A stretch of DNA of 64,000 nt from Lingula anatina (GCA_051362555.1 CM120640.1:38666788-38730787); one strand, 5' to 3'. Shown: positions 1 through 64,000, numbered from the stretch's first letter. A program made the numbers and translations. The notes: a model not told the origin generated them from the letters alone.

Positions 1-220
1 TAAGTTGCCTTTGGTAATCAGAATATGAATTTTAATTTAAATTTAAACTGTTTGGTTTACATATACATATTCTCCAGCCAAAATCAAATGTAGCTTATGC
101 TCCCTAAGATAAAATGTTTAATTTCCATGTCTGCAAATCTTCCAATTAAGAAAAGTCCATTAATTTTGCCTTTCTGAAGATATCCAACAATAAAGATGGC
201 AATGCATTTCTCTTGATTAG

Positions 221-3200
221 GAATCTTCTTGCCAACCCATTTGTGTGTAATTGTCATCTTGGCTGGTTGTCTAAGTGGTTGAAGGAACACACCCTGGCAA
301 CCGGAAACCCAAGGTGTGCCACTCCTCCAGACTTCAAGGACTTCCCCATACAAGCTCTCAGGCCTCAGGATTTCAAGTGTGAAGGTAAATTTACACAATA
401 GCAGCAGTAGAATTATTTTTTCTCTGGTTATCAAATTAACAAAAACAAGCTGTACATTTTATACACTTTTATTGAGCCATATATAATTATGCCATTAACA
501 TTTGTATATAAGCTCCCCATGTTCCAATTAAATATACTTTTCTTCAGCATTGATCTCATGACTCTGAATCAAGTACTTGTATTTTCATGTGTAGTTTGTA
601 CTTTTAATTTGAAACTAAACATGTATTGCTAGTGCAACAAGACAGGGAGACAAATGAAGTTATTTGCAAGGCCTTCAAGTTAGGAAGCTGTTGTGGAGAA
701 GGTGGCTTACAAGTTGTTCATGAAATTGTTCAGTGTTGTTGTTTGGCCCTTTATCTATGCATCATGTGTAGTTGGTTGTTGGTCATTGTTTTTTATTTTT
801 ATTTTGTCTGTCTTCACTGTATGTTGTGTAATTATATGCTTTCCCATTTTTCAGAACATAATGAATATAGTTGTCAACCTGGTCCTTCTGTTTGTTGTCC
901 TACTGGTGCTTTAGAACTGCGTATGTATATTGTCAAGTTCTTTTCAGTTACCTTATTTTTGGCTCTTTATGTATACCTGATATACTTTCAGATAATTATG
1001 TTACATAATGTTTTATTTAATGGCACTAAAAAAGTGAATGCATGGATGTTCTGAAATATCCAAAATAACTAACAATATGAAAGTTTTATTTCATTTCATA
1101 TAAAACTGCTTGAAAGAATCATTTAGCATTTAAGTTTCAAATTTGTTTAATTGTTCAAACTTAGTATTATTTTGAAAATAATTTGCCTTGTAGTTAATTT
1201 GTTTTAATGATTTTCCCACTTATGTTTTATGCAGATCCTAGATTTATGCCAGTCAGGTCCCGGTAAGTTCTGAAAAATTCAGTTTTTAAACATTAAAATA
1301 TTTAACATTCTTTGTGATTTTTAGAAAATGAAGGTAACTGTGACCCGACCTCCCATTGCCCAGCCAAATGCAAATGTCAAGGCACAATTGTAAGATGCAG
1401 TAGACAAGGCTTATCTGAGCTTCCTAGAGATATACCACTTGATACTACAGAACTGTAAGTATTATAATAATGTGTTACAGTTTAAAGGCTACAGAACAGC
1501 AGCTCAGTTATTTTTCGTGAAATAATTAATGCTTATTAAGTTCTTTTGAAATTTTATTCAGAGTTCATGCTCTCTATGCACCCTAAATATTCCAGTTATC
1601 AGCATAGAACTTTGTGAAAAGACAATCCCACTCTTTCATATAGAATGTCTAGCTTATTATATGTATGTAAATGTATTGTTTACTGTCACTACTGTTGAAC
1701 TTTCTGCTTTTTGTAATGGCATGAACATGGCACTTTCTAAATGGTAATTGGGTTCCCTATATAAAATATACACTATGATAATTAATTTGATGTTGTATCC
1801 TTTATCTGTACATAAATTTCAGTTTTCCCTCCATAAAACTAACTGCATGAAAAGTGTGTCATTTTGCTTACACTTCTTTTCAATGTTTTGGCATAATGAT
1901 TTGGGTCAAACTGTTGAAAAAAAAAATAAATAACAGAAGATCGAGTTTGCTGAGAAAAGAAATACATAGCTGACAATTTTCATATTAAAGACTTATGAAG
2001 TAATCTACGAGGGGTTGTTTCATATATCTTTTATTTGAAAATTTTGTTCTTAGCACCTGTAAACTCACAAAAAGAAAGAAAGAAATATTATGGCTGTTTG
2101 GAGGGTAGTGATGACATATATGCATTTGCACAACCACATGTTTTTATCCAGGTACCTCGATGATAATAATATCCGGTCTATACCTTATTACATCCGCTCT
2201 CTTAAGAGGCTTGTTAGAGTGTAAGTAACCCCTGGCTTGTATTCCCTGCCACAGCTCCCAGCGTCATATATAAGAAGTCACGTAGATCAGATGCAGTGAC
2301 ACCCAATGCACATGCACACTTGCCTATGTTCCCTGCACATTGCACATATTATTTCATTTTCCTTCCAATGTTGCTTTATTCTTTTCCTATGCAATACTTT
2401 CCCATTTGTTTTGTTTGCTTTGTTTCCTGATTTGAGCTTAAAAGATTATTCTGATTCTGATTATACAAATCATTTTGATATTTGGATATTTCTTTATTAT
2501 TTTTTTTTACTGCTTTTACATTGGTTGGTTCTTTGTAGTTAAAATGCAAATTCAGTTTATGCTGTGTTTAGGTTTTTGCTGTGTTTTGTTTTTATGCTTT
2601 TTTTGTTTGAGTTTTTGGATCTGGGATTAAGTAATTTTCTGGTGGAAAGAGATCATGCATAAGATTCTAACAAATAAAACACTTAATTAAAGTTAATTTC
2701 ATGAAAATCATTCATCCCACCACAGTGACTATCACACCATGAAGCTGAAAATCTACTGCAGCCTTTAATCATGCACATGTGCAACGATTTAGGTTGTCCT
2801 ATCAGTAAATTGCTTTCTGTTTTCTTTGAAAAAAAACAACACATAACCTTATGATGACCAACAGGATCAAACATAATTATGTTAATTGCGTGGCCTTTAT
2901 TTCTTCACCAAAAATATTCAAAAATTGTGTTTATGGTCTTGGAAAAAAAAAACAAAAAAACAAAGCAACAAATAAGTGTGAAAGTTTGCTTGGACAGCAT
3001 TACTAGTAAGCAGGGATATCACAATTTGCTTTGCTTTTGTCCACAAATGTGACTCTGAACTGTGGCAGTGGATATTTAATTTGCAATAATTTGTTTACAT
3101 GAATATTATTTCTCTTAAGTTCATATCGATCTAAAAGCATGTATTTGTCTTCACATCACTGTGTTAATTTTCTTTTGTTTATTTATTCTAAATGATTATT

Positions 3201-5936
3201 TTAATTAAAGCATGCATTTTTGTTCTTTAATTTTGTTTTCTTCAGTTACTCTTGTAATTGTTTTTATCGTAATAGCATGCTTTAAATCACCATTCACAAA
3301 ACATTCCTTATGGTATTAGCATGCAGTTACATGTATAGTATATACGCCACATTCCTGACAGGATCTTAATTGTACAAAATTCTAATTGATATTTCCACAT
3401 TTTAGTGACCTAAGCTATAATGAATTGCTGACACTCCCAGACACGGCATTTTCAAATTTAACAGAGTTGTCAACACTGTAAGTACCTGATAATGTAGAAA
3501 AAGATCTTATTTATGGTTTAGTAGAAGCTTGAATCCAGGCTCCAATGCCAGGTATATGTATCAATCAGATTCTGGAATGTTTAACGACTAACTGAAAGTA
3601 TTAGTCTCACCCTGAAACTTCCACTAGGTAATGACCTGGATGGACTGGTCATCTTATTCAGTGACATGGCTAGGAATAGTCTCCAGTACCAAGGTTTGAA
3701 GATATTTTCAAAACATTCTGCAAAAAATGTAAACGAAAAACTTCTGTAAATAAAAAAATAATTTAAAATATTACCAGAAAGTGAACATGTATTTTTTGTA
3801 AAAACTGATAACAGTCATGAAAAAATATATATATTTCACTTTTTTAGGATTCTAAGTTACAATAAGTTAAAATGTATCCAAAGCACCAGTTTTGCAGGAC
3901 TGAAGAAACTGAGGATATTGTAAGTAACAAAATTAAAAATACTACAACATTTTGTGAAAATATGTCTTTGTTTTCATTCCAATTAAAAAGTGAAAAGTAA
4001 CCATATGGTCCTGATTAGTTGTCTTGATTACCATAGTATCATAGTTTTAATCCTTCCTTTGAAAGATTATTTTCCAGTTCATAAGTTTTGCATTACCTGT
4101 GTCAACTGTAGATAATTCTTTTTGAAATATTTATTTTTAGCTCATATATCACTTAAATTTTAGGACTCTTCATGGAAATGATTTGTCAACAATTCCCTTT
4201 GGATCTTTTGATGATTTGAAAGCTCTGTCCCAAATGTAAGTACTGCTTTAAAAAAACATTGCTTAGCTTAACATTGCGTCCACATTTGAGTAGAAAGAAA
4301 TTTTCTTTAGATGTGCACCGCATTTGAAATCTATTTAAAGTCAGACTGTCTTACTCCATACTGGAATGGTTAATTCCTTCTATAAATTTGATAAGGTTAA
4401 TGGATTTTCTTCGGTCTTCTAGTGGATCTTTTTTTCACGTCTTTCTGATGTGTATTTATCCACATGTGTATTTCAGAGCTATTGGTGGCAACCCTCTGTA
4501 CTGTGACTGTCATCTGAAATGGTTTAGTGACTGGATCAAAAAGGAATACATAGAACCAGGTATTGCTTCCTGTGCTGGTCCTAACAGAATGAAGAACAAA
4601 CTGGTCTTGACATCTCAGCCAAGAGATTTTGAGTGTTTAGGTGAGTTTTTGCATGAAATGACAAGGCTTTGATAGTTAAAACTTTATAGCAATATTAATG
4701 AAAGAAAAGTAAGAATTATTTACCTCATAATGTATATTAGGTAACAGAAATTAGTAGAAGCTTGATCTCTGAATTACTGTTACAAATTCAGATTATTTTC
4801 TTATTTTACAATAACAAATGGCTGTCCATTCCTTCAAGAAAATGCTGACTTGAATGCTCTATTTTTTCTTTTGCAGAAAATCCTGACCCCCATGTGCTTT
4901 CTAAGTGCAACATTTGTTACACATACCCTTGCAAAAATGGAGCACAGTGTGAGTTAAGAGGATTTAATGACTACAAGTGCACATGTCCTCAAGGTTTCCA
5001 TGGCAAGAACTGTGAACAGGAGATAGATGCCTGCTTTGGAAATCCGTGTGCCAATGGAGGCAGTTGTAAGGTCTTGGACAAGTATGGCAGGTTTAGGTAT
5101 GGGCATGTATTACTGAAATGTTGGCCTTAGACATTCAATCCTCTGTTTAAGCAAAAAGAGATCATATTGTTTAACAGTCAAACTGTAATCAACTATCGCA
5201 ATCAAACATAAACCATAACAAATTATCTTTTTTTGTAATCAAACGGAAAGTGCATTCTTGAATTTGTATACAATTTTATTCCTGTTCTATCCATTCTTAG
5301 CTGTCAGTGTGCACGTGGATTTGAAGGAGATCGCTGTGAGACTAATATCAACGACTGTGTGGTGAACGACTGTACAAACAACTCAACATGTGTAGATATG
5401 GTTGAAGAGTACAAGTGCTTCTGTCCCCTGGGTTATTCCGGTTAGTTTTGCCTTATTTAGTAAATAATGGGAAATCAGACTTTTTGCAAAGATTTTAAAA
5501 TCAGTGTTATCATTTGCTTTAAGTATACATAGTATCTGATAAAAACTACTGCAAAAAGGATCTAGTATATGAATTGCTAATAAAAAAGGTTTTATAAAAT
5601 GTCCCAAGCAATCTGAAGATAGAGTGTATGTTATAAAAATATGTTCCTTGGTGTCTACTGTATATTTTATTTTTCAGGTCGTTACTGTGAAAAGAAAATC
5701 AACTTTTGTGATGATTACAATCCCTGTCAGAATGGTGCCATGTGTAAAGATCTTGAGGTAGACTACAGGTATGGACACATCTACATAGTTTGGAAATACA
5801 CAATTTGATATTAACTAATTTAATGTCTAGTTTTTTTGGTATGCCATCTTTAAACAAACTTGTTAACATATGCAAACTAGATTATGAACACCATGAATAA
5901 ATACCACTTGGTACACGTATATTAAATTAAATAGGG

Positions 5937-5976
<40 letters not shown>

Positions 5977-8973
5977 ACCTCTTTACCTGTATAGTAAATT
6001 TAATAAACTGAATTTCAGGTGTATATGCCCACTGGGTTACTCTGGTAAAAACTGCTCTGAGAACATCAATGACTGTCCTTCCAATATCTGTCAAAATGGT
6101 GCCACATGTGTCGATGGCCTTAACAGTTATTCCTGCATGTGTCGCGCTGGGTATACTGGAACGTTTTGTGAGCTACCGCCATTGGAACAGAACGTGTATC
6201 CACAGAGCAGCGCCTGCCTGAATCATGACTGTAAGAACAACGGAATTTGCTTTCAACCTCCTGGCTCCAAGGAGTACGAGTGCAAGTGTGCTTCAGGTAA
6301 ATTAAACTCAAAATTTGGTGACATTTGGTTTTTGCATTGTTACTTACGTAAAGATGGTAAAAAGTGAATGATTTCTGGAGACACTTAAAATTAATTTTAC
6401 CTGTGAGGCATGATGTTTATATTTTGATGTAGGGTAGAAACATCATGTCTCAAAGATATTAACTATTAGACAGTTTCTTAAGAAGCAATTCTTGTTTTTT
6501 AACCTATGTAAAAAGTATCCTAATATTGATAAAGGGCAGCAGCTTCTATGAAAATAATTTTTATCCTTTTCCTATATATGTTATTTATGATTTACAATAC
6601 ATTAGCTGTTTTTATATAGTTGAAAAAAGTAAAAATGCAGACTTCATGTTCAGTTTCAACGTGCTGCTTTCATCAAACAAGATTGATGTATTTCTTTTAA
6701 GGTTTTGATGGCAAGAAATGTGAAAAGTTAACCAGCATCAGCTTCAAACAGAAGGACTCGTATATCCAATTCCCAGCTCTGGTTACGAAGCCCATGGCAA
6801 ACATCACAATCGTCTTTGCAACAAGAGGCATGAGTGGTGTTCTACTCTACCATGGGTTGGACCAGCATGTTGCCGTGGAGATCTTCAGGGGTCGTCTGCG
6901 AACAAGCTTTGACATAGGCAACTACCCAGTGTCCACAATGTACAGCTATGAGACCATTAATGATGGAGACTTCCACATAGTGGAGATGTTGATCATTAAT
7001 AAGAATTTCACCATGAGAATTGACCATGGTCAATCCAGGTTTATTTTGAATGATGGGGATAAAAACAAGTTCACATTAGACGAGCCCCTCTATTTGGGAG
7101 GGCTGCCACCAGAGGTCAACAGCAGAGCATTCAAGAAATGGCACATCAGGAATGGGTCTAGTTTTGAAGGTACATACAGTGATAGTTATAGTAGAAGTGC
7201 ACTTGGTGCCAACATAATGTATAAATCATGCATGCAGTGCTTTTTAAGAAGAAGAAATATTCGGATCTCTATATTGTTCTTCTGTTTCACTAGAATTCAT
7301 GCCTTCAGCATTTTTATCTTAAACATTTAAGCACTTCAAATTTCAGAAGAATTTATTTTTACATGTAGTCAAAACATAACTATCCAATTGTAAATTTCTA
7401 GGTTGCTACAGGAAAGTTTACATCAATGGCCGCCTCATCGACTTTGTAACTACCAAAGATTTGGTCCAGAACAAAGTTACCCCAGGGTGCCCGGCACATG
7501 ACAATCCAGACCCTTGTGTGCCTAACATGTGCAAGCATGGCAAGTGTCAGCCCTTGAAGGGGATGAGCTTTAAGTGTAACTGCCATAAAGGATGGTCTGG
7601 GACTTTATGTGATGAAGGTGAGTGTGTACTGCGGGACCACTAGGCGGAGTTTCTCTGTATCTTTTTTTAACAGTGTTTCATCTTCAAGCACTTGCATTAT
7701 TTTTAAGATGCACATCTTTGATTTCAGCTGCCACTGTGTAATTTAGTTTGTAGTTTGATTTAGAGTCACTTTTCTGTTTAACATAGCATGGAGATATTAA
7801 TTCTGATATTAATTAAGTTTCTGTCTACTGACCATATTGTATCCAAGCACTTCTGTGAAAAAGCATACATTTTCTTGTATCTGGCAAATGTTCTTGAAAG
7901 ACTTTAATTTGACCAATGTTGTGTATATACACTGCATTGGCTTAACACGTAACATTTCCTTGATTTGCACTAAATTCAAAAACTTGAGCAACACATCTTC
8001 TCTTATAATTGCACTTCCTAAAAGGAAATACGCAATTCTAATCATTTCTAACCTCTTTGTAACATCTTTTTACAGTATGTTGCCAACTGATGCATAATTA
8101 TATTTGTTGGTGAAAGAGATTCTGGTTTATCTTTATCTGTGCTTAGAGTTAGTATATGTGTAATTTGGCAAAAGGTTTCACTGAAGTGCTGGTACTCGAC
8201 TTTTTATTGTTACTGTTAGTTGTAGCTTGGTGCAAACTTGAGTAATGCTTTTAATATTCTTAGTATATCATAGGTCACTTCTTGGGTTCAAAACTTTTTC
8301 ACCTTTTATTTATTTGGATAGCTGCTGGTACTTTAGTTATCATTTTAACCCTTTTCCCTCCTTGTTTTTGTCTCGTTCCAGCACCCTCATGTAATGCTGA
8401 GGCATTTTATGATCACTACACCGATCCAGAAACAGACTGCAAATCGCGGTCAAAAGTGAAACACAAACGGTGTACTGGAAATTGTGGATCATACTGTTGC
8501 CAACCCAGAAAAATTAAGACACGGAAAATACGAGTATTTTGTGCTGATGGTCGCAACTATGTGCGAGACATGCACGTGGTTCGGAAATGTGGCTGTAAAC
8601 GTTGTTGAGGGGGACTCTTAACATCAACAAGAACTACCACAAAAAGCATAACCAAACAAGGGGAGGTTGCTTCTCTCTACAGCAGCCTTAACACATTGTG
8701 TATTTGACCCATGTTCTGATTATTTCAGAAACAAAATGCAAAGCAGTGAAACAGGTCTCCGAGTACACGAATCCAGTCACGGGCTGTAAGTCACGCAAGA
8801 AAATCAAGCAAAAGTTTTGCACGGGGGCGTGTGGGAATAGCTGCTGCACTCCAGTCAAAATCAAGAACCGCAAAATCCGTGTGTTCTGTAAAGATGGCAG
8901 CTCACACGTTGAGCACATACAGGTGGTAAGGAGGTGTGGATGTAAGACTTGTGCAGAGAGGCCTGCAGTCTGA
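221..8973 (+). CDS. slit: Slit axon-guidance ligand, 3' part (end of LRR3, LRR4, EGF1-6, laminin G, EGF7, C-terminal cystine knot); 5' exons lie upstream of the window
   Basis: In-frame GT-AG exons: 221-384 ([19 protein letters not shown]), 855-920, possible 1242-1262, 1325-1454 (LRRNT), 2152-2220, 3406-3477, 3848-3919, 4164-4235 (69-72 nt LRR exons), 4477-4640 ([13 protein letters not shown]), 4877-5096, 5301-5440, 5678-5768, 6019-6296 (EGFs, YPQSSAC resembling the Slit cleavage region), 6702-7169 (LamG), 7402-7617, then last exon 8382-8608 or 8729-8973. The domain order is diagnostic of Slit. Confidence 0.96.
5940..5972. repeat. (TA)n microsatellite in a slit intron
   Basis: ~16 TA units. 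Confidence 0.95.
8382..8608 (+). CDS. slit: slit terminal exon A (cystine-knot domain, copy 1)
   Basis: Polypyrimidine tract and CAG at 8379-8381, phase 1 matching the donor at 7618; APSCNAE...[27 protein letters not shown]...VRKCGCKRC*. Confidence 0.88.
8729..8973 (+). CDS. slit: slit terminal exon B (cystine-knot domain, copy 2)
   Basis: TTTCAG acceptor ending at 8728, phase 1; ETKCKAV...[27 protein letters not shown]...[15 protein letters not shown]. Confidence 0.88.
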
Positions 8974-11038
8974 CATTGACTGTAACATCGAATGGCAAGT
9001 TCAGTTTTCAGTCTCTGTGGTTTTTTATGTATGTACATATCAAATTGTGTGTGGTGTGTATTAAAGAAGGAAAGAGATGAGTTTCACTGTTCAGTGTAAA
9101 TAGTACAGCTGGTGGCAACAGTTTGCTACTGCCAGTTTTGTTCAGAAAAGCCTCTTTTTTATTGTGTATATACATATTTAGTGGCTTTTTAATATATGAT
9201 TTTATAATAGAAAGACAACTGTGTGTGATATAATTATTTATGTGATTTTCTAAAAATCTGGTAGTAAATATGATAGATAAGTGAATTCAATTTTATACGT
9301 GTAACAAATGAATGATTTCAACCACCGATACTTTCAAAACATAAAGGCATTTGCTGTTCAATACAATGTTTGTATTAAAACAGACCAACTCCTGTAAGGA
9401 TGTGGCTTGACAGCAAGCAACATATATAAAGCAACGGACTGTGGTTTGCTGATTTTGACATTTCCCATACAGATGAGGTCACTCACCCTCTCTTTGTCAG
9501 CATTATTATAATGATAATAACCTATATGGGCAATATTCTATTTATAACCAAAGTCACAATTTTATAAATATATATCTAAGCATTAGTAACAGGTAGGACA
9601 CATTAATATCAATCTTTTTTAATGTAAATATGATCTTCCAGTTTGGCCCGGTCTTAGAGATCCAAACTTGCAAAAATACTCATATCTTATAGTTAAGTGC
9701 TAGTATATGTTATGTCTTCATTCATTGTCAGCACTACCTCAGACACCTAAGTTATAATTTGTTTGCATGACTCAGAAAAGAATGACAAAAACACTCCATT
9801 TTAGTCAAGCCACAAACTAAGTCTACAAAGAGAAAATTACAATTTTCATGTAACCAACAATCCAACTAGGTTTCAAGTAATTAAAGCACAAAATGGTGGC
9901 CCTTGAAATTATTTTAAAGTGTGTGATTTTGCTTTTGGTGGTTACATCTTACTCACTGTTTACTTGCTGTCCTCTTTTCTGGGGGAGATCTGTCAAATTC
10001 TTAAGCAGTCCCCAAGCTGCCCATTCTTATTTTTTAAAAATTATCTGAAAAATTCCAAAACTGAACATTAATATGGACTTTTGACTAGAAGCGAAAGGGA
10101 TGTCATATTAAAACTTATTGCATTGTGTATGCGTAAAACTTTTAATCAGTGGAACAAAAGCACTAATTTTTCTATTTCTTAAGGAGCCATAAACCAATAC
10201 ATTTTAATGACAGTGTAAAACAGTGATATGAAGATCTAGGGCATGTCTTATGTACTAGTGATGTTGTAAAAATGTTTTCCTACATATTTGAAATTATTTT
10301 TGTACTGTATGGTCACTGTAAATGTAACATAGATGTATTTATTAGGTAGATAGTGTGTTATACTTATCTACACTTCTTATGAGAATATATAGCACTTGAC
10401 TGGACAGTATAAGTATGCAGTTTTCTGTGCAATAAATTATTATTATTATTACCATTATTAGATGAAACTGTAGATAGAGTTTTTTTACAATCATGGACTT
10501 ATTTGCTCTCGTAAGTTAATTCCGTGCACAAATGGCCTAGCACAAAGTTGAAGCACAAATTAAGCCAGAACCTGAGCATATTCCCACTAAGAAAGGAAGC
10601 TGTGTTAAGGAGACAAAGATAAGAGCATAAGTATTACTGGGCATTCAAGTACTGTTGCAATCACTTTGAAGTTGGGAATTAATTTTCTGCTTTTTTCATG
10701 CATGACGGATTAAGTTTTGTATCAGCCTTTGCTCTTAGCTGTATTGCCAATCATTGCCAATATTTTGTTAAATCTCATGGTTGACGGTGGCTTTTTGTAA
10801 CAAAGTATGTTTATTATTCCTTACTGTACATATCAGTTTAACTTTTGTTACAATAAAATCATGTGTATTGGACATGTGAAAGGTAGCATTGAATGAAAAA
10901 AATGCTTTCTTACACATTTGTTCTTTTCTTTGTTCAGCATTAATATCTTTCAGTAAAATGGGAAATATTTGTTCACTCTCAGAAACAGATGGACTCCAAT
11001 TTGTACAATATTAACTTGTGTATTTTGTATATTTAAGT

Positions 11039-11044
11039 AATAAA
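11039..11044 (+). terminator. candidate slit polyadenylation signal
   Basis: AATAAA at the end of a ~2 kb AT/TGTA-rich 3'UTR-like stretch, followed by GT-rich sequence; other AATAAA copies lie near 10431 and 10852. Confidence 0.4.
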
Positions 11045-12653
11045 TTTGAGTTTGCATTGTAAATACATTTAGTGTTGTTATAAATAATCAAGTGACAATG
11101 AATTAAGAACTTTTTAAAAAATCAACATAAATAACACTTTTTAGAAAATTAACATTAATATCACTGTTTGTAAGATGCTGGTTAACTTTTTGTTCAATTT
11201 GTCAAAGAAAGTGCAGGTAAAATTTTCCTCACAGATATCAAAGAAGAGCCTGCATGTGAACCAAATGTTTATCTGATAAGTAAAGTGAGCAATTATTAGT
11301 ATAAAATAATGTAAATTGAACCAGTAAATTTTGGAAATCAGCAAATTTTTTCTTTTTGAAAATTTAAGTGTTTAAAGGCCAGTAATAATAATCCTTTGTT
11401 ACTTGTTAGTTCTACCTCCAAAGCTTTTTCTTTTGTATCTTATACCAGTACTTAACTCAAAACACTGCATCCAAATATTTTCAGATTATCCCTTGAACTT
11501 CAGTTGTCCCAGCTAAAATTCACAGATGTTTCTCATTATTATAAGCCTTAATGATAGATTTCTTCATATAGTTCTTAAACATTGATGTATTTTTTCATAT
11601 AGTTCTTATGCATGTTACATCTCAGTTATGCAATATTATAAAACTTGCCGCCTTTAGATAAAGTTTTATCTTTTCCACATATGCAATATATTACATTCTT
11701 CACATTAAGAAAAATTCAATGGATATTGGCATATCCTAAGTTTAAATATAGTTTTACCAGCCCAAGTTCAGAGCACACTAGAAACTTGCCTTTCCCGTAC
11801 ACTACTGGTAGTTTATGTGATGATAACCAACAATTGTTGTTCCTCAGCATGAGGTGAATGAATGATAGCACTAGTGAATCGGGCAGGGTGGATGTTTTTC
11901 ATTAGAAGCTTGTCAGGATTATCATTTTGAGGATGAAAACACAAAATCAACTTTATAAGCAAAATAAACATTTATTTTAAGGAATGATATTCAAAATGGT
12001 CAACACAAAATGTACTATTTTTGCTATTTACATGCGTTGTCTACTACAAGAAGAAAAAAAATTGCAGATTTCAACACTTTTCTCTTAATCAGCAAGGTTT
12101 TCCATATCCAATACTGCTGACAATTGAAATTTCTAATCTGTAAGCTGAATTTTCAGTTCTCAGTAACTAATTTTTGGGCCACTCGTCAAGCTGATTTTCA
12201 CTTGTGATGGCAAAAATTAAACATTAAGAGCCCAAAAGCATATTTATAGATCATAATTTTCACAACAGTTATGTATATGGTGTATGTACTTGGCGATAAA
12301 AGAAAAACTGCTTGAATTTCCAGGACACTTAATTTTTGCTTTAATATTAAGGTCTAATACATTATATGGTTATAACTACGTATGGCAAATGATCACATGT
12401 CCTCCAAGATGAAACTCTTCAGACAGCTGTTTACTCTAAAACCAGATAGCATGCATATTACAAACTATACTTCTACTAGCTTTACAACACAAAAAGTTTA
12501 GTATTTGAACACTTCCAGTCATGCTTTTCCAGATCTGTGGGTCTGAATCAGAAAACGTTCACTTAATGACTGAAACTATTCAATATTGCATATGCTAGCT
12601 TTTACTTATCCAATTGCACCGTTTGTCTTCCTTTTTTTTTTTTTTGGTAAGTA

Positions 12654-15600
12654 TCATGGAGAGATTTTTGTTCTTTTCCTGCTTGATTCTTCTGCAACTG
12701 GGGGCCTTTTCTTTGGCTAGATTGAAATATAACCATGAATATAACCATGAATTCATAAAACATTGAAAGCAAAAGCAAACACATAGTGACATTACAGTGT
12801 GGACTAAGGGTCTTCTTTCACACTTTTTAATTAAATTTTAGTTATCCAATTCAATTCATATAAATTTAATATTACCTTTTTCTTATAATCAATTCTTTAT
12901 CATGGTTGTTTTTTAAATGGAAATACATGTCCATTACCAAAACAAGTTTTAGATGAAAACTTAAGACTTGCTTGTTATAGCATCAGAAGTTCCACATACC
13001 GTTGCAGGATTCTTGGGAGGCAGCATAACACTGTTACCAGTTGGATACATGATGTCATGCACCTTTTTTAACATTTCATCATCCTGAAAGTAAAGAAAAT
13101 CCATAATTGACTCAGAGATGGTATTCTTTAGATAAAGTTAAGCTATCAAAGCATCTCACATCAATATTTAACAATAAATCTTATTTACTTTGTGTGATAC
13201 TGACAGCAGAAACAGAGTCTTAGACTTAAATTGATCATTAAATCCTATAAAATGTATCAATAAAAAATCCATATACAATAAAAGTAATGATAGTCAAAAA
13301 TTGAAAGAGCGTACTGGAAAAAAGAAGCAGATATTACCTGGAACCATGAATGATTTAATGCTTGTTCTACAGTTGCCCTTTTCTCAGGATTCACTGTCAA
13401 TAGTTGTTTCACCAGATCTTTTGCCTCAGATGACACATCCTTCCAGTAGATAGCAGGAAAGGAGTACATGCCTCGCATGATCTGTTTTGCTAAAGGCACA
13501 TCCTTGTTCACATCCCCAAAGGGTGGGTAACCAACCAGACTGAAAATTAATCCAAGATAAATTTTAAACAAGTGTAAGACAATTTGTTAAGAATGTTCAA
13601 AGAGAAATTGTGAAAGGGTCAAATTGATATCTGAGAACAGAGGACATTTATTAAGGAGAGATTGAACTGTTACTGTTACAGCAAATAGAACAACGAATTA
13701 TGGAACAATTTTTAACAGAGCTATATTTCAATATTTTAACATCAAATTACATCTGGATTGTAATGTTTATAATTTGCTTTTGTAACAGCAGCAAATGGGT
13801 TTCTTAAAACACTATAAATTATGAGATAAAAAGTAAAAAAAAATAAAAATGGCAGTTTGGAATAACAAATTGTTCTTGGTTTCTGGTTAATCAAAATTTA
13901 GAAATTAAACAAGCTTACCATATAAACAGAATGACCCCTAGACTCCAGCAGTCAATGGCATTTGTATATTTCCCATGCCCCTGAGTCTCAAGAATTTCTG
14001 GTGCTAAGTAGTTTGGTGTTCCACAGAAGGTTTTCATCATTGTATTGGCATCAACGAATTTTGACAATCCAAAGTCTGTCACCTAAAATTAACAATATTT
14101 AAAATGAGTCATAACATAAAAGATGTACTATTGTCAAAAATTTTTTTATACCTTTCTTCACTCACATATACTTTCCTGGTACATCAAGCCTGTGTAGTTT
14201 CTCTCTTCATTTCCAGAAAATGCACTGATTGTTCTGATTGGTAGCATATAAGAGAAAGTATGCTATCAGGGTCTACTTTACATAACCAAACAATGCCGTG
14301 TCCATATACTCATGGCTTGCCAAGATGTTTTCATATAACATTATTACATCTGTACTTAAAGTACACATTAAATTTTAGTATACTTTTTGATATTCATATC
14401 CAACATTACCTTCACCAAAGTTTCATTTTCATCAGTTGCCAGCAAGATGTTTTCAGGCTGAATTACATAAGTGGAAAAAATATGTAAATTTAATTCTATG
14501 TGAAGGTGTCACAAAAGAAAATCTTATCTTCAAATTTAGTAGATTTACAAATGCAGCCGCTTTAATCTCTATTCAATCATACCATTATTGTTACTGCAAT
14601 ACTGGATTGTACAACAAGACAGATGAATAACAGTACATTAAATCTGACATACCTTTAAATCTCTATGTGTTATACCTTGGTCATGGAGATACTGAAATAA
14701 ATAAAGATTTCCTTCTAATTCTCTACAAGAGACAAGGACAATACCTATGCATTTTTTTCAATAATATCATCAAATTTGATCATTACTGTAGAACAAGGCA
14801 GCAAAGCTGTCAAATGTACAGACAAAAAACAGGAAAAAAAGATGCAAAATAGGTCAATTTGTCAATTTTGATGCAATAATAAATAATGCTTATAATAGCA
14901 CAGTCTGTCAACAGTGATTTTTAATCATGCACAACAGGTAACATGGTCAATAACAGGAGCAGATCCAGAGATACTTTCTGACAGTATTCCAAAGTATCTA
15001 TGTTGATCCATCCTCCATTTTGATGGTCTTCCAACAGAAAAAAAATAGATACCAGTCAATATAAACTTAATAACCTGACTGTCTTACGGAAGACCCAGAA
15101 GATGGTCTCAATCCACCCCTTCAATAAGATTACAGTTTCAGGACCATGAGAGACCAAAGTGATGACAGTGCACAAAATAATATAACATAATGTTTAAAGA
15201 CATAAAAAACATAACTGCTTATGTGGAAATACAGAAAATGAGCAGAGCCTCAGGTGGATGGAAGTTAATTAAAGTCACAAATGCCGGCCCAGTGATTGAG
15301 AAAAAATTAACAAGGCAGCAATTGTTGATTTTTATTGATTATTGTCCTCTTTGGCCCACTTCTGACAGTTCCTGAAAATTTCAGCAAAATCAGTCCATAA
15401 CTTTTTGAGTTATGTTGATGACAGACAAACAGGGGTGAAAATATAACCTCCTTGGCAGAGGTAAAAATAATTCCAATGAAGCTGCTATTCCAACTTTTAA
15501 TCTTTGAGTTTGATATATATATATATATATATATAAAACTTATCTGCAATATTAAACAAAATTTACCTGCATAATTATCACTGCTTCCTTATTATTAATC

Positions 15601-18600
15601 TAGCAGAGAGCTTTACCTTTGGGAGTTTACAGGGAAATATCAACAAGGGTGCTTTATGTAATCTCATTTAATGGCCAATCAATTAGGCAAATTATTTTAT
15701 AACACTGAAATTAGCTAAGTGATACCCAAGGGAAATTTACAGACTAACCCTCTCAAAGGTCTTTCAGGCCCATAAGTCACAACTTAAGAAAAGCACAAAA
15801 CAATAATGCACAAAATAGGAGACTACCAATTCTGACGCAATAATACATTATGTTTAACTGCACAGTCAACATTAAATTTTAATTTTGCACAACAGGTAAC
15901 ACGTCAAAAAACAAGACAGCACTGTTCTGAAATGTTTTTTTTTTCCATTTTTAACACTTTTTTAACATAAAACAAAATTAACAGTTTACTGCCATTTTTA
16001 TATGATCAACTAAGAAAATTGATGAGATGTGAAAAATATCAATAGAACAGTGTCAAATGTCCAATTTCCTCCATTCTGAGTTTCTGAACATAGTGAATGA
16101 TTGAATCTTACAAACTGCAATGATATGAGTTTATTTCCATTTTTGACACCTTATTACACAATACACGATTACAAGTTTACCATCATTTTTACGTAATCAA
16201 CTAACAATGTTGTAAAGATGCAGGAAATGTCAAACAAACACTTTTACATATCTTATTAATAAATAATGAGACTGTTAACATGCCTAAGAATTGAATCTGA
16301 GGAAATGTGAAACAAGACAGCACTATTCTGAAATGGGTTTATTTCCATTTTTAACACTTTTTTAACATAAAACAAAATTAACAGTTTACTGCCATTTTTA
16401 TATGATCAACTAAGAAAATTGATGAGATGTGAAAAATATCAATAGAACAGTGTCAAATGTCCAATTTCCTCCATTCTGAGTTTCTGAACATAGTGAATGA
16501 TTGAATCTTACAAACTGCAATGATATGAGTTTATTTCCATTTTTGACACCTTATTACACAATACACGATTACAAGTTTACCATCATTTTTATGTAATCAA
16601 CTAACAATGTTGTAAAGATGCAGGAAATGTCAAACAAACACTTTTACATATCTTATTAATTAAATAATGAGACTGTTAACATGCCTAAGAATTGAATCTG
16701 AGGAAATGTGAAAAAACAGCATAACTTATAAAATAATGGTCCGATTATGCTGATTTTCGAACTTGACCTGCGTTTTAGTAAGATTGATTACTCCTGTGAG
16801 TTTCATTACAACAGGCCTATGGGTTTTCCTTGAAATGTGTTAACAGTGTTGCATATATGCTGAAAAGTGAAAAAACAGCATAACTACTAAAATAGTGGCC
16901 CGATCATGCCGATTTTCGAACTTGATCTGCTTTTTAGTAAGATTGATTACTCCTGTGAGTTTCATTACAACAGGCCTATCAGTTTTCCTTGAAATGTGTT
17001 AACAGTGTTGCATATATGCTGAAAAGTGAAAAAACAGCATAAATTCTACAATAATGGCCCGATCATGCTGATTTTCGAACTTGACCTGTGTTTTATGAAT
17101 ATTCATCAGCTCTGTAAATATAAAGCCAAAAAGTAAAACTGTCTTCCACTTATGGTGTTAACGCTGAAAGTGCACGGCGACGGCGACATGATCGGCGACG
17201 GCGACGACAGACGCAGGTGATGGCAATATGTACAGACACATCTGTGTCTGTACATAAAAATACATTTTGAGATAATTATATCTTACATTTTAAAACTAGA
17301 CATTGGAATAAATGTATGAAAGCGGTTGGAAATTCAAGGATTCTGATTTAAATCTGAAGTGCATAATTTAGGTTAATGAAATAGCTGTTACCTTGACTGC
17401 TAACAGCATTTGGTGGAAGAGTAATTTTGCAATATTTTCCTCAAAGAAACCTTTGCTGACAACTCTGTCAAAAAGTTCCCCACCTTCAACCCTAAAAAGA
17501 AAATATTCAAATGCATTATAATTCTTCATAATTAATAAACAATTCATTTTTTTACTAAAGTACTATTCTTTGAAGATGTAATTTATATTAAAAATCATTA
17601 AAGTGATAATAACTCTTCGTTTCGGCCAAAAAATGAATTTTCCTGGAGTAAACAACAATTTTCCCATACTTACCAATGGTTAATGAATCCATTTTTACAT
17701 TCAAAGTTAGTCCCTGGTTTTTTTCTAAAAAGTTTGGTTTTTTGTTAAAATCTCTTAAGAGATTTTAACATAGTATAGCCATCAATGGAGGTCACGTGGT
17801 CAAAAGACAAGCTCAGATATCAGAATAATAGCTATAACAGCCGTTTTTGTGGGAAAACAGAATATATTATATTTTTATGAGTCACTCACAATGTTTTTAT
17901 TGTGAAATACAGATTTCATACGAAGAGTTATTATCCCTTTAAGTATTAATGTTCAGTATTATAAAGTGCAAAATATAATATTATGCAATACTTACAGCTC
18001 TAATACTATGTAAACACACTCAGGTGTATCTATCACATCTTCTATGGATATAATACATGGCTACAAAAATTCAAGCAAAAATTGTGATTAAATTTCAAAT
18101 TTTTTTCATGTTCACAATACACTTTAACTAGGCAATCTTATTTCATGCAAAAGAAAAAATCAATTAAAATCTTCATACAAGGATAGCAATTTCCTGTAGT
18201 GAAATATCATATTTTTGAAATCACATAACATACATAAACACACTTCATAAAGTATGTGTATAAAAACAAGAATACTCACATGTTTTAATCCCTTTAAAAT
18301 ATTAACTTCATTGATCACTTGCTTTTCAAGATTCTGAAAAATAAATTAACATCAATGGTTAAAACACCTTACTGTAAAACTAACATCAATGTGATTAGTA
18401 TTTATTAAAACAATTGTATGTCCTTCTTTGTTAATGTTTGTATATATTTTCCTGAGAAATTTTGTGGAAATCTATTACCAACTCATTCTTGCCACCAATG
18501 GAAAATCTTCTCTTCTGTATGATTTTGATGGCCCATGTCTTGCATGTGCCTTTTTCAAAGGCAAGACGCACTTCACCAGCAGCACCCCTGTCATAACAGC

Positions 18601-20897
18601 AAAATATCATCGTTTTTTTTTATTTTGAGTTAGAGAACATATACTGTACACTCTACTTTACATGTAGATATAAATGCCATTCAAAACCATGGTAGCAGGC
18701 CATGCCAATCTTTCACCTAGCTACAGAAAAGAACTAATCTTCACAAGTGGTCTTTAACTGCTTTATGTATCTCCCATCAGAACAGGAACTTTCTTCCTTA
18801 CCTGCCTAATACTTTGGTAATAGTATACTTCTCTCTAAGGGACTCTGGGAAATTGTTATCATCATTGTTGTTTGCATCCATATATATGTAAGCTGTAAAA
18901 ACATAACTAAAATTTAATCGCAATGATATTTTGAAAAGATTACCAATCAGACATTTTAATAGACAGCATAGCAGAATTGCCAATACAAAAAATTGGCAAT
19001 GGCAGCAGTATTTGCTTTAAAACAGAATTTGATTTTTATCGTGATTAGAAGCACCATAAAGCTTAAGGCAAGAGGAAAAAAATGTTACCATCACTTTGCT
19101 CACCTTTGTTCCTGGCCACAGATAATGCAATTTCATCATTATTACTAAGCACCTGTTTGTTTCCTTTTCCTGAAGAGACAAATATTTATAGATATACAAA
19201 GGTGTGTAGCACATTTTGAAAGATCCTTTTATTTTCTTTCAGTTAATAAAAAAAGGTTTAAATTGCTTATCATAATGCTCAACAAACCATCAAAGCTGGA
19301 ACATTTCTGCTTTGATGGATGCATTGATAGAGACTTGCCAAAAAAGTCCAATTCTTGGGCAATCTATTAATTATCCACTTAACATTGAGAAATTAATAGA
19401 GTGACATAAAAAAAGTAACTAAAAAATTGGTTTATGGATATTAATTCTGTGGTTTTGGATACCATTTATGGTAAACCTCCAATTAAGAGATTGAGGATAA
19501 AATGATGTAGCAATTTCTAGGAAAATTAAATTTTCAAAAGAGAAAGGTCCAATGTTTATTGTGTACTAGCTGTAGCTTAAAAACTACCTTGCCCTGCCAA
19601 AATTCGTAAGTAATGAATAAAACATCTGTGCTGGTAGGTGCTGCATCCTTATATCCTGACAGAAATGAAAAATTAACACCCAACTATAAACATAGCCTAC
19701 CAACTTTACTTCCATTGACAAAAGTTCCATTGCTGCTTGTGTCTTCTAGGAATATAAAAACCCCTGTACTGGTTTGTTGCTGAAAATAAAACATTATTAC
19801 TGTAAAATTCTACTGTACAATTCAGATTAAAATATATTTTCTAAATACTAAATCATAATGTTATCATTAATCTTTAAAATGCTGATATGCTGTAGAATTA
19901 AGTTGTAGGCAAGTACATAAACTAGTACATCCAATTATTTAAATCGTACTACATGTTCGAAGTGTAATTTCTTGCAAATAAATGCTGCAGAAATAAATGT
20001 GTATCAGTAAGCTTTTGGTATTTACTACATATCCAGCAAATGTTGTTTAATTATAATTGATTTTCTTAAATACAATTACTAGTTTAAGAATTTACAAAGT
20101 ACCGTTAGTAGTTCGTATAATATAAAATTTAATAATTCTGGCATACATGAACTAAACTGGATTGAAACAGATTGACAGTGTGACAGCTTCTACCTACCCT
20201 AAATATCTTGAAGTGGATCGAGCTGTATGTTCTGTATGACTGACATTTCCCTTTGACATTTGGGAAGATGAAATCACAGGAGTCTGCCCTGCCAAATGTG
20301 TACTCTTCTTTGGTAAGATCTGAATAGAAAGGTCACAGTTACTACATGTAAGTCAAGTGTCGCTTTGCAACATATATACTTGTACATACATTTGTCAGTA
20401 TGAAGTTAAATTAAAGAGTAAGTTATAATGGGCAATGAGGTGCGACCTGCATTATAAATCTACTTTAAAATGACGAGGGGGAAAGAGTAGCTTATACGAG
20501 TACGCCACTTAATTTTCACTGAATGAATCATCTGAATGCACTACTGTGTGGTCCGATTCCTTTCTCTGAACTCATTAATGTACGTACGTGTTAGCTGTAA
20601 TTAATGCACAGTTTACCCAGTTACAGTTTCCCATATTAAATGACTTGCTTTAATGGCTACCAAACGTTTTAACTGACACTGACAAGCTCTTTTTAAGCAC
20701 GTGGATCACTTCTCACCATGTGCAACAAAACTAGATCCGAGCGGGAAAAGACGACCCCACACGGGGATGTCTTCATCTCCATCGCTAAACGTCCCAAAAC
20801 AGCCATCTACTTCCTGTGTTGGCACTGTCTCCATTGAGCTCAAAGTACCAGTTGTCGCACTACTGGATGTTTGATATGAAGATCGATCTTGGCTCAT
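12654..20897 (-). CDS. CHEK2: Serine/threonine checkpoint kinase Chk2 (TQ site, FHA domain, kinase domain), complete
   Basis: 15 in-frame exons: 20717-20897 (VPTQE, WGRL), 20198-20319 (YTFGR), 19701-19779 (SSNGTFVNG), 19104-19169, 18802-18892, 18479-18587 (GAAGEV, AIKII), 18280-18333, 17996-18060, 17392-17491 (GGELFD), 14653-14691 (HRDLK), 14410-14457 (PENILL), 13919-14082 ([13 protein letters not shown]), 13338-13539 (GYPPF), 13000-13083, 12654-12716 (PKKRP...RKRTK basic NLS-like tail, TGA). Confidence 0.96.
14792..17260 (-). mobile_element. Non-autonomous Helentron/HINE (DINE-1-like) element, copy 1, in a CHEK2 intron
   Basis: One end has the palindrome ATGTACAGACACATCTGTGTCTGTACAT plus a GACGGC-type microsatellite and ~160-bp tandem units. 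The other end has the subTIR ATGTACAGACA and the stem-loop GGCAGCAAAGCTGTC. An internal ~400-bp duplication spans ~15910-16710. Homologous to copies at 21.8, 46.6, 53.9 and 57.3 kb. Confidence 0.75.
15309..15468 (-). mobile_element. Short HINE/pearl-like element nested in HINE copy 1
   Basis: Terminal hairpin-like TAACCTCCTTGGCAGAGGTAA, ACAGACAAAC microsatellite remnant, AACAAGGCAG end; absent at the homologous position of the 48.9-kb copy. Confidence 0.5.
17602..17938. mobile_element. MITE with TTAA target-site duplication (Kolobok-like)
   Basis: 19-bp TIRs AGTGATAATAACTCTTCGT / ACGAAGAGTTATTATCCCT (1 mismatch), flanked by TTAA on both sides, purine-purine termini. Confidence 0.75.
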
Positions 20898-21773
20898 GTT
20901 GACTTATTGTAGTAATTGAGTGTTTACTGCCATTCTGCGCATGGCGACTGACCTACATAGGTTTCCGTTTTTAGTTAACCTATTTTTCTGAACTATCACG
21001 CAAACACGTGTGCGCGGCTTAATGATTTTGAATGGGCCATAATTGCATTGTTTACAACAATATTTTCACATCAATGGTCAATAAAGCATACTGATATACT
21101 AAGGTCACTTAAACATGCATCTTTTATGAGTTTATTTAGTAACTGTAAGTAACTTAGGCCCCATTCCCGTAGACAACATCGGTCTACTTGGATCGACCCA
21201 ACTCTGCCGGGGCTCTCGCTGACTGCAATCAGGTTAACACAATAACACGTCTCCTCCAGGCGTTTATAAGACACTTTTGGGTTGTTTTTGGTAAGTGACC
21301 AAGTTAATTTTCTGGCAAGTGTAACATATACTGTCAGGCTTATATTCAGTGCGGATTTACTTGGAAAATGAATTGCAAAATGTACATGTAGATTTAGATC
21401 CAATGTTTCAGAAATTGAATGGTAGGTGTTTTTCAGCCTTTCTCACACATTCTTAATAAGGCATTTATGTATTGATTCTTCCACAGGAGTATCACGTTTG
21501 CCATTTTAATTTGCAAACAGATCCCTTTTTTATAGTAGAATATGTTGATAATATCGAATTATATATAGTAGAAAGTTTTTGAAAAAGGATATCTGTACTA
21601 AAAAATAATTTATGCCAATGGTTTTGCGTTTCATGTTCATCAGCATGAAATTTCAATTTTTCCCTCAAGGCCTGACCAAGACTTGAAATTTTGCCATACT
21701 CTTCCACTTTGACATTGCAATTTAAGTTTAATATTATGCAGCAAAGGCGAGGATAAAGTGTAAAACTTAAATA

Positions 21774-23020
21774 AACAAGGCAGCAAAGCTGTCAAATGTA
21801 CAGACAAAAACAGAAAATAAAGATGCAAAATAGGTAATTTTGTCAATTTTGATGCAATAATAAATAATCCTTATAATAGCACTGTCAGTCAACACTGAAT
21901 TTTAATCATGCACAACAGGTAACATGGTCAATAACAGGAGTGGACTCAGAGATATTGCAAAATTTACCTGCATAATTATCACTGCTTCCTTATTATTAAT
22001 CTAGCAGACTGGCTTAATCTTTGGGAGTTTACAGGGAAATATCAACAACTGTGCTTTATGTAATCTCATTTAATTACCTATTAATTAGGCAAATGACTTT
22101 ATAACTCTGAACTTAGCTTAGTGATACCCAAGGGAAATTTACAGACTGACCCTCTCAAAGGTCTTTCAGGCCCATAAGTCACATCTTAAGAAAAGCACAA
22201 AGTATTAATGCACAAAATAGGATGCTGTCAATTCTGATGCAATAATATATTACGCTTAACTGCAAAGTCAACATCAAATTTAAATTATGCAAAACAGGTA
22301 ATACCGATGAAAGTAAAAGCAGGCCCATGAGAGTTCAAGTTCATACTTAGAAAATGCCAGAATGAGAAAAATGAGAATTTCACAAAAAGTTGCGTTAATT
22401 CAATAAAAAATGATAATACAATAGAGCTGGTTTTCTTATTTGAGCAGTATGTCAATCCTAAGAATCATTCTTTTAAGCTAAAAAAAATAATAAGTAACAC
22501 AGTTTGCTGTTTATCATAACGTTTGTGATGACAGTGCACGAAGTTGGCTTTTTGTCAATTTTGATGCAATATTACATAATGATTAACTATAATTACCACC
22601 ATTTATTTTTATTGATAACGTGGTCATTTAGAAAATTTGATTACCACTGGGCTTCATGACCATGGGAGTTCCAAGTCCCACATTGAAAATGCCAATATAT
22701 GAAAGATAACAACTTCACAAACATGTACAACAGAAAAAGAAACCAATTAGATTGCTTTTCCAACACAGGCTGCATTTTAGACCTGTGTTTCTTTCCTGTA
22801 AGTTTTAAGAAGAGTAAGTAACATGTTTCTTCTTTAATGGTCACTATAAAAGCAGTGTCCAAAATAGAGGTTTCTTCATTTTCGTTGCAATATTACATAA
22901 TGCATAATGACCATCAATTTTAATAATGAAATAAAATTATCATGGATATTCAGACTAGCAAAGGTCTTCAAACCCATGGAAGTTCAAAGTCACACCTTGA
23001 AAATGTCGATATGTGAAAAA
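21774..23020 (-). mobile_element. HINE family copy 2 (truncated)
   Basis: Begins with AACAAGGCAGCAAAGCTGTCAAATGTACAGACAAAAA as in copy 1; internal blocks match 14.8-15.9 kb and 46.6-47.7 kb. Confidence 0.7.
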
Positions 23021-25218
23021 TTTAAGGATGAGTGCAGATAACCATTGGCAAAGTGCCCATCGTCAAATTTTTAAAATAATTTGCTATTATAAAGTTTATG
23101 CATATATTTGTTGTGTGAAAAAATATTATTTGGTTTGAGGCATCGTTTGAGGCATCGTATTTTTAATGAGTAATATGTGGGGGTGGAGGTAACCAGATTT
23201 ACCTGTTGTATGCAGTCTAATATGAATCAGAGCAAGTTATTTCAGCATATATATTGCATAAATAATTTTTTCTAATGAAACTTGTCTTGTGGTGAAAAAA
23301 AGAGGTATATGTTAAATAATTGCGATGTGGCACAAGTAAATGGGAAAGTAATTGTTTTTTTTTTGTTTGTTTGTTTGTTTCTTTTTTTTAATCCTAGAGA
23401 AGAGAGGGAGGGGTGGTGTATTACAATATTTTCTCACAGAAACCATCACTGATTTCACTTAACTGTATAAAAGTCTTGTAACTAGAAAAACTTGTATCAG
23501 CGTATTTATTAATTTTATATAACTTTTCTCACAGACCAGCATTTGTTGGTCTAAATAATTATATTGTTAACCAATACACATTTTGTACAAAGCCCTATAG
23601 AATAGTAAAAAATGCTAAAAGCAAAAGGCTGTTACAGTAACACAAAAAAATCATGTGTTAAAGCACTCTAAACACCTATTTGGAATGTTTCCATTAACCA
23701 TACAATAAACAAGGTATAAATTGTACCAAAATAATGATAAGGTAAAAGTAAAAACTAAACGAAAATATACTACACATAATAACAGTAATGGCCAATAATC
23801 TGTATGACAATGAAAATAAATCACCTAAAAAGTACTTCATATATGATAATGTATGTGATAAAGACCTTTTATAGAAAGCAATGCAAGAGTTATTTTATAC
23901 AAAATATATAAATATGAGAATAAAAAATGTATAATAAACAATAGATAATTAATCAGATGGGATGTCGGAAACACTTTCTGCCTCGCTTATACTCTCACCA
24001 CTTGATGTTGGTAAATGCAAGAAGTTATAATGAGACTCTTTATAACTTGGTAAATGTGAGGCATCCTTGCTCCCTACCTCCCCCCCCCCCCCACGCACAC
24101 ACACACAAACACACACGCGAAAGTTTTTTTAAACCATGCCAGTTCTGAACTGTGAATAGGGGAACTATGGGTCGCTGCATGCCATCTTCTTTCAAACAAA
24201 TCAAAGAAATGTTAAAATATTTAAGCAATTATAAATAGTAACTAAAACATTTTAATTTTAAAAATCACACCAAGCATATTATCTTTTCGTTATCCTTTCT
24301 CCTTGCAAAATCAAAGCAACCAAAAAACTGGACAACTCCACATAAATATTAATAGCAAAAATGTATTATCACTTTATCTTTATTGTCATCATCTGTGAAA
24401 CAAGATATGAAATGAAAGTTTCTTCAAAGTGCATTGTGGATCAGTGTATATTGTGGATAAGTGTTCCAGTGTACGCGGACAAGGTCGTTCAATGACGGCC
24501 TGGGGCAGGTTAGTAAACTTCAAGTTGATATCATGTCAACAAGATGCAAGGACACTGTCAATCACAATTAGGGGAGAGGCATGCGTGGTTTCCCTTCAAA
24601 AACTATTATAGCCTAACATTGATTCTTCCCTCCGAAGTAATTGTGTGATTTTTTTCTTTTTAAACAAAAAAGTTAAGGTATGAAAACGCTGAATGTATTT
24701 CAAACGTAGGTGTATATACAATACAAATAATGAAATCTGTGTCTCACTCTCACACGACACCCCCGCGTCCAAACTGACAGGATGGTGGCGACAGCAACGC
24801 CCCCAGTCGACAATCTAAGATTGGAAGTCTATGAGCGATAGATTAATTAATGCCAAATTTCCGCATGACAACGATTTATAGACTCCCGGGAATTATTTTC
24901 CCTCAACGCTCTTTGTCGCGCTGGCGGTCAATGCAGCATTTATTTCAAAACAAGTTGACCGCAAATTAAGCACGATTTTGCACCTTCAAGTTCCGTGTCA
25001 CGTTTTCATATCATGCATCTTTTATTTCTACTAGTATTCTCTGCCCAAAATGCGTAAAAAAAGAGAGTTATCTTACCAGGTTGTTTAGAAAACTTCTTTT
25101 TCCTCCGACTACACGTCTTCTCTCCCGTTCACCTCCAGGTTAAAATGACCACTCAGCTTCGCTTCTAACACCACTACACGTCACTTCCGGGCACAATCAG
25201 TCTTCTCCGATTCCCTTC

Positions 25219-27274
25219 TTAATCGAGTTATTCTTTTCCATCCACCATTTTTCATCGTGGTACACATTCAACTCACTTTCCCATTTTATTTCACTTTTTG
25301 GTCTAAAATACAAACTAGTAACAAAGGTATTGTATGTAGGTCTTACTCCCTTTTGATTTCTCATCAGAACTTCTAGAAATTTTGGTCTAAATGGAATATT
25401 CATATAGATATCAATGTTTTTCTTATTTCTAATCATTTTCTCGATGCACTGTACAATACCATAAAACATTGTGAATGGTGGGTAGAAATCAAATTTACTA
25501 CAAAAATTGGCATAATTTAAACAATTATTATTTTCATCTACAAAATCAATTACACGTACTATTCCTTTCTCATGCCACTTCTTGTAATAACTTGTTTTAC
25601 TATTGATTTTAATCATGTTATTAAACCATACCCCTTGATAAAACTCTAAATCAGCCTTATCCATTATTTGTCTAAATTTATAGAATGCTCGAAATACATC
25701 TTTCCAAAATCTATTGGTGGTTTTCTTTTCAATGTGCTTTATATATTCCTGTCCAAAATTCACAAGATCCCTAAAATTGTATGATAAAGTATCTAACAAC
25801 AATTGATGCCAGGGGCGTAACCAGACCTTTAAAAATTGTACGCACAGATTTTGAAAATTCCCAGGTACGATTATATTCCTTGAAAAATACACTGAATTAA
25901 TGGAGAATAATATCATGGTTGGCTAAAAAAATTGTACGCACAGTGCATCCGTGCGTATGCCTGGTTACGCCCCTGGATGCCATGATGTTATACTAATACA
26001 GCCCATCATTCTTCTCAACCACGAAATTTTCAAGCTATCAATAAACCATTTGACTGAAATCATACGTAATCCACCATGCTGGTAATCTTGAATTAATGTA
26101 TTTCTTGCTATTCTATCCTTCTTATTGTTCCATATGAAATTAAAAAATGCACTTTCTAAATCCTTTATATGTTCTTCACTCAAATTAGGTAGGCTTATAA
26201 ACAGATGTGTTAATTTAGACAGCATTATTGATTTAACTACAGTAATTTTTCCTGAAACACTTAATAGTCGCCTTGACCAGGACTTTATCAATTTTTTAAT
26301 ATCCTTTACCTTGTTTTCAAAATTTAATTCAACCATGTTAACCAAGTCTACAGTAAATATAATTCCAAGAAAAGTAAACGGTTCTTGGGACCATTTGATT
26401 CCATAGTTCGCATTAAAATTTCTCACCGTAAATCTTAATGGTCCAATTTTAATGCAGCATGTTTTTTGGTAATTTGGCTTTAAACCGGAAAACTTAGCAA
26501 ATTGGTCTATTAGTGAAAGTGTGTTTTTTAATGACTTTTCTGTTCCATCCAATAATATTGCAGTATCATCCGCATACTGCATTATCTTATATTCTTTATT
26601 TCTAATTTTAATGCCCTTGACTGTTCTACTTTTTCTAAACATAGCACCCATTATCTCTACGCATAACAAAAATAAATATGGGGAGATCGGATCCCCCTGT
26701 CTACACCCACGATATATTTTAAAAAAAGATGAGGCATTGCCACCCTGAATCGCACATAGCTTAAAATTAGTAAAAAATATATCAATCCACTTCTTTATAT
26801 TTTCCCCAAAGTTGAAAAAACTTAAGACCTTCCTAATAAAATTCCAAGATATTGAATCATATGCTTTCTCAAAATCGACCATTAAAACTAGGCCTGGTGT
26901 GCTATTTTCATTGCAAACATGTATGATATCATATAAAAGTCTTGTGTTCTCACCCAAATATCTACCCGCCATAAAACCCTTTTGATTTTCGTGTATTAAT
27001 TTAGGGAGAAACGGTTTGATTCTGTTAGCAATTATTCTAGATAAAATTTTATATGTGACATTTAATAGACAAATCGGTCTCCAATTTTTTATAAATTCCC
27101 GTGGTTTGTCTCCCTTGGGTAGTATTGATATCACACCAAATTTTTGCATTGGGGAAAGTTCACCTTTTTTAAAGGTCTCAATAAATGATCGATGCAGAAA
27201 ATGTCAATGTCAACCCAGAAAAATTAAAAAAATTCAGGAGAAAAGCCATCACATCCAGGGGCTGAATCATTATT
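25219..27274 (-). mobile_element. Truncated non-LTR retrotransposon (L1/Tx1-like) ORF2 reverse transcriptase fragment
   Basis: SAPGCDG, ILPKGDK, NWRPICLLN, DFEKAYD, RGCRQGDPISPYLF and QYADD motifs. Disrupted by a stop/frameshift near 27.2 kb and a MITE at 25810-25975. No endonuclease domain or 3' end is visible. Confidence 0.92.
25810..25975. mobile_element. MITE with 5-bp TSD inserted in the LINE RT
   Basis: TIRs CAGGGGCGTAACCAG / CTGGTTACGCCCCTG and TSD GATGC; excision rejoins ...ITSWH-QLLLDTL of the two ORFs. Confidence 0.85.
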
Positions 27275-27891
27275 AAAACATTATTAAAATATTACCACAC
27301 ATATTTATGATAAATGTATGCATATTTGTAATAACTAAATTTTGTCATTTGCTACGGGAATGGGGGGGGGGGTCTTAAAAATAAAAATTTTGGGCCGCAA
27401 TTCCCACAGCAAATATGAAGGAGTACCAGTAGATAAGGCCGGTGCCATGAAACTGAGGGTCCGTGTGACAGAAAGTCCGTCCTCCATATAGTTAGGGTTA
27501 GTTTGACCTAAGTAGGTCAAAATCTAGGGCGAGGCTCACTTGTACAAATGAATGGGAAGCGGACTCTCTGTCATGGGGGACTTTCTGGTACATGTCACCG
27601 GTGATGGCACAGAAATGGGAAAATTCTTGGTTTTGTCTAGTTTTGCTTGCATTATACATTTATATAAAATCTGATTCTCAAAATAAATGCAATCGGCAAG
27701 TATTATGCTACAGGGATGGGAGTGAGGTGTTCTTAAGAATAAAAGAATTGGGCCTTAATTCCCTCAGCAAATATAAAATAGTGCCAGTAGATAAGGACAA
27801 TAATGGCACAAGGATGGAAAAAATCTTGGTTTTGTCTAGTTTTGCTTGCTATATGCATTTATATAAAAAATTGGGCCTCAATTCCCACAGG

Positions 27892-27928
<37 letters not shown>

Positions 27929-28549
27929 AAGAAAAAAAGAATAGTGCCAGTAGATAAGGATAACAATGGCACAGGAATGGGAAAAAACTAGTTTTTTTCT
28001 CGTTTTACTTGTGTTATAGTCAAGAACATATACATTTATACACAATGTACCCCTTCGTTAACATTAAGAGGTGTTGGGTTCTTAAATCTACAGTGGGATT
28101 TATTTAAGTAAGATAGTTACTTCTCTAATTTGACTCAGGAAAGTCTAGGTAACGGCTCGAGTTATTCCTGGGGCTCCGTAACTTAAATGCAGATGCGTAT
28201 TAACCTCTTTCATCTTTTGCGGAAATACGAAGTGCGCATGACAGGAACCGCGCGCCACAGGGGTCATAGTGGTCCTCTGCTGTTTCCAGCATGGCTATGC
28301 TAGGTGTAGATGATGTACAAGGTGCGCGTATAAAAAGGTCGTATGAAGCGTGCATTGATTTCTGTCAAACTAAAAAGGTGGCTGAAGCACAGAAATGCGT
28401 AAACTGTAGGCAAGAAACAGCTATTTGGACGGAGAATCAAGCAATTAAATATTTTCTTTCTCAGTTTAGATACGATGCGCTTTACAACTAGACTTCACCT
28501 AAGCGTTCGAGCCTTGGCTGTACTTTCAATAGTGATGACGAACAAAAGC

Positions 28550-29679
28550 TTCGGAGTTCTTTTAAATGCTTCCGATAATAAAGATATGCGAAAAAGACTC
28601 GTTATTTTTTTATATATAAAATCAAAATAGCCAGTAGACTCGTACACAGCTTTCAAGAGTGTGGACAGGTGCGCAGACCTACGTCTTCACAATTTTGTAC
28701 ATGTATATATGCAAGCTGTGGCGATATCACCTCATGTACCGGCAGTGTCAATTCATTACGATTTTTATGTCTTGTTTGAAGGATATCTTAATAGATTTTT
28801 AAAGTGATAAAATGAAAAGATTTCCTGCATTGTTTGACTCGTAGCTACTGTGTATACAGGTAAAACTGACACGCAGATCGTTCGTCGGTGAACTGATTAA
28901 ATCGTTTGGTACCTGATGAGGCATCAGGTGTTACTTGTTCAATTGTTCGGTAAGGCGGGCGGCCACAACTACGACCTTTCCTCTGTAATTAAAACCTTTT
29001 AAGTGTTAAATGGGTGAGACAGGAATTCTCGACTCTTTCCCAGACGATAATTAAAGTTTACCGTGTCTTACTCTAGTATATGTACAAAATTTACGACAGG
29101 TAAAAAATGTCAGAGTTCGGAGTTCTTTTAAATGCTTCCGATAATAAAGATATGCGAAAGAGACTCGTTATTTTTTTATATATAAAATCAAAATAGCCAG
29201 TAGACTCGTACACAGCTTTCAAGAGTGTGGACAGGTGCGCAGACCTACGTCTTCACAATTTTGTACATGTATATATGCAAGCTGTGGCGATATCACCTCA
29301 TGTACCGGCAGTGTCAATTCATTACGATTTTTATGTCTTGTTTGAAGGATATCTTAATAGATTTTTAAAGTGATAAAATGAAAAGATTTCCTGCATTGTT
29401 TGACTCGTAGCTACTGTGTATACAGGTAAAACTGACACGCAGATCGTTCGTCGGTGAACTGATTAAATCGTTTGGTACCTGATGAGGCATCAGGTGTTAC
29501 TTGTTCAATTGTTCGGTAAGGCGGGCGGCCACAACTACGACCTTTCCTCTGTAATTAAAACCTTTTAAGTGTTAAATGGGTGAGACAGGAATTCTCGACT
29601 CTTTCCCAGACGATAATTAAAGTTTACCGTGTCTTACTCTAGTATATGTACAAAATTTACGACAGGTAAAAAATGTCAG
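28550..29679. repeat. Near-perfect tandem duplication, 2 x ~566 bp
   Basis: 28550-29113 matches 29116-29679, with only one substitution noticed. Confidence 0.9.
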
Positions 29680-30334
29680 TCTTTCGGTCTGACAAGTATG
29701 AAAATTTTGTCAAACTGAAACAAAAACAAAATTATAGCAAGAGGCCAAATTATTTGATTTTTACATGTTTTCATGCGTATTTTCATCGTTTTCAATCACA
29801 GACAATTAAATCATTCAAATAAAGTGTTTCCCACACATTTCATACTTTTCAACTATCTAAGACAGTTAAATATACGTAGGCCTACTTTAATACTAAGCAT
29901 ATTTGTATTTCTTTACAAATACGTTGTTGGATTATGTTTATTATCCATTTTGTCTTTACCATACATGTATCATGTACGTGTAGCTTACAGAAAGGCTTTT
30001 CTGCATTTTTTGTATTTTCCAATTCTCTTGTCATTGAGTTCAGAAATAAATAACTTTTTATTTCGCCGATAACGCGTTCAACAAGAGCCGATGTACTTTC
30101 TTCTTCGTATGTCTCTGTTGATTTTGATAATATGAGCCCCGTTTGTACAAATCAGTAATACGTATACGGGACTGAATACATAATAATAAAAATTTTATTA
30201 ACGTCTCACGTTAAAAAAAATAGAACCCACCCTGCTAAGGGTTATTAGAGACTAAAACCTGTGATGGGCCTACAACATTTAAAATGATCACTTATCAATA
30301 AAACACACACAAAAAGGATATTACATACAAAACT

Positions 30335-30826
30335 TTTCAAACCTTCTCTTTGTTGTTACACAAAAAGTCGTGAAAGTTCTTGAATTTTTTGTAAGTAGAA
30401 TCCCCGTGTAAAACTTCACAGCTTTTACTTTCTTTTTCCATAATCTCATGCTTGAAGTCTTTTCTTAATTTTTAGGCCCCGGCCTATTCTTCGATTTTTT
30501 CTTCAAATCTTTATAATGTTTTTTTTCTCGCATTTTTTACCCCCGAGTTCTATTTGCCGATAGTTCGTTATATCCGTTGTTTAACTAAGCATTTCTGTTT
30601 TTTATAAAGCACCGTTGATCTCCTAATATTATAGTTTTTCTTCCCGCCTTCGAAATGTTCAGCGCAAACGCGGTGCCCTGCTTTTGATCCAAACCTGCTA
30701 TATTTTCCTTTCTTTCTACCATATTTTTCATTCTAACGGGTTTGTTGGGAACTTATTAAACCTCATGTGTCGATCTCGCTTACTGTTATTGTAGTAGCGG
30801 GACAAAAAGCACGTAAACCCAGCCAT
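30335..30826 (-). pseudogene. Decayed THAP-domain DNA transposase N-terminus (Harbinger/ISL2EU-like)
   Basis: Across frameshifts and stops: MAGFTCFLSRYYNNSKRDRHMRFNKFPTNP..KIW..GHRVCAEHFEGGKKNY (THAP), then a coiled region and AVKFYTG..KFKNFHDFL. Confidence 0.7.
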
Positions 30827-33800
30827 GGTTTTTAGCACCGCTGTAAGTGTTTCGACGTAGCAGGGCTCCCCTACCCACAATGCAATTTCCATTTCCGGAA
30901 AAGATGAAAAAGGCTAATTGCGAACGGCGATATCACATAGAGGCTACAGTGTATTACATGGGGCGAGCATGGGCAAGTAATATAATGGAATCGAGACGCT
31001 TGCGCTCGGTCGCAATGCGCGCTGCTTTCGAGTTACGGGGCCCGGGAGAGCAAAGTAACGCAGCACCACAGCTTTGTATCCAAAAACCAAAATTCAACTC
31101 ATTACCTGGACATCGGCTAGTTTTATGGAAGAAATTGGAGTGACAGAAATAGTGACGAGATTGTAAAAGTTTAAGTGAGAGGCGAAAGAGGATAATTTCT
31201 ACTAATGATTAAACGAGCATACATGCGAGTCCATTTAAATTTATTTGCAAGTCTCACTTTTTTTTAGCGATCTGTACACGACCACTTTTTTTACAAAAAA
31301 AAAAAAAAAAAAAGAAAGAAAGAAAATTATAGAATATTTTTTATTCAACTATTATGTACAATTTTGAATATTTACAGTCGATTTAAAAAGGACTAATAAT
31401 CAGTAATGAACTATGTAAACGCAACGAATTAATACATAGCAGTATTATCAAAAGTTCTAAGATTTTCCATCGTCTTCATCTAGCGTCGGAACGCACACAG
31501 TCCGATAATGCAGGTCTTGTGGTCGGAAACTGGTACCAGATGCTCTCGGGCCGTGGGGAAAAACCCGTCTAAACCCTTCGTGGGGAATGCCGGGAAAGTG
31601 CCCACGCATGGATAATTCGGTCCTTATAACATGACGAAATCGGTTTCTATTGGCACGGCGCTGCGTACAGTTCAAGAATCGTCCCGTTTTAGACAGCATT
31701 GTGTGACGGAATAACCTTTGTGTTGACTAACTATTCTCTATATATACTATACACGAGGTGAAGCATAAAAACTTATTAAAGTAATTCTTACAGAAAAAGG
31801 CACTGAAGCCAATAAAAAACTAACAAGAGACATAACAATTAAACAGAATCATTTTGACTTTATCTTGGAGAATTAAAACCATAAATAAAGTTAATCATTT
31901 TACAACTGCAAGCATCTTTCAAAACTTGATTATAGTTCTCTTTATGATAGAATGCAAACAGATTCAAGTAATATGATTATAACTCGGGAATATCAATGAT
32001 TTCAACTAAACTTTGATATATAATTCGACTTAAAATACCAGGTTTCTAAAATGTAAATTTGCACTGAAATCGCAACTACCTGCATGATACAAGTACAGAA
32101 TAAAGCAAGCTTGCTTCAAAATATTTCGAATCTCACATTACACTGTATGACCGCCCATGTAAATTTCAATCTGAATTTTTTTGATCCGGAGAAAAGGTGC
32201 ATATGTGATGAAGTGGATGTATTTGTCAAGTATAACACTTGAGAAAATCTGAATATTAGTAATGTGATCTCTATCTTGAGAGATGACAGCATCTCTCAAG
32301 AAGAGCAGACTGTACAAAAAATATAATGATATATTTTCTCACACGTAAAATATTTCATTACAGATTTTGCACAATCTATCAATGTAAAATCTCTTCATGT
32401 AAAAGCGTTTACATGAAGTCAGATTTTACAAAGATGTGAGGGTTTGTTAGTAAGGTTAGTGTGCAGGTTAAGACCTTTTCAAATGCCATACTGACAAACA
32501 ACTCCACATCATCAAAAGCACAAATTTGAAAAATGACCATCTCAGATTGAAACAAAACACAGACGACCACAAGTGGTGGGAATGTTTTTGTGAGCAAAAA
32601 ACTATCTGCATTCAGAATGTGGATAAAGCAACTCTATATTCAAATTTATTAATATAATAATTATAGCAACTGTAGAGGTAGACTTTTCCTACAGAAGCAC
32701 ACATCTTATTCAATTGATCTTGTATGGAATGAAGAATTATCTTGAACCTCAGTTTTCTCTTCTGTTATTGAAATAAAATGGTTCACTGCATAAGGCATAA
32801 AATACAAATGAAATTTGATGCAATTTCACCTTGACATGTTTGTGACCCATGAACCCCAAATATTCTCAGCATCCAAAAGACTGATACATTATTAGACTGT
32901 ATTCCCACTACATTCAGTACTGTATATTGCCTTCATTACCATTCCACATTCTTTATATTTGTTTGCAGAGCAAGCCGTGTCCTTCAACACCAAAACTCGT
33001 GGGATGTCCGAGCATCCATGAAAGTGTCCACAGGGCTCCTTGCTAACGCTGTCCAGTGTTCAACATTTGGTCTTGGGTCGACGTTATCTGACATCATGCA
33101 GGCGTAATTATTGGAAAACTTCCAATTCGTAGCCTACAAATGAAATCCAACTTTTACTCAAAAGTATGAAAAGCTATATCGAAAGCTTGCAGTAACTGCA
33201 ACAAAGAAAGTATATCACTGGTATTTACACACCGTTAACATTAATGAAAAGCTTGGTTCTTAAAATGATCAGAGCGTTATTTCCAAATGTACAGTGAAAT
33301 ATGCTTCCTTTATTGAAATATATATATCAACTTTTTAGAGTAAGTAGACAGCAGTCTTCAAAAAATAGATTATTTCAAACATTTGACAAAAAAGTAAGAA
33401 AAGATGTTGCTATATTGAATATTGTAATGTTAGCCTCCATGTTAAATTGTTGACTGTCTGTGCTACTTCTAATTCTACTGTTTGTTTACATAGGATATAG
33501 TTTTTGATCACTGTCAATAATAAGAAATGCCATAATACACCAATAATAATACTTAAAAAAATCAGAACCACTTTTCTTAAGTTGTTGATCCCCAATAACT
33601 TACAAAGTTATCTGTATAAAGATCCCTCAATCCTGAAGAAGTGTTTCATCTGGAGGTTTGGTAGTTGCAATCTTCATTTTTAGAATCCGCCACTTTTGGT
33701 AGCCTGCAAATTTAAATTATTACTTCAAAATGTAATAAAAGTCAACCATTTGTATATGAAATGTGTTTTTAAAGTTTCAGCAGTTTGATGGGAAATAAAT

Positions 33801-34329
33801 ATAAAAAGCACTTTTGTCACAAACTTGGAAAAAACATTCAAGCGAAATATTTTGACATGCCACTGGCGACCTTCAGACTTAATGTCACAATGGGGTATTG
33901 CACAAATTAGTTTTAACGAAGGAAAAGGAACACTAACAGCATTTAAACGACTCTACTCAAAGACAAGTTTAAGTAAAGCCTGAACAATCTAGATCCAGCG
34001 GGAGGAGTGTACTAGTATTCCATTAAGTGTTTAATTTGTGAAGGATTTCTATGGGAGAGACAAAGAGAAAGTTGAACGTTAGAGTTAAAGAACACGGGAA
34101 GGAATAAGAAAGGGTACCCGAAGAGGGAAAAATACACTACAGCCCAAGGTAGCCTTCTGCTACAACGAACCATCACAAAAAAACATTGATTGAGAGTGCC
34201 AAGATTCTACAAAAAGAAAGTGACTGGAGAACAAGAGGCGTAAAGGGAGGCATATAAACCAGGAAAATGCCTAACAATCTGAACAATATAGAGAGATGGA
34301 AATAAATACTCACTTCTACGGTGGCCTTT

Positions 34330-34680
34330 TATTACCACAACCACAGCACTGGAGGTGCGGGTGGTAGCTGCTAGTATACAATTTCTGGACCAGTGACAAC
34401 GTCCCGGAGTCACATTGGTGGTGGGTGTTGGGGGCGGTAGCTCCAAGTAATCTGGACCAGTAACCACGCCCTGGAGTCACATTGGTGGTGGTGGGTGGTG
34501 GGGGCGGTAGCTCCAAGTAATCTGGACCACTGACCACGCCTCGGAGTCACATTGTTGGTGGTGGGTGGTGGGGGCGGTAGCTCCAAGTAATCTGGACCAG
34601 TGACCACGCCCCGGAGTCACATTGGTGGCGGTGGGTGGTGGGGGCGGTAGCTCCAAGTGATCTGGACCATTGACAACGTC
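34330..34680. repeat. ~70-bp GC-rich minisatellite, ~4.5 copies
   Basis: Unit GGAGTCACATTGGTGGTGGTGGGTGGTGGGGGCGGTAGCTCCAAGTAATCTGGACCAGTGACCACGCC; bounded on the minus strand by an acceptor at 34681-34682 and a GTGAGT donor near 34312. Confidence 0.9.
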
Positions 34681-36136
34681 CTGCAGAATATTGAGACTGT
34701 TGAGGATCTGAAAGTTGACGAATGGCATGTCAAAATATTTTGTATGAATGATAAGGTTTTTCCACATCTGTGACAAATTAAAAGAGCTTTTTACCTGTGA
34801 AAAATGAGCACTGAATTTGCTAGAGTAAATTGTAAATAGAAAACAAATACCTGCACCGAGTGACAGGTCCCAAACATTCTTAAAACAATTGTCTAAGACC
34901 TTGCACAAAATGCTCAGTTTGTTGGAGTTGCACTGATAAAAGATTTGTATTATCTATACAATGAATGACAATCTAGTTCATTTACCCTTATCCTGTCCCA
35001 TAACTTACCTTGAATACTCTCTAATCACAACTACTGAAGGGCTCTTGAAACACTATATGATATAGCTGACATGGCTTTCTCCATTTTAGCCTTGTTAACC
35101 TTGTTAAAATGGACCGTCATCAGGACAGGCGCTCGCCAATGCTATCTGCCTCAACTACAAAATAAAAAATTATAAGTCAAAAGTTTCCCTCTTTACTTCT
35201 CCCACCCAAATCCAATCTACTAACCATAAATATCTTAATCCTAGGAGTGGGTCATGGGTAAAAGACATTGCCTTCTGAATGTGAGCTGTCAAATTATTGT
35301 GGCTAACGGTTTTTAGTTTTTCAAGGTATGAAAAATCACTTAAGTGTTTTGTTTTCCCCCAAAAACATGAGTGATATGTACCTTTTAAGGCTTGATAGGT
35401 TTCCATCTCTGTGAAACGCCATATGCTTCTGATGCTCCCCCATGCAGCCCCCTAACATACAGACCATGGCAGGACTCAACCATGCACCAAGGATTGAATG
35501 TGACCCTCTTCTTGCACCTCTTTCAAAAAAGCGGGTCTTTATCAGGAATTGCCCTAATTGAGTTCTGTAAATAGAAAGGAAAATTTGATTGGTTTTCAAA
35601 AATTGTATATCAAAAGCAGTCTGCAGCCAGAAAAATTGTTGGAATCGGTAGATTTCCAGAATGTGTCAATTTGGTGACATGGCTGTTAGATTTTTTCTAT
35701 AAGTATGAAGAAGAGCTTTAGATTTATTTTAAATGTAACTGTTACATCATGATTCGAGAAAAATGTCAAGGTCTTGTTAATACAAATATTAATGCAATCC
35801 AGTCTAGTCCTATTGAACTTTGTATTCGAACCAGTGAATCAAGATTCAGACATCTCTATCTAGTTTTTAGGAAAGAAGGTGGACTGAATGGCCAGTAGGG
35901 TGAAAAGTTTATGGCACAGACTGCTGCTGAAAAATTAATTTTAGTGTATTGTTCTCGCCAGTAACACGGGTTACCTTGCAGGTTTTTCCGCCTCAGTGAA
36001 ACACCATATGCTTCAGACGCTTCTCCAATGCAGCCTCTTCAACAGACCGTGGCAGGACTCACTGGCACCAAGGATTGAGGGATGTATCGGAAGTGTGCAC
36101 GTGGCCCTCTTCTCCTTGCAGTTGCCATGAAACGTT

Positions 36137-36905
36137 GGACAGGACTCGCTGGACACTTCCTAGTGCAGCCACCTCGTAGACAGACCATGGCAGGACTCGC
36201 TGGACGCTTCCCCAGTGCAGCCACCTCGTAGACGGACCATGGCAGGACTCGCTGGACGCTTCCCCAGTGCAGCCACCTCGCAGATAGACCATGGCAGGAC
36301 TCGCTGGACGCTTCCCCAGTGCAGCCACCTCGCAGATAGACCATGGCACGACTCGCCGGACGCTTCCTTAATGCAGCCACCTCGTAGACAGGCCATGACA
36401 GGACTCGCTGGACGCTTCCCCAGTGCAGCCACATCAAAGAGACAGACCATGGCAGGACTCGCTGGCACCAAGGAATGGTCAAAGTAGCTTAAGTGTAGAT
36501 GTGGGACGTCTCCTTGCAGTTGTGTTCTGTCAACAGAAAGAAAAATGAATTTATGACTTTTCATACTATGTCAGCAGTCTGCAGTCAGGCTTACCTTTAA
36601 GTGGCTTCCATCTCATTGAAACACCATATGACAAGACTCGCTGGACGCTTCCCCAGTGCAGCCACCTCGTAGACAGACCATGGCAGGACTCGCTGGACGC
36701 TTCCCCTGTGCCGCCACCTCGTAGACAGACCATGGCAGGACTCGCTGGACGCTTCCCCTGTGCAGCCACCTCGTAGACAGGCCATGGCAGGACTCGCTGG
36801 ACGCTTCCCCAGTGAAGCCACCTCGTAGACAGACCATGGCACGACTCGCTGGACGCTTCCCCAGTGAAGCCACCTCGTAGAGAGACCATGGCAGGACTCG
36901 CTGGC
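36137..36905. repeat. 52-bp minisatellite in two arrays (~36137-36465 and ~36630-36905)
   Basis: Unit CAGACCATGGCAGGACTCGCTGGACGCTTCCCCAGTGCAGCCACCTCGTAGA, ~5-6 copies per array; a diverged single copy lies at ~35440-35480. Confidence 0.92.
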
Positions 36906-36961
36906 TCCAAGGGATGGTCGAAGTAGCTCAAGTGTAGATGTGGGTTGTCTCCTTGCAGTTG

Positions 36962-38267
36962 TGTCCTGTAAACAGAAATAAAAACGAGATTAGATTTCTT
37001 TCATTTCTCAAACTTCCCTTCCAAAAAGAAAAAAAGATTACATACCTTAAGGAGTGTAGTCGAAGTCCCACAGGTGGCGCCCATCATCTTCTATGTCCTG
37101 TAAACAGAAATAAAAACGAGATTAGATTTCTTTCATTTCTCAAACTTCCCTTCCAAAAAGAAAAAAAGATTACATACCTTAAGGAGTGTAGTCGAAGTCC
37201 CACAGGTGGCGCCCATCATCTTCTATGTCCTGTAAACAGAAATAAAAACGAGATTAGATTTCTTTCACTTCTCAAACTCCCCTTCCAAAAAGAAAAAAAG
37301 ATTACATACCTTAAGGAGTGTAGTCGAAGTCCCACAGGTGGCGCCCATCATCTTCTATGTCCTGTAAACAGAAATAAAAACGAGATTAGATATCTTTCAT
37401 TTCTCAAACTCCCCTTCCAAAAAGAAAAAAAGATTACATACCTTAAGGAGTGTAGTCGAAGTCCCACAGGTGGCGCCCATCATCTTCTATGTCCTGTAAA
37501 CAGAAATAAAAACGAGATTAGATATCTTTCATTTCTCAAACTCCCCTTCCAAAAAGAAAAATAGATTACATACCTTAAGGAGTGTAGTCGAAGTCCCACA
37601 GGTGGCGCCCATCATCTATGTCCTGTAAACAGAAATAAAAACGAGATTAGATTTCTTTCATTTCTCAAACTCCCCTTCCAAAAAGAAAAAAGATTACATA
37701 CCTTAAGGAGTGTAGTCGAAGTCCCACAGGTGGCGCCCATCATCTTCTATGTCCTGTAAACAAAAAATAAAAACGAGATTAGATTTCTTTCATTTCTCAA
37801 ACTTCCCTTCCAAAAAGAAAAAAGATTACATACCTTAAGGAGTGTAGTCGAAGTCCCACAGGTGGCGCCCATCACCTTCTATGTCCTGTAAACAGAAATA
37901 AAAACGAGATTAGATATCTTTCACTTCTCAAACTCCCCTTCCAAAAAGAAAAAAAGTTTACATACCTTAAGGAGTGTAGTCGAAGTCCCACAGGTGGCGC
38001 CCATCATCTTCTATGTCTTGTAAACAGAAATAAAAACGAGATTAGATTTCTTTCATTTCTCCAACTCCCCTTCCAAAAAGAAAAAAGATTACATACCTTA
38101 AGGAGTGTAGTCGAAGTCCCACAGGTGGCGCCCATCATCTTCTATGTCCTGTAAACAGAAATAAAAACGAGATTAGATTTCTTTCATTTCTCAAACCCCC
38201 CTTCCCAAAAGAAAAAAAGATTACATACCTTAAGGAGTGTAGTCGAAGTCCCACAGGTGGCGCCCAC
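36962..38267. repeat. 132-bp tandem array, ~10 copies (minus strand: 52-nt exon + 80-nt intron)
   Basis: Units start at 36964, 37096, 37228, 37360, 37492, 37621, 37752, 37884, 38016 and 38147. Confidence 0.95.
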
Positions 38268-38623
38268 CAGTTTGCAGTCTGCTTCCTGGACCTGTAATAA
38301 AAAGAAACCTGGAAAGCATGGGAATATGCAATGACACTACGACTCCAGCCCACGACAGCAAAAAGGTGAAGTATCCTGCGAAGATGACCGAGCGACGATT
38401 CCTCGTGGGGAGAAGCGAAGATTTTAGCTGGCCAGCTAAGAGAAACGCCGAATCCACCGTCTAGACGTCTGCGTGTGCAGGGAACAATATGTCGAAGAGC
38501 GATGCGTTGACGTAGGATGAGCAGAAGATTCGAAGAAATGGGAGTCGACTCCCGTGTCCTTTGTGCTTGATACAGGGCGCAGCACATGGCATCCGTTCTG
38601 TTGCTCTAGATCTGTCCGCTGTT

Positions 38624-38706
38624 GAGTGAACGCACTTTTAAAATTTTGCGCTTTTATACCTTTGTTGACGTATAGTCACATGATGGCGTTCTTGTTGTCA
38701 CCAATG
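38624..38706 (-). promoter_or_regulatory. Pol II core promoter (TATA box, initiator, upstream E-box/CRE/CCAAT-like sites)
   Basis: TATAAAA at 38658-38652, TCACTC initiator with the A at 38627 (31-nt spacing), TGACGTA ~38666, GTCACATGA 38675-38683, CCAAT ~38701. Confidence 0.55.
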
Positions 38707-39217
38707 GTCAACTTGTTCAAAGGGGATGGCCTTTGATAGTGATGCGCAAAGTTGGTAATAATATCTTATCAACATATACATTTTCTTTTATATTTTATAT
38801 TTTGATTATTCTGCCTGTCAGTTTGTTTATAATAAGAGTAATAAGTTCTAAGCAATGTCTGTGAAATGTGCAGGCAAATTTGATGAAAATTTCTGAGCAA
38901 CATACCTTCTCCCTAAAATTTTTATAGGTACGATGTCCGTTAAGCTGGTAGCTGTGAACTTCTCGCAGGCTACTTTAGTGTGCGTGTATTTGAACACTGA
39001 TCCAAAATGTGGATAATGTAATTTGGCGTAGGGTGACTGCATTTTTGAGGCAGCCTGAGGGAGTATGGTTGTTCTGATTGTAGTGAATTGTAGAGAGACA
39101 ATTGAAAGTACACTGGACTTAGCATGTTCAGTCACCCAAGTACTCTGAAACACATTTTGTAATCAGCTGACTTGTTATTCTGAAAAATGAAAAAACAAAT
39201 TATATTGATTTACAAAA

Positions 39218-39430
39218 CTGGAAGATAGAAGCAGTGGATCATATTACTTATGCCAGGCAGAAGAAACGACTGAATGTATATTTTTATATTCAAAACGTCT
39301 ACTGATTTAGGTAATAATTAATAGCCTGGAAGATAGCAGCAGTGGATCATATTACTAATGCAAGGCAGAAGAAACGAGTGAATGTATATGTCTATATTCA
39401 AAACGTCTACTGATTTAGGTAATAATTAAC
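39218..39430. repeat. 2 x ~108-bp tandem duplication
   Basis: CTGGAAGATAG...GGTAATAATTAA repeated at 39218 and 39326. Confidence 0.85.
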
Positions 39431-42400
39431 AACTGACGTCTCCCTTCATGGCGTCGGGTTATCAGTACTCCCACACCAGTAACATGAGTTATGAGTTGAG
39501 CAGAAACAGAAAAAGATTTTTTATAAAGATAATGCAAGTATATGTGTAGGCCCATTTATCTATTTTTATATTACTAAACGTAAGAATTGTTTGTCCAAGT
39601 GAAACTTTACTTACATCAGCCTAGCAACTAAATCTGACGTTTAAACGTCTCCGAAAATAACTAGAATTTTTTGAATAACGCAATAATGCGGCCACCTTCG
39701 AGGTGTCGCCCGGTTTTTAAAAATTGAAAAAAGAAACTTTTCGGGGCGTCTTTTGTCGCGGGTCATTATTTTCAGTTGTTTGATGTTTTTTTGTAATATT
39801 TTAGCCATTGATAGAATCTATAATTCAGTTACATCCATGATTAGCTAGACGAAATGGTGACAGGGAAAAGTCAAATTTTTTAAAAAACGGCAAAAACTGC
39901 ATTCTCTTAGAAAGCAATTAGCAAACATTCATTACTGTGAAAAATTCAACCGAAGTTGAAGACAAAATGTGTCAAAAATAAACGTGCATGTCGTAATACC
40001 TATTTAAAGCAGTCTAATTTTTGTTAGTATTAAAAACGTGTAAATATTATCCACATAGGATATTTTTAAAGCCTTCGATATTTAAAATATTTAAACTTCC
40101 CATACTTTGAGGCATGCATGAGTCGGAAAATGTTTGCATAATTACATAAAAAACTAGAATTATCTCTTTATGTGACCACAGTTTACTCATGTGCTTTACA
40201 TCATTCCCTTAAACCCTTTCCCAATATCGATTTAAGATATTTTTGACACATTTTGTCTTCATCTGAATCACGTGAACGTTATCAAGTGTCATAAGGCGTA
40301 CATTACGAAAATATTTAGGTCTTGGAACGTGATTTGATGACTTTTTTAAATGCATATATATACAATTATAAATTCATAATTAAGTTATTTAATATCAAAT
40401 TATAAGTTCTGACCGAGTTTTAAAATTTATTTTAGGAGGGGTAAAAAACCCCAACCCCATCTAATATATATTGGATACATCCGTAGGCTTATGTCCTTAG
40501 AACTAGGCGTACAAAATGCGTCTTCTAGCTAAAGTTATTATTATGGTGTATGTGTAATTAAAAAAAAAACTACGTAAGAGTGACAATAGGTCATGTGTTT
40601 CGAATGCACCCCCACTCTCCGATCAGACATTACTTTTGTATAATTCACAGTCCATCTTCGTTGTAGTTTGTGACTTTACGTCATTTCTTAGTGAAGCGGT
40701 GTTGTCCTCAATTTACCTTAAATGTCCAAATTACTAAGAAGAAACCACTTGCAAGAATTATAAGGCTTTTTATACTGCTAGGTCTATAGACGTGATACAC
40801 ACGATATTTTGCAACCCCACAAAATCTGTTTCTTAAAATTTTGGTTCCACCACAAAGCTTAGCACTATCATTCTTTTTTGCTTTATTGATATATTTTCAG
40901 TACATAAATAACCATTGTCTGTTGCCCAATTTTGCACAAAATTAAGATAATCCCCAAAACCTCATTAATTGTGTTTCCTCCATCCCAAAAAATATTAAAA
41001 ATTTCTCCTCATAATTTAGTAGTGCACTGGCATCTACACAGTACATAAATGTATCATTATAATAACATCTTGTTCTTACTGATAACATAATTAGCTTAAT
41101 TCCATAACAATTTTAAAATGTTAATAACAATGAAAATTCAAAGTAGATGGCAAGATTCTTATTGTGCTGATAAAGATAAAATATGTTAATTCAATACTGA
41201 TTAGGTACTGTATACTGGCTCATTGAAAAAAGGGAACCGTTTCACAAAAAAATCTGGATAGCCAACTATACAAAGTCAACTTTGCGATATTGTCTTACAA
41301 CTACAATTTTTTAAGAATGATTGGTCCACAGTTGATGAGTAGAATATACATAAATGGGCTACTGGCACCACTGCAAGTAAAAGACTTGCCAAGACAATCA
41401 AAATGTAAATCAAAGGAAAGTGAAAAGAAAGTAAAAAGACTGGAAAAAATGAGGCAAAATTGATAACTTGGTTAATGAGTGAACAATACTCTAGTTTTGA
41501 TTAAATCAGAACTTTTCTTGCACCTTTTCTTGGGGAATAGGGGATTGGTGTAGTGAAAGCCCAACCTTAACCTTTGGATGCTATTCTCATTAAACATATG
41601 CATAAAAGACAAAATTTAGACCACAAATAGATTCATGCAATCTACCAACCTTTTTTACAGTGAGTCATTGCAACTTATCAGTTAATTCTGGCCTAGGCTA
41701 TCTGTAAGATTCTTACAACTGTGAAGTGCAACTTAGCCAGCTAAGTCTTTATAGGCTCAGATTTTAGACTACAAACCAGCTTCAAACATTTAGTAAAGCA
41801 AGTGCAAGGAATAGTTAGTTTGAAGGCTCTGCCTCCCCATAGGGTGAGAACAAACACAGTCACACTGTATGATACATTACAGAAAACATTGGTTAAAAAT
41901 ATACTCTGGAATTTTACATTTTCACTAGTATAGAATCAATTTGATTTCTAAAACTGACTTATTATAAAAATACTCCTGTCAATTTAAAACTTTTTCATAA
42001 AGCATATCTGAAATACACTGATAAAATGTTATTAAAAATATTAAAATTTGATATTCACAGATAAAATAGGCTCAAGTCAAAATGATTAAGACAATTATTG
42101 AAGCATTATTCAAACCCCAATTTTGATTATTTTCATACAATTAGTGATTCACAAGTTCTTTAACAGAGTTGTACCTAATCTGACTACATGATATCTATCA
42201 AAATCTCTCTAAAATCAAGTGACAAAAAATGCCCACAGTTTCAAGCACCATAAAATATGGCTTAAGTAAGTAATATCCTCAATTGTTTCATAATAAACAT
42301 CATGTCACTTGAATGTACCATTCTCCAGAAAAAAAGATGAACTTGCAAGGTTTGATAAGTCTGCGTTTACAGGTAGATGTCATAATTTAATATACATGAG

Positions 42401-42577
42401 GCAGCTTTATATCGTGGTCAACAATATTATATTATATCAGTTTCTCTAGCCTCCATGTCTTATTCGTCATAATATTTTGATTTTCAAATTCAGGGTCCCC
42501 TAGTAAAAGATCTTGCATTTCCTCTTGATCACAGAAGAATCTGAGTTGAGAATACAGTTGAGAATACAGAGTTAAAA

Positions 42578-42683
42578 TTAGGCCTCTCCTCTCCACTTGG
42601 GGTCCTCTTGCAACTGAACCTGGCTGACATCCATGGTTACATCTTGAAAAATAATATATTCCCAAAAAAGTTTAAATGGTGCA

Positions 42684-42724
<41 letters not shown>

Positions 42725-45700
42725 TAAAATCAATAAATCTTGGACACATTACTTGTCCTACGTCTGAATAACATGACAGACAAGAAGAAAATAGTTGCTC
42801 TTGAAAATGGACTTTAAGTAATGAAAATGCAAGATGACAGCTAGTAGATAGTACATGTGCATGCAATTTATTTGAAATTCTGACTTTTCAGTCCTAATGA
42901 TTTAGATTATTTATAGCCAATAATCTGAGAAAATAAAATATTCAACAGAGAAATTGATTGCAATAAATCCTGCTCGTACCTGACTGCTTAATATTCACTG
43001 CAGCAAACCTCTCTACGACATCGTCGAGCTGATCAGTAGGGTCATCGTAATCACATCCTGTGTACGCTTTTTTCTCGAGGCAGTACTTAAGGAAACTACA
43101 CCAAAGAGAAGTTGAAAATAAAGAAAGAATTGCCTACTTTCTTTTGTCTTTCTGTATGGACTTTCATTCACAATAAAAGAAAGAATTGCCTAGTAGACAC
43201 TATTTTGTCTGTCAGTTTGGAGTTTAATTTACATGTTTTTTAACTTTCCTTTTTTTTCTTTTTTTTTTTTTTTTCATTTAACAGTCTGTCTGAACTAAAA
43301 CATGATAGCTTTCTCTTTTTAATCTTTCTATCCTCTGTTTTTTTTTTTTTTTTGTCAGTCTGTCTGAACAAACATTAAAAATTTAATTTATGAACTTTAT
43401 TAAATCCTTAACATTTCTTTTTTTGTTGGTTTGTCTGTCTGTCTGAACAAGAGTTCTTAGAAACAATGAGATTAAATAAAGATTAAATAAAGGAAAAAAA
43501 TTTTGAACCTAACATGGCTGATTTGTGTTTGGTTTGAAAAAGTCTTATAATTTGATTGAACTTTTTTTGCTTACTGATCAAATAAATTAAAATAATTCAC
43601 TTCACCTGTTCCAATGTTCATCTTGCGAAAGAAGAAACGGATTCCCTACAACAATCAATAGGGCCTTTGCTCTTGTGATCGACACATTAAACCTCTGAAA
43701 AAAAAATTAATCCCACATGTAACTGTATGTGCAGGTGAACACTGAAGACAGTATAGTCTGAGACTAACTGTTCATATCTCTTCTGTGAATTCCGCATCAC
43801 ATGGCATAGTCTCTGCAGTGCCATAGTGGAAAGAAATGGTGATGAAAATAGTATGGACTATAGCTGTTTAAATAACCTTACACTTCAAAATATGTGTGTG
43901 CACATCCACATGTACAAAGTCTTATGAATTATGTGTTCATGCATGTACACATGCCACAGCACAATCATGGTAATGACACTATCTTTTCAATGGGCAAAAA
44001 TGATCAAACTTTCAAATGTATACCTTTATAAACACATAAAGTATATAGTATTAGTGGTACTCTTACTGCACAGATTAGAACTATAGAGTAGCTTACTTTT
44101 TTATTCTGTTGTGACCATCCAATAGGAATTGGGTAGGAGTATCAAAATTTTAAAAATTAATGGCCTAAAAAATACCGCATCTGTAAAATTCACGATTTCC
44201 CCCCCACTGAAAAAAATCAAGTTATTACCATATGCTGAGGTGGCACTAGCAATTTTTCTAAAGCCAAATTACTACTTTTTAATCACTTTTTTCTCCAAAA
44301 TGGTTTAAATTTGACTAAAATAAGTCAAATCAACCCTATTTTGTTTAGCCAATTGAAGTCAGTTTTAGCATTTGGCTTAATTGGGCAGTGTTAACTCTAC
44401 CCCAGTTTGTGTGTCCACATGCATAAGTGTACAAATGACTGACCTTTGGGTTCTTTAAAAAGCCCAGCTTGAACTCTGCGTCCAGAGCCAGGTAATCGGG
44501 GTTACTCCTCACGGTGGACACCATGATGACCCGTCTCTCCTGACCCTGAAATTCCTCCACACTGCCCACCTTTATGTCCCGAAAGTTTTTCTTGAACAGC
44601 AGTTGCCTCAGTTTTTGAACCTGTGGAGAGAATAAAAAGGGATGTCTGTGCATTTACAGGCCCGTAACCAGCAATTTCAAAAGGGGGGTTCTTTTTCTGA
44701 AAAAGTGGACCTTTTTCCATAAAAACTTCATGTACCTAGATCAAATTTTACCTACAGTGGACCTTTTCCCAGCAAAAGTGGCAGTTCTTTAAAAACCCCG
44801 AACCCCCCCTGGCTACGCGCCTGATTTAATACTCATCCGTTACATTCAGCATTTACTTTATCTTTATCTTATTTTACTAGTAGTTAGCCATAACTCTGAA
44901 CAGGCTGCATATTGTTAGTACATTACATTATAACCAAGCTCAGGTGGATTAGTAATTGAATTTGCCATGTGAAATGGGAGTGAGCAAATTCACCACAATT
45001 TTAATTTTAATTTTTAAAATTTTTCTTTATACTTTATCACATGTACACTTCTGTAGTTAAAGTAGGACTTTTTATAAGCCTAACAGTACCATATCTATAA
45101 CATACTATTAACTCAGATGTATTGTGGCTGTACTTTAAGGTAAATGGAATGTTGGACCTTTAAAGAATGTTGACTACTGGCTCTTTAGAGCTACGCCACA
45201 TTCTTAGAATCTATTGCCCTAACTCAGCAAAAAGGCCCAGTTAATAATTGTAAACAAATTTGCAAAGTTTTACTAGGCAGCTTCAATTAATTGGCATTTG
45301 GCGTGAAGCCCGATTTGATATTGCAAACTGTTGTTAGTAACTTGAAAAGGGAGAGGGACTGGGGAGGGGTTGCCTGTATTCATCATGGAATAAGCTCTGT
45401 CATATTTCCCTCACTTGTTTTCTGTAGGGGGAAATAATTCCAATTTCATTCTGCAAGACTCGGATGCCTCTGGCCTCCAGTAGCTTCTCCACATATCCCA
45501 ACACAATAGTTGCTTCTTCTGGATTGAAGAATGATGGACTCCTTTCCTCCCTCATGTCCTCCCCAACCACTCCATGGAATACAAAGGGACACCCCATTTT
45601 TGGTAAACCTTCCCAGTTGCAGAGGGACTCCCTGGCAAGTCGGTCAGCACAGGCTTCTAGCTTGTTGTCGTAGAACTGTTCGTTTGGAAGCTTGAGGATA

Positions 45701-45869
45701 GCAGGATGTGATCTGTAGTTTTTGAGGAGTTTTGTAAGGAAGAATGGGTTGTAATGGCCTTGACGTTGGTACAGTACATCTTGATCGTCGTCACCTGAGC
45801 CAGGACTCGAACCACCCCTCTTCTTGTACACATCACAGTAGGTCATGTATCTTTCTAAGAGTGAGAGTC
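42578..45869 (-). CDS. MOV10: MOV10-type UPF1-like SF1 RNA helicase, C-terminal five exons only
   Basis: Exons 45415-45869 (SLLERYM, KLLKNYRSHP, SPSFFNPEEA, IGIISPYRKQ), 44444-44620 (KVGSVEEFQGQE, STVRS, GFLKNPK), 43606-43694 (RFNVSITRAKALLIVVGNP), 42980-43095, 42578-42642 (QLQEDPKWRGEA*). Frames and splice sites are intact. Confidence 0.9.
42685..42723. repeat. (TAA)n microsatellite
   Basis: ~13 TAA units. Confidence 0.95.
44657..44823. mobile_element. MITE with 5-bp TSD in a MOV10 intron
   Basis: TIRs CAGGCCCGTAACCAG / CTGGCTACGCGCCTG and TSD ATTTA on both sides; termini related to the MITE at 25810. Confidence 0.8.
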
Positions 45870-46607
45870 CTGTAAGACATTAAAATGATGAGACATTTCA
45901 TATACATGTATAAATATATAAATGAAGTTATTCTTTATCAAAGAAACTAAATAACTATGAGGTTCAAAAGGTTTAATTTCACCATTATATGTACAAAAGA
46001 GATGAAAGAGACATTTTGTCAATGCTTAAGTACAAAATCTCTACTACCACATGTAAAAGTATTTCAGTGTTTGCAATTTTACCAGAGCTTACAGAACTAC
46101 CAAAAAAAAACTGATCCTTGTCAAAACCTAGTCCTAGTCAAAAGAAAGATTTTCTTTTGTCAAATTTAAAATTATTGAAGGAATAATTCTGGGCACATCC
46201 ATAGCAGTAAAAATGTTTCATTAATTGCATTACCTTTTATTTTACTTAAATCTTAGAAGCAGAAATCACTGGTCAATAAAAAGCTTTAAGAATAAGTCCT
46301 ACATGTATATGATTTTACCAGACTCTCAAACACCTTTGTAAATATTATAGTTAATCATAGTACTTTTGTCCACAATTTTCAACTTCACTTTTCTTTTAGT
46401 CATAGTCTTATTTCATTTTTATTTAAGCCCGAGGTAGTAATGTAACTTCCCCTTTTAATGCATTTCATAACACATACACTCACACACACTGGCAGATTAA
46501 AACTTTACTATTACTCATATTATCATTTTTATTATAATGGCTGTTGGGGGCATATTATTATAATTAAATATATTAAAAACTATTATAATTATAATTATAT
46601 ATATTAA

Positions 46608-49600
46608 AAACTTATTTGCAATATAAAACAAAATTTACCTGCATAATTATCACTGCTTCCTTATTATTAATCCAGCAGAGAGCTTAACCTTTGGGAGTTT
46701 ACAGGGAAATATCAACAAGTGTGCTTTATGTAATCTCATTTAATGGCCTATTAATTAGGCAAATGACTTTATAACTTTATAACTTAGCCTAGTGAGACCC
46801 AAGGGAAATTTACAGACTGACCCTCTCAAAGGTCTTCAGGCCCATAAGTCACACCCTTAAGAAATGCACAAAACAATAATGCACAAAATAGGAGACTATC
46901 AATTCTGATACAATAATACATTATGTTTAACTGCACAGTCAACATCAAATGTTTTAAAATTATGCACAACAGGTAACACCGACGAAAGTAAAAGCATAAG
47001 GCTTCAGGCCCATCAGAGTTCAAGTTTATACTTAGAAAGTGCCAAAATGAGAAAAATGAAAATTTCACAAAAAAAATGCATAAATTTAATAAAAGTGATA
47101 ATCTAATAGAGCTGGTTTTTTAATATGAGCTGTATGTCAATCCTAAGAATCATTCTTGTAAGACTAGTTGAAAAATTAGAAAGTAACAGTTTTCTTTCTA
47201 TAACGTTACGGTGGCAGTGTACAAAAGAGGTTTTTTGTCAATTTTGATGCAACATTACATAATGATTAACTGTATAAATACCACCAATTTTAAAATATCT
47301 ACTATTAAAAACATGGACATTAAAAAAAGGTGATTACCACTGGGCTTCATGCCCAAGGGAGCTCTAAGTCCCACATTGAAAATTCCAGTATGTGAAAGAT
47401 AAAAATTTTCACAAAAAACCTCTATAACTTCCAGAAAATTAACTAATGAGACAGATTTTCCAACTGAAGCTGTATTTCAGTCCTGTGTTTCTTTCCTTTA
47501 AGTGTAAAAAGAGCAAGTGACATGGTTTTCCTTTCACGGTCACTAAGGAGGCAGTGCCTAAAATAGGGTTTTGTTCAATTTTGATGCAATATTACATAAT
47601 GCTTGACAGCATAATAACCATCAGTTTTTTAATGATAAAATAAAACTATCATGGGTATTCACAAAATGTGTCTAGCCCATAGAGTTCAGAAACACTTTGA
47701 AAATCCCAAAATCTAAACAAGAGAAACTGTATTAAAAAGAGTTTATTTCCATTTTCAATACCTTTTTTACATGAAAAAAAATAATCGATTTACTGTCATT
47801 TTTATATGATCAATTAAAATATGTTGTCAAAGGAAAAATATCAAAAGAACAAATTTAAATGTCCAACTTGCTCCATTCTGAGATTCTTAACTTAGTGAAT
47901 GATTGAATCTGACGAACTTCAATGATATGAGTTCCCTTCCATTTTTGATACTTTATTACACAATGCACAATAAAAGGTGTACTGTCATTTTTATATAATC
48001 AACTAACAATATTTTTAAGAAGCAGAAAATGTCAAAACAACACTTTTACATATCTAATTTGTTCCATATTGAGACTGTTAACATGCCTAAGAATTAAATC
48101 TGAAGAAAAGCCACTTATATGCAAAAAGGCTAATAACTTCATCAAAACTTAACTGATCAAGCTTATTTTCAAACTTGATCTGTATATTAGTCAGACTGAT
48201 CACTCCTGTAAGTTTCAAGACAAAAGGCTGATTGGTTTTCCTTAAAATGTGTTATCAGTGTTGCATATATGCTGAATAATGAAAAATAAAACAGCGTAAC
48301 TTTAAATTTGTAAAAATAGTCCAATCAAGCCAATTTTCGAACTTGACCTGTGTATTATGAATGTTCATCAGTTCTGTAAGTTTCAAGCCAAAAGGTAAAA
48401 TGGTTTTCCACTTATCGTGTTATCAGTGCTGCATATTTGCTGAGAAAATGCAGAAAATGGTTCATTTTGTTAATTTTGATGCAATAATAAATCATGCCTA
48501 CAATAGCACTGTCAATCAACACTGAATTTTAATCATGCACAACAGGTGACATTGTCAATAACAGGAGCGGATCCAGAGATATTTTCTGACAGTATTCTAA
48601 ATTATCTTTGTTGATCCATCCTACATTTTTGATGGTCTTCCAACAGAAAAAAAACAGATACCCATCAATATGAACTTTAAAATCTGAAAGACCCAGAAGA
48701 CGGCCTCAATCCACCCCTGCAATAAGATTACAGTTTCAGGACCAAATTCACATAATGAAAATCCCAATATTTGAATAATGATGACAATGCATAAAATAAT
48801 ATTACATAATGTTTAAAGACATAAAAACCAATGCAACTGTTTATGTGGAAATACAGAGAATGTGAAGAGCTTCAGGTGGATGGGAGCTGAAAATGCCAGT
48901 GTTTGAAAAATAAATTAAAAAGAAAGCACAACAAAAATATCCCATTAAAGCTGCTATTCAAACTTTTAATCTTGCTGTAATAACATGATATGAATAACCC
49001 CAATGTGTTTGAGGATAATAAGGCACTGTTATTCAAATTTTTTTTTCTTTTGTTAACTTATTTGCAATATTAAACAACATTTACCTGCATAATTATCACA
49101 GATTCCTAATTATGTGACACAGGTAAGAGAGCTTAACCTATGGGACTTTACTGGGAAATCTCACCATGTGTTTTATGTAATCTTATTTAATGGGCACTTG
49201 GAAATTAATTAGGCAAATGATTTTATAGCTCTGAACTTAGCTTGTGACTACCCCAAGGGACAATTACCACCATCCATAAACAGTAGCCCCATATAGCACT
49301 CTATAGAGCTGCACTGCTTCCAGAACAGAAAACAATCACTCTGATTTTCCAACACAAACTGCACGTCAGTCTTACAAAACTTTTCAGTAAGTTTGAGTAT
49401 CATAAGTAACATGGTTTTTCCTTAATGGTCATTCCGGCAGCCATTTCCAAAATAGGGTTTTCTTCAACTTTTATGCAATATAACATAATGACCATCAATT
49501 TTTAATAATAAAATAAAGGTATCATGGATATACAGAAAATGTGACATGGAAAGGTCTTCAAGGCCATGGAAGTTCAGAGTCACACTTTCAAAATGCCAAA

Positions 49601-50702
49601 ATGTACCTGTATACAAGAGATAACTGTATTGAATTGATTTTCTTCCATTTTCAACACCTTTTTTTCATATAACAAAGTAATCAATTTACTGTCATTTTTA
49701 AATGAACAACTGAGAAAATTGTTGACATAGGATATCAATAGAACAATTTTAAATGTCCAGTTTGCTCCATTCTGAGATTCTGAACATGGTGAATGATTGA
49801 ATCTGACAAACTGTAAAGATATGAGTTTATTATTATTTCCATTTTTTGACACTTTATTACACAATTACAGGTTTACCATCTTTTTTATATGATCAACTAA
49901 CAATATTGTTAAGATGCAGAAAATGTCAAAAGAACACCTTTACATATCTAATTAGTTCACAGATGAGATTGTTAACATGCCTAAGAATTAAATCAAAGGA
50001 AAAAAACACTTATATACAAAAAAGGCATAACTTCACCAGAACTGAACCAATGGAGCTTATTTTCGAACTCCATCTGTATTTCAGTAAGACTGATCACCCC
50101 TGTAAATTTCAAGACAATTGGCCAATTGATTTTCCTTGAAATGCGTTATCGGCATTGCATACATGCTAAAAAAAGTGAAAAAACAGCATAACTTCCATAA
50201 AATTAGTCCAATCACGCTGATTTTCAAACTTGACCTGTGTATTATGAATAGTCATCAGTTCTGTAAGTTTCAAGCCAAAAGGTAAAACGGTTTTTCACTT
50301 ATCGTGTTATCAGTGTTGCATATATGCTTAAAAAAATGAAAAAAGAGCATAACTTCCATAAAAATGGCCCAATCATGCTGATTTTCGAACTTGACCTGCG
50401 TATTATGTATATTCATTAGTTCCATAAGTTTCAAGCCAAAAGGTAAAACGGTTTTTCACTTATCGTATTATCGTTGTTGCATATATGCTGAAAAAAGTGA
50501 AAAAACAGCATAACTTCCATACAGATGGCCATATCATGCTGATTTTTGAACTTCACCTGCATATTATGAAAGCTCATCAGTTCTGTAAGTTTCAAGCCAA
50601 AAGGTAAAACGGTTTTTCACTTATCATGTTATCGGTGGTCAAAGTGCACGGCAACGACGACAGACGCAGGTGATGTACATAACCTGTGTCTGTACATAAA
50701 AA
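46608..50702 (-). mobile_element. HINE family copy 3 (composite/rearranged, ~4 kb)
   Basis: Blocks homologous to copies 1, 2 and 4; ~160-bp units at ~50020-50640; ends in TGTACATAACCTGTGTCTGTACATAAAAA. Confidence 0.75.
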
Positions 50703-50858
50703 GGGACAAATTTTCAAACTGTTTTCTCAACTTGATACCTTTGTAAGTGTAAATATATGTCATAAAGTACTTGTCAAACTCCTGGATAAACCAGTTATAT
50801 TATTATAATCTTGACATGTCCCTTTCTTTTCTTATCAGACATAACACAATGTAACTGA

Positions 50859-51016
50859 GGGGCCGTAGCGATAGTCCGAAGGTTCAATAGTCCGAAGGTT
50901 CATTGGTCCGAAGGTTCACTACAGAACCTTCGGACCAATGAACCCTTGATTAAAAAATCGATAAAAATGTTACCACTTTTCGGACCAATGAACCTTCGGA
51001 CTATCGAGAAGCCCCC
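50859..51016. mobile_element. Foldback-type MITE with 15-bp subterminal repeats
   Basis: GTCCGAAGGTTCA repeats inverted as GAACCTTCGGAC; GGGGC...GCCCC ends; flanks GTAACTGA / ATAACTGA (imperfect 8-bp TSD). Confidence 0.7.
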
Positions 51017-51476
51017 ATAACTGATTGAAGTAGTATTTCATATCATATTAACACATTTTTATATTATACAATAAAGACAAGTTAAAGGGTATGAAAATAT
51101 AAAACAATCAAGAAAGGAAAATTTGCTTGTTTACAAACTTGAAACTTTCAGCTTAGAACCTTTATTGCTATAGACTGGTTTTTCAAAATGTAACAAAAGA
51201 GTCAGATACACTTCCTTGTATTAGAAATGTATTCAAATCATCTGCTGCACCACTAACAGAGCACAAAAACACTGCTCACATGCTATTTAACATATCATAC
51301 TAGTTGGCCAAATTGGCTTTAATCAGTCTCTGGTTATTTTAGAAGGAGATCCCAATCAGTCCAGATGGAATGAGTGATCTCAGTTGAACTGTTGACTTAT
51401 CTCAAATGAGCCAATAATGCCATCAGGTTGGGTAAAACCTAAATTCATGATTCTCACTTTTTCGTCAAATATCCTT

Positions 51477-52811
51477 TCAACCCCACTCTTCTTGTTCAAG
51501 GTTTATACTGCACCATACATGTGGAGGTGGAGGAAGTAATGAAGGAGGCAGATTTGTTACACCTAATAATGTTGGTGGTAGACTAAAAGCTAGCTGGGCC
51601 AGATTTGGTTTTAATTCTGTCCTTGGGGATTCTGGTTTCTTTGCCTTAGCCCTTTTTGCCAGCCAGTCTTCTATAGATGGAGGGTTTTCTTTTAATTTCC
51701 GTTTCTTTCTCACAGATTCAGCTTTTTCTTGCAATACTGAAATATGTCAAGCTCAATTTTATAAAAAAAATTCTAATTACTTAAAAGAAATCATTTTTAC
51801 ATTTTACTTAGAGATTTTATATCATTTAAACATAAAAAGCTTTCCTTTACATACATTTTAATGATTCATTTAAGGCTCGTCCTAATCATTATTAATCAAT
51901 TTCTATTTCTTTTATCTGAAATTTTAATTTTTCTGATATTTAAGTGACACAGTGTAGAAAAATAATAAAAAATATATATTTCTTAATGACCACCACAGGT
52001 TTCATGAAGGTATGTGCCTTCATTTATTATAATGGTTTATTATAATTATTACTTTGCTGCTCCAATTGCTTTTTCCTATCTTCAGTAAGGTGGGAGTACT
52101 TGCAGCCTTCCCCAAAAGGACATTCACCTGCATTAAAAAAAAAAGTGGTCATATATTGAGATATATTATGAAAGCACTCATTACATACTGTATAATTAAT
52201 TCTTCAAGCATCTTAAAAATGACGAAATCAATTTATGCTCATGATTTTTGCAAAATTTTCACTCTTTTTCAAACTGTTTGCATATATTTGGTGAAGACGT
52301 ATTTTTCAATTTTGCTTTTTATATTTTTCTTCTTTTAATAATGGCATACCACTTGTCATCATTGTTCTGCATGGCTTTTTCATTGATTCTTCAGCAAGGA
52401 GTGAACTGGGATCTACCCAAAACAAGGAAACAAATATTAATGACAAACATTGAAAGTTTTGTTATGTTTGAATGTAGATCAAGTCATCCAGCAAACAACA
52501 AGTCCATTGTGTCCTGCCAAAATATGTATTGTACCTTGCCAAAATAGCTTAGTCTCAGGTGTGTATTCTAAACTTACCGTCCCAAAAATGGACACTTTCA
52601 AGAAATCTACAAAAAATCAAAAGTACAGCAAGTGATACTGAGAGAGTTCAATATAGGCTTTCTTAGTAGATCTACAGTACCTACCTTTGAAAAAACTGTA
52701 ATGTAACTTTCTCATTCTTTGATGACTGACACCTTTCAAATGGTTCTTTCTATTGGTAGGATTATCGGCAAAAGATTTGTCACAAAAATCACAATAATAT
52801 CGTTTCCCCAT
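51477..52811 (-). CDS. ZMAT5: Zinc finger matrin-type protein 5 (U11/U12 snRNP 20K)
   Basis: Exons 52685-52811 (MGKRYYCDFCDKSF..RKNHLKG..H), 52350-52412 (KKPCR), 52053-52127 (GECPFGEGCKYSH, CCCH), 51477-51736 (IEDWLAKR..LPPSLLPPPP..EWG*). Confidence 0.94.
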
Positions 52812-53083
52812 TCTAGTAAAAAGGTGTCAAGAACACTCCTACTCGAAAGATGGCGCTGTACCTTTGAAGGTCTCGTGTACTACTACGCAAAGCGTCAGAC
52901 AAAAAGTAGTACTCATTGATACAATTTTTTACTCTCACACCAATATTTGGGTTTATTTAGCACACTGACGATAAGTCGTATGAAAATAAATTCTCTTCTG
53001 ATATTTTTATGTTCTGCCTTACATCTTAACTCTTTTTTCATATATTAAGTAGTCCGCACTGATTCCTAACACCAAACGGCAAG
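52812..53083. promoter_or_regulatory. Bidirectional promoter region ZMAT5/UQCR10
   Basis: 272 bp between divergent ATGs; YY1-like AAGATGGCG at ~52847. Confidence 0.7.
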
Positions 53084-56000
53084 ATGGAGTCAAAACGATC
53101 GCTGTCGAGTTTATTCTACACTGGTTTCCTGAAAAAAGGTTCCGTTTGGGCGGCAGCAATTATGGTTATGGCTGTTGGTGCAGACGCTTTTTTTAACTCT
53201 ACTGTAAATTCTTTTTACGAAAAGCGGAATAAAGGAGTAAGTAATGAGACACTTAGAGTTAGATCTTGTTTTCAGTCTCGAGTATCACAAGTTTTAGTAG
53301 GATCCACATGGTTTTTATGTATTGTACAGGCACAGCGTGTCTGTACATACATCCGTCACCTGCGGCTGTCATTTTCTTCGATCGGCCGCACTTTCAGGGA
53401 TAACACGATACGTGGAACACCTATCTCTACTCAGCGACAGACACAAATCTCACCGACTAATTGATAATCTCATACCAACTATGTATCACCAGGACTACTT
53501 GACCAGAATCTGCGGCAGTAAATGCATAGGCCACATTCACAATAAAGGACTAACTAGTCTGTGGATCAAATGTGTCCTCTTATCCCCTAATAGGCACTGA
53601 ATAAATTCCCCCTGGGGATTACGCATCAAGTATTAAAGTGGGTATGTCATATTTAATCCACGATCTGTTTTTCCACGGATCAACTATGGTTGGATAATGC
53701 CCACAAACATCCTCTCCAGATGTGTCTATGCCAAGCAGGGCCTGTGAGATAGCATATTTAGATTCAGAGTTGGATATTCAGCTTGATCAGACTTTTTGTT
53801 TTGTTTTGTTTTGCAAAAGTTTAGCACAAAATTCATGCATAAGCACTCCTGTTTACAATTTCTGATTGGTATGCTGTGCTTCAACCAGTTTGTGAATGCA
53901 CCATGATTGGGGAGGGGATCTTAAATTTTTATGTACAGACACAGATGTGTCTGTACATATAGCCATCATCTGCGTCTGTCGTCGCCGTCGCCGTCGTCGC
54001 CATCGCCGTGCACTTTTACCGATAACACGATAAGTGGAAAACTGTTTTTTCTTTTGGCTTGAAACTTACAGAACTGATGAATATTCATAATACGCAGGTC
54101 AAGTTCGAAAATCAGCATGATCGGGTCACTTATAGGGAATTTATGCTGTTTTTTCACTTTTTTCAGCATATATGCAGCACCGATAACACGATAAGTGGAA
54201 AACCATGTTACCTTTTGGCTTGAAACTTACAGAACTGATGAATATTCATAATACGCAGGTCAAGTTCGAAAATCAGCATGATCGGGTCACTTATAGGGAA
54301 TTTATGCTGTTTTTTCACTTTTTTCAGCATATATACAGCACCGATAACACGATAAGTGGAAAACTATTTTACTTTTTGGCTTGAAACTTACAGATCTGAT
54401 GAATATTTATAATACGCAGGCCAAGTTCGAAAATCAGCGTGATTGGGTCATTTTTAGTGAATTTAGGCTATTTTTTCTCTTTTTTCAGCATATATGCAGC
54501 ACCGATAACACCATAAATGGAAAACCATTTTACCTTTTGGCTTGAAACTTACAGAACTAATGAATATTCATATTACGCAGGTCAAGTTCGAAAATCAGCA
54601 TGATCGGGCCATTTTTAGGGAAGTTATGCTGTTTTTTCACTTTCTTCAGCATATATGCAGCACCGATAACACGATAAGTGGAAATCCATTTTACCTTTTG
54701 GTTTCAAACTTACAGAACTGATGAATATTCATAATACGCAGGTCAAGTTTGAAAATCAGTATGATTGGGTCATTTTTAGGGAAGTTATGCTGTTTTTCAC
54801 TTTTTTCAGCATATATGCAACACTGATAACATGATAAGTGGAAAACCATTTAACCTTTTGGTTTGAAACTTGCAGAACTAATGAGTATTCATAATACGCT
54901 GGTCAAGTTTGAAAATCAGCATGATCGGGTCATTTTTAGGGAAGTAATGCTGTTTTTTCACTTTTTTCAGCATGTATGCAACACCTTTGTGCTATATGAC
55001 GGTACTGTATGGATAGCAGTCTTTAAAATTGTCCCTTGGGTGATCACTAATTAAATTAAGGTCTATAAAGTCACTTGCCTACTCATTAATTTTCAATTGG
55101 CCACTAAATGAGATTACATAAAACACTCCTTGAGATTTCCCTGTAAAGTCCCATAGGTTTAGCTCTCTTAACTGTGTCACAAAATTAGGATTTGGTGATA
55201 ATTGTGCAGATAAATGGTGTTTAACATTGCAAATAATTTACAACAAAAAGAATGTGTTATGCCAACATGCTATAGATGAATAACAGTGCTTTATTTTTCT
55301 CAAACTTGGTGGGGTTATTAATATCAAGTTAATACAGCTAGATTAAAAGTTTGAATAGCAGCTTTATTGGAATTTTTTACGTTTTATTTAAAATTTTTTT
55401 AAAATTATTTTTCAAACACTAGCATCTTCAAGATGTGATTTTATACTCCCATCCACCAGAAGTGCTGTGCATTTTCTGTTTTTTTGTATATAATTGTTAT
55501 TTCTTCAGATTTAATTCTTAGGCATGTTAACAGTCTCATTATGGAACTAATAAGATATGTAAAAGTGTTGTTTTGACATTTTCTGCTTCTTAACAATATT
55601 GTTTGTTGATTATATAAAAATGACGGTAAACCTGTTATAATATTGTGCATTGTGTAATAAAGTATCATAAATGGAAAGGAACTCATCATTGCAGTTTGTC
55701 AGATTTAATCATTCACTATGTTCAGCATCTGCAAATGGAGCAAATTGGACATTGAAAATTGTTCTATTGATATTTTTCCTATGTCAACAATTTTCCTAGT
55801 TGAACATTTAAAAATGACAGTTTATTGATCATTTTGTTTTAAAAAAGGTGTTGAAAATGGAAAGAAAATCATTTCAGTACAGTTATCTCTTGTTTACATT
55901 TTGGCATTTTGAAAGTGTGACTCTGAACTTCCATGGCCTTGAAGACCTTCCCAAATCACATTTTCTGAATATTCATGATACTTTTATTTTTTTTATAAAA

Positions 56001-57761
56001 AATTTGATGGTCATTATGCTGTTAAGTATTATGTTTTATTGCAAGAAAGTTGAAGAAAACCCTATTTTGGACACTGCTGCCAGGATAGCGATTAAGGGAA
56101 AACCATGTTACTTACGATACTGAAACTTAGTGAAAAGTTTCATAAGACAGAAGTGCGCAGCTTGTGTTTGAAAACCAGTGTGATTGTTTTCTGTTTTGGA
56201 GGCAATGCAGGTTTATAGTGTGCTATACTGGCATTTTCAAGTTGTGACTTATCACTCCCATCTGCCAGGAGCCCTGTACTCTTACTTTGTAACATTTTCT
56301 GTATTTTGTTAAGTTACAAGAATGATTCTTAGGATTGACATACAGCCAAAAAAAAAAAAATTAATAATATATATATATATATATAATGAGTTTAAGCAAT
56401 TTGTTTTTGTGTGTGTAATTTTCACTGTACCTCATTCTGGCATTTCCAAAGTTTAACTCTTATCAGCCCGACACCTTAGGGACTATTTCCAGACCCTATC
56501 ACGCTAACTGTGGATCGATCTATCTCCATGGGAATTCTCGCTAAATTGCAATCAATGTAAGTGGCTTAGTTGTCTGTCACGCCTACTGAAACTGGCATGC
56601 CAGAATCCTAAGACTCTCAAACTGAAAGCAATTTAGTGAGAAACCCCTTGGAGTTGGATTGATCCTGTTAGATTGATCTAGGTATGGGAACTTAGTCTAA
56701 TGCTTGATACACATTTTACTTTCATCCTAATCCAGTGTTATGCAGAATAAGAATTTGATGTTGGCTATGCAGTTACAGTAAGCATAATACATTAGTTCAT
56801 CAGAATTGACAGTATCCTATTTCCTGCGTTTTTATTTTCTGGTTTTTGTCTGTACATTTGACAGCTTTGCTGCCTTGTTACATTACCTCTCATCTCCTTA
56901 ACTCACCTACTCCTGTAAAGCCAACCAATTTTCAAATCAACAGAGTCATAAGTAAGGCAAGATTCATTTAATCATGCACAGCATACTTATCAGTATGAAT
57001 TTCCTGCTAGCAAATTTTTTAAAAAGTTTTTGAGCATATTTGAAATATAGATAAAACATAAGCAGGGTCTGAAGTTAATATTTGGCGCCTGGTAGACCCT
57101 AAGCCCATTACTGTATTTACATATTGACATTTTTAGTGTGTGACTTTGAAATCACATTGGCCTGAAGCACAATGTTATTTACATTTTCTGAATGTCCATG
57201 TTACCAATACCTGTAGCACATCGTTAAAAGTTGGTGGGGATTGTATTGTTAAACAGTTTGAATATTGCATTGGAATTGACAATCAAGGCAGCAAAGCTGT
57301 CAAATGTACAGACAACAGGAAAGAAAAATAGTCCAATTAAGCTGGATTGCCAATTGAGCTGTATGTCAACCATTCTTGTTACTTACAAAATAATATGTTT
57401 AAAACAGGTTTCCTTTCAGAGCATTTGTAGTGGCAGGACGCAAAATGTTTTTTATCAATTTTGATACAGTGTTTTATAATGCTTAACAGCTTATAATCAC
57501 CATCAATTTTAAATTGTGCACTGCAGTACCTTAGATATCTAGAAAATGTGACAAGCAAAAGTCTTCAGTCCTAATGAAATTCAGTCACACCTTGAAAATG
57601 CCAATATGTGCACAAGGGGAGAGGGGTTATTAATGCCTTGATTGACTTATTGTTCTGATCTTTTTATGTTGTGGTAATTGATAAGTTAACAAACAGCACT
57701 TTTTTTTCAGTTGCTGTGGAAAGATGTCAAACTCCAAGTTTGCAAGCCTGAAGATTTATGA
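53084..57761 (+). CDS. UQCR10: Cytochrome b-c1 complex subunit 9 (QCR9)
   Basis: Exon 53084-53236 (LFYTGFLKKGSVWAAAIMVMAVGADAFFN..FYEKRNKG, GTAAGT donor) and exon 57711-57761 (LLWKDVK..*), 67 aa with the NKGxLWKD family motif; AATAAA at ~58155. Confidence 0.88.
53926..56879 (+). mobile_element. HINE family copy 4, apparently full length, in the UQCR10 intron
   Basis: 5' TTTTTATGTACAGACACAGATGTGTCTGTACAT (subTIR + IR), GTCGCC microsatellite, ~6 x 161-bp units (54019-54984), 3' TGTCTGTACAT subTIR + GACAGCTTTGCTGCC stem-loop + TT. Confidence 0.82.
57285..57610 (-). mobile_element. HINE family fragment
   Basis: AAGGCAGCAAAGCTGTCAAATGTACAGACA terminus and diverged internal blocks. Confidence 0.6.
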
Positions 57762-58854
57762 TGGATGTCCATAGTGCACTGAAGACATTTGAAATGGATT
57801 GAAAAGCACTTTTTATGCTGTATATTATGATAAACCAAATATTTTCATCGAGTAAAAAACTGCAGGACATTGCCAACAGTTGGATTAAATACTACCACAT
57901 ACCTACAGATGTATACAACAGATATGGATTTGACACAAAGAAAAACAAAATTTCAAAACTTGCCAAGACACTGAAGAAATTTGCCTGATGATGTTACAAT
58001 ATCAGTTTTTGTAAAATTAAAAGTGTAACATTGACTGAACTGGAAATTTCATATTAGCTTTGTGCACAGTGTCTCAAGAACTGCAGTGCCACTTGAAATC
58101 AGTTGTAAATCACTAGCACAGGAACATACCTTTGTTTTGTTTGTCAGTTTGTTCAATAAAGGACTCACGGCTAGCTTAAAAATTTATAAATGTGTCATGT
58201 AAAATTTTCAATTTAAAATATATATTATATAGTTCTATGTACTGTTGCTGTTATGCTGATTTAGCTCCAGTTCATAAATGCCATTCCTAACAACACTTGA
58301 ATTTGACCAAAAACAATTTATCAACACACCTGGCAAAATGTTTTCTACAAATGAAAAAAAAAAAAGAATATAAAATTGCAGAATCTTTATTACAGAGTAC
58401 ATTCTTCTTTCCTTCAAGTATAACAAACATTTTTTGAGAAATCACAATTTCTAAATTGAAAGTAACATCTATAGTATATACCTTCTCTTTTTAATTTGAT
58501 CTTATACCTCTCACTGTTGTCTTTTTTAAAATGAAATAATATAAATCATCTTTCAAAATGTCATGAAATAGATATTGCAATAACTGTCACTGCAGTTGTA
58601 TGGAATTGTGACACGATTGTGTTGAATATGGGGCTTAACATTTAAACGTAGTCAAAGAACAGGATGTGTAGTCCTGTATCCTCTTGAAGCTTTAACAATA
58701 TTACCCTACAGACTTTCACTATTGGGTCAAAGTCTGAATCACTATTTCAACATGAGTAAGTGATATGTACGGAACTAGAAATTAAGGCATAGTCACATTA
58801 AAGATTCTACACTTTTCAAAGACCATTTATTATCGAATTCAAGCATAACAATGA

Positions 58855-59166
58855 TTATTTGGTAGAATCAAAGAAAAGGACTGGTTCTTCTCCAACAACA
58901 GCTGCATTATGGACTGTATTTTTTGGCACCTCAACCATGTCACCAGGCTGCAATATGACTTCCTGTCCATACATCCCAAATTTGAACTTCCCAGAAACTA
59001 TTGCATCTTTCTTTGAGATACTGTGGGTATGATCTGGAAAGTTGGTTCCAGGATAGAAGGTATATGTCGTACACACGTAACCTTGAGATTCAAGCTTCTT
59101 CTTCATGCTGGCTTTACTTAAAGGACCATCTTTTACTGAATCCCAATGCTCCACTTTGATTGACAT
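58855..59166 (-). CDS. Small cupin-fold protein (103 aa), intronless CDS
   Basis: MSIKVEHW...; cupin motif 1 PGTNFPDHTH..KKDAIVSG and motif 2 LQPGDMVEVPKNTVHNA; a splice acceptor lies 1 nt before the ATG; AATAAA shortly after the stop. Confidence 0.88.
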   Translation of the reverse strand: MSIKVEHWDSVKDGPLSKASMKKKLESQGYVCTTYTFYPGTNFPDHTHSISKKDAIVSGKFKFGMYGQEVILQPGDMVEVPKNTVHNAAVVGEEPVLFFDSTK

Positions 59167-59227
59167 TCTGAAAAGAATATTGAAAGGAATGTAAAGTTTC
59201 TCAATAAATAGCTTTAAACAAAAGATA

Positions 59228-59830
59228 TCTAGGAGGACATTCACAACAGATGATCCTTGGATCTAAGATCGCATTCACAACGAGTTGAGCCAGGCTTTAC
59301 AAATCCTGGGAACTAAATATGGCGGTCGTACATGAAAGAAAAACCGCCTAATCTTTTAATAGTCTCTCTGCCTCTCACACGCCTCCCCACACGTCGTCCC
59401 TGCGGGGGGACAGTCATTAAATCTCGGCTCCATTGGGACGACACATGGGAAGGCGTGTGAGAGGCGGAGAGACTATTAAAAGATAAGGCGGTTTTTCTTT
59501 CATGTACGTCCGCCATATTTAGTCCCCAGGATTTGTAAAGCCTGGCTCAACTTGTTGTGAATGCGATATAAAGATCTGCGGATCACATATGGGGAGCCCT
59601 ACATGAAAGAAGAGCCGACGAATCTGCTGATGGTCTCACCGCCTCCGCACACACCATTAAATGGATTAAATCACAGCTCCAAGGTTTAATTGCTAGATCC
59701 CTGCAGAATGCCACATGTGAAGGCAGGGAGACCATCAGTGGATTAGTCTGCTCTTCCTTCATGTAGGGTCTGCCATATATGATATGTGAATCTGTAGATC
59801 CAAGGATCACTTCTTGTGAATGCCCTCTAG
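59228..59830. mobile_element. Nested palindromic MITEs
   Basis: Outer TIRs 59228-59265 / 59795-59830; inner hairpin with ~130-bp arms 59268-59400 / 59435-59567; second diverged hairpin 59582-59790. Confidence 0.8.
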
Positions 59831-61623
59831 GTAAGGCTCTGTTCTCACAACTTTTAGATCGATCTATCACCGCGGGGAGTCTCACTAGATTACTGTCAGA
59901 TAATCCCCCTTAAGTGTCCGTCCCCACCTACTACAAGCTTTAAGGGGTAATTAACTTTCGTGTCCGCCCGGCTGACAGCTATTTAGCGTGAACCCCCAGG
60001 GAGTTAGGTCGATCCAATGTAGGTCGATCTAATCTGTGAGAATGGGGTGTAAGATAACAATGTGGTTTGTTTTAATTGGAAAATTACCTAGTTACTGTAA
60101 GTAGATGATTTAAATCATGTAGGTGAATGCAGGTTTCTTCTCCTTAAAAATTACTCGCTAATAAGTAAATACTTGTAGTTGTACTCATATGCAATAGCCC
60201 AAAGTCGTAACTCAACATAAAATCAAGCCAGATTTTGCAGGATTTGGAGGAGTGGGGTCAGAAATAATGTAAATATGCAATTTTATGCCACAAAACCTGA
60301 CCAAATGCCACAATATAGTTTCAAATCATATGGCTTAGCAAAAGACCAAATGAAAGCATTTCAAATGCCTGAAATGCCTGAAAATTATCTTTGAATGGAT
60401 TGCAGCAACAAATAAAATCTGACAAAGTTTATCTACATATTTATCTGGTTGTTTTATTTCTCTTTAAAGAATTAAAAATTGCGTACAATTACAGTATTTT
60501 GTACAACAATAGGGGTTTACTTTACATTTTGTGGGTCACTTTTTTTATTGCTCTCTATGACTACCAGTACATAGGCAAACTTTTTTTTTTTTTTTTTTTT
60601 TTTGGGGGGGGGGGGGGGGGGAGATGGCACGTTCTGCATAACATATAGCACAAGGTAAGTACCGCGACTTATTTCATGCATTGAGCTGCTTGGACCAAGC
60701 CCCTATTCACCTTGATAGAATAAAGCGAGCATTAACGCAGTGCGCTGATAGCGAAAATGTTAGCAAAATCACCTTAATGTATACTTAAGAGTAAAATATA
60801 TACAGTACTGCTTCAGATACAGGCGAGGGGTCACCACACTGAGCTGTCACCTTGGAAAGGAAAATCCAAATGAAACCAAAGTCACGTAGATCGACTTCAA
60901 ATGACCCAATGTTGCCCGAATAAACCTTTAGAGCCTTAACGGTTTTATACTTAACAACATACCTTCTCAAAGGTAAACTGGACCAGCTAAGGACCACGCA
61001 ACAAACATTAGCATTACAAGTTCTCAAGGCCGTCAAGGTGCCATTTGACCATCTGTAGTAAAGTTATATTTTGATTGCGTTAGGTGAGCGTTTGCTGAAC
61101 TTCGACAAGAAAGCTCAGCAAGCACAATATGATATCATAGCTGCTATTACACAAACCTTTGAAATCCCGTTAACTCCTACTGTAAAATAAAAATATATAC
61201 ATAAACAAACTCAGAGTTTCTACCAGTTTATATGTTTAAGGTTGAAACATTACTACTCAAGCCAAATAAATACGTATATGAATAAGTAAAGTTAAAATAA
61301 AAGCTACACAAGCGTCACTGTAAGGTGCTGCCATCGGGCGGCTCAGATAGGCACTAAAATGCATTGGGTATGGGGTCTTACAAAATTGACATCTAAAGGC
61401 AAATCATTTATCTACCATGCAAACTAAAGAAAAATTATCAAATGAATTTTGAAAAGTTATACAAAATGATCGCCTGAAACTTATTTCACCATTGTGTCTC
61501 GATTTTACCAAGGAGTTATAACTTGGTTTTACGTACCGGTAGGTCTATCCATCGTGAAAAACGGGAGAATTTCTTGTTTGACAATGACAGAGATTGATAC
61601 ACCATAGATTGCTGCAATCAACA

Positions 61624-61626
<3 letters not shown>

Positions 61627-61670
<44 letters not shown>
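61627..61670. repeat. (CA)n microsatellite
   Basis: ~22 CA units. Confidence 0.95.
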
Positions 61671-61671
<1 letters not shown>

Positions 61672-61910
61672 TGCCAATCATTTTGAAATCATCAAATTGT
61701 GTTGCACGTTTCATTTAATCAGAACTTGGACAAAAATTATAAGTAATATTTGGGCAAATAATTTTATTTTCACCTTATCAGTACTTCCTTGATGAAATAT
61801 TTATAATGATGATGATGATAACGACGACAATGATGATAAAGCAGGCGAGGCAAAATAATTTCAACACTAGACTAAATAATTAAACAAAAAGTCGTTTCAT
61901 TTCAAATTGA

Positions 61911-63308
61911 TCATCTTTGAAGACCGCCTTTTACGTGGGGCAACTCTCTGTACACATCGTAGTGTAGTTTGCTTTTCGTATATCCCCTTGCTCTGTTGAC
62001 AATATTTTCCTGCAGACAGTCTAATACAACTGGATCATACTCTGTATCGAATTTGTTCGCAAAAAGCTCCGTTCTCTTCAAAAGCCATGGTAAATCCAGT
62101 AAAGAATAAACACAGATGCCATGCCTGTATAGTGGTCTAGTGTCATTGTTACATTTCTCGTTGTCCCATTTCCAAATCACTGCCCTGGAAATGTGGGTGC
62201 CCTTAGAATGATCCACTTCGTACGAATACCCCCCAGGGGCGTCTGGCTGACGGACGAGTGTGGCCCAATAGACTTCTTCAGGTGCCATGGTATCATTCAG
62301 CCAATTTAACAGATCATTCGCTACTGGATTTGTTAGTACATATTCAACAAATTGACGTGTGAAACTTCCGTAAAAACTTCCTTTGTAAAGAGTAATATTA
62401 TGGGGTATTGGTGTTGTTTTCCTTGTTGTAGTAGGTTTTAAATAACCGCCATCTCGAAGTTCCCACCGAACTCCGCAGCGTTCTTGGAACAAATTATTGG
62501 CCAGAGGATACGTCTCAATATCATTCTTGCCATCAAATAAATTCAAAATTTTCACAATTTCCAAGTTGGTTTTTAGTGGAAATTCTTGGCCGGATAGATT
62601 GATATAATATTTCCAACGCACGGGTGATAACAAAAGTTGACGCATACACTGTATGTCTGCTAGCATTTGAGAAATATGTCCGTAAAACACATCTTGTGGG
62701 TTAGAAATAACGAAGACATTATCAAAACACATGGATATGCTTTTCATGGACTCGTGAAGAGTCTGTGGTGAAGATTTATCAACGTGAAAACAATATACAT
62801 TATGCGGCCTGTAAATTGTTCTCAAAAGAAATTCTGCTTGATTGGAATCAATGTGCATCCTTATAGAAAAAGCTAATGGAAACTTCAGTTCTTGTCGTGT
62901 GACACGGTAGTTGTATCCCAAAGTTTCCTTGAAGTTGTCACAATTCCACGTGAAAAGTTGCATCTCTGCGTCTGTGAAAATGTGATGGGGCAAAACATAC
63001 CGCCGTGACGATTTTGTCGCTCGTTTCTTCACTTCTTTGATGTGCTCTGTATCTCCTCTAGCAAGTAATGTGCAGTTTGCTTTATACGCTTCCCGCCTCT
63101 GGTGTTTGTAATAGAGAAGGGCGCATGAGCTATAACTGGACGCATCTTTCTCATTATCACTTCTGATATTGACAGATTTTGCCTTTTCTAAAAAGCTATA
63201 GCCAAGTTGCAATTTCATGTTCACAATTGTCCAGATACAAAAACACAAAAGCACGAGAAGTTTAGCTCTACGCGAAGAACAGATCTGAAAAAGTCGATGC
63301 GTTGCCAT
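61911..63308 (-). CDS. Beta-1,6-N-acetylglucosaminyltransferase (core 2/I-branching, GT14, GCNT-like), 465 aa, single exon
   Basis: N-terminal TM anchor; FPLAFSI, RTIYRPHNVYCFHVDKSS, WKYYINLSGQEFPLKTN, PEEVYWATL, RHGICVY, LFANKFD. Confidence 0.95.
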   Translation of the reverse strand: MATHRLFQICSSRRAKLLVLLCFCIWTIVNMKLQLGYSFLEKAKSVNIRSDNEKDASSYSSCALLYYKHQRREAYKANCTLLARGDTEHIKEVKKRATKSSRRYVLPHHIFTDAEMQLFTWNCDNFKETLGYNYRVTRQELKFPLAFSIRMHIDSNQAEFLLRTIYRPHNVYCFHVDKSSPQTLHESMKSISMCFDNVFVISNPQDVFYGHISQMLADIQCMRQLLLSPVRWKYYINLSGQEFPLKTNLEIVKILNLFDGKNDIETYPLANNLFQERCGVRWELRDGGYLKPTTTRKTTPIPHNITLYKGSFYGSFTRQFVEYVLTNPVANDLLNWLNDTMAPEEVYWATLVRQPDAPGGYSYEVDHSKGTHISRAVIWKWDNEKCNNDTRPLYRHGICVYSLLDLPWLLKRTELFANKFDTEYDPVVLDCLQENIVNRARGYTKSKLHYDVYRELPHVKGGLQR

Positions 63309-64000
63309 TGAAATTCATTACCGACATGAAAGCAATTTTGAAAAGAATCCACATTTTGCGAATCTGTATTTTATAATCCATTATACAAACCGTTAAACCT
63401 CAAAAAAGGCAAATTTACACCACTGAGTAAATCCATTCATGGCATACCAGTCAGTTACTCTAACCACGCGACCTTGTCAGGAATTAATGGAGTGTTGTAT
63501 CCACGTCACGCACTTCTTAACTCTTGCAAACTACCATGTCTTAATTAAGTTTTTTTTGTACCATGGCATACTCTTACGTGTCAGTGTACACACTTCATAA
63601 TGTCAGTTGCATAGGAAATTACATAGGCCTATATAATATCGTAGTTATAAAATAATAATCATGCATGGAATTCATTTTAAGTTATTATGAATTGATCGTC
63701 TTTCCGAAACATGTGATTTAAATGGAGTTAAAATACTGTATGTGAAGTTTTTTATACCTTGTCTGGTATTATCCATTTATCAATTTCAATATTATCATTC
63801 TTATTTTTCTATGCAACAAGATATCTATTGACAATAGGCAACAAATCATGTTTGGGTAAAATATTTTTCGGAAATCAAGTCACAAACTTGTGGATTAATC
63901 TATACACGGTTGAATTCGAAAGCCTCAAAATAATGGAATTAACCACAAGATGGTTGAACCTCCTGCTTATTTGCACCTAGGCCCTTGAATAATATGGAAA

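What the first reader, a model, noticed from the sequence alone, without database searches (positions are those of the whole stretch)
32640..38706. A 'satellite' that is a tandem array of exon-intron units inside a promoter-driven spliced transcript with no long ORF
Seen: on the minus strand every 132-bp unit at 36962-38267 splits into an 80-nt textbook intron (AAG|GTATGT donor, CTAAT branch point ~27 nt from the end, polypyrimidine tract, CAG) and a 52-nt exon (GACATAGAAGATGATGGGCGCCACCTGTGGGACTTCGACTACACTCCTTAAG) with stops in all three frames. Upstream is a TATAAAA 31 nt from an initiator, with E-box/CRE/CCAAT-like sites. Downstream, the 52-bp and 70-bp minisatellites also sit within AG..GT-bounded exons, and an AATAAA lies near 32645. 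Inference: a ~17-exon Pol II RNA whose mature form is a concatemer of repeats. It could be a scaffold lncRNA, a small-RNA precursor, or a decaying accessory gene of a large mobile element that is still amplifying exons.
Basis: partly seen in the sequence, partly recalled or inferred. Interest (0 to 1): 0.8.

Follow-up and report, generated by a model that had tools for sequence, protein, structure and literature searches.

The report
Multiplied intron inside a noncoding RNA
In a lamp-shell (Lingula) genome, an apparent satellite is ten copies of one gene's first intron with bits of its flanking exons; the gene is transcribed and spliced, keeps those short introns in most molecules, and likely makes a non-coding RNA whose repeats grow with little constraint.

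Summary
The anatomy is real, and RNA-seq confirms it. The 132-bp array (36962-38266) holds ten 79-80-nt GT..AG introns and nine 49-52-nt exons. Stranded poly(A) reads show minus-strand transcription at about 10-14 RPKM and exon-to-exon splicing in the array.

Most reads keep the short introns (spliced joints 9 of 104, 18 of 143, 11 of 66), while the long introns downstream are removed.

The host is Lingula. RefSeq calls the locus uncharacterized LOC106172600, with a 132-136-aa ORF that is frameshifted here and has no homolog elsewhere. Three more L. anatina loci share the downstream exon module but read it in different frames, so it is non-coding. The unit is exon 1's 3' end, intron 1 and the first 4 nt of the next exon: a pre-existing intron multiplied by tandem duplication, a known process.

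No snoRNA, mirtron or RNA structure was found, and evidence for selection is weak (p=0.048). Best reading: a repeat-built non-coding RNA gene family with drifting repeats; a Firre-like scaffold is not excluded. The scan noted this architecture before in three other genomes.

The parts
38652..38658 (-). TATA box (TATAAAA), 31 nt from the initiator
   Evidence: sequence; RNA depth 4.8 in 38539-38759 and 0.7 in 38760-38980 in X1
38229..38627 (-). exon 1 (399 nt, 52% GC); start site inferred; holds the 5' ORF from ATG 38587 (RefSeq LOC106172600) and an out-of-frame upstream ATG at 38592
   Evidence: depth 14 in X1 and no internal joint listed
36962..38266 (-). 132-bp array: ten 79-80-nt introns (donors 38228, 38096, 37965, 37833, 37701, 37573, 37441, 37309, 37177, 37045) and nine 49-52-nt exons; unit = 3' end of exon 1 + intron 1 + first 4 nt of exon A + short filler; partly spliced
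   Evidence: joints
36595..36965 (-). exon A, module copy with 5.3 x 52-bp repeats
   Evidence: joint 36964-37045 in 5 reads of X2; alignments
36527..36594 (-). 68-nt intron, 3' half homologous to the array intron, apparently mostly retained
   Evidence: 0 of 1000 shuffles reach the alignment score; depth inside it and no listed joint
35975..36526 (-). exon B, two fused module copies with 6.2 x 52-bp repeats
   Evidence: joint 35564-35975 in 29/19/21 reads of X1/X2/X3
35382..35564 (-). exon C, single module copy
   Evidence: joints 35564-35975 and 35154-35382 (3/15/12 reads); blastn to exon B E=4e-16
35009..35154 (-). exon D (stops in all frames; skipped in 4 reads of X3)
   Evidence: joint 34707-35009 in 28/29/18 reads
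34314..34707 (-). exon E with 4.3 x 70-bp repeats; often not spliced onward, RNA running to about 33890
   Evidence: joint 33702-34313 only 6/1/5 reads
33802..34793 (.). 87-nt inverted repeat pair (34707-34793 and 33802-33877, 74% identical) around exon E; possibly an old MITE-like insertion
   Evidence: score 81, best of 300 shuffles 33
33604..33703 (-). exon F
   Evidence: joints 33702-34313 and 33132-33603 (16/10/3 reads)
32630..33133 (-). exon G, last exon of the long form; AATAAA at 32650-32645; 3' end not pinned
   Evidence: depth 11-19 falling to 1-6
32255..32301 (-). 12-bp perfect hairpin followed by CTAA|T, a Helitron-type 3' motif; membership in this locus uncertain
   Evidence: only such site on both strands of the 64 kb; 0 in 6 shuffles

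Best explanation
The 132-bp array is a tenfold tandem copy of the first intron and flanking exon ends of a transcribed, spliced, polyadenylated minus-strand gene, which is likely non-coding and whose repeats likely expand by unequal crossing-over under little constraint. SHOWN: transcription and strand; use of the array's donor and acceptor; efficient removal of the long introns and frequent retention of the short ones; the unit's make-up (exon 1 3' end + intron 1 + GACA + filler); older duplications of a roughly 180-nt exon module; three paralogous RefSeq loci. INFERRED: a duplication with breakpoints in the two exons flanking intron 1 made a chimeric 52-nt exon with ready-made splice signals, and unequal exchange amplified it. 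With no frame to protect, units of 52, 52 and 70 nt (all 3n+1) spread freely. The intron-keeping RNA likely stays in the nucleus. Fully spliced molecules, whose 5' ORF stops in the first array exon ahead of up to 15 junctions, would be removed by nonsense-mediated decay (rule recalled). The concatemer would be a by-product rather than a selected product.
For: STRAND AND LEVEL: depth 88.9 vs 2.1 by mate orientation in X1, the same orientation as the minus-strand MOV10-like gene; about 10-14 RPKM. SPLICING: spliced vs unspliced array joints 9/95, 18/125, 11/55, 8/25 (tallied). Intron depth per copy is 14/19/8 against single-copy exon depth 28/18/16, assuming ten copies. Depth inside two long introns is only 0.5-3.9. 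ORIGIN: the last 39 nt of exon 1 equal the last 39 nt of the 52-nt exon, whose first 4 nt equal those of exon A. Differences between units do not rise with distance (3.0-4.0 per 132 at all lags). NON-CODING: one paralog's predicted protein matches the same stretch of exon C in two frames and exon C in all three. The 5' ORF is frameshifted here against RefSeq at codon 97 and a 1-nt deletion inside it shows in 8 of 15 X1 reads. It has one hit among 1.84 billion proteins, its own locus, and an Atlas model of pLDDT 0.46 with no feature hit. WEAK CONSTRAINT: acceptor lost in unit 2, an 8-nt exon deletion in 4 of 10 reads, no fold better than shuffles in 7 of 7 segments.
Against: Exons vary less than introns among units (2 of 52 vs 12 of 81 columns, Fisher p=0.048). 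Donor and branch region are invariant in 10 of 10 introns. Splicing of the array is also seen in the more divergent samples X7 and X9, and in X7 spliced joints dominate (8 of 9). The paralog models, at 46-49% amino-acid identity, appear to join modules at the same exon boundary (read from proteins only). Expression is moderate and differs between samples (depth about 1 in X4). All of this fits a selected RNA function. The 5' ORF is longer than 99% of shuffles, has a GCC-ATG context, and the two RefSeq isoforms differ by in-frame indels. Nuclear retention and decay were not tested. Reads come from other individuals, whose copy number is unknown.
Confidence: 0.5

Rival explanations
1. A functional nuclear scaffold lncRNA of the Firre/Rsx type: the repeated 52-nt exon, 52-bp and 70-bp motifs would be multivalent docking sites for RNA-binding proteins, and retention of the ten U-rich introns would tune its location or valency.
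For: Repeats lie in exons. Exons vary less than introns among units, p=0.048. Moderate, sample-dependent expression and a spliced share that varies from 9% to 89% between runs. Exon boundaries are apparently kept in three paralogs. Precedent: RRD makes up 7 of 13 human FIRRE exons and is a nuclear retention signal (PMC4820808, passages).
Against: No structure beyond chance. One acceptor is dead and indels segregate. The module is not local to one locus. No relative outside L. anatina in the protein collections. No localisation data.
Confidence: 0.22
2. A passenger transcription unit of a rolling-circle (Helitron/Helentron-type) non-autonomous element, copied to several scaffolds and decaying while its internal repeats amplify.
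For: Three related loci on contigs of 346, 36 and 687 kb, against 1673 kb for this locus. The only hairpin + CTRR|T motif of the window lies about 390 bp past the AATAAA, on the same strand. Reads with loose ends at 32315 and 32444 suggest a dispersed repeat there.
Against: No matching 5' end or shared terminal repeat. No transposase or Rep/helicase among the 15 of 76 ORFs scanned. The motif may end a small separate element. The paralogs are old (46-49% identity), exon 1's ORF was not found in them, and ordinary segmental duplication explains them as well. Two viral and metagenome DNA patterns found nothing.
Confidence: 0.12
3. An orphan protein-coding gene (121-136 aa) with an extreme multi-intron 3' UTR, whose array splicing sets the level of mRNA through nonsense-mediated decay.
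For: The ORF starts 40 nt after the inferred start, in a GCC-ATG context, with 119 or more codons in 11 of 1000 shuffles. RefSeq predicts it. The two RefSeq isoforms differ by indels of 1 and 3 codons.
Against: Frameshift at codon 97 against RefSeq; 1-nt deletion in 8 of 15 reads at 38524 (17 indel rows were not shown, so a compensating one cannot be excluded). No homolog, not even in the paralogs. No Pfam match. pTM 0.16. An out-of-frame ATG lies 5 nt upstream.
Confidence: 0.1
4. A host or precursor for small RNAs: snoRNA or mirtron in the repeated intron, or a piRNA precursor.
For: Head-to-tail exon-intron units are the layout of snoRNA host arrays such as SNHG14/116HG (recalled; search returned 0 papers). 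The gene lies next to a MOV10-like helicase gene, probably by chance.
Against: Rfam 0 hits at gathering score and 0 at E<=1. The C/D pattern gave 3 matches in the window (5.6 expected), none in the array or between 32300 and 38700. The intron folds at z=-1.0 with unpaired ends. The introns are mostly not excised.
Confidence: 0.06

Closest known systems
Multiplication of a pre-existing intron by tandem internal gene duplication (Arabidopsis TOUCH3, Knowles & McLysaght 2006; Gao & Lynch 2009; both as described in passages of PMC4974935; originals not read)
   Same: The duplicated unit holds a whole intron with exonic sequence on both sides, so each copy carries working splice signals.
   Different: Ten copies instead of two, satellite-like and homogenised; in an apparently non-coding gene; the new 52-nt exon shifts frame and holds stops; the copies are mostly retained.
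Firre/FIRRE lncRNA with the exonic RRD repeat (PMC4820808, PMC6316617, PMC7734150; passages read)
   Same: Spliced multi-exon RNA in which most exons are copies of a repeat (here 9 array exons and exons A-C).
   Different: RRD is 156 nt, discontinuous, confined to its locus and shown to bind hnRNPU and retain the RNA in the nucleus. Here the units are head-to-tail with their intron, the module recurs at other loci, and no binding or location is shown.
Xist/Rsx local tandem repeat expansion (PMC6316617, passages)
   Same: Several unrelated tandem repeat blocks (52, 52, 70 nt) in one transcript.
   Different: No evidence of sex bias, chromosome coating or silencing; the RNA is about 3-4 kb; one repeat includes an intron.
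SNHG14/116HG and rat Bsr snoRNA host arrays (recalled; one search found no paper)
   Same: Tandem exon-intron units that splice into an exon concatemer.
   Different: The intron here holds no detectable snoRNA and is only 80 nt.
RefSeq Lingula anatina LOC106172600 (XP_013408834.1/835.1); paralogs LOC106153014, LOC106164805, LOC106173768
   Same: Same locus (99% over aa 1-96) and same first splice into the 52-nt exon.
   Different: Annotated as uncharacterized proteins; the frames are not conserved. No paper in the library names LOC106172600.

Membership tests
Intron multiplied by tandem internal duplication (TOUCH3 type) | repeat unit contains a whole pre-existing intron plus exon sequence from both flanks | tested here: met
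   unit = 39 nt of exon 1 end + intron + GACA of exon A + filler; the intron is homologous to the older 68-nt intron
Intron multiplied by tandem internal duplication (TOUCH3 type) | the copied introns are spliced | tested here: met
   exon-to-exon joints in 5 of 6 runs; minority form; individual units cannot be told apart with short reads
Firre-type repeat-exon lncRNA | spliced RNA with most exons made of a repeat | tested here: met
Firre-type repeat-exon lncRNA | non-coding | tested here: inconclusive
   modules read in different frames; the 5' ORF is frameshifted and without homologs but longer than 99% of shuffles; no ribosome data
Firre-type repeat-exon lncRNA | repeat confined to one locus (local repeat) | tested here: not met
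   the 52-bp module occurs at three other RefSeq loci; the 132-bp unit could not be searched genome-wide
Firre-type repeat-exon lncRNA | repeat binds a nuclear protein (hnRNPU) and retains the RNA in the nucleus | not testable with these tools
   needs fractionation, FISH, pull-down
snoRNA host array (SNHG14/116HG, GAS5 type) | C/D or H/ACA snoRNA in the repeated intron | tested here: not met
   Rfam 0 hits; no C/D pattern in the gene
Mirtron | short intron folds end to end into one pre-miRNA hairpin | tested here: not met
   two short hairpins, ends unpaired, 33 of 200 shuffles fold as well
Helitron/Helentron non-autonomous element | 3' hairpin followed by CTRR before a T (recalled) | tested here: inconclusive
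   one site at 32259, 0 in 6 shuffles; not shown to be the end of an element that includes the gene
Helitron/Helentron non-autonomous element | dispersed copies with shared termini, and an empty site | not testable with these tools
   no genome held; paralogs known only as proteins
Protein-coding gene | one reading frame kept across alleles and paralogs, with homologs | tested here: not met

The most novel reading that the evidence does not exclude
A dispersed family of repeat-built nuclear scaffold RNAs in a brachiopod, in which a ten-intron cassette works as a splicing switch between an intron-keeping form and an exon-concatemer form, with satellite-style amplification of the cassette tuning how many protein-binding sites the RNA carries.
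Probability: 0.15. Interest if true: 0.75.

Novelty: new variant of a known kind. Interest (0 to 1): 0.4.

Why it matters
It is an RNA-confirmed case of a satellite born from a gene's own intron and flanks, with the breakpoints still readable, which shows how repeat-exon lncRNAs such as Firre can start. It also flags four RefSeq 'uncharacterized proteins' of Lingula as probable non-coding RNAs. If function were shown, it would extend repeat-scaffold lncRNAs to spiralians and give a natural series (ten near-identical introns, four loci) for studying retention of short introns.

Tried and rejected
No whole genome is held, so copy number, termini and the 132-bp unit elsewhere are open.

The run search listed no indexed RNA holder, only nine raw-read runs of the same species label. 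I laid 6 of the 9 (X1-X4, X7, X9), each read to 6-30%; no small-RNA or long-read run was listed.

An alternative acceptor 7 nt into the exon would give an in-frame 45-nt exon. Rejected: read letters in X7, the 52-nt back-joints and the RefSeq protein all use the 52-nt exon.

All three repeat units are 3n+1 long, which suggested a +1 frameshift code. Rejected: the paralogs keep no frame, and 18% of shuffled 52-mers are open in all frames too.

An ancestral long ORF without the array reaches only 255 aa and stops early in exon B.

Pairing of the polypyrimidine tract as the cause of retention does not discriminate: array introns have unpaired probability 0.30-0.39, but a well-spliced MOV10-like intron has 0.17.

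Exon D as a module copy (203 of 1000 shuffles score as well) and exon F/G kinship (494 of 1000) were not supported.

DNA contamination as the source of unspliced reads is rejected: they are one-stranded, and long introns are nearly empty.

Searches without result: exon A frame among longer proteins, 0 of 375 candidates; Atlas for the exon E frame, top score 0.83, below its bar; patterns in metagenome and viral contigs, 0; look-alike stretches in the scan, 0. The bacterial promoter scan does not apply to this organism.

Literature: LOC106172600, 0 papers; 'exon-intron unit' + tandem + noncoding RNA, 0; Lingula + lncRNA + brachiopod, 9 listed, none on this locus by title; seen as listings only, nothing on point. 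No supplements were read.
Full report
SETTING. The window is animal DNA (about 33% GC). Pfam finds a MOV10-like AAA_12 helicase upstream on the minus strand, a kinase downstream (CHK2-like by my reading of its exons) and an RT fragment at 25968-27203 (15 of 76 ORFs scanned; gene names are my recall from the domains). The 5' ORF of the feature matches only RefSeq Lingula anatina LOC106172600, so the host is a Lingula brachiopod. No genome is held.

THE OBSERVATION. TRF gives 9.9 copies of 132 bp at 36962-38266, two 52-bp arrays and a 70-bp array. On the minus strand the array splits into ten introns of 79-80 nt and nine exons (eight of 52 nt, one of 49), with a stop in each frame. Donor and branch region are invariant; intron 2 ends CAA. 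TATAAAA lies 31 nt from an initiator. The other promoter motifs and the AATAAA are no more than chance would give.

RNA EVIDENCE. I laid 6 of 9 listed runs, 6-30% of each, at 90% likeness, from individuals other than the window's. X1 is stranded, with the MOV10-like gene as control, and the locus is read from the minus strand (88.9 vs 2.1). X2 and X3 agree over 32300-37097. Single-copy exon depth gives about 10-14 RPKM in X1-X3; X4 shows depth near 1. Six downstream CT..AC joints are seen in X1/X2/X3: 35564-35975 (29/19/21), 35154-35382 (3/15/12), 34707-35009 (28/29/18), 33702-34313 (6/1/5), 33132-33603 (16/10/3) and a skip 34707-35382 (0/0/4). In the array, exon-to-exon joints number 9, 18, 11 and 8 against 95, 125, 55 and 25 unspliced ones in X1, X2, X3 and X9. 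In one search the counts are 6/37 (X1), 8/1 (X7) and 7/11 (X9). Allowing a 2.5-fold undercount of concatemer reads, the spliced share is 19-33% in X1-X3. Intron depth per copy is half to all of exon depth if these animals have ten copies. The 68-nt intron also looks retained; its joint is not among the 15 rows listed (4 hidden). So the long introns are removed, the short ones are mostly kept, and the share differs between samples. Depth of 10-42 inside the 610-nt intron, down to about 33890, points to a shorter 3' form.

ORIGIN OF THE ARRAY. The last 39 nt of exon 1 equal the last 39 nt of the 52-nt exon; the first 4 nt of that exon equal the first 4 nt of exon A; a 9-nt filler lies between. 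The unit is thus a duplication spanning intron 1 with breakpoints in both flanking exons. Passages of PMC4974935 describe the same process for Arabidopsis TOUCH3 as multiplication of a pre-existing intron. Units differ by 3.5 sites per 132 regardless of distance, as expected from unequal exchange (inference). Older duplications made exons A, B (two copies) and C, and the 68-nt intron is kin to the array intron. Exon E sits between 87-nt inverted repeats.

CODING OR NOT. The fully spliced model has 17 exons and 3114 nt. Its ATG ORFs are 136, 131, 121 and 110 aa, all but the 121-aa one arising in the repeats. The exon B frame finds three further L. anatina loci on contigs of other lengths (3 of 101 candidates, 46-49% identity). 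One of their predicted proteins matches window exon C in all three frames, and the same stretch in two, so the module is not coding. The 5' ORF is more ambiguous. For it: 11 of 1000 shuffles reach its length, it has a GCC-ATG context, and the RefSeq isoforms differ by in-frame indels. Against it: a frameshift at codon 97 relative to RefSeq, a 1-nt deletion in 8 of 15 reads, no homolog among 1.84 billion representatives but itself, no Pfam match and a poor Atlas model.

FUNCTION. No Rfam family, no C/D pattern in the gene, and no fold beyond shuffles in 7 of 7 segments. Constraint is borderline: 2 of 52 exon columns vary against 12 of 81 intron columns (p=0.048), while one acceptor is dead and exon indels segregate. 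I put 0.5 on a non-coding RNA gene with drifting repeats, likely nuclear and with spliced forms cleared by decay (both inferred). The rivals get 0.22 (Firre-like scaffold), 0.12 (Helitron-type passenger: paralogs plus one hairpin-CTRR motif at 32259), 0.10 (orphan protein) and 0.06 (small-RNA precursor).

COMPARISON AND NOVELTY. It is built like Firre, whose RRD forms 7 of 13 human exons (PMC4820808, passages; also PMC6316617 and PMC7734150, passages). It fails the 'local repeat' feature, and the binding and location features are untestable here, so I do not file it as a member. It meets both tested features of intron multiplication by internal duplication. I found no paper on the locus (the library lacks most subscription journals). 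Three earlier notes of this scan describe the same architecture in other genomes (unchecked by me), which suggests a recurrent outcome rather than a one-off. Verdict: real, RNA-confirmed, a new variant of a known kind, function unshown; interest 0.4.

Noticed in passing
window 38981-39429: Plus-strand RNA (depth 6.6-9.7 in X1) upstream of the promoter, over a 108-bp two-copy repeat: a divergent transcript.
   Followed up: no
window 8264-8608 and 8692-8973: Two adjacent similar cysteine-rich ORFs at the end of a Slit-like gene (LamG found; name recalled): possibly duplicated, alternative last exons.
   Followed up: no
window 16703-17256, 50145-50637, 53930-54985: 159-161-bp arrays; those at 17 kb and 54 kb end beside near-identical 13-bp hairpins (17227-17256, 53930-53959), resembling Helentron-associated elements with internal satellites (family recalled).
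   Followed up: partly
window 28550-29679: Near-perfect 566-bp tandem duplication (99.8%), recent or an assembly artefact.
   Followed up: no
window 25197-27203: Non-LTR retrotransposon fragment (RVT_1, E=2e-40) ending right at the apparent 5' exon of the CHK2-like gene.
   Followed up: no
window 41000-42600 and 33740-35019: Runs X7 and X9 differ from the window at many fixed sites in the MOV10-like 3' UTR, and X9 has depth of 0.4 or less over exon E and its inverted repeats: a divergent population or cryptic species under one label, perhaps lacking that insertion.
   Followed up: no
P0001/P0002 (window 38300-38587): RefSeq isoforms X1 and X2 differ by three substitutions and two indels, so that assembly holds two copies of exon 1 (tandem copy or unmerged haplotypes).
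   Followed up: partly
window 36101-36255 and 36595/37095: Reads with other letters between 36124 and 36201/36642, and a joint going back 501 nt from exon A to a 52-nt exon (0/4/4 reads), point to structural alleles, further copies or back-splicing.
   Followed up: no
window 39954-40264 and 50897-50944: A 27-nt inverted repeat pair 257 nt apart (MITE-like) and a perfect 21-bp hairpin.
   Followed up: no
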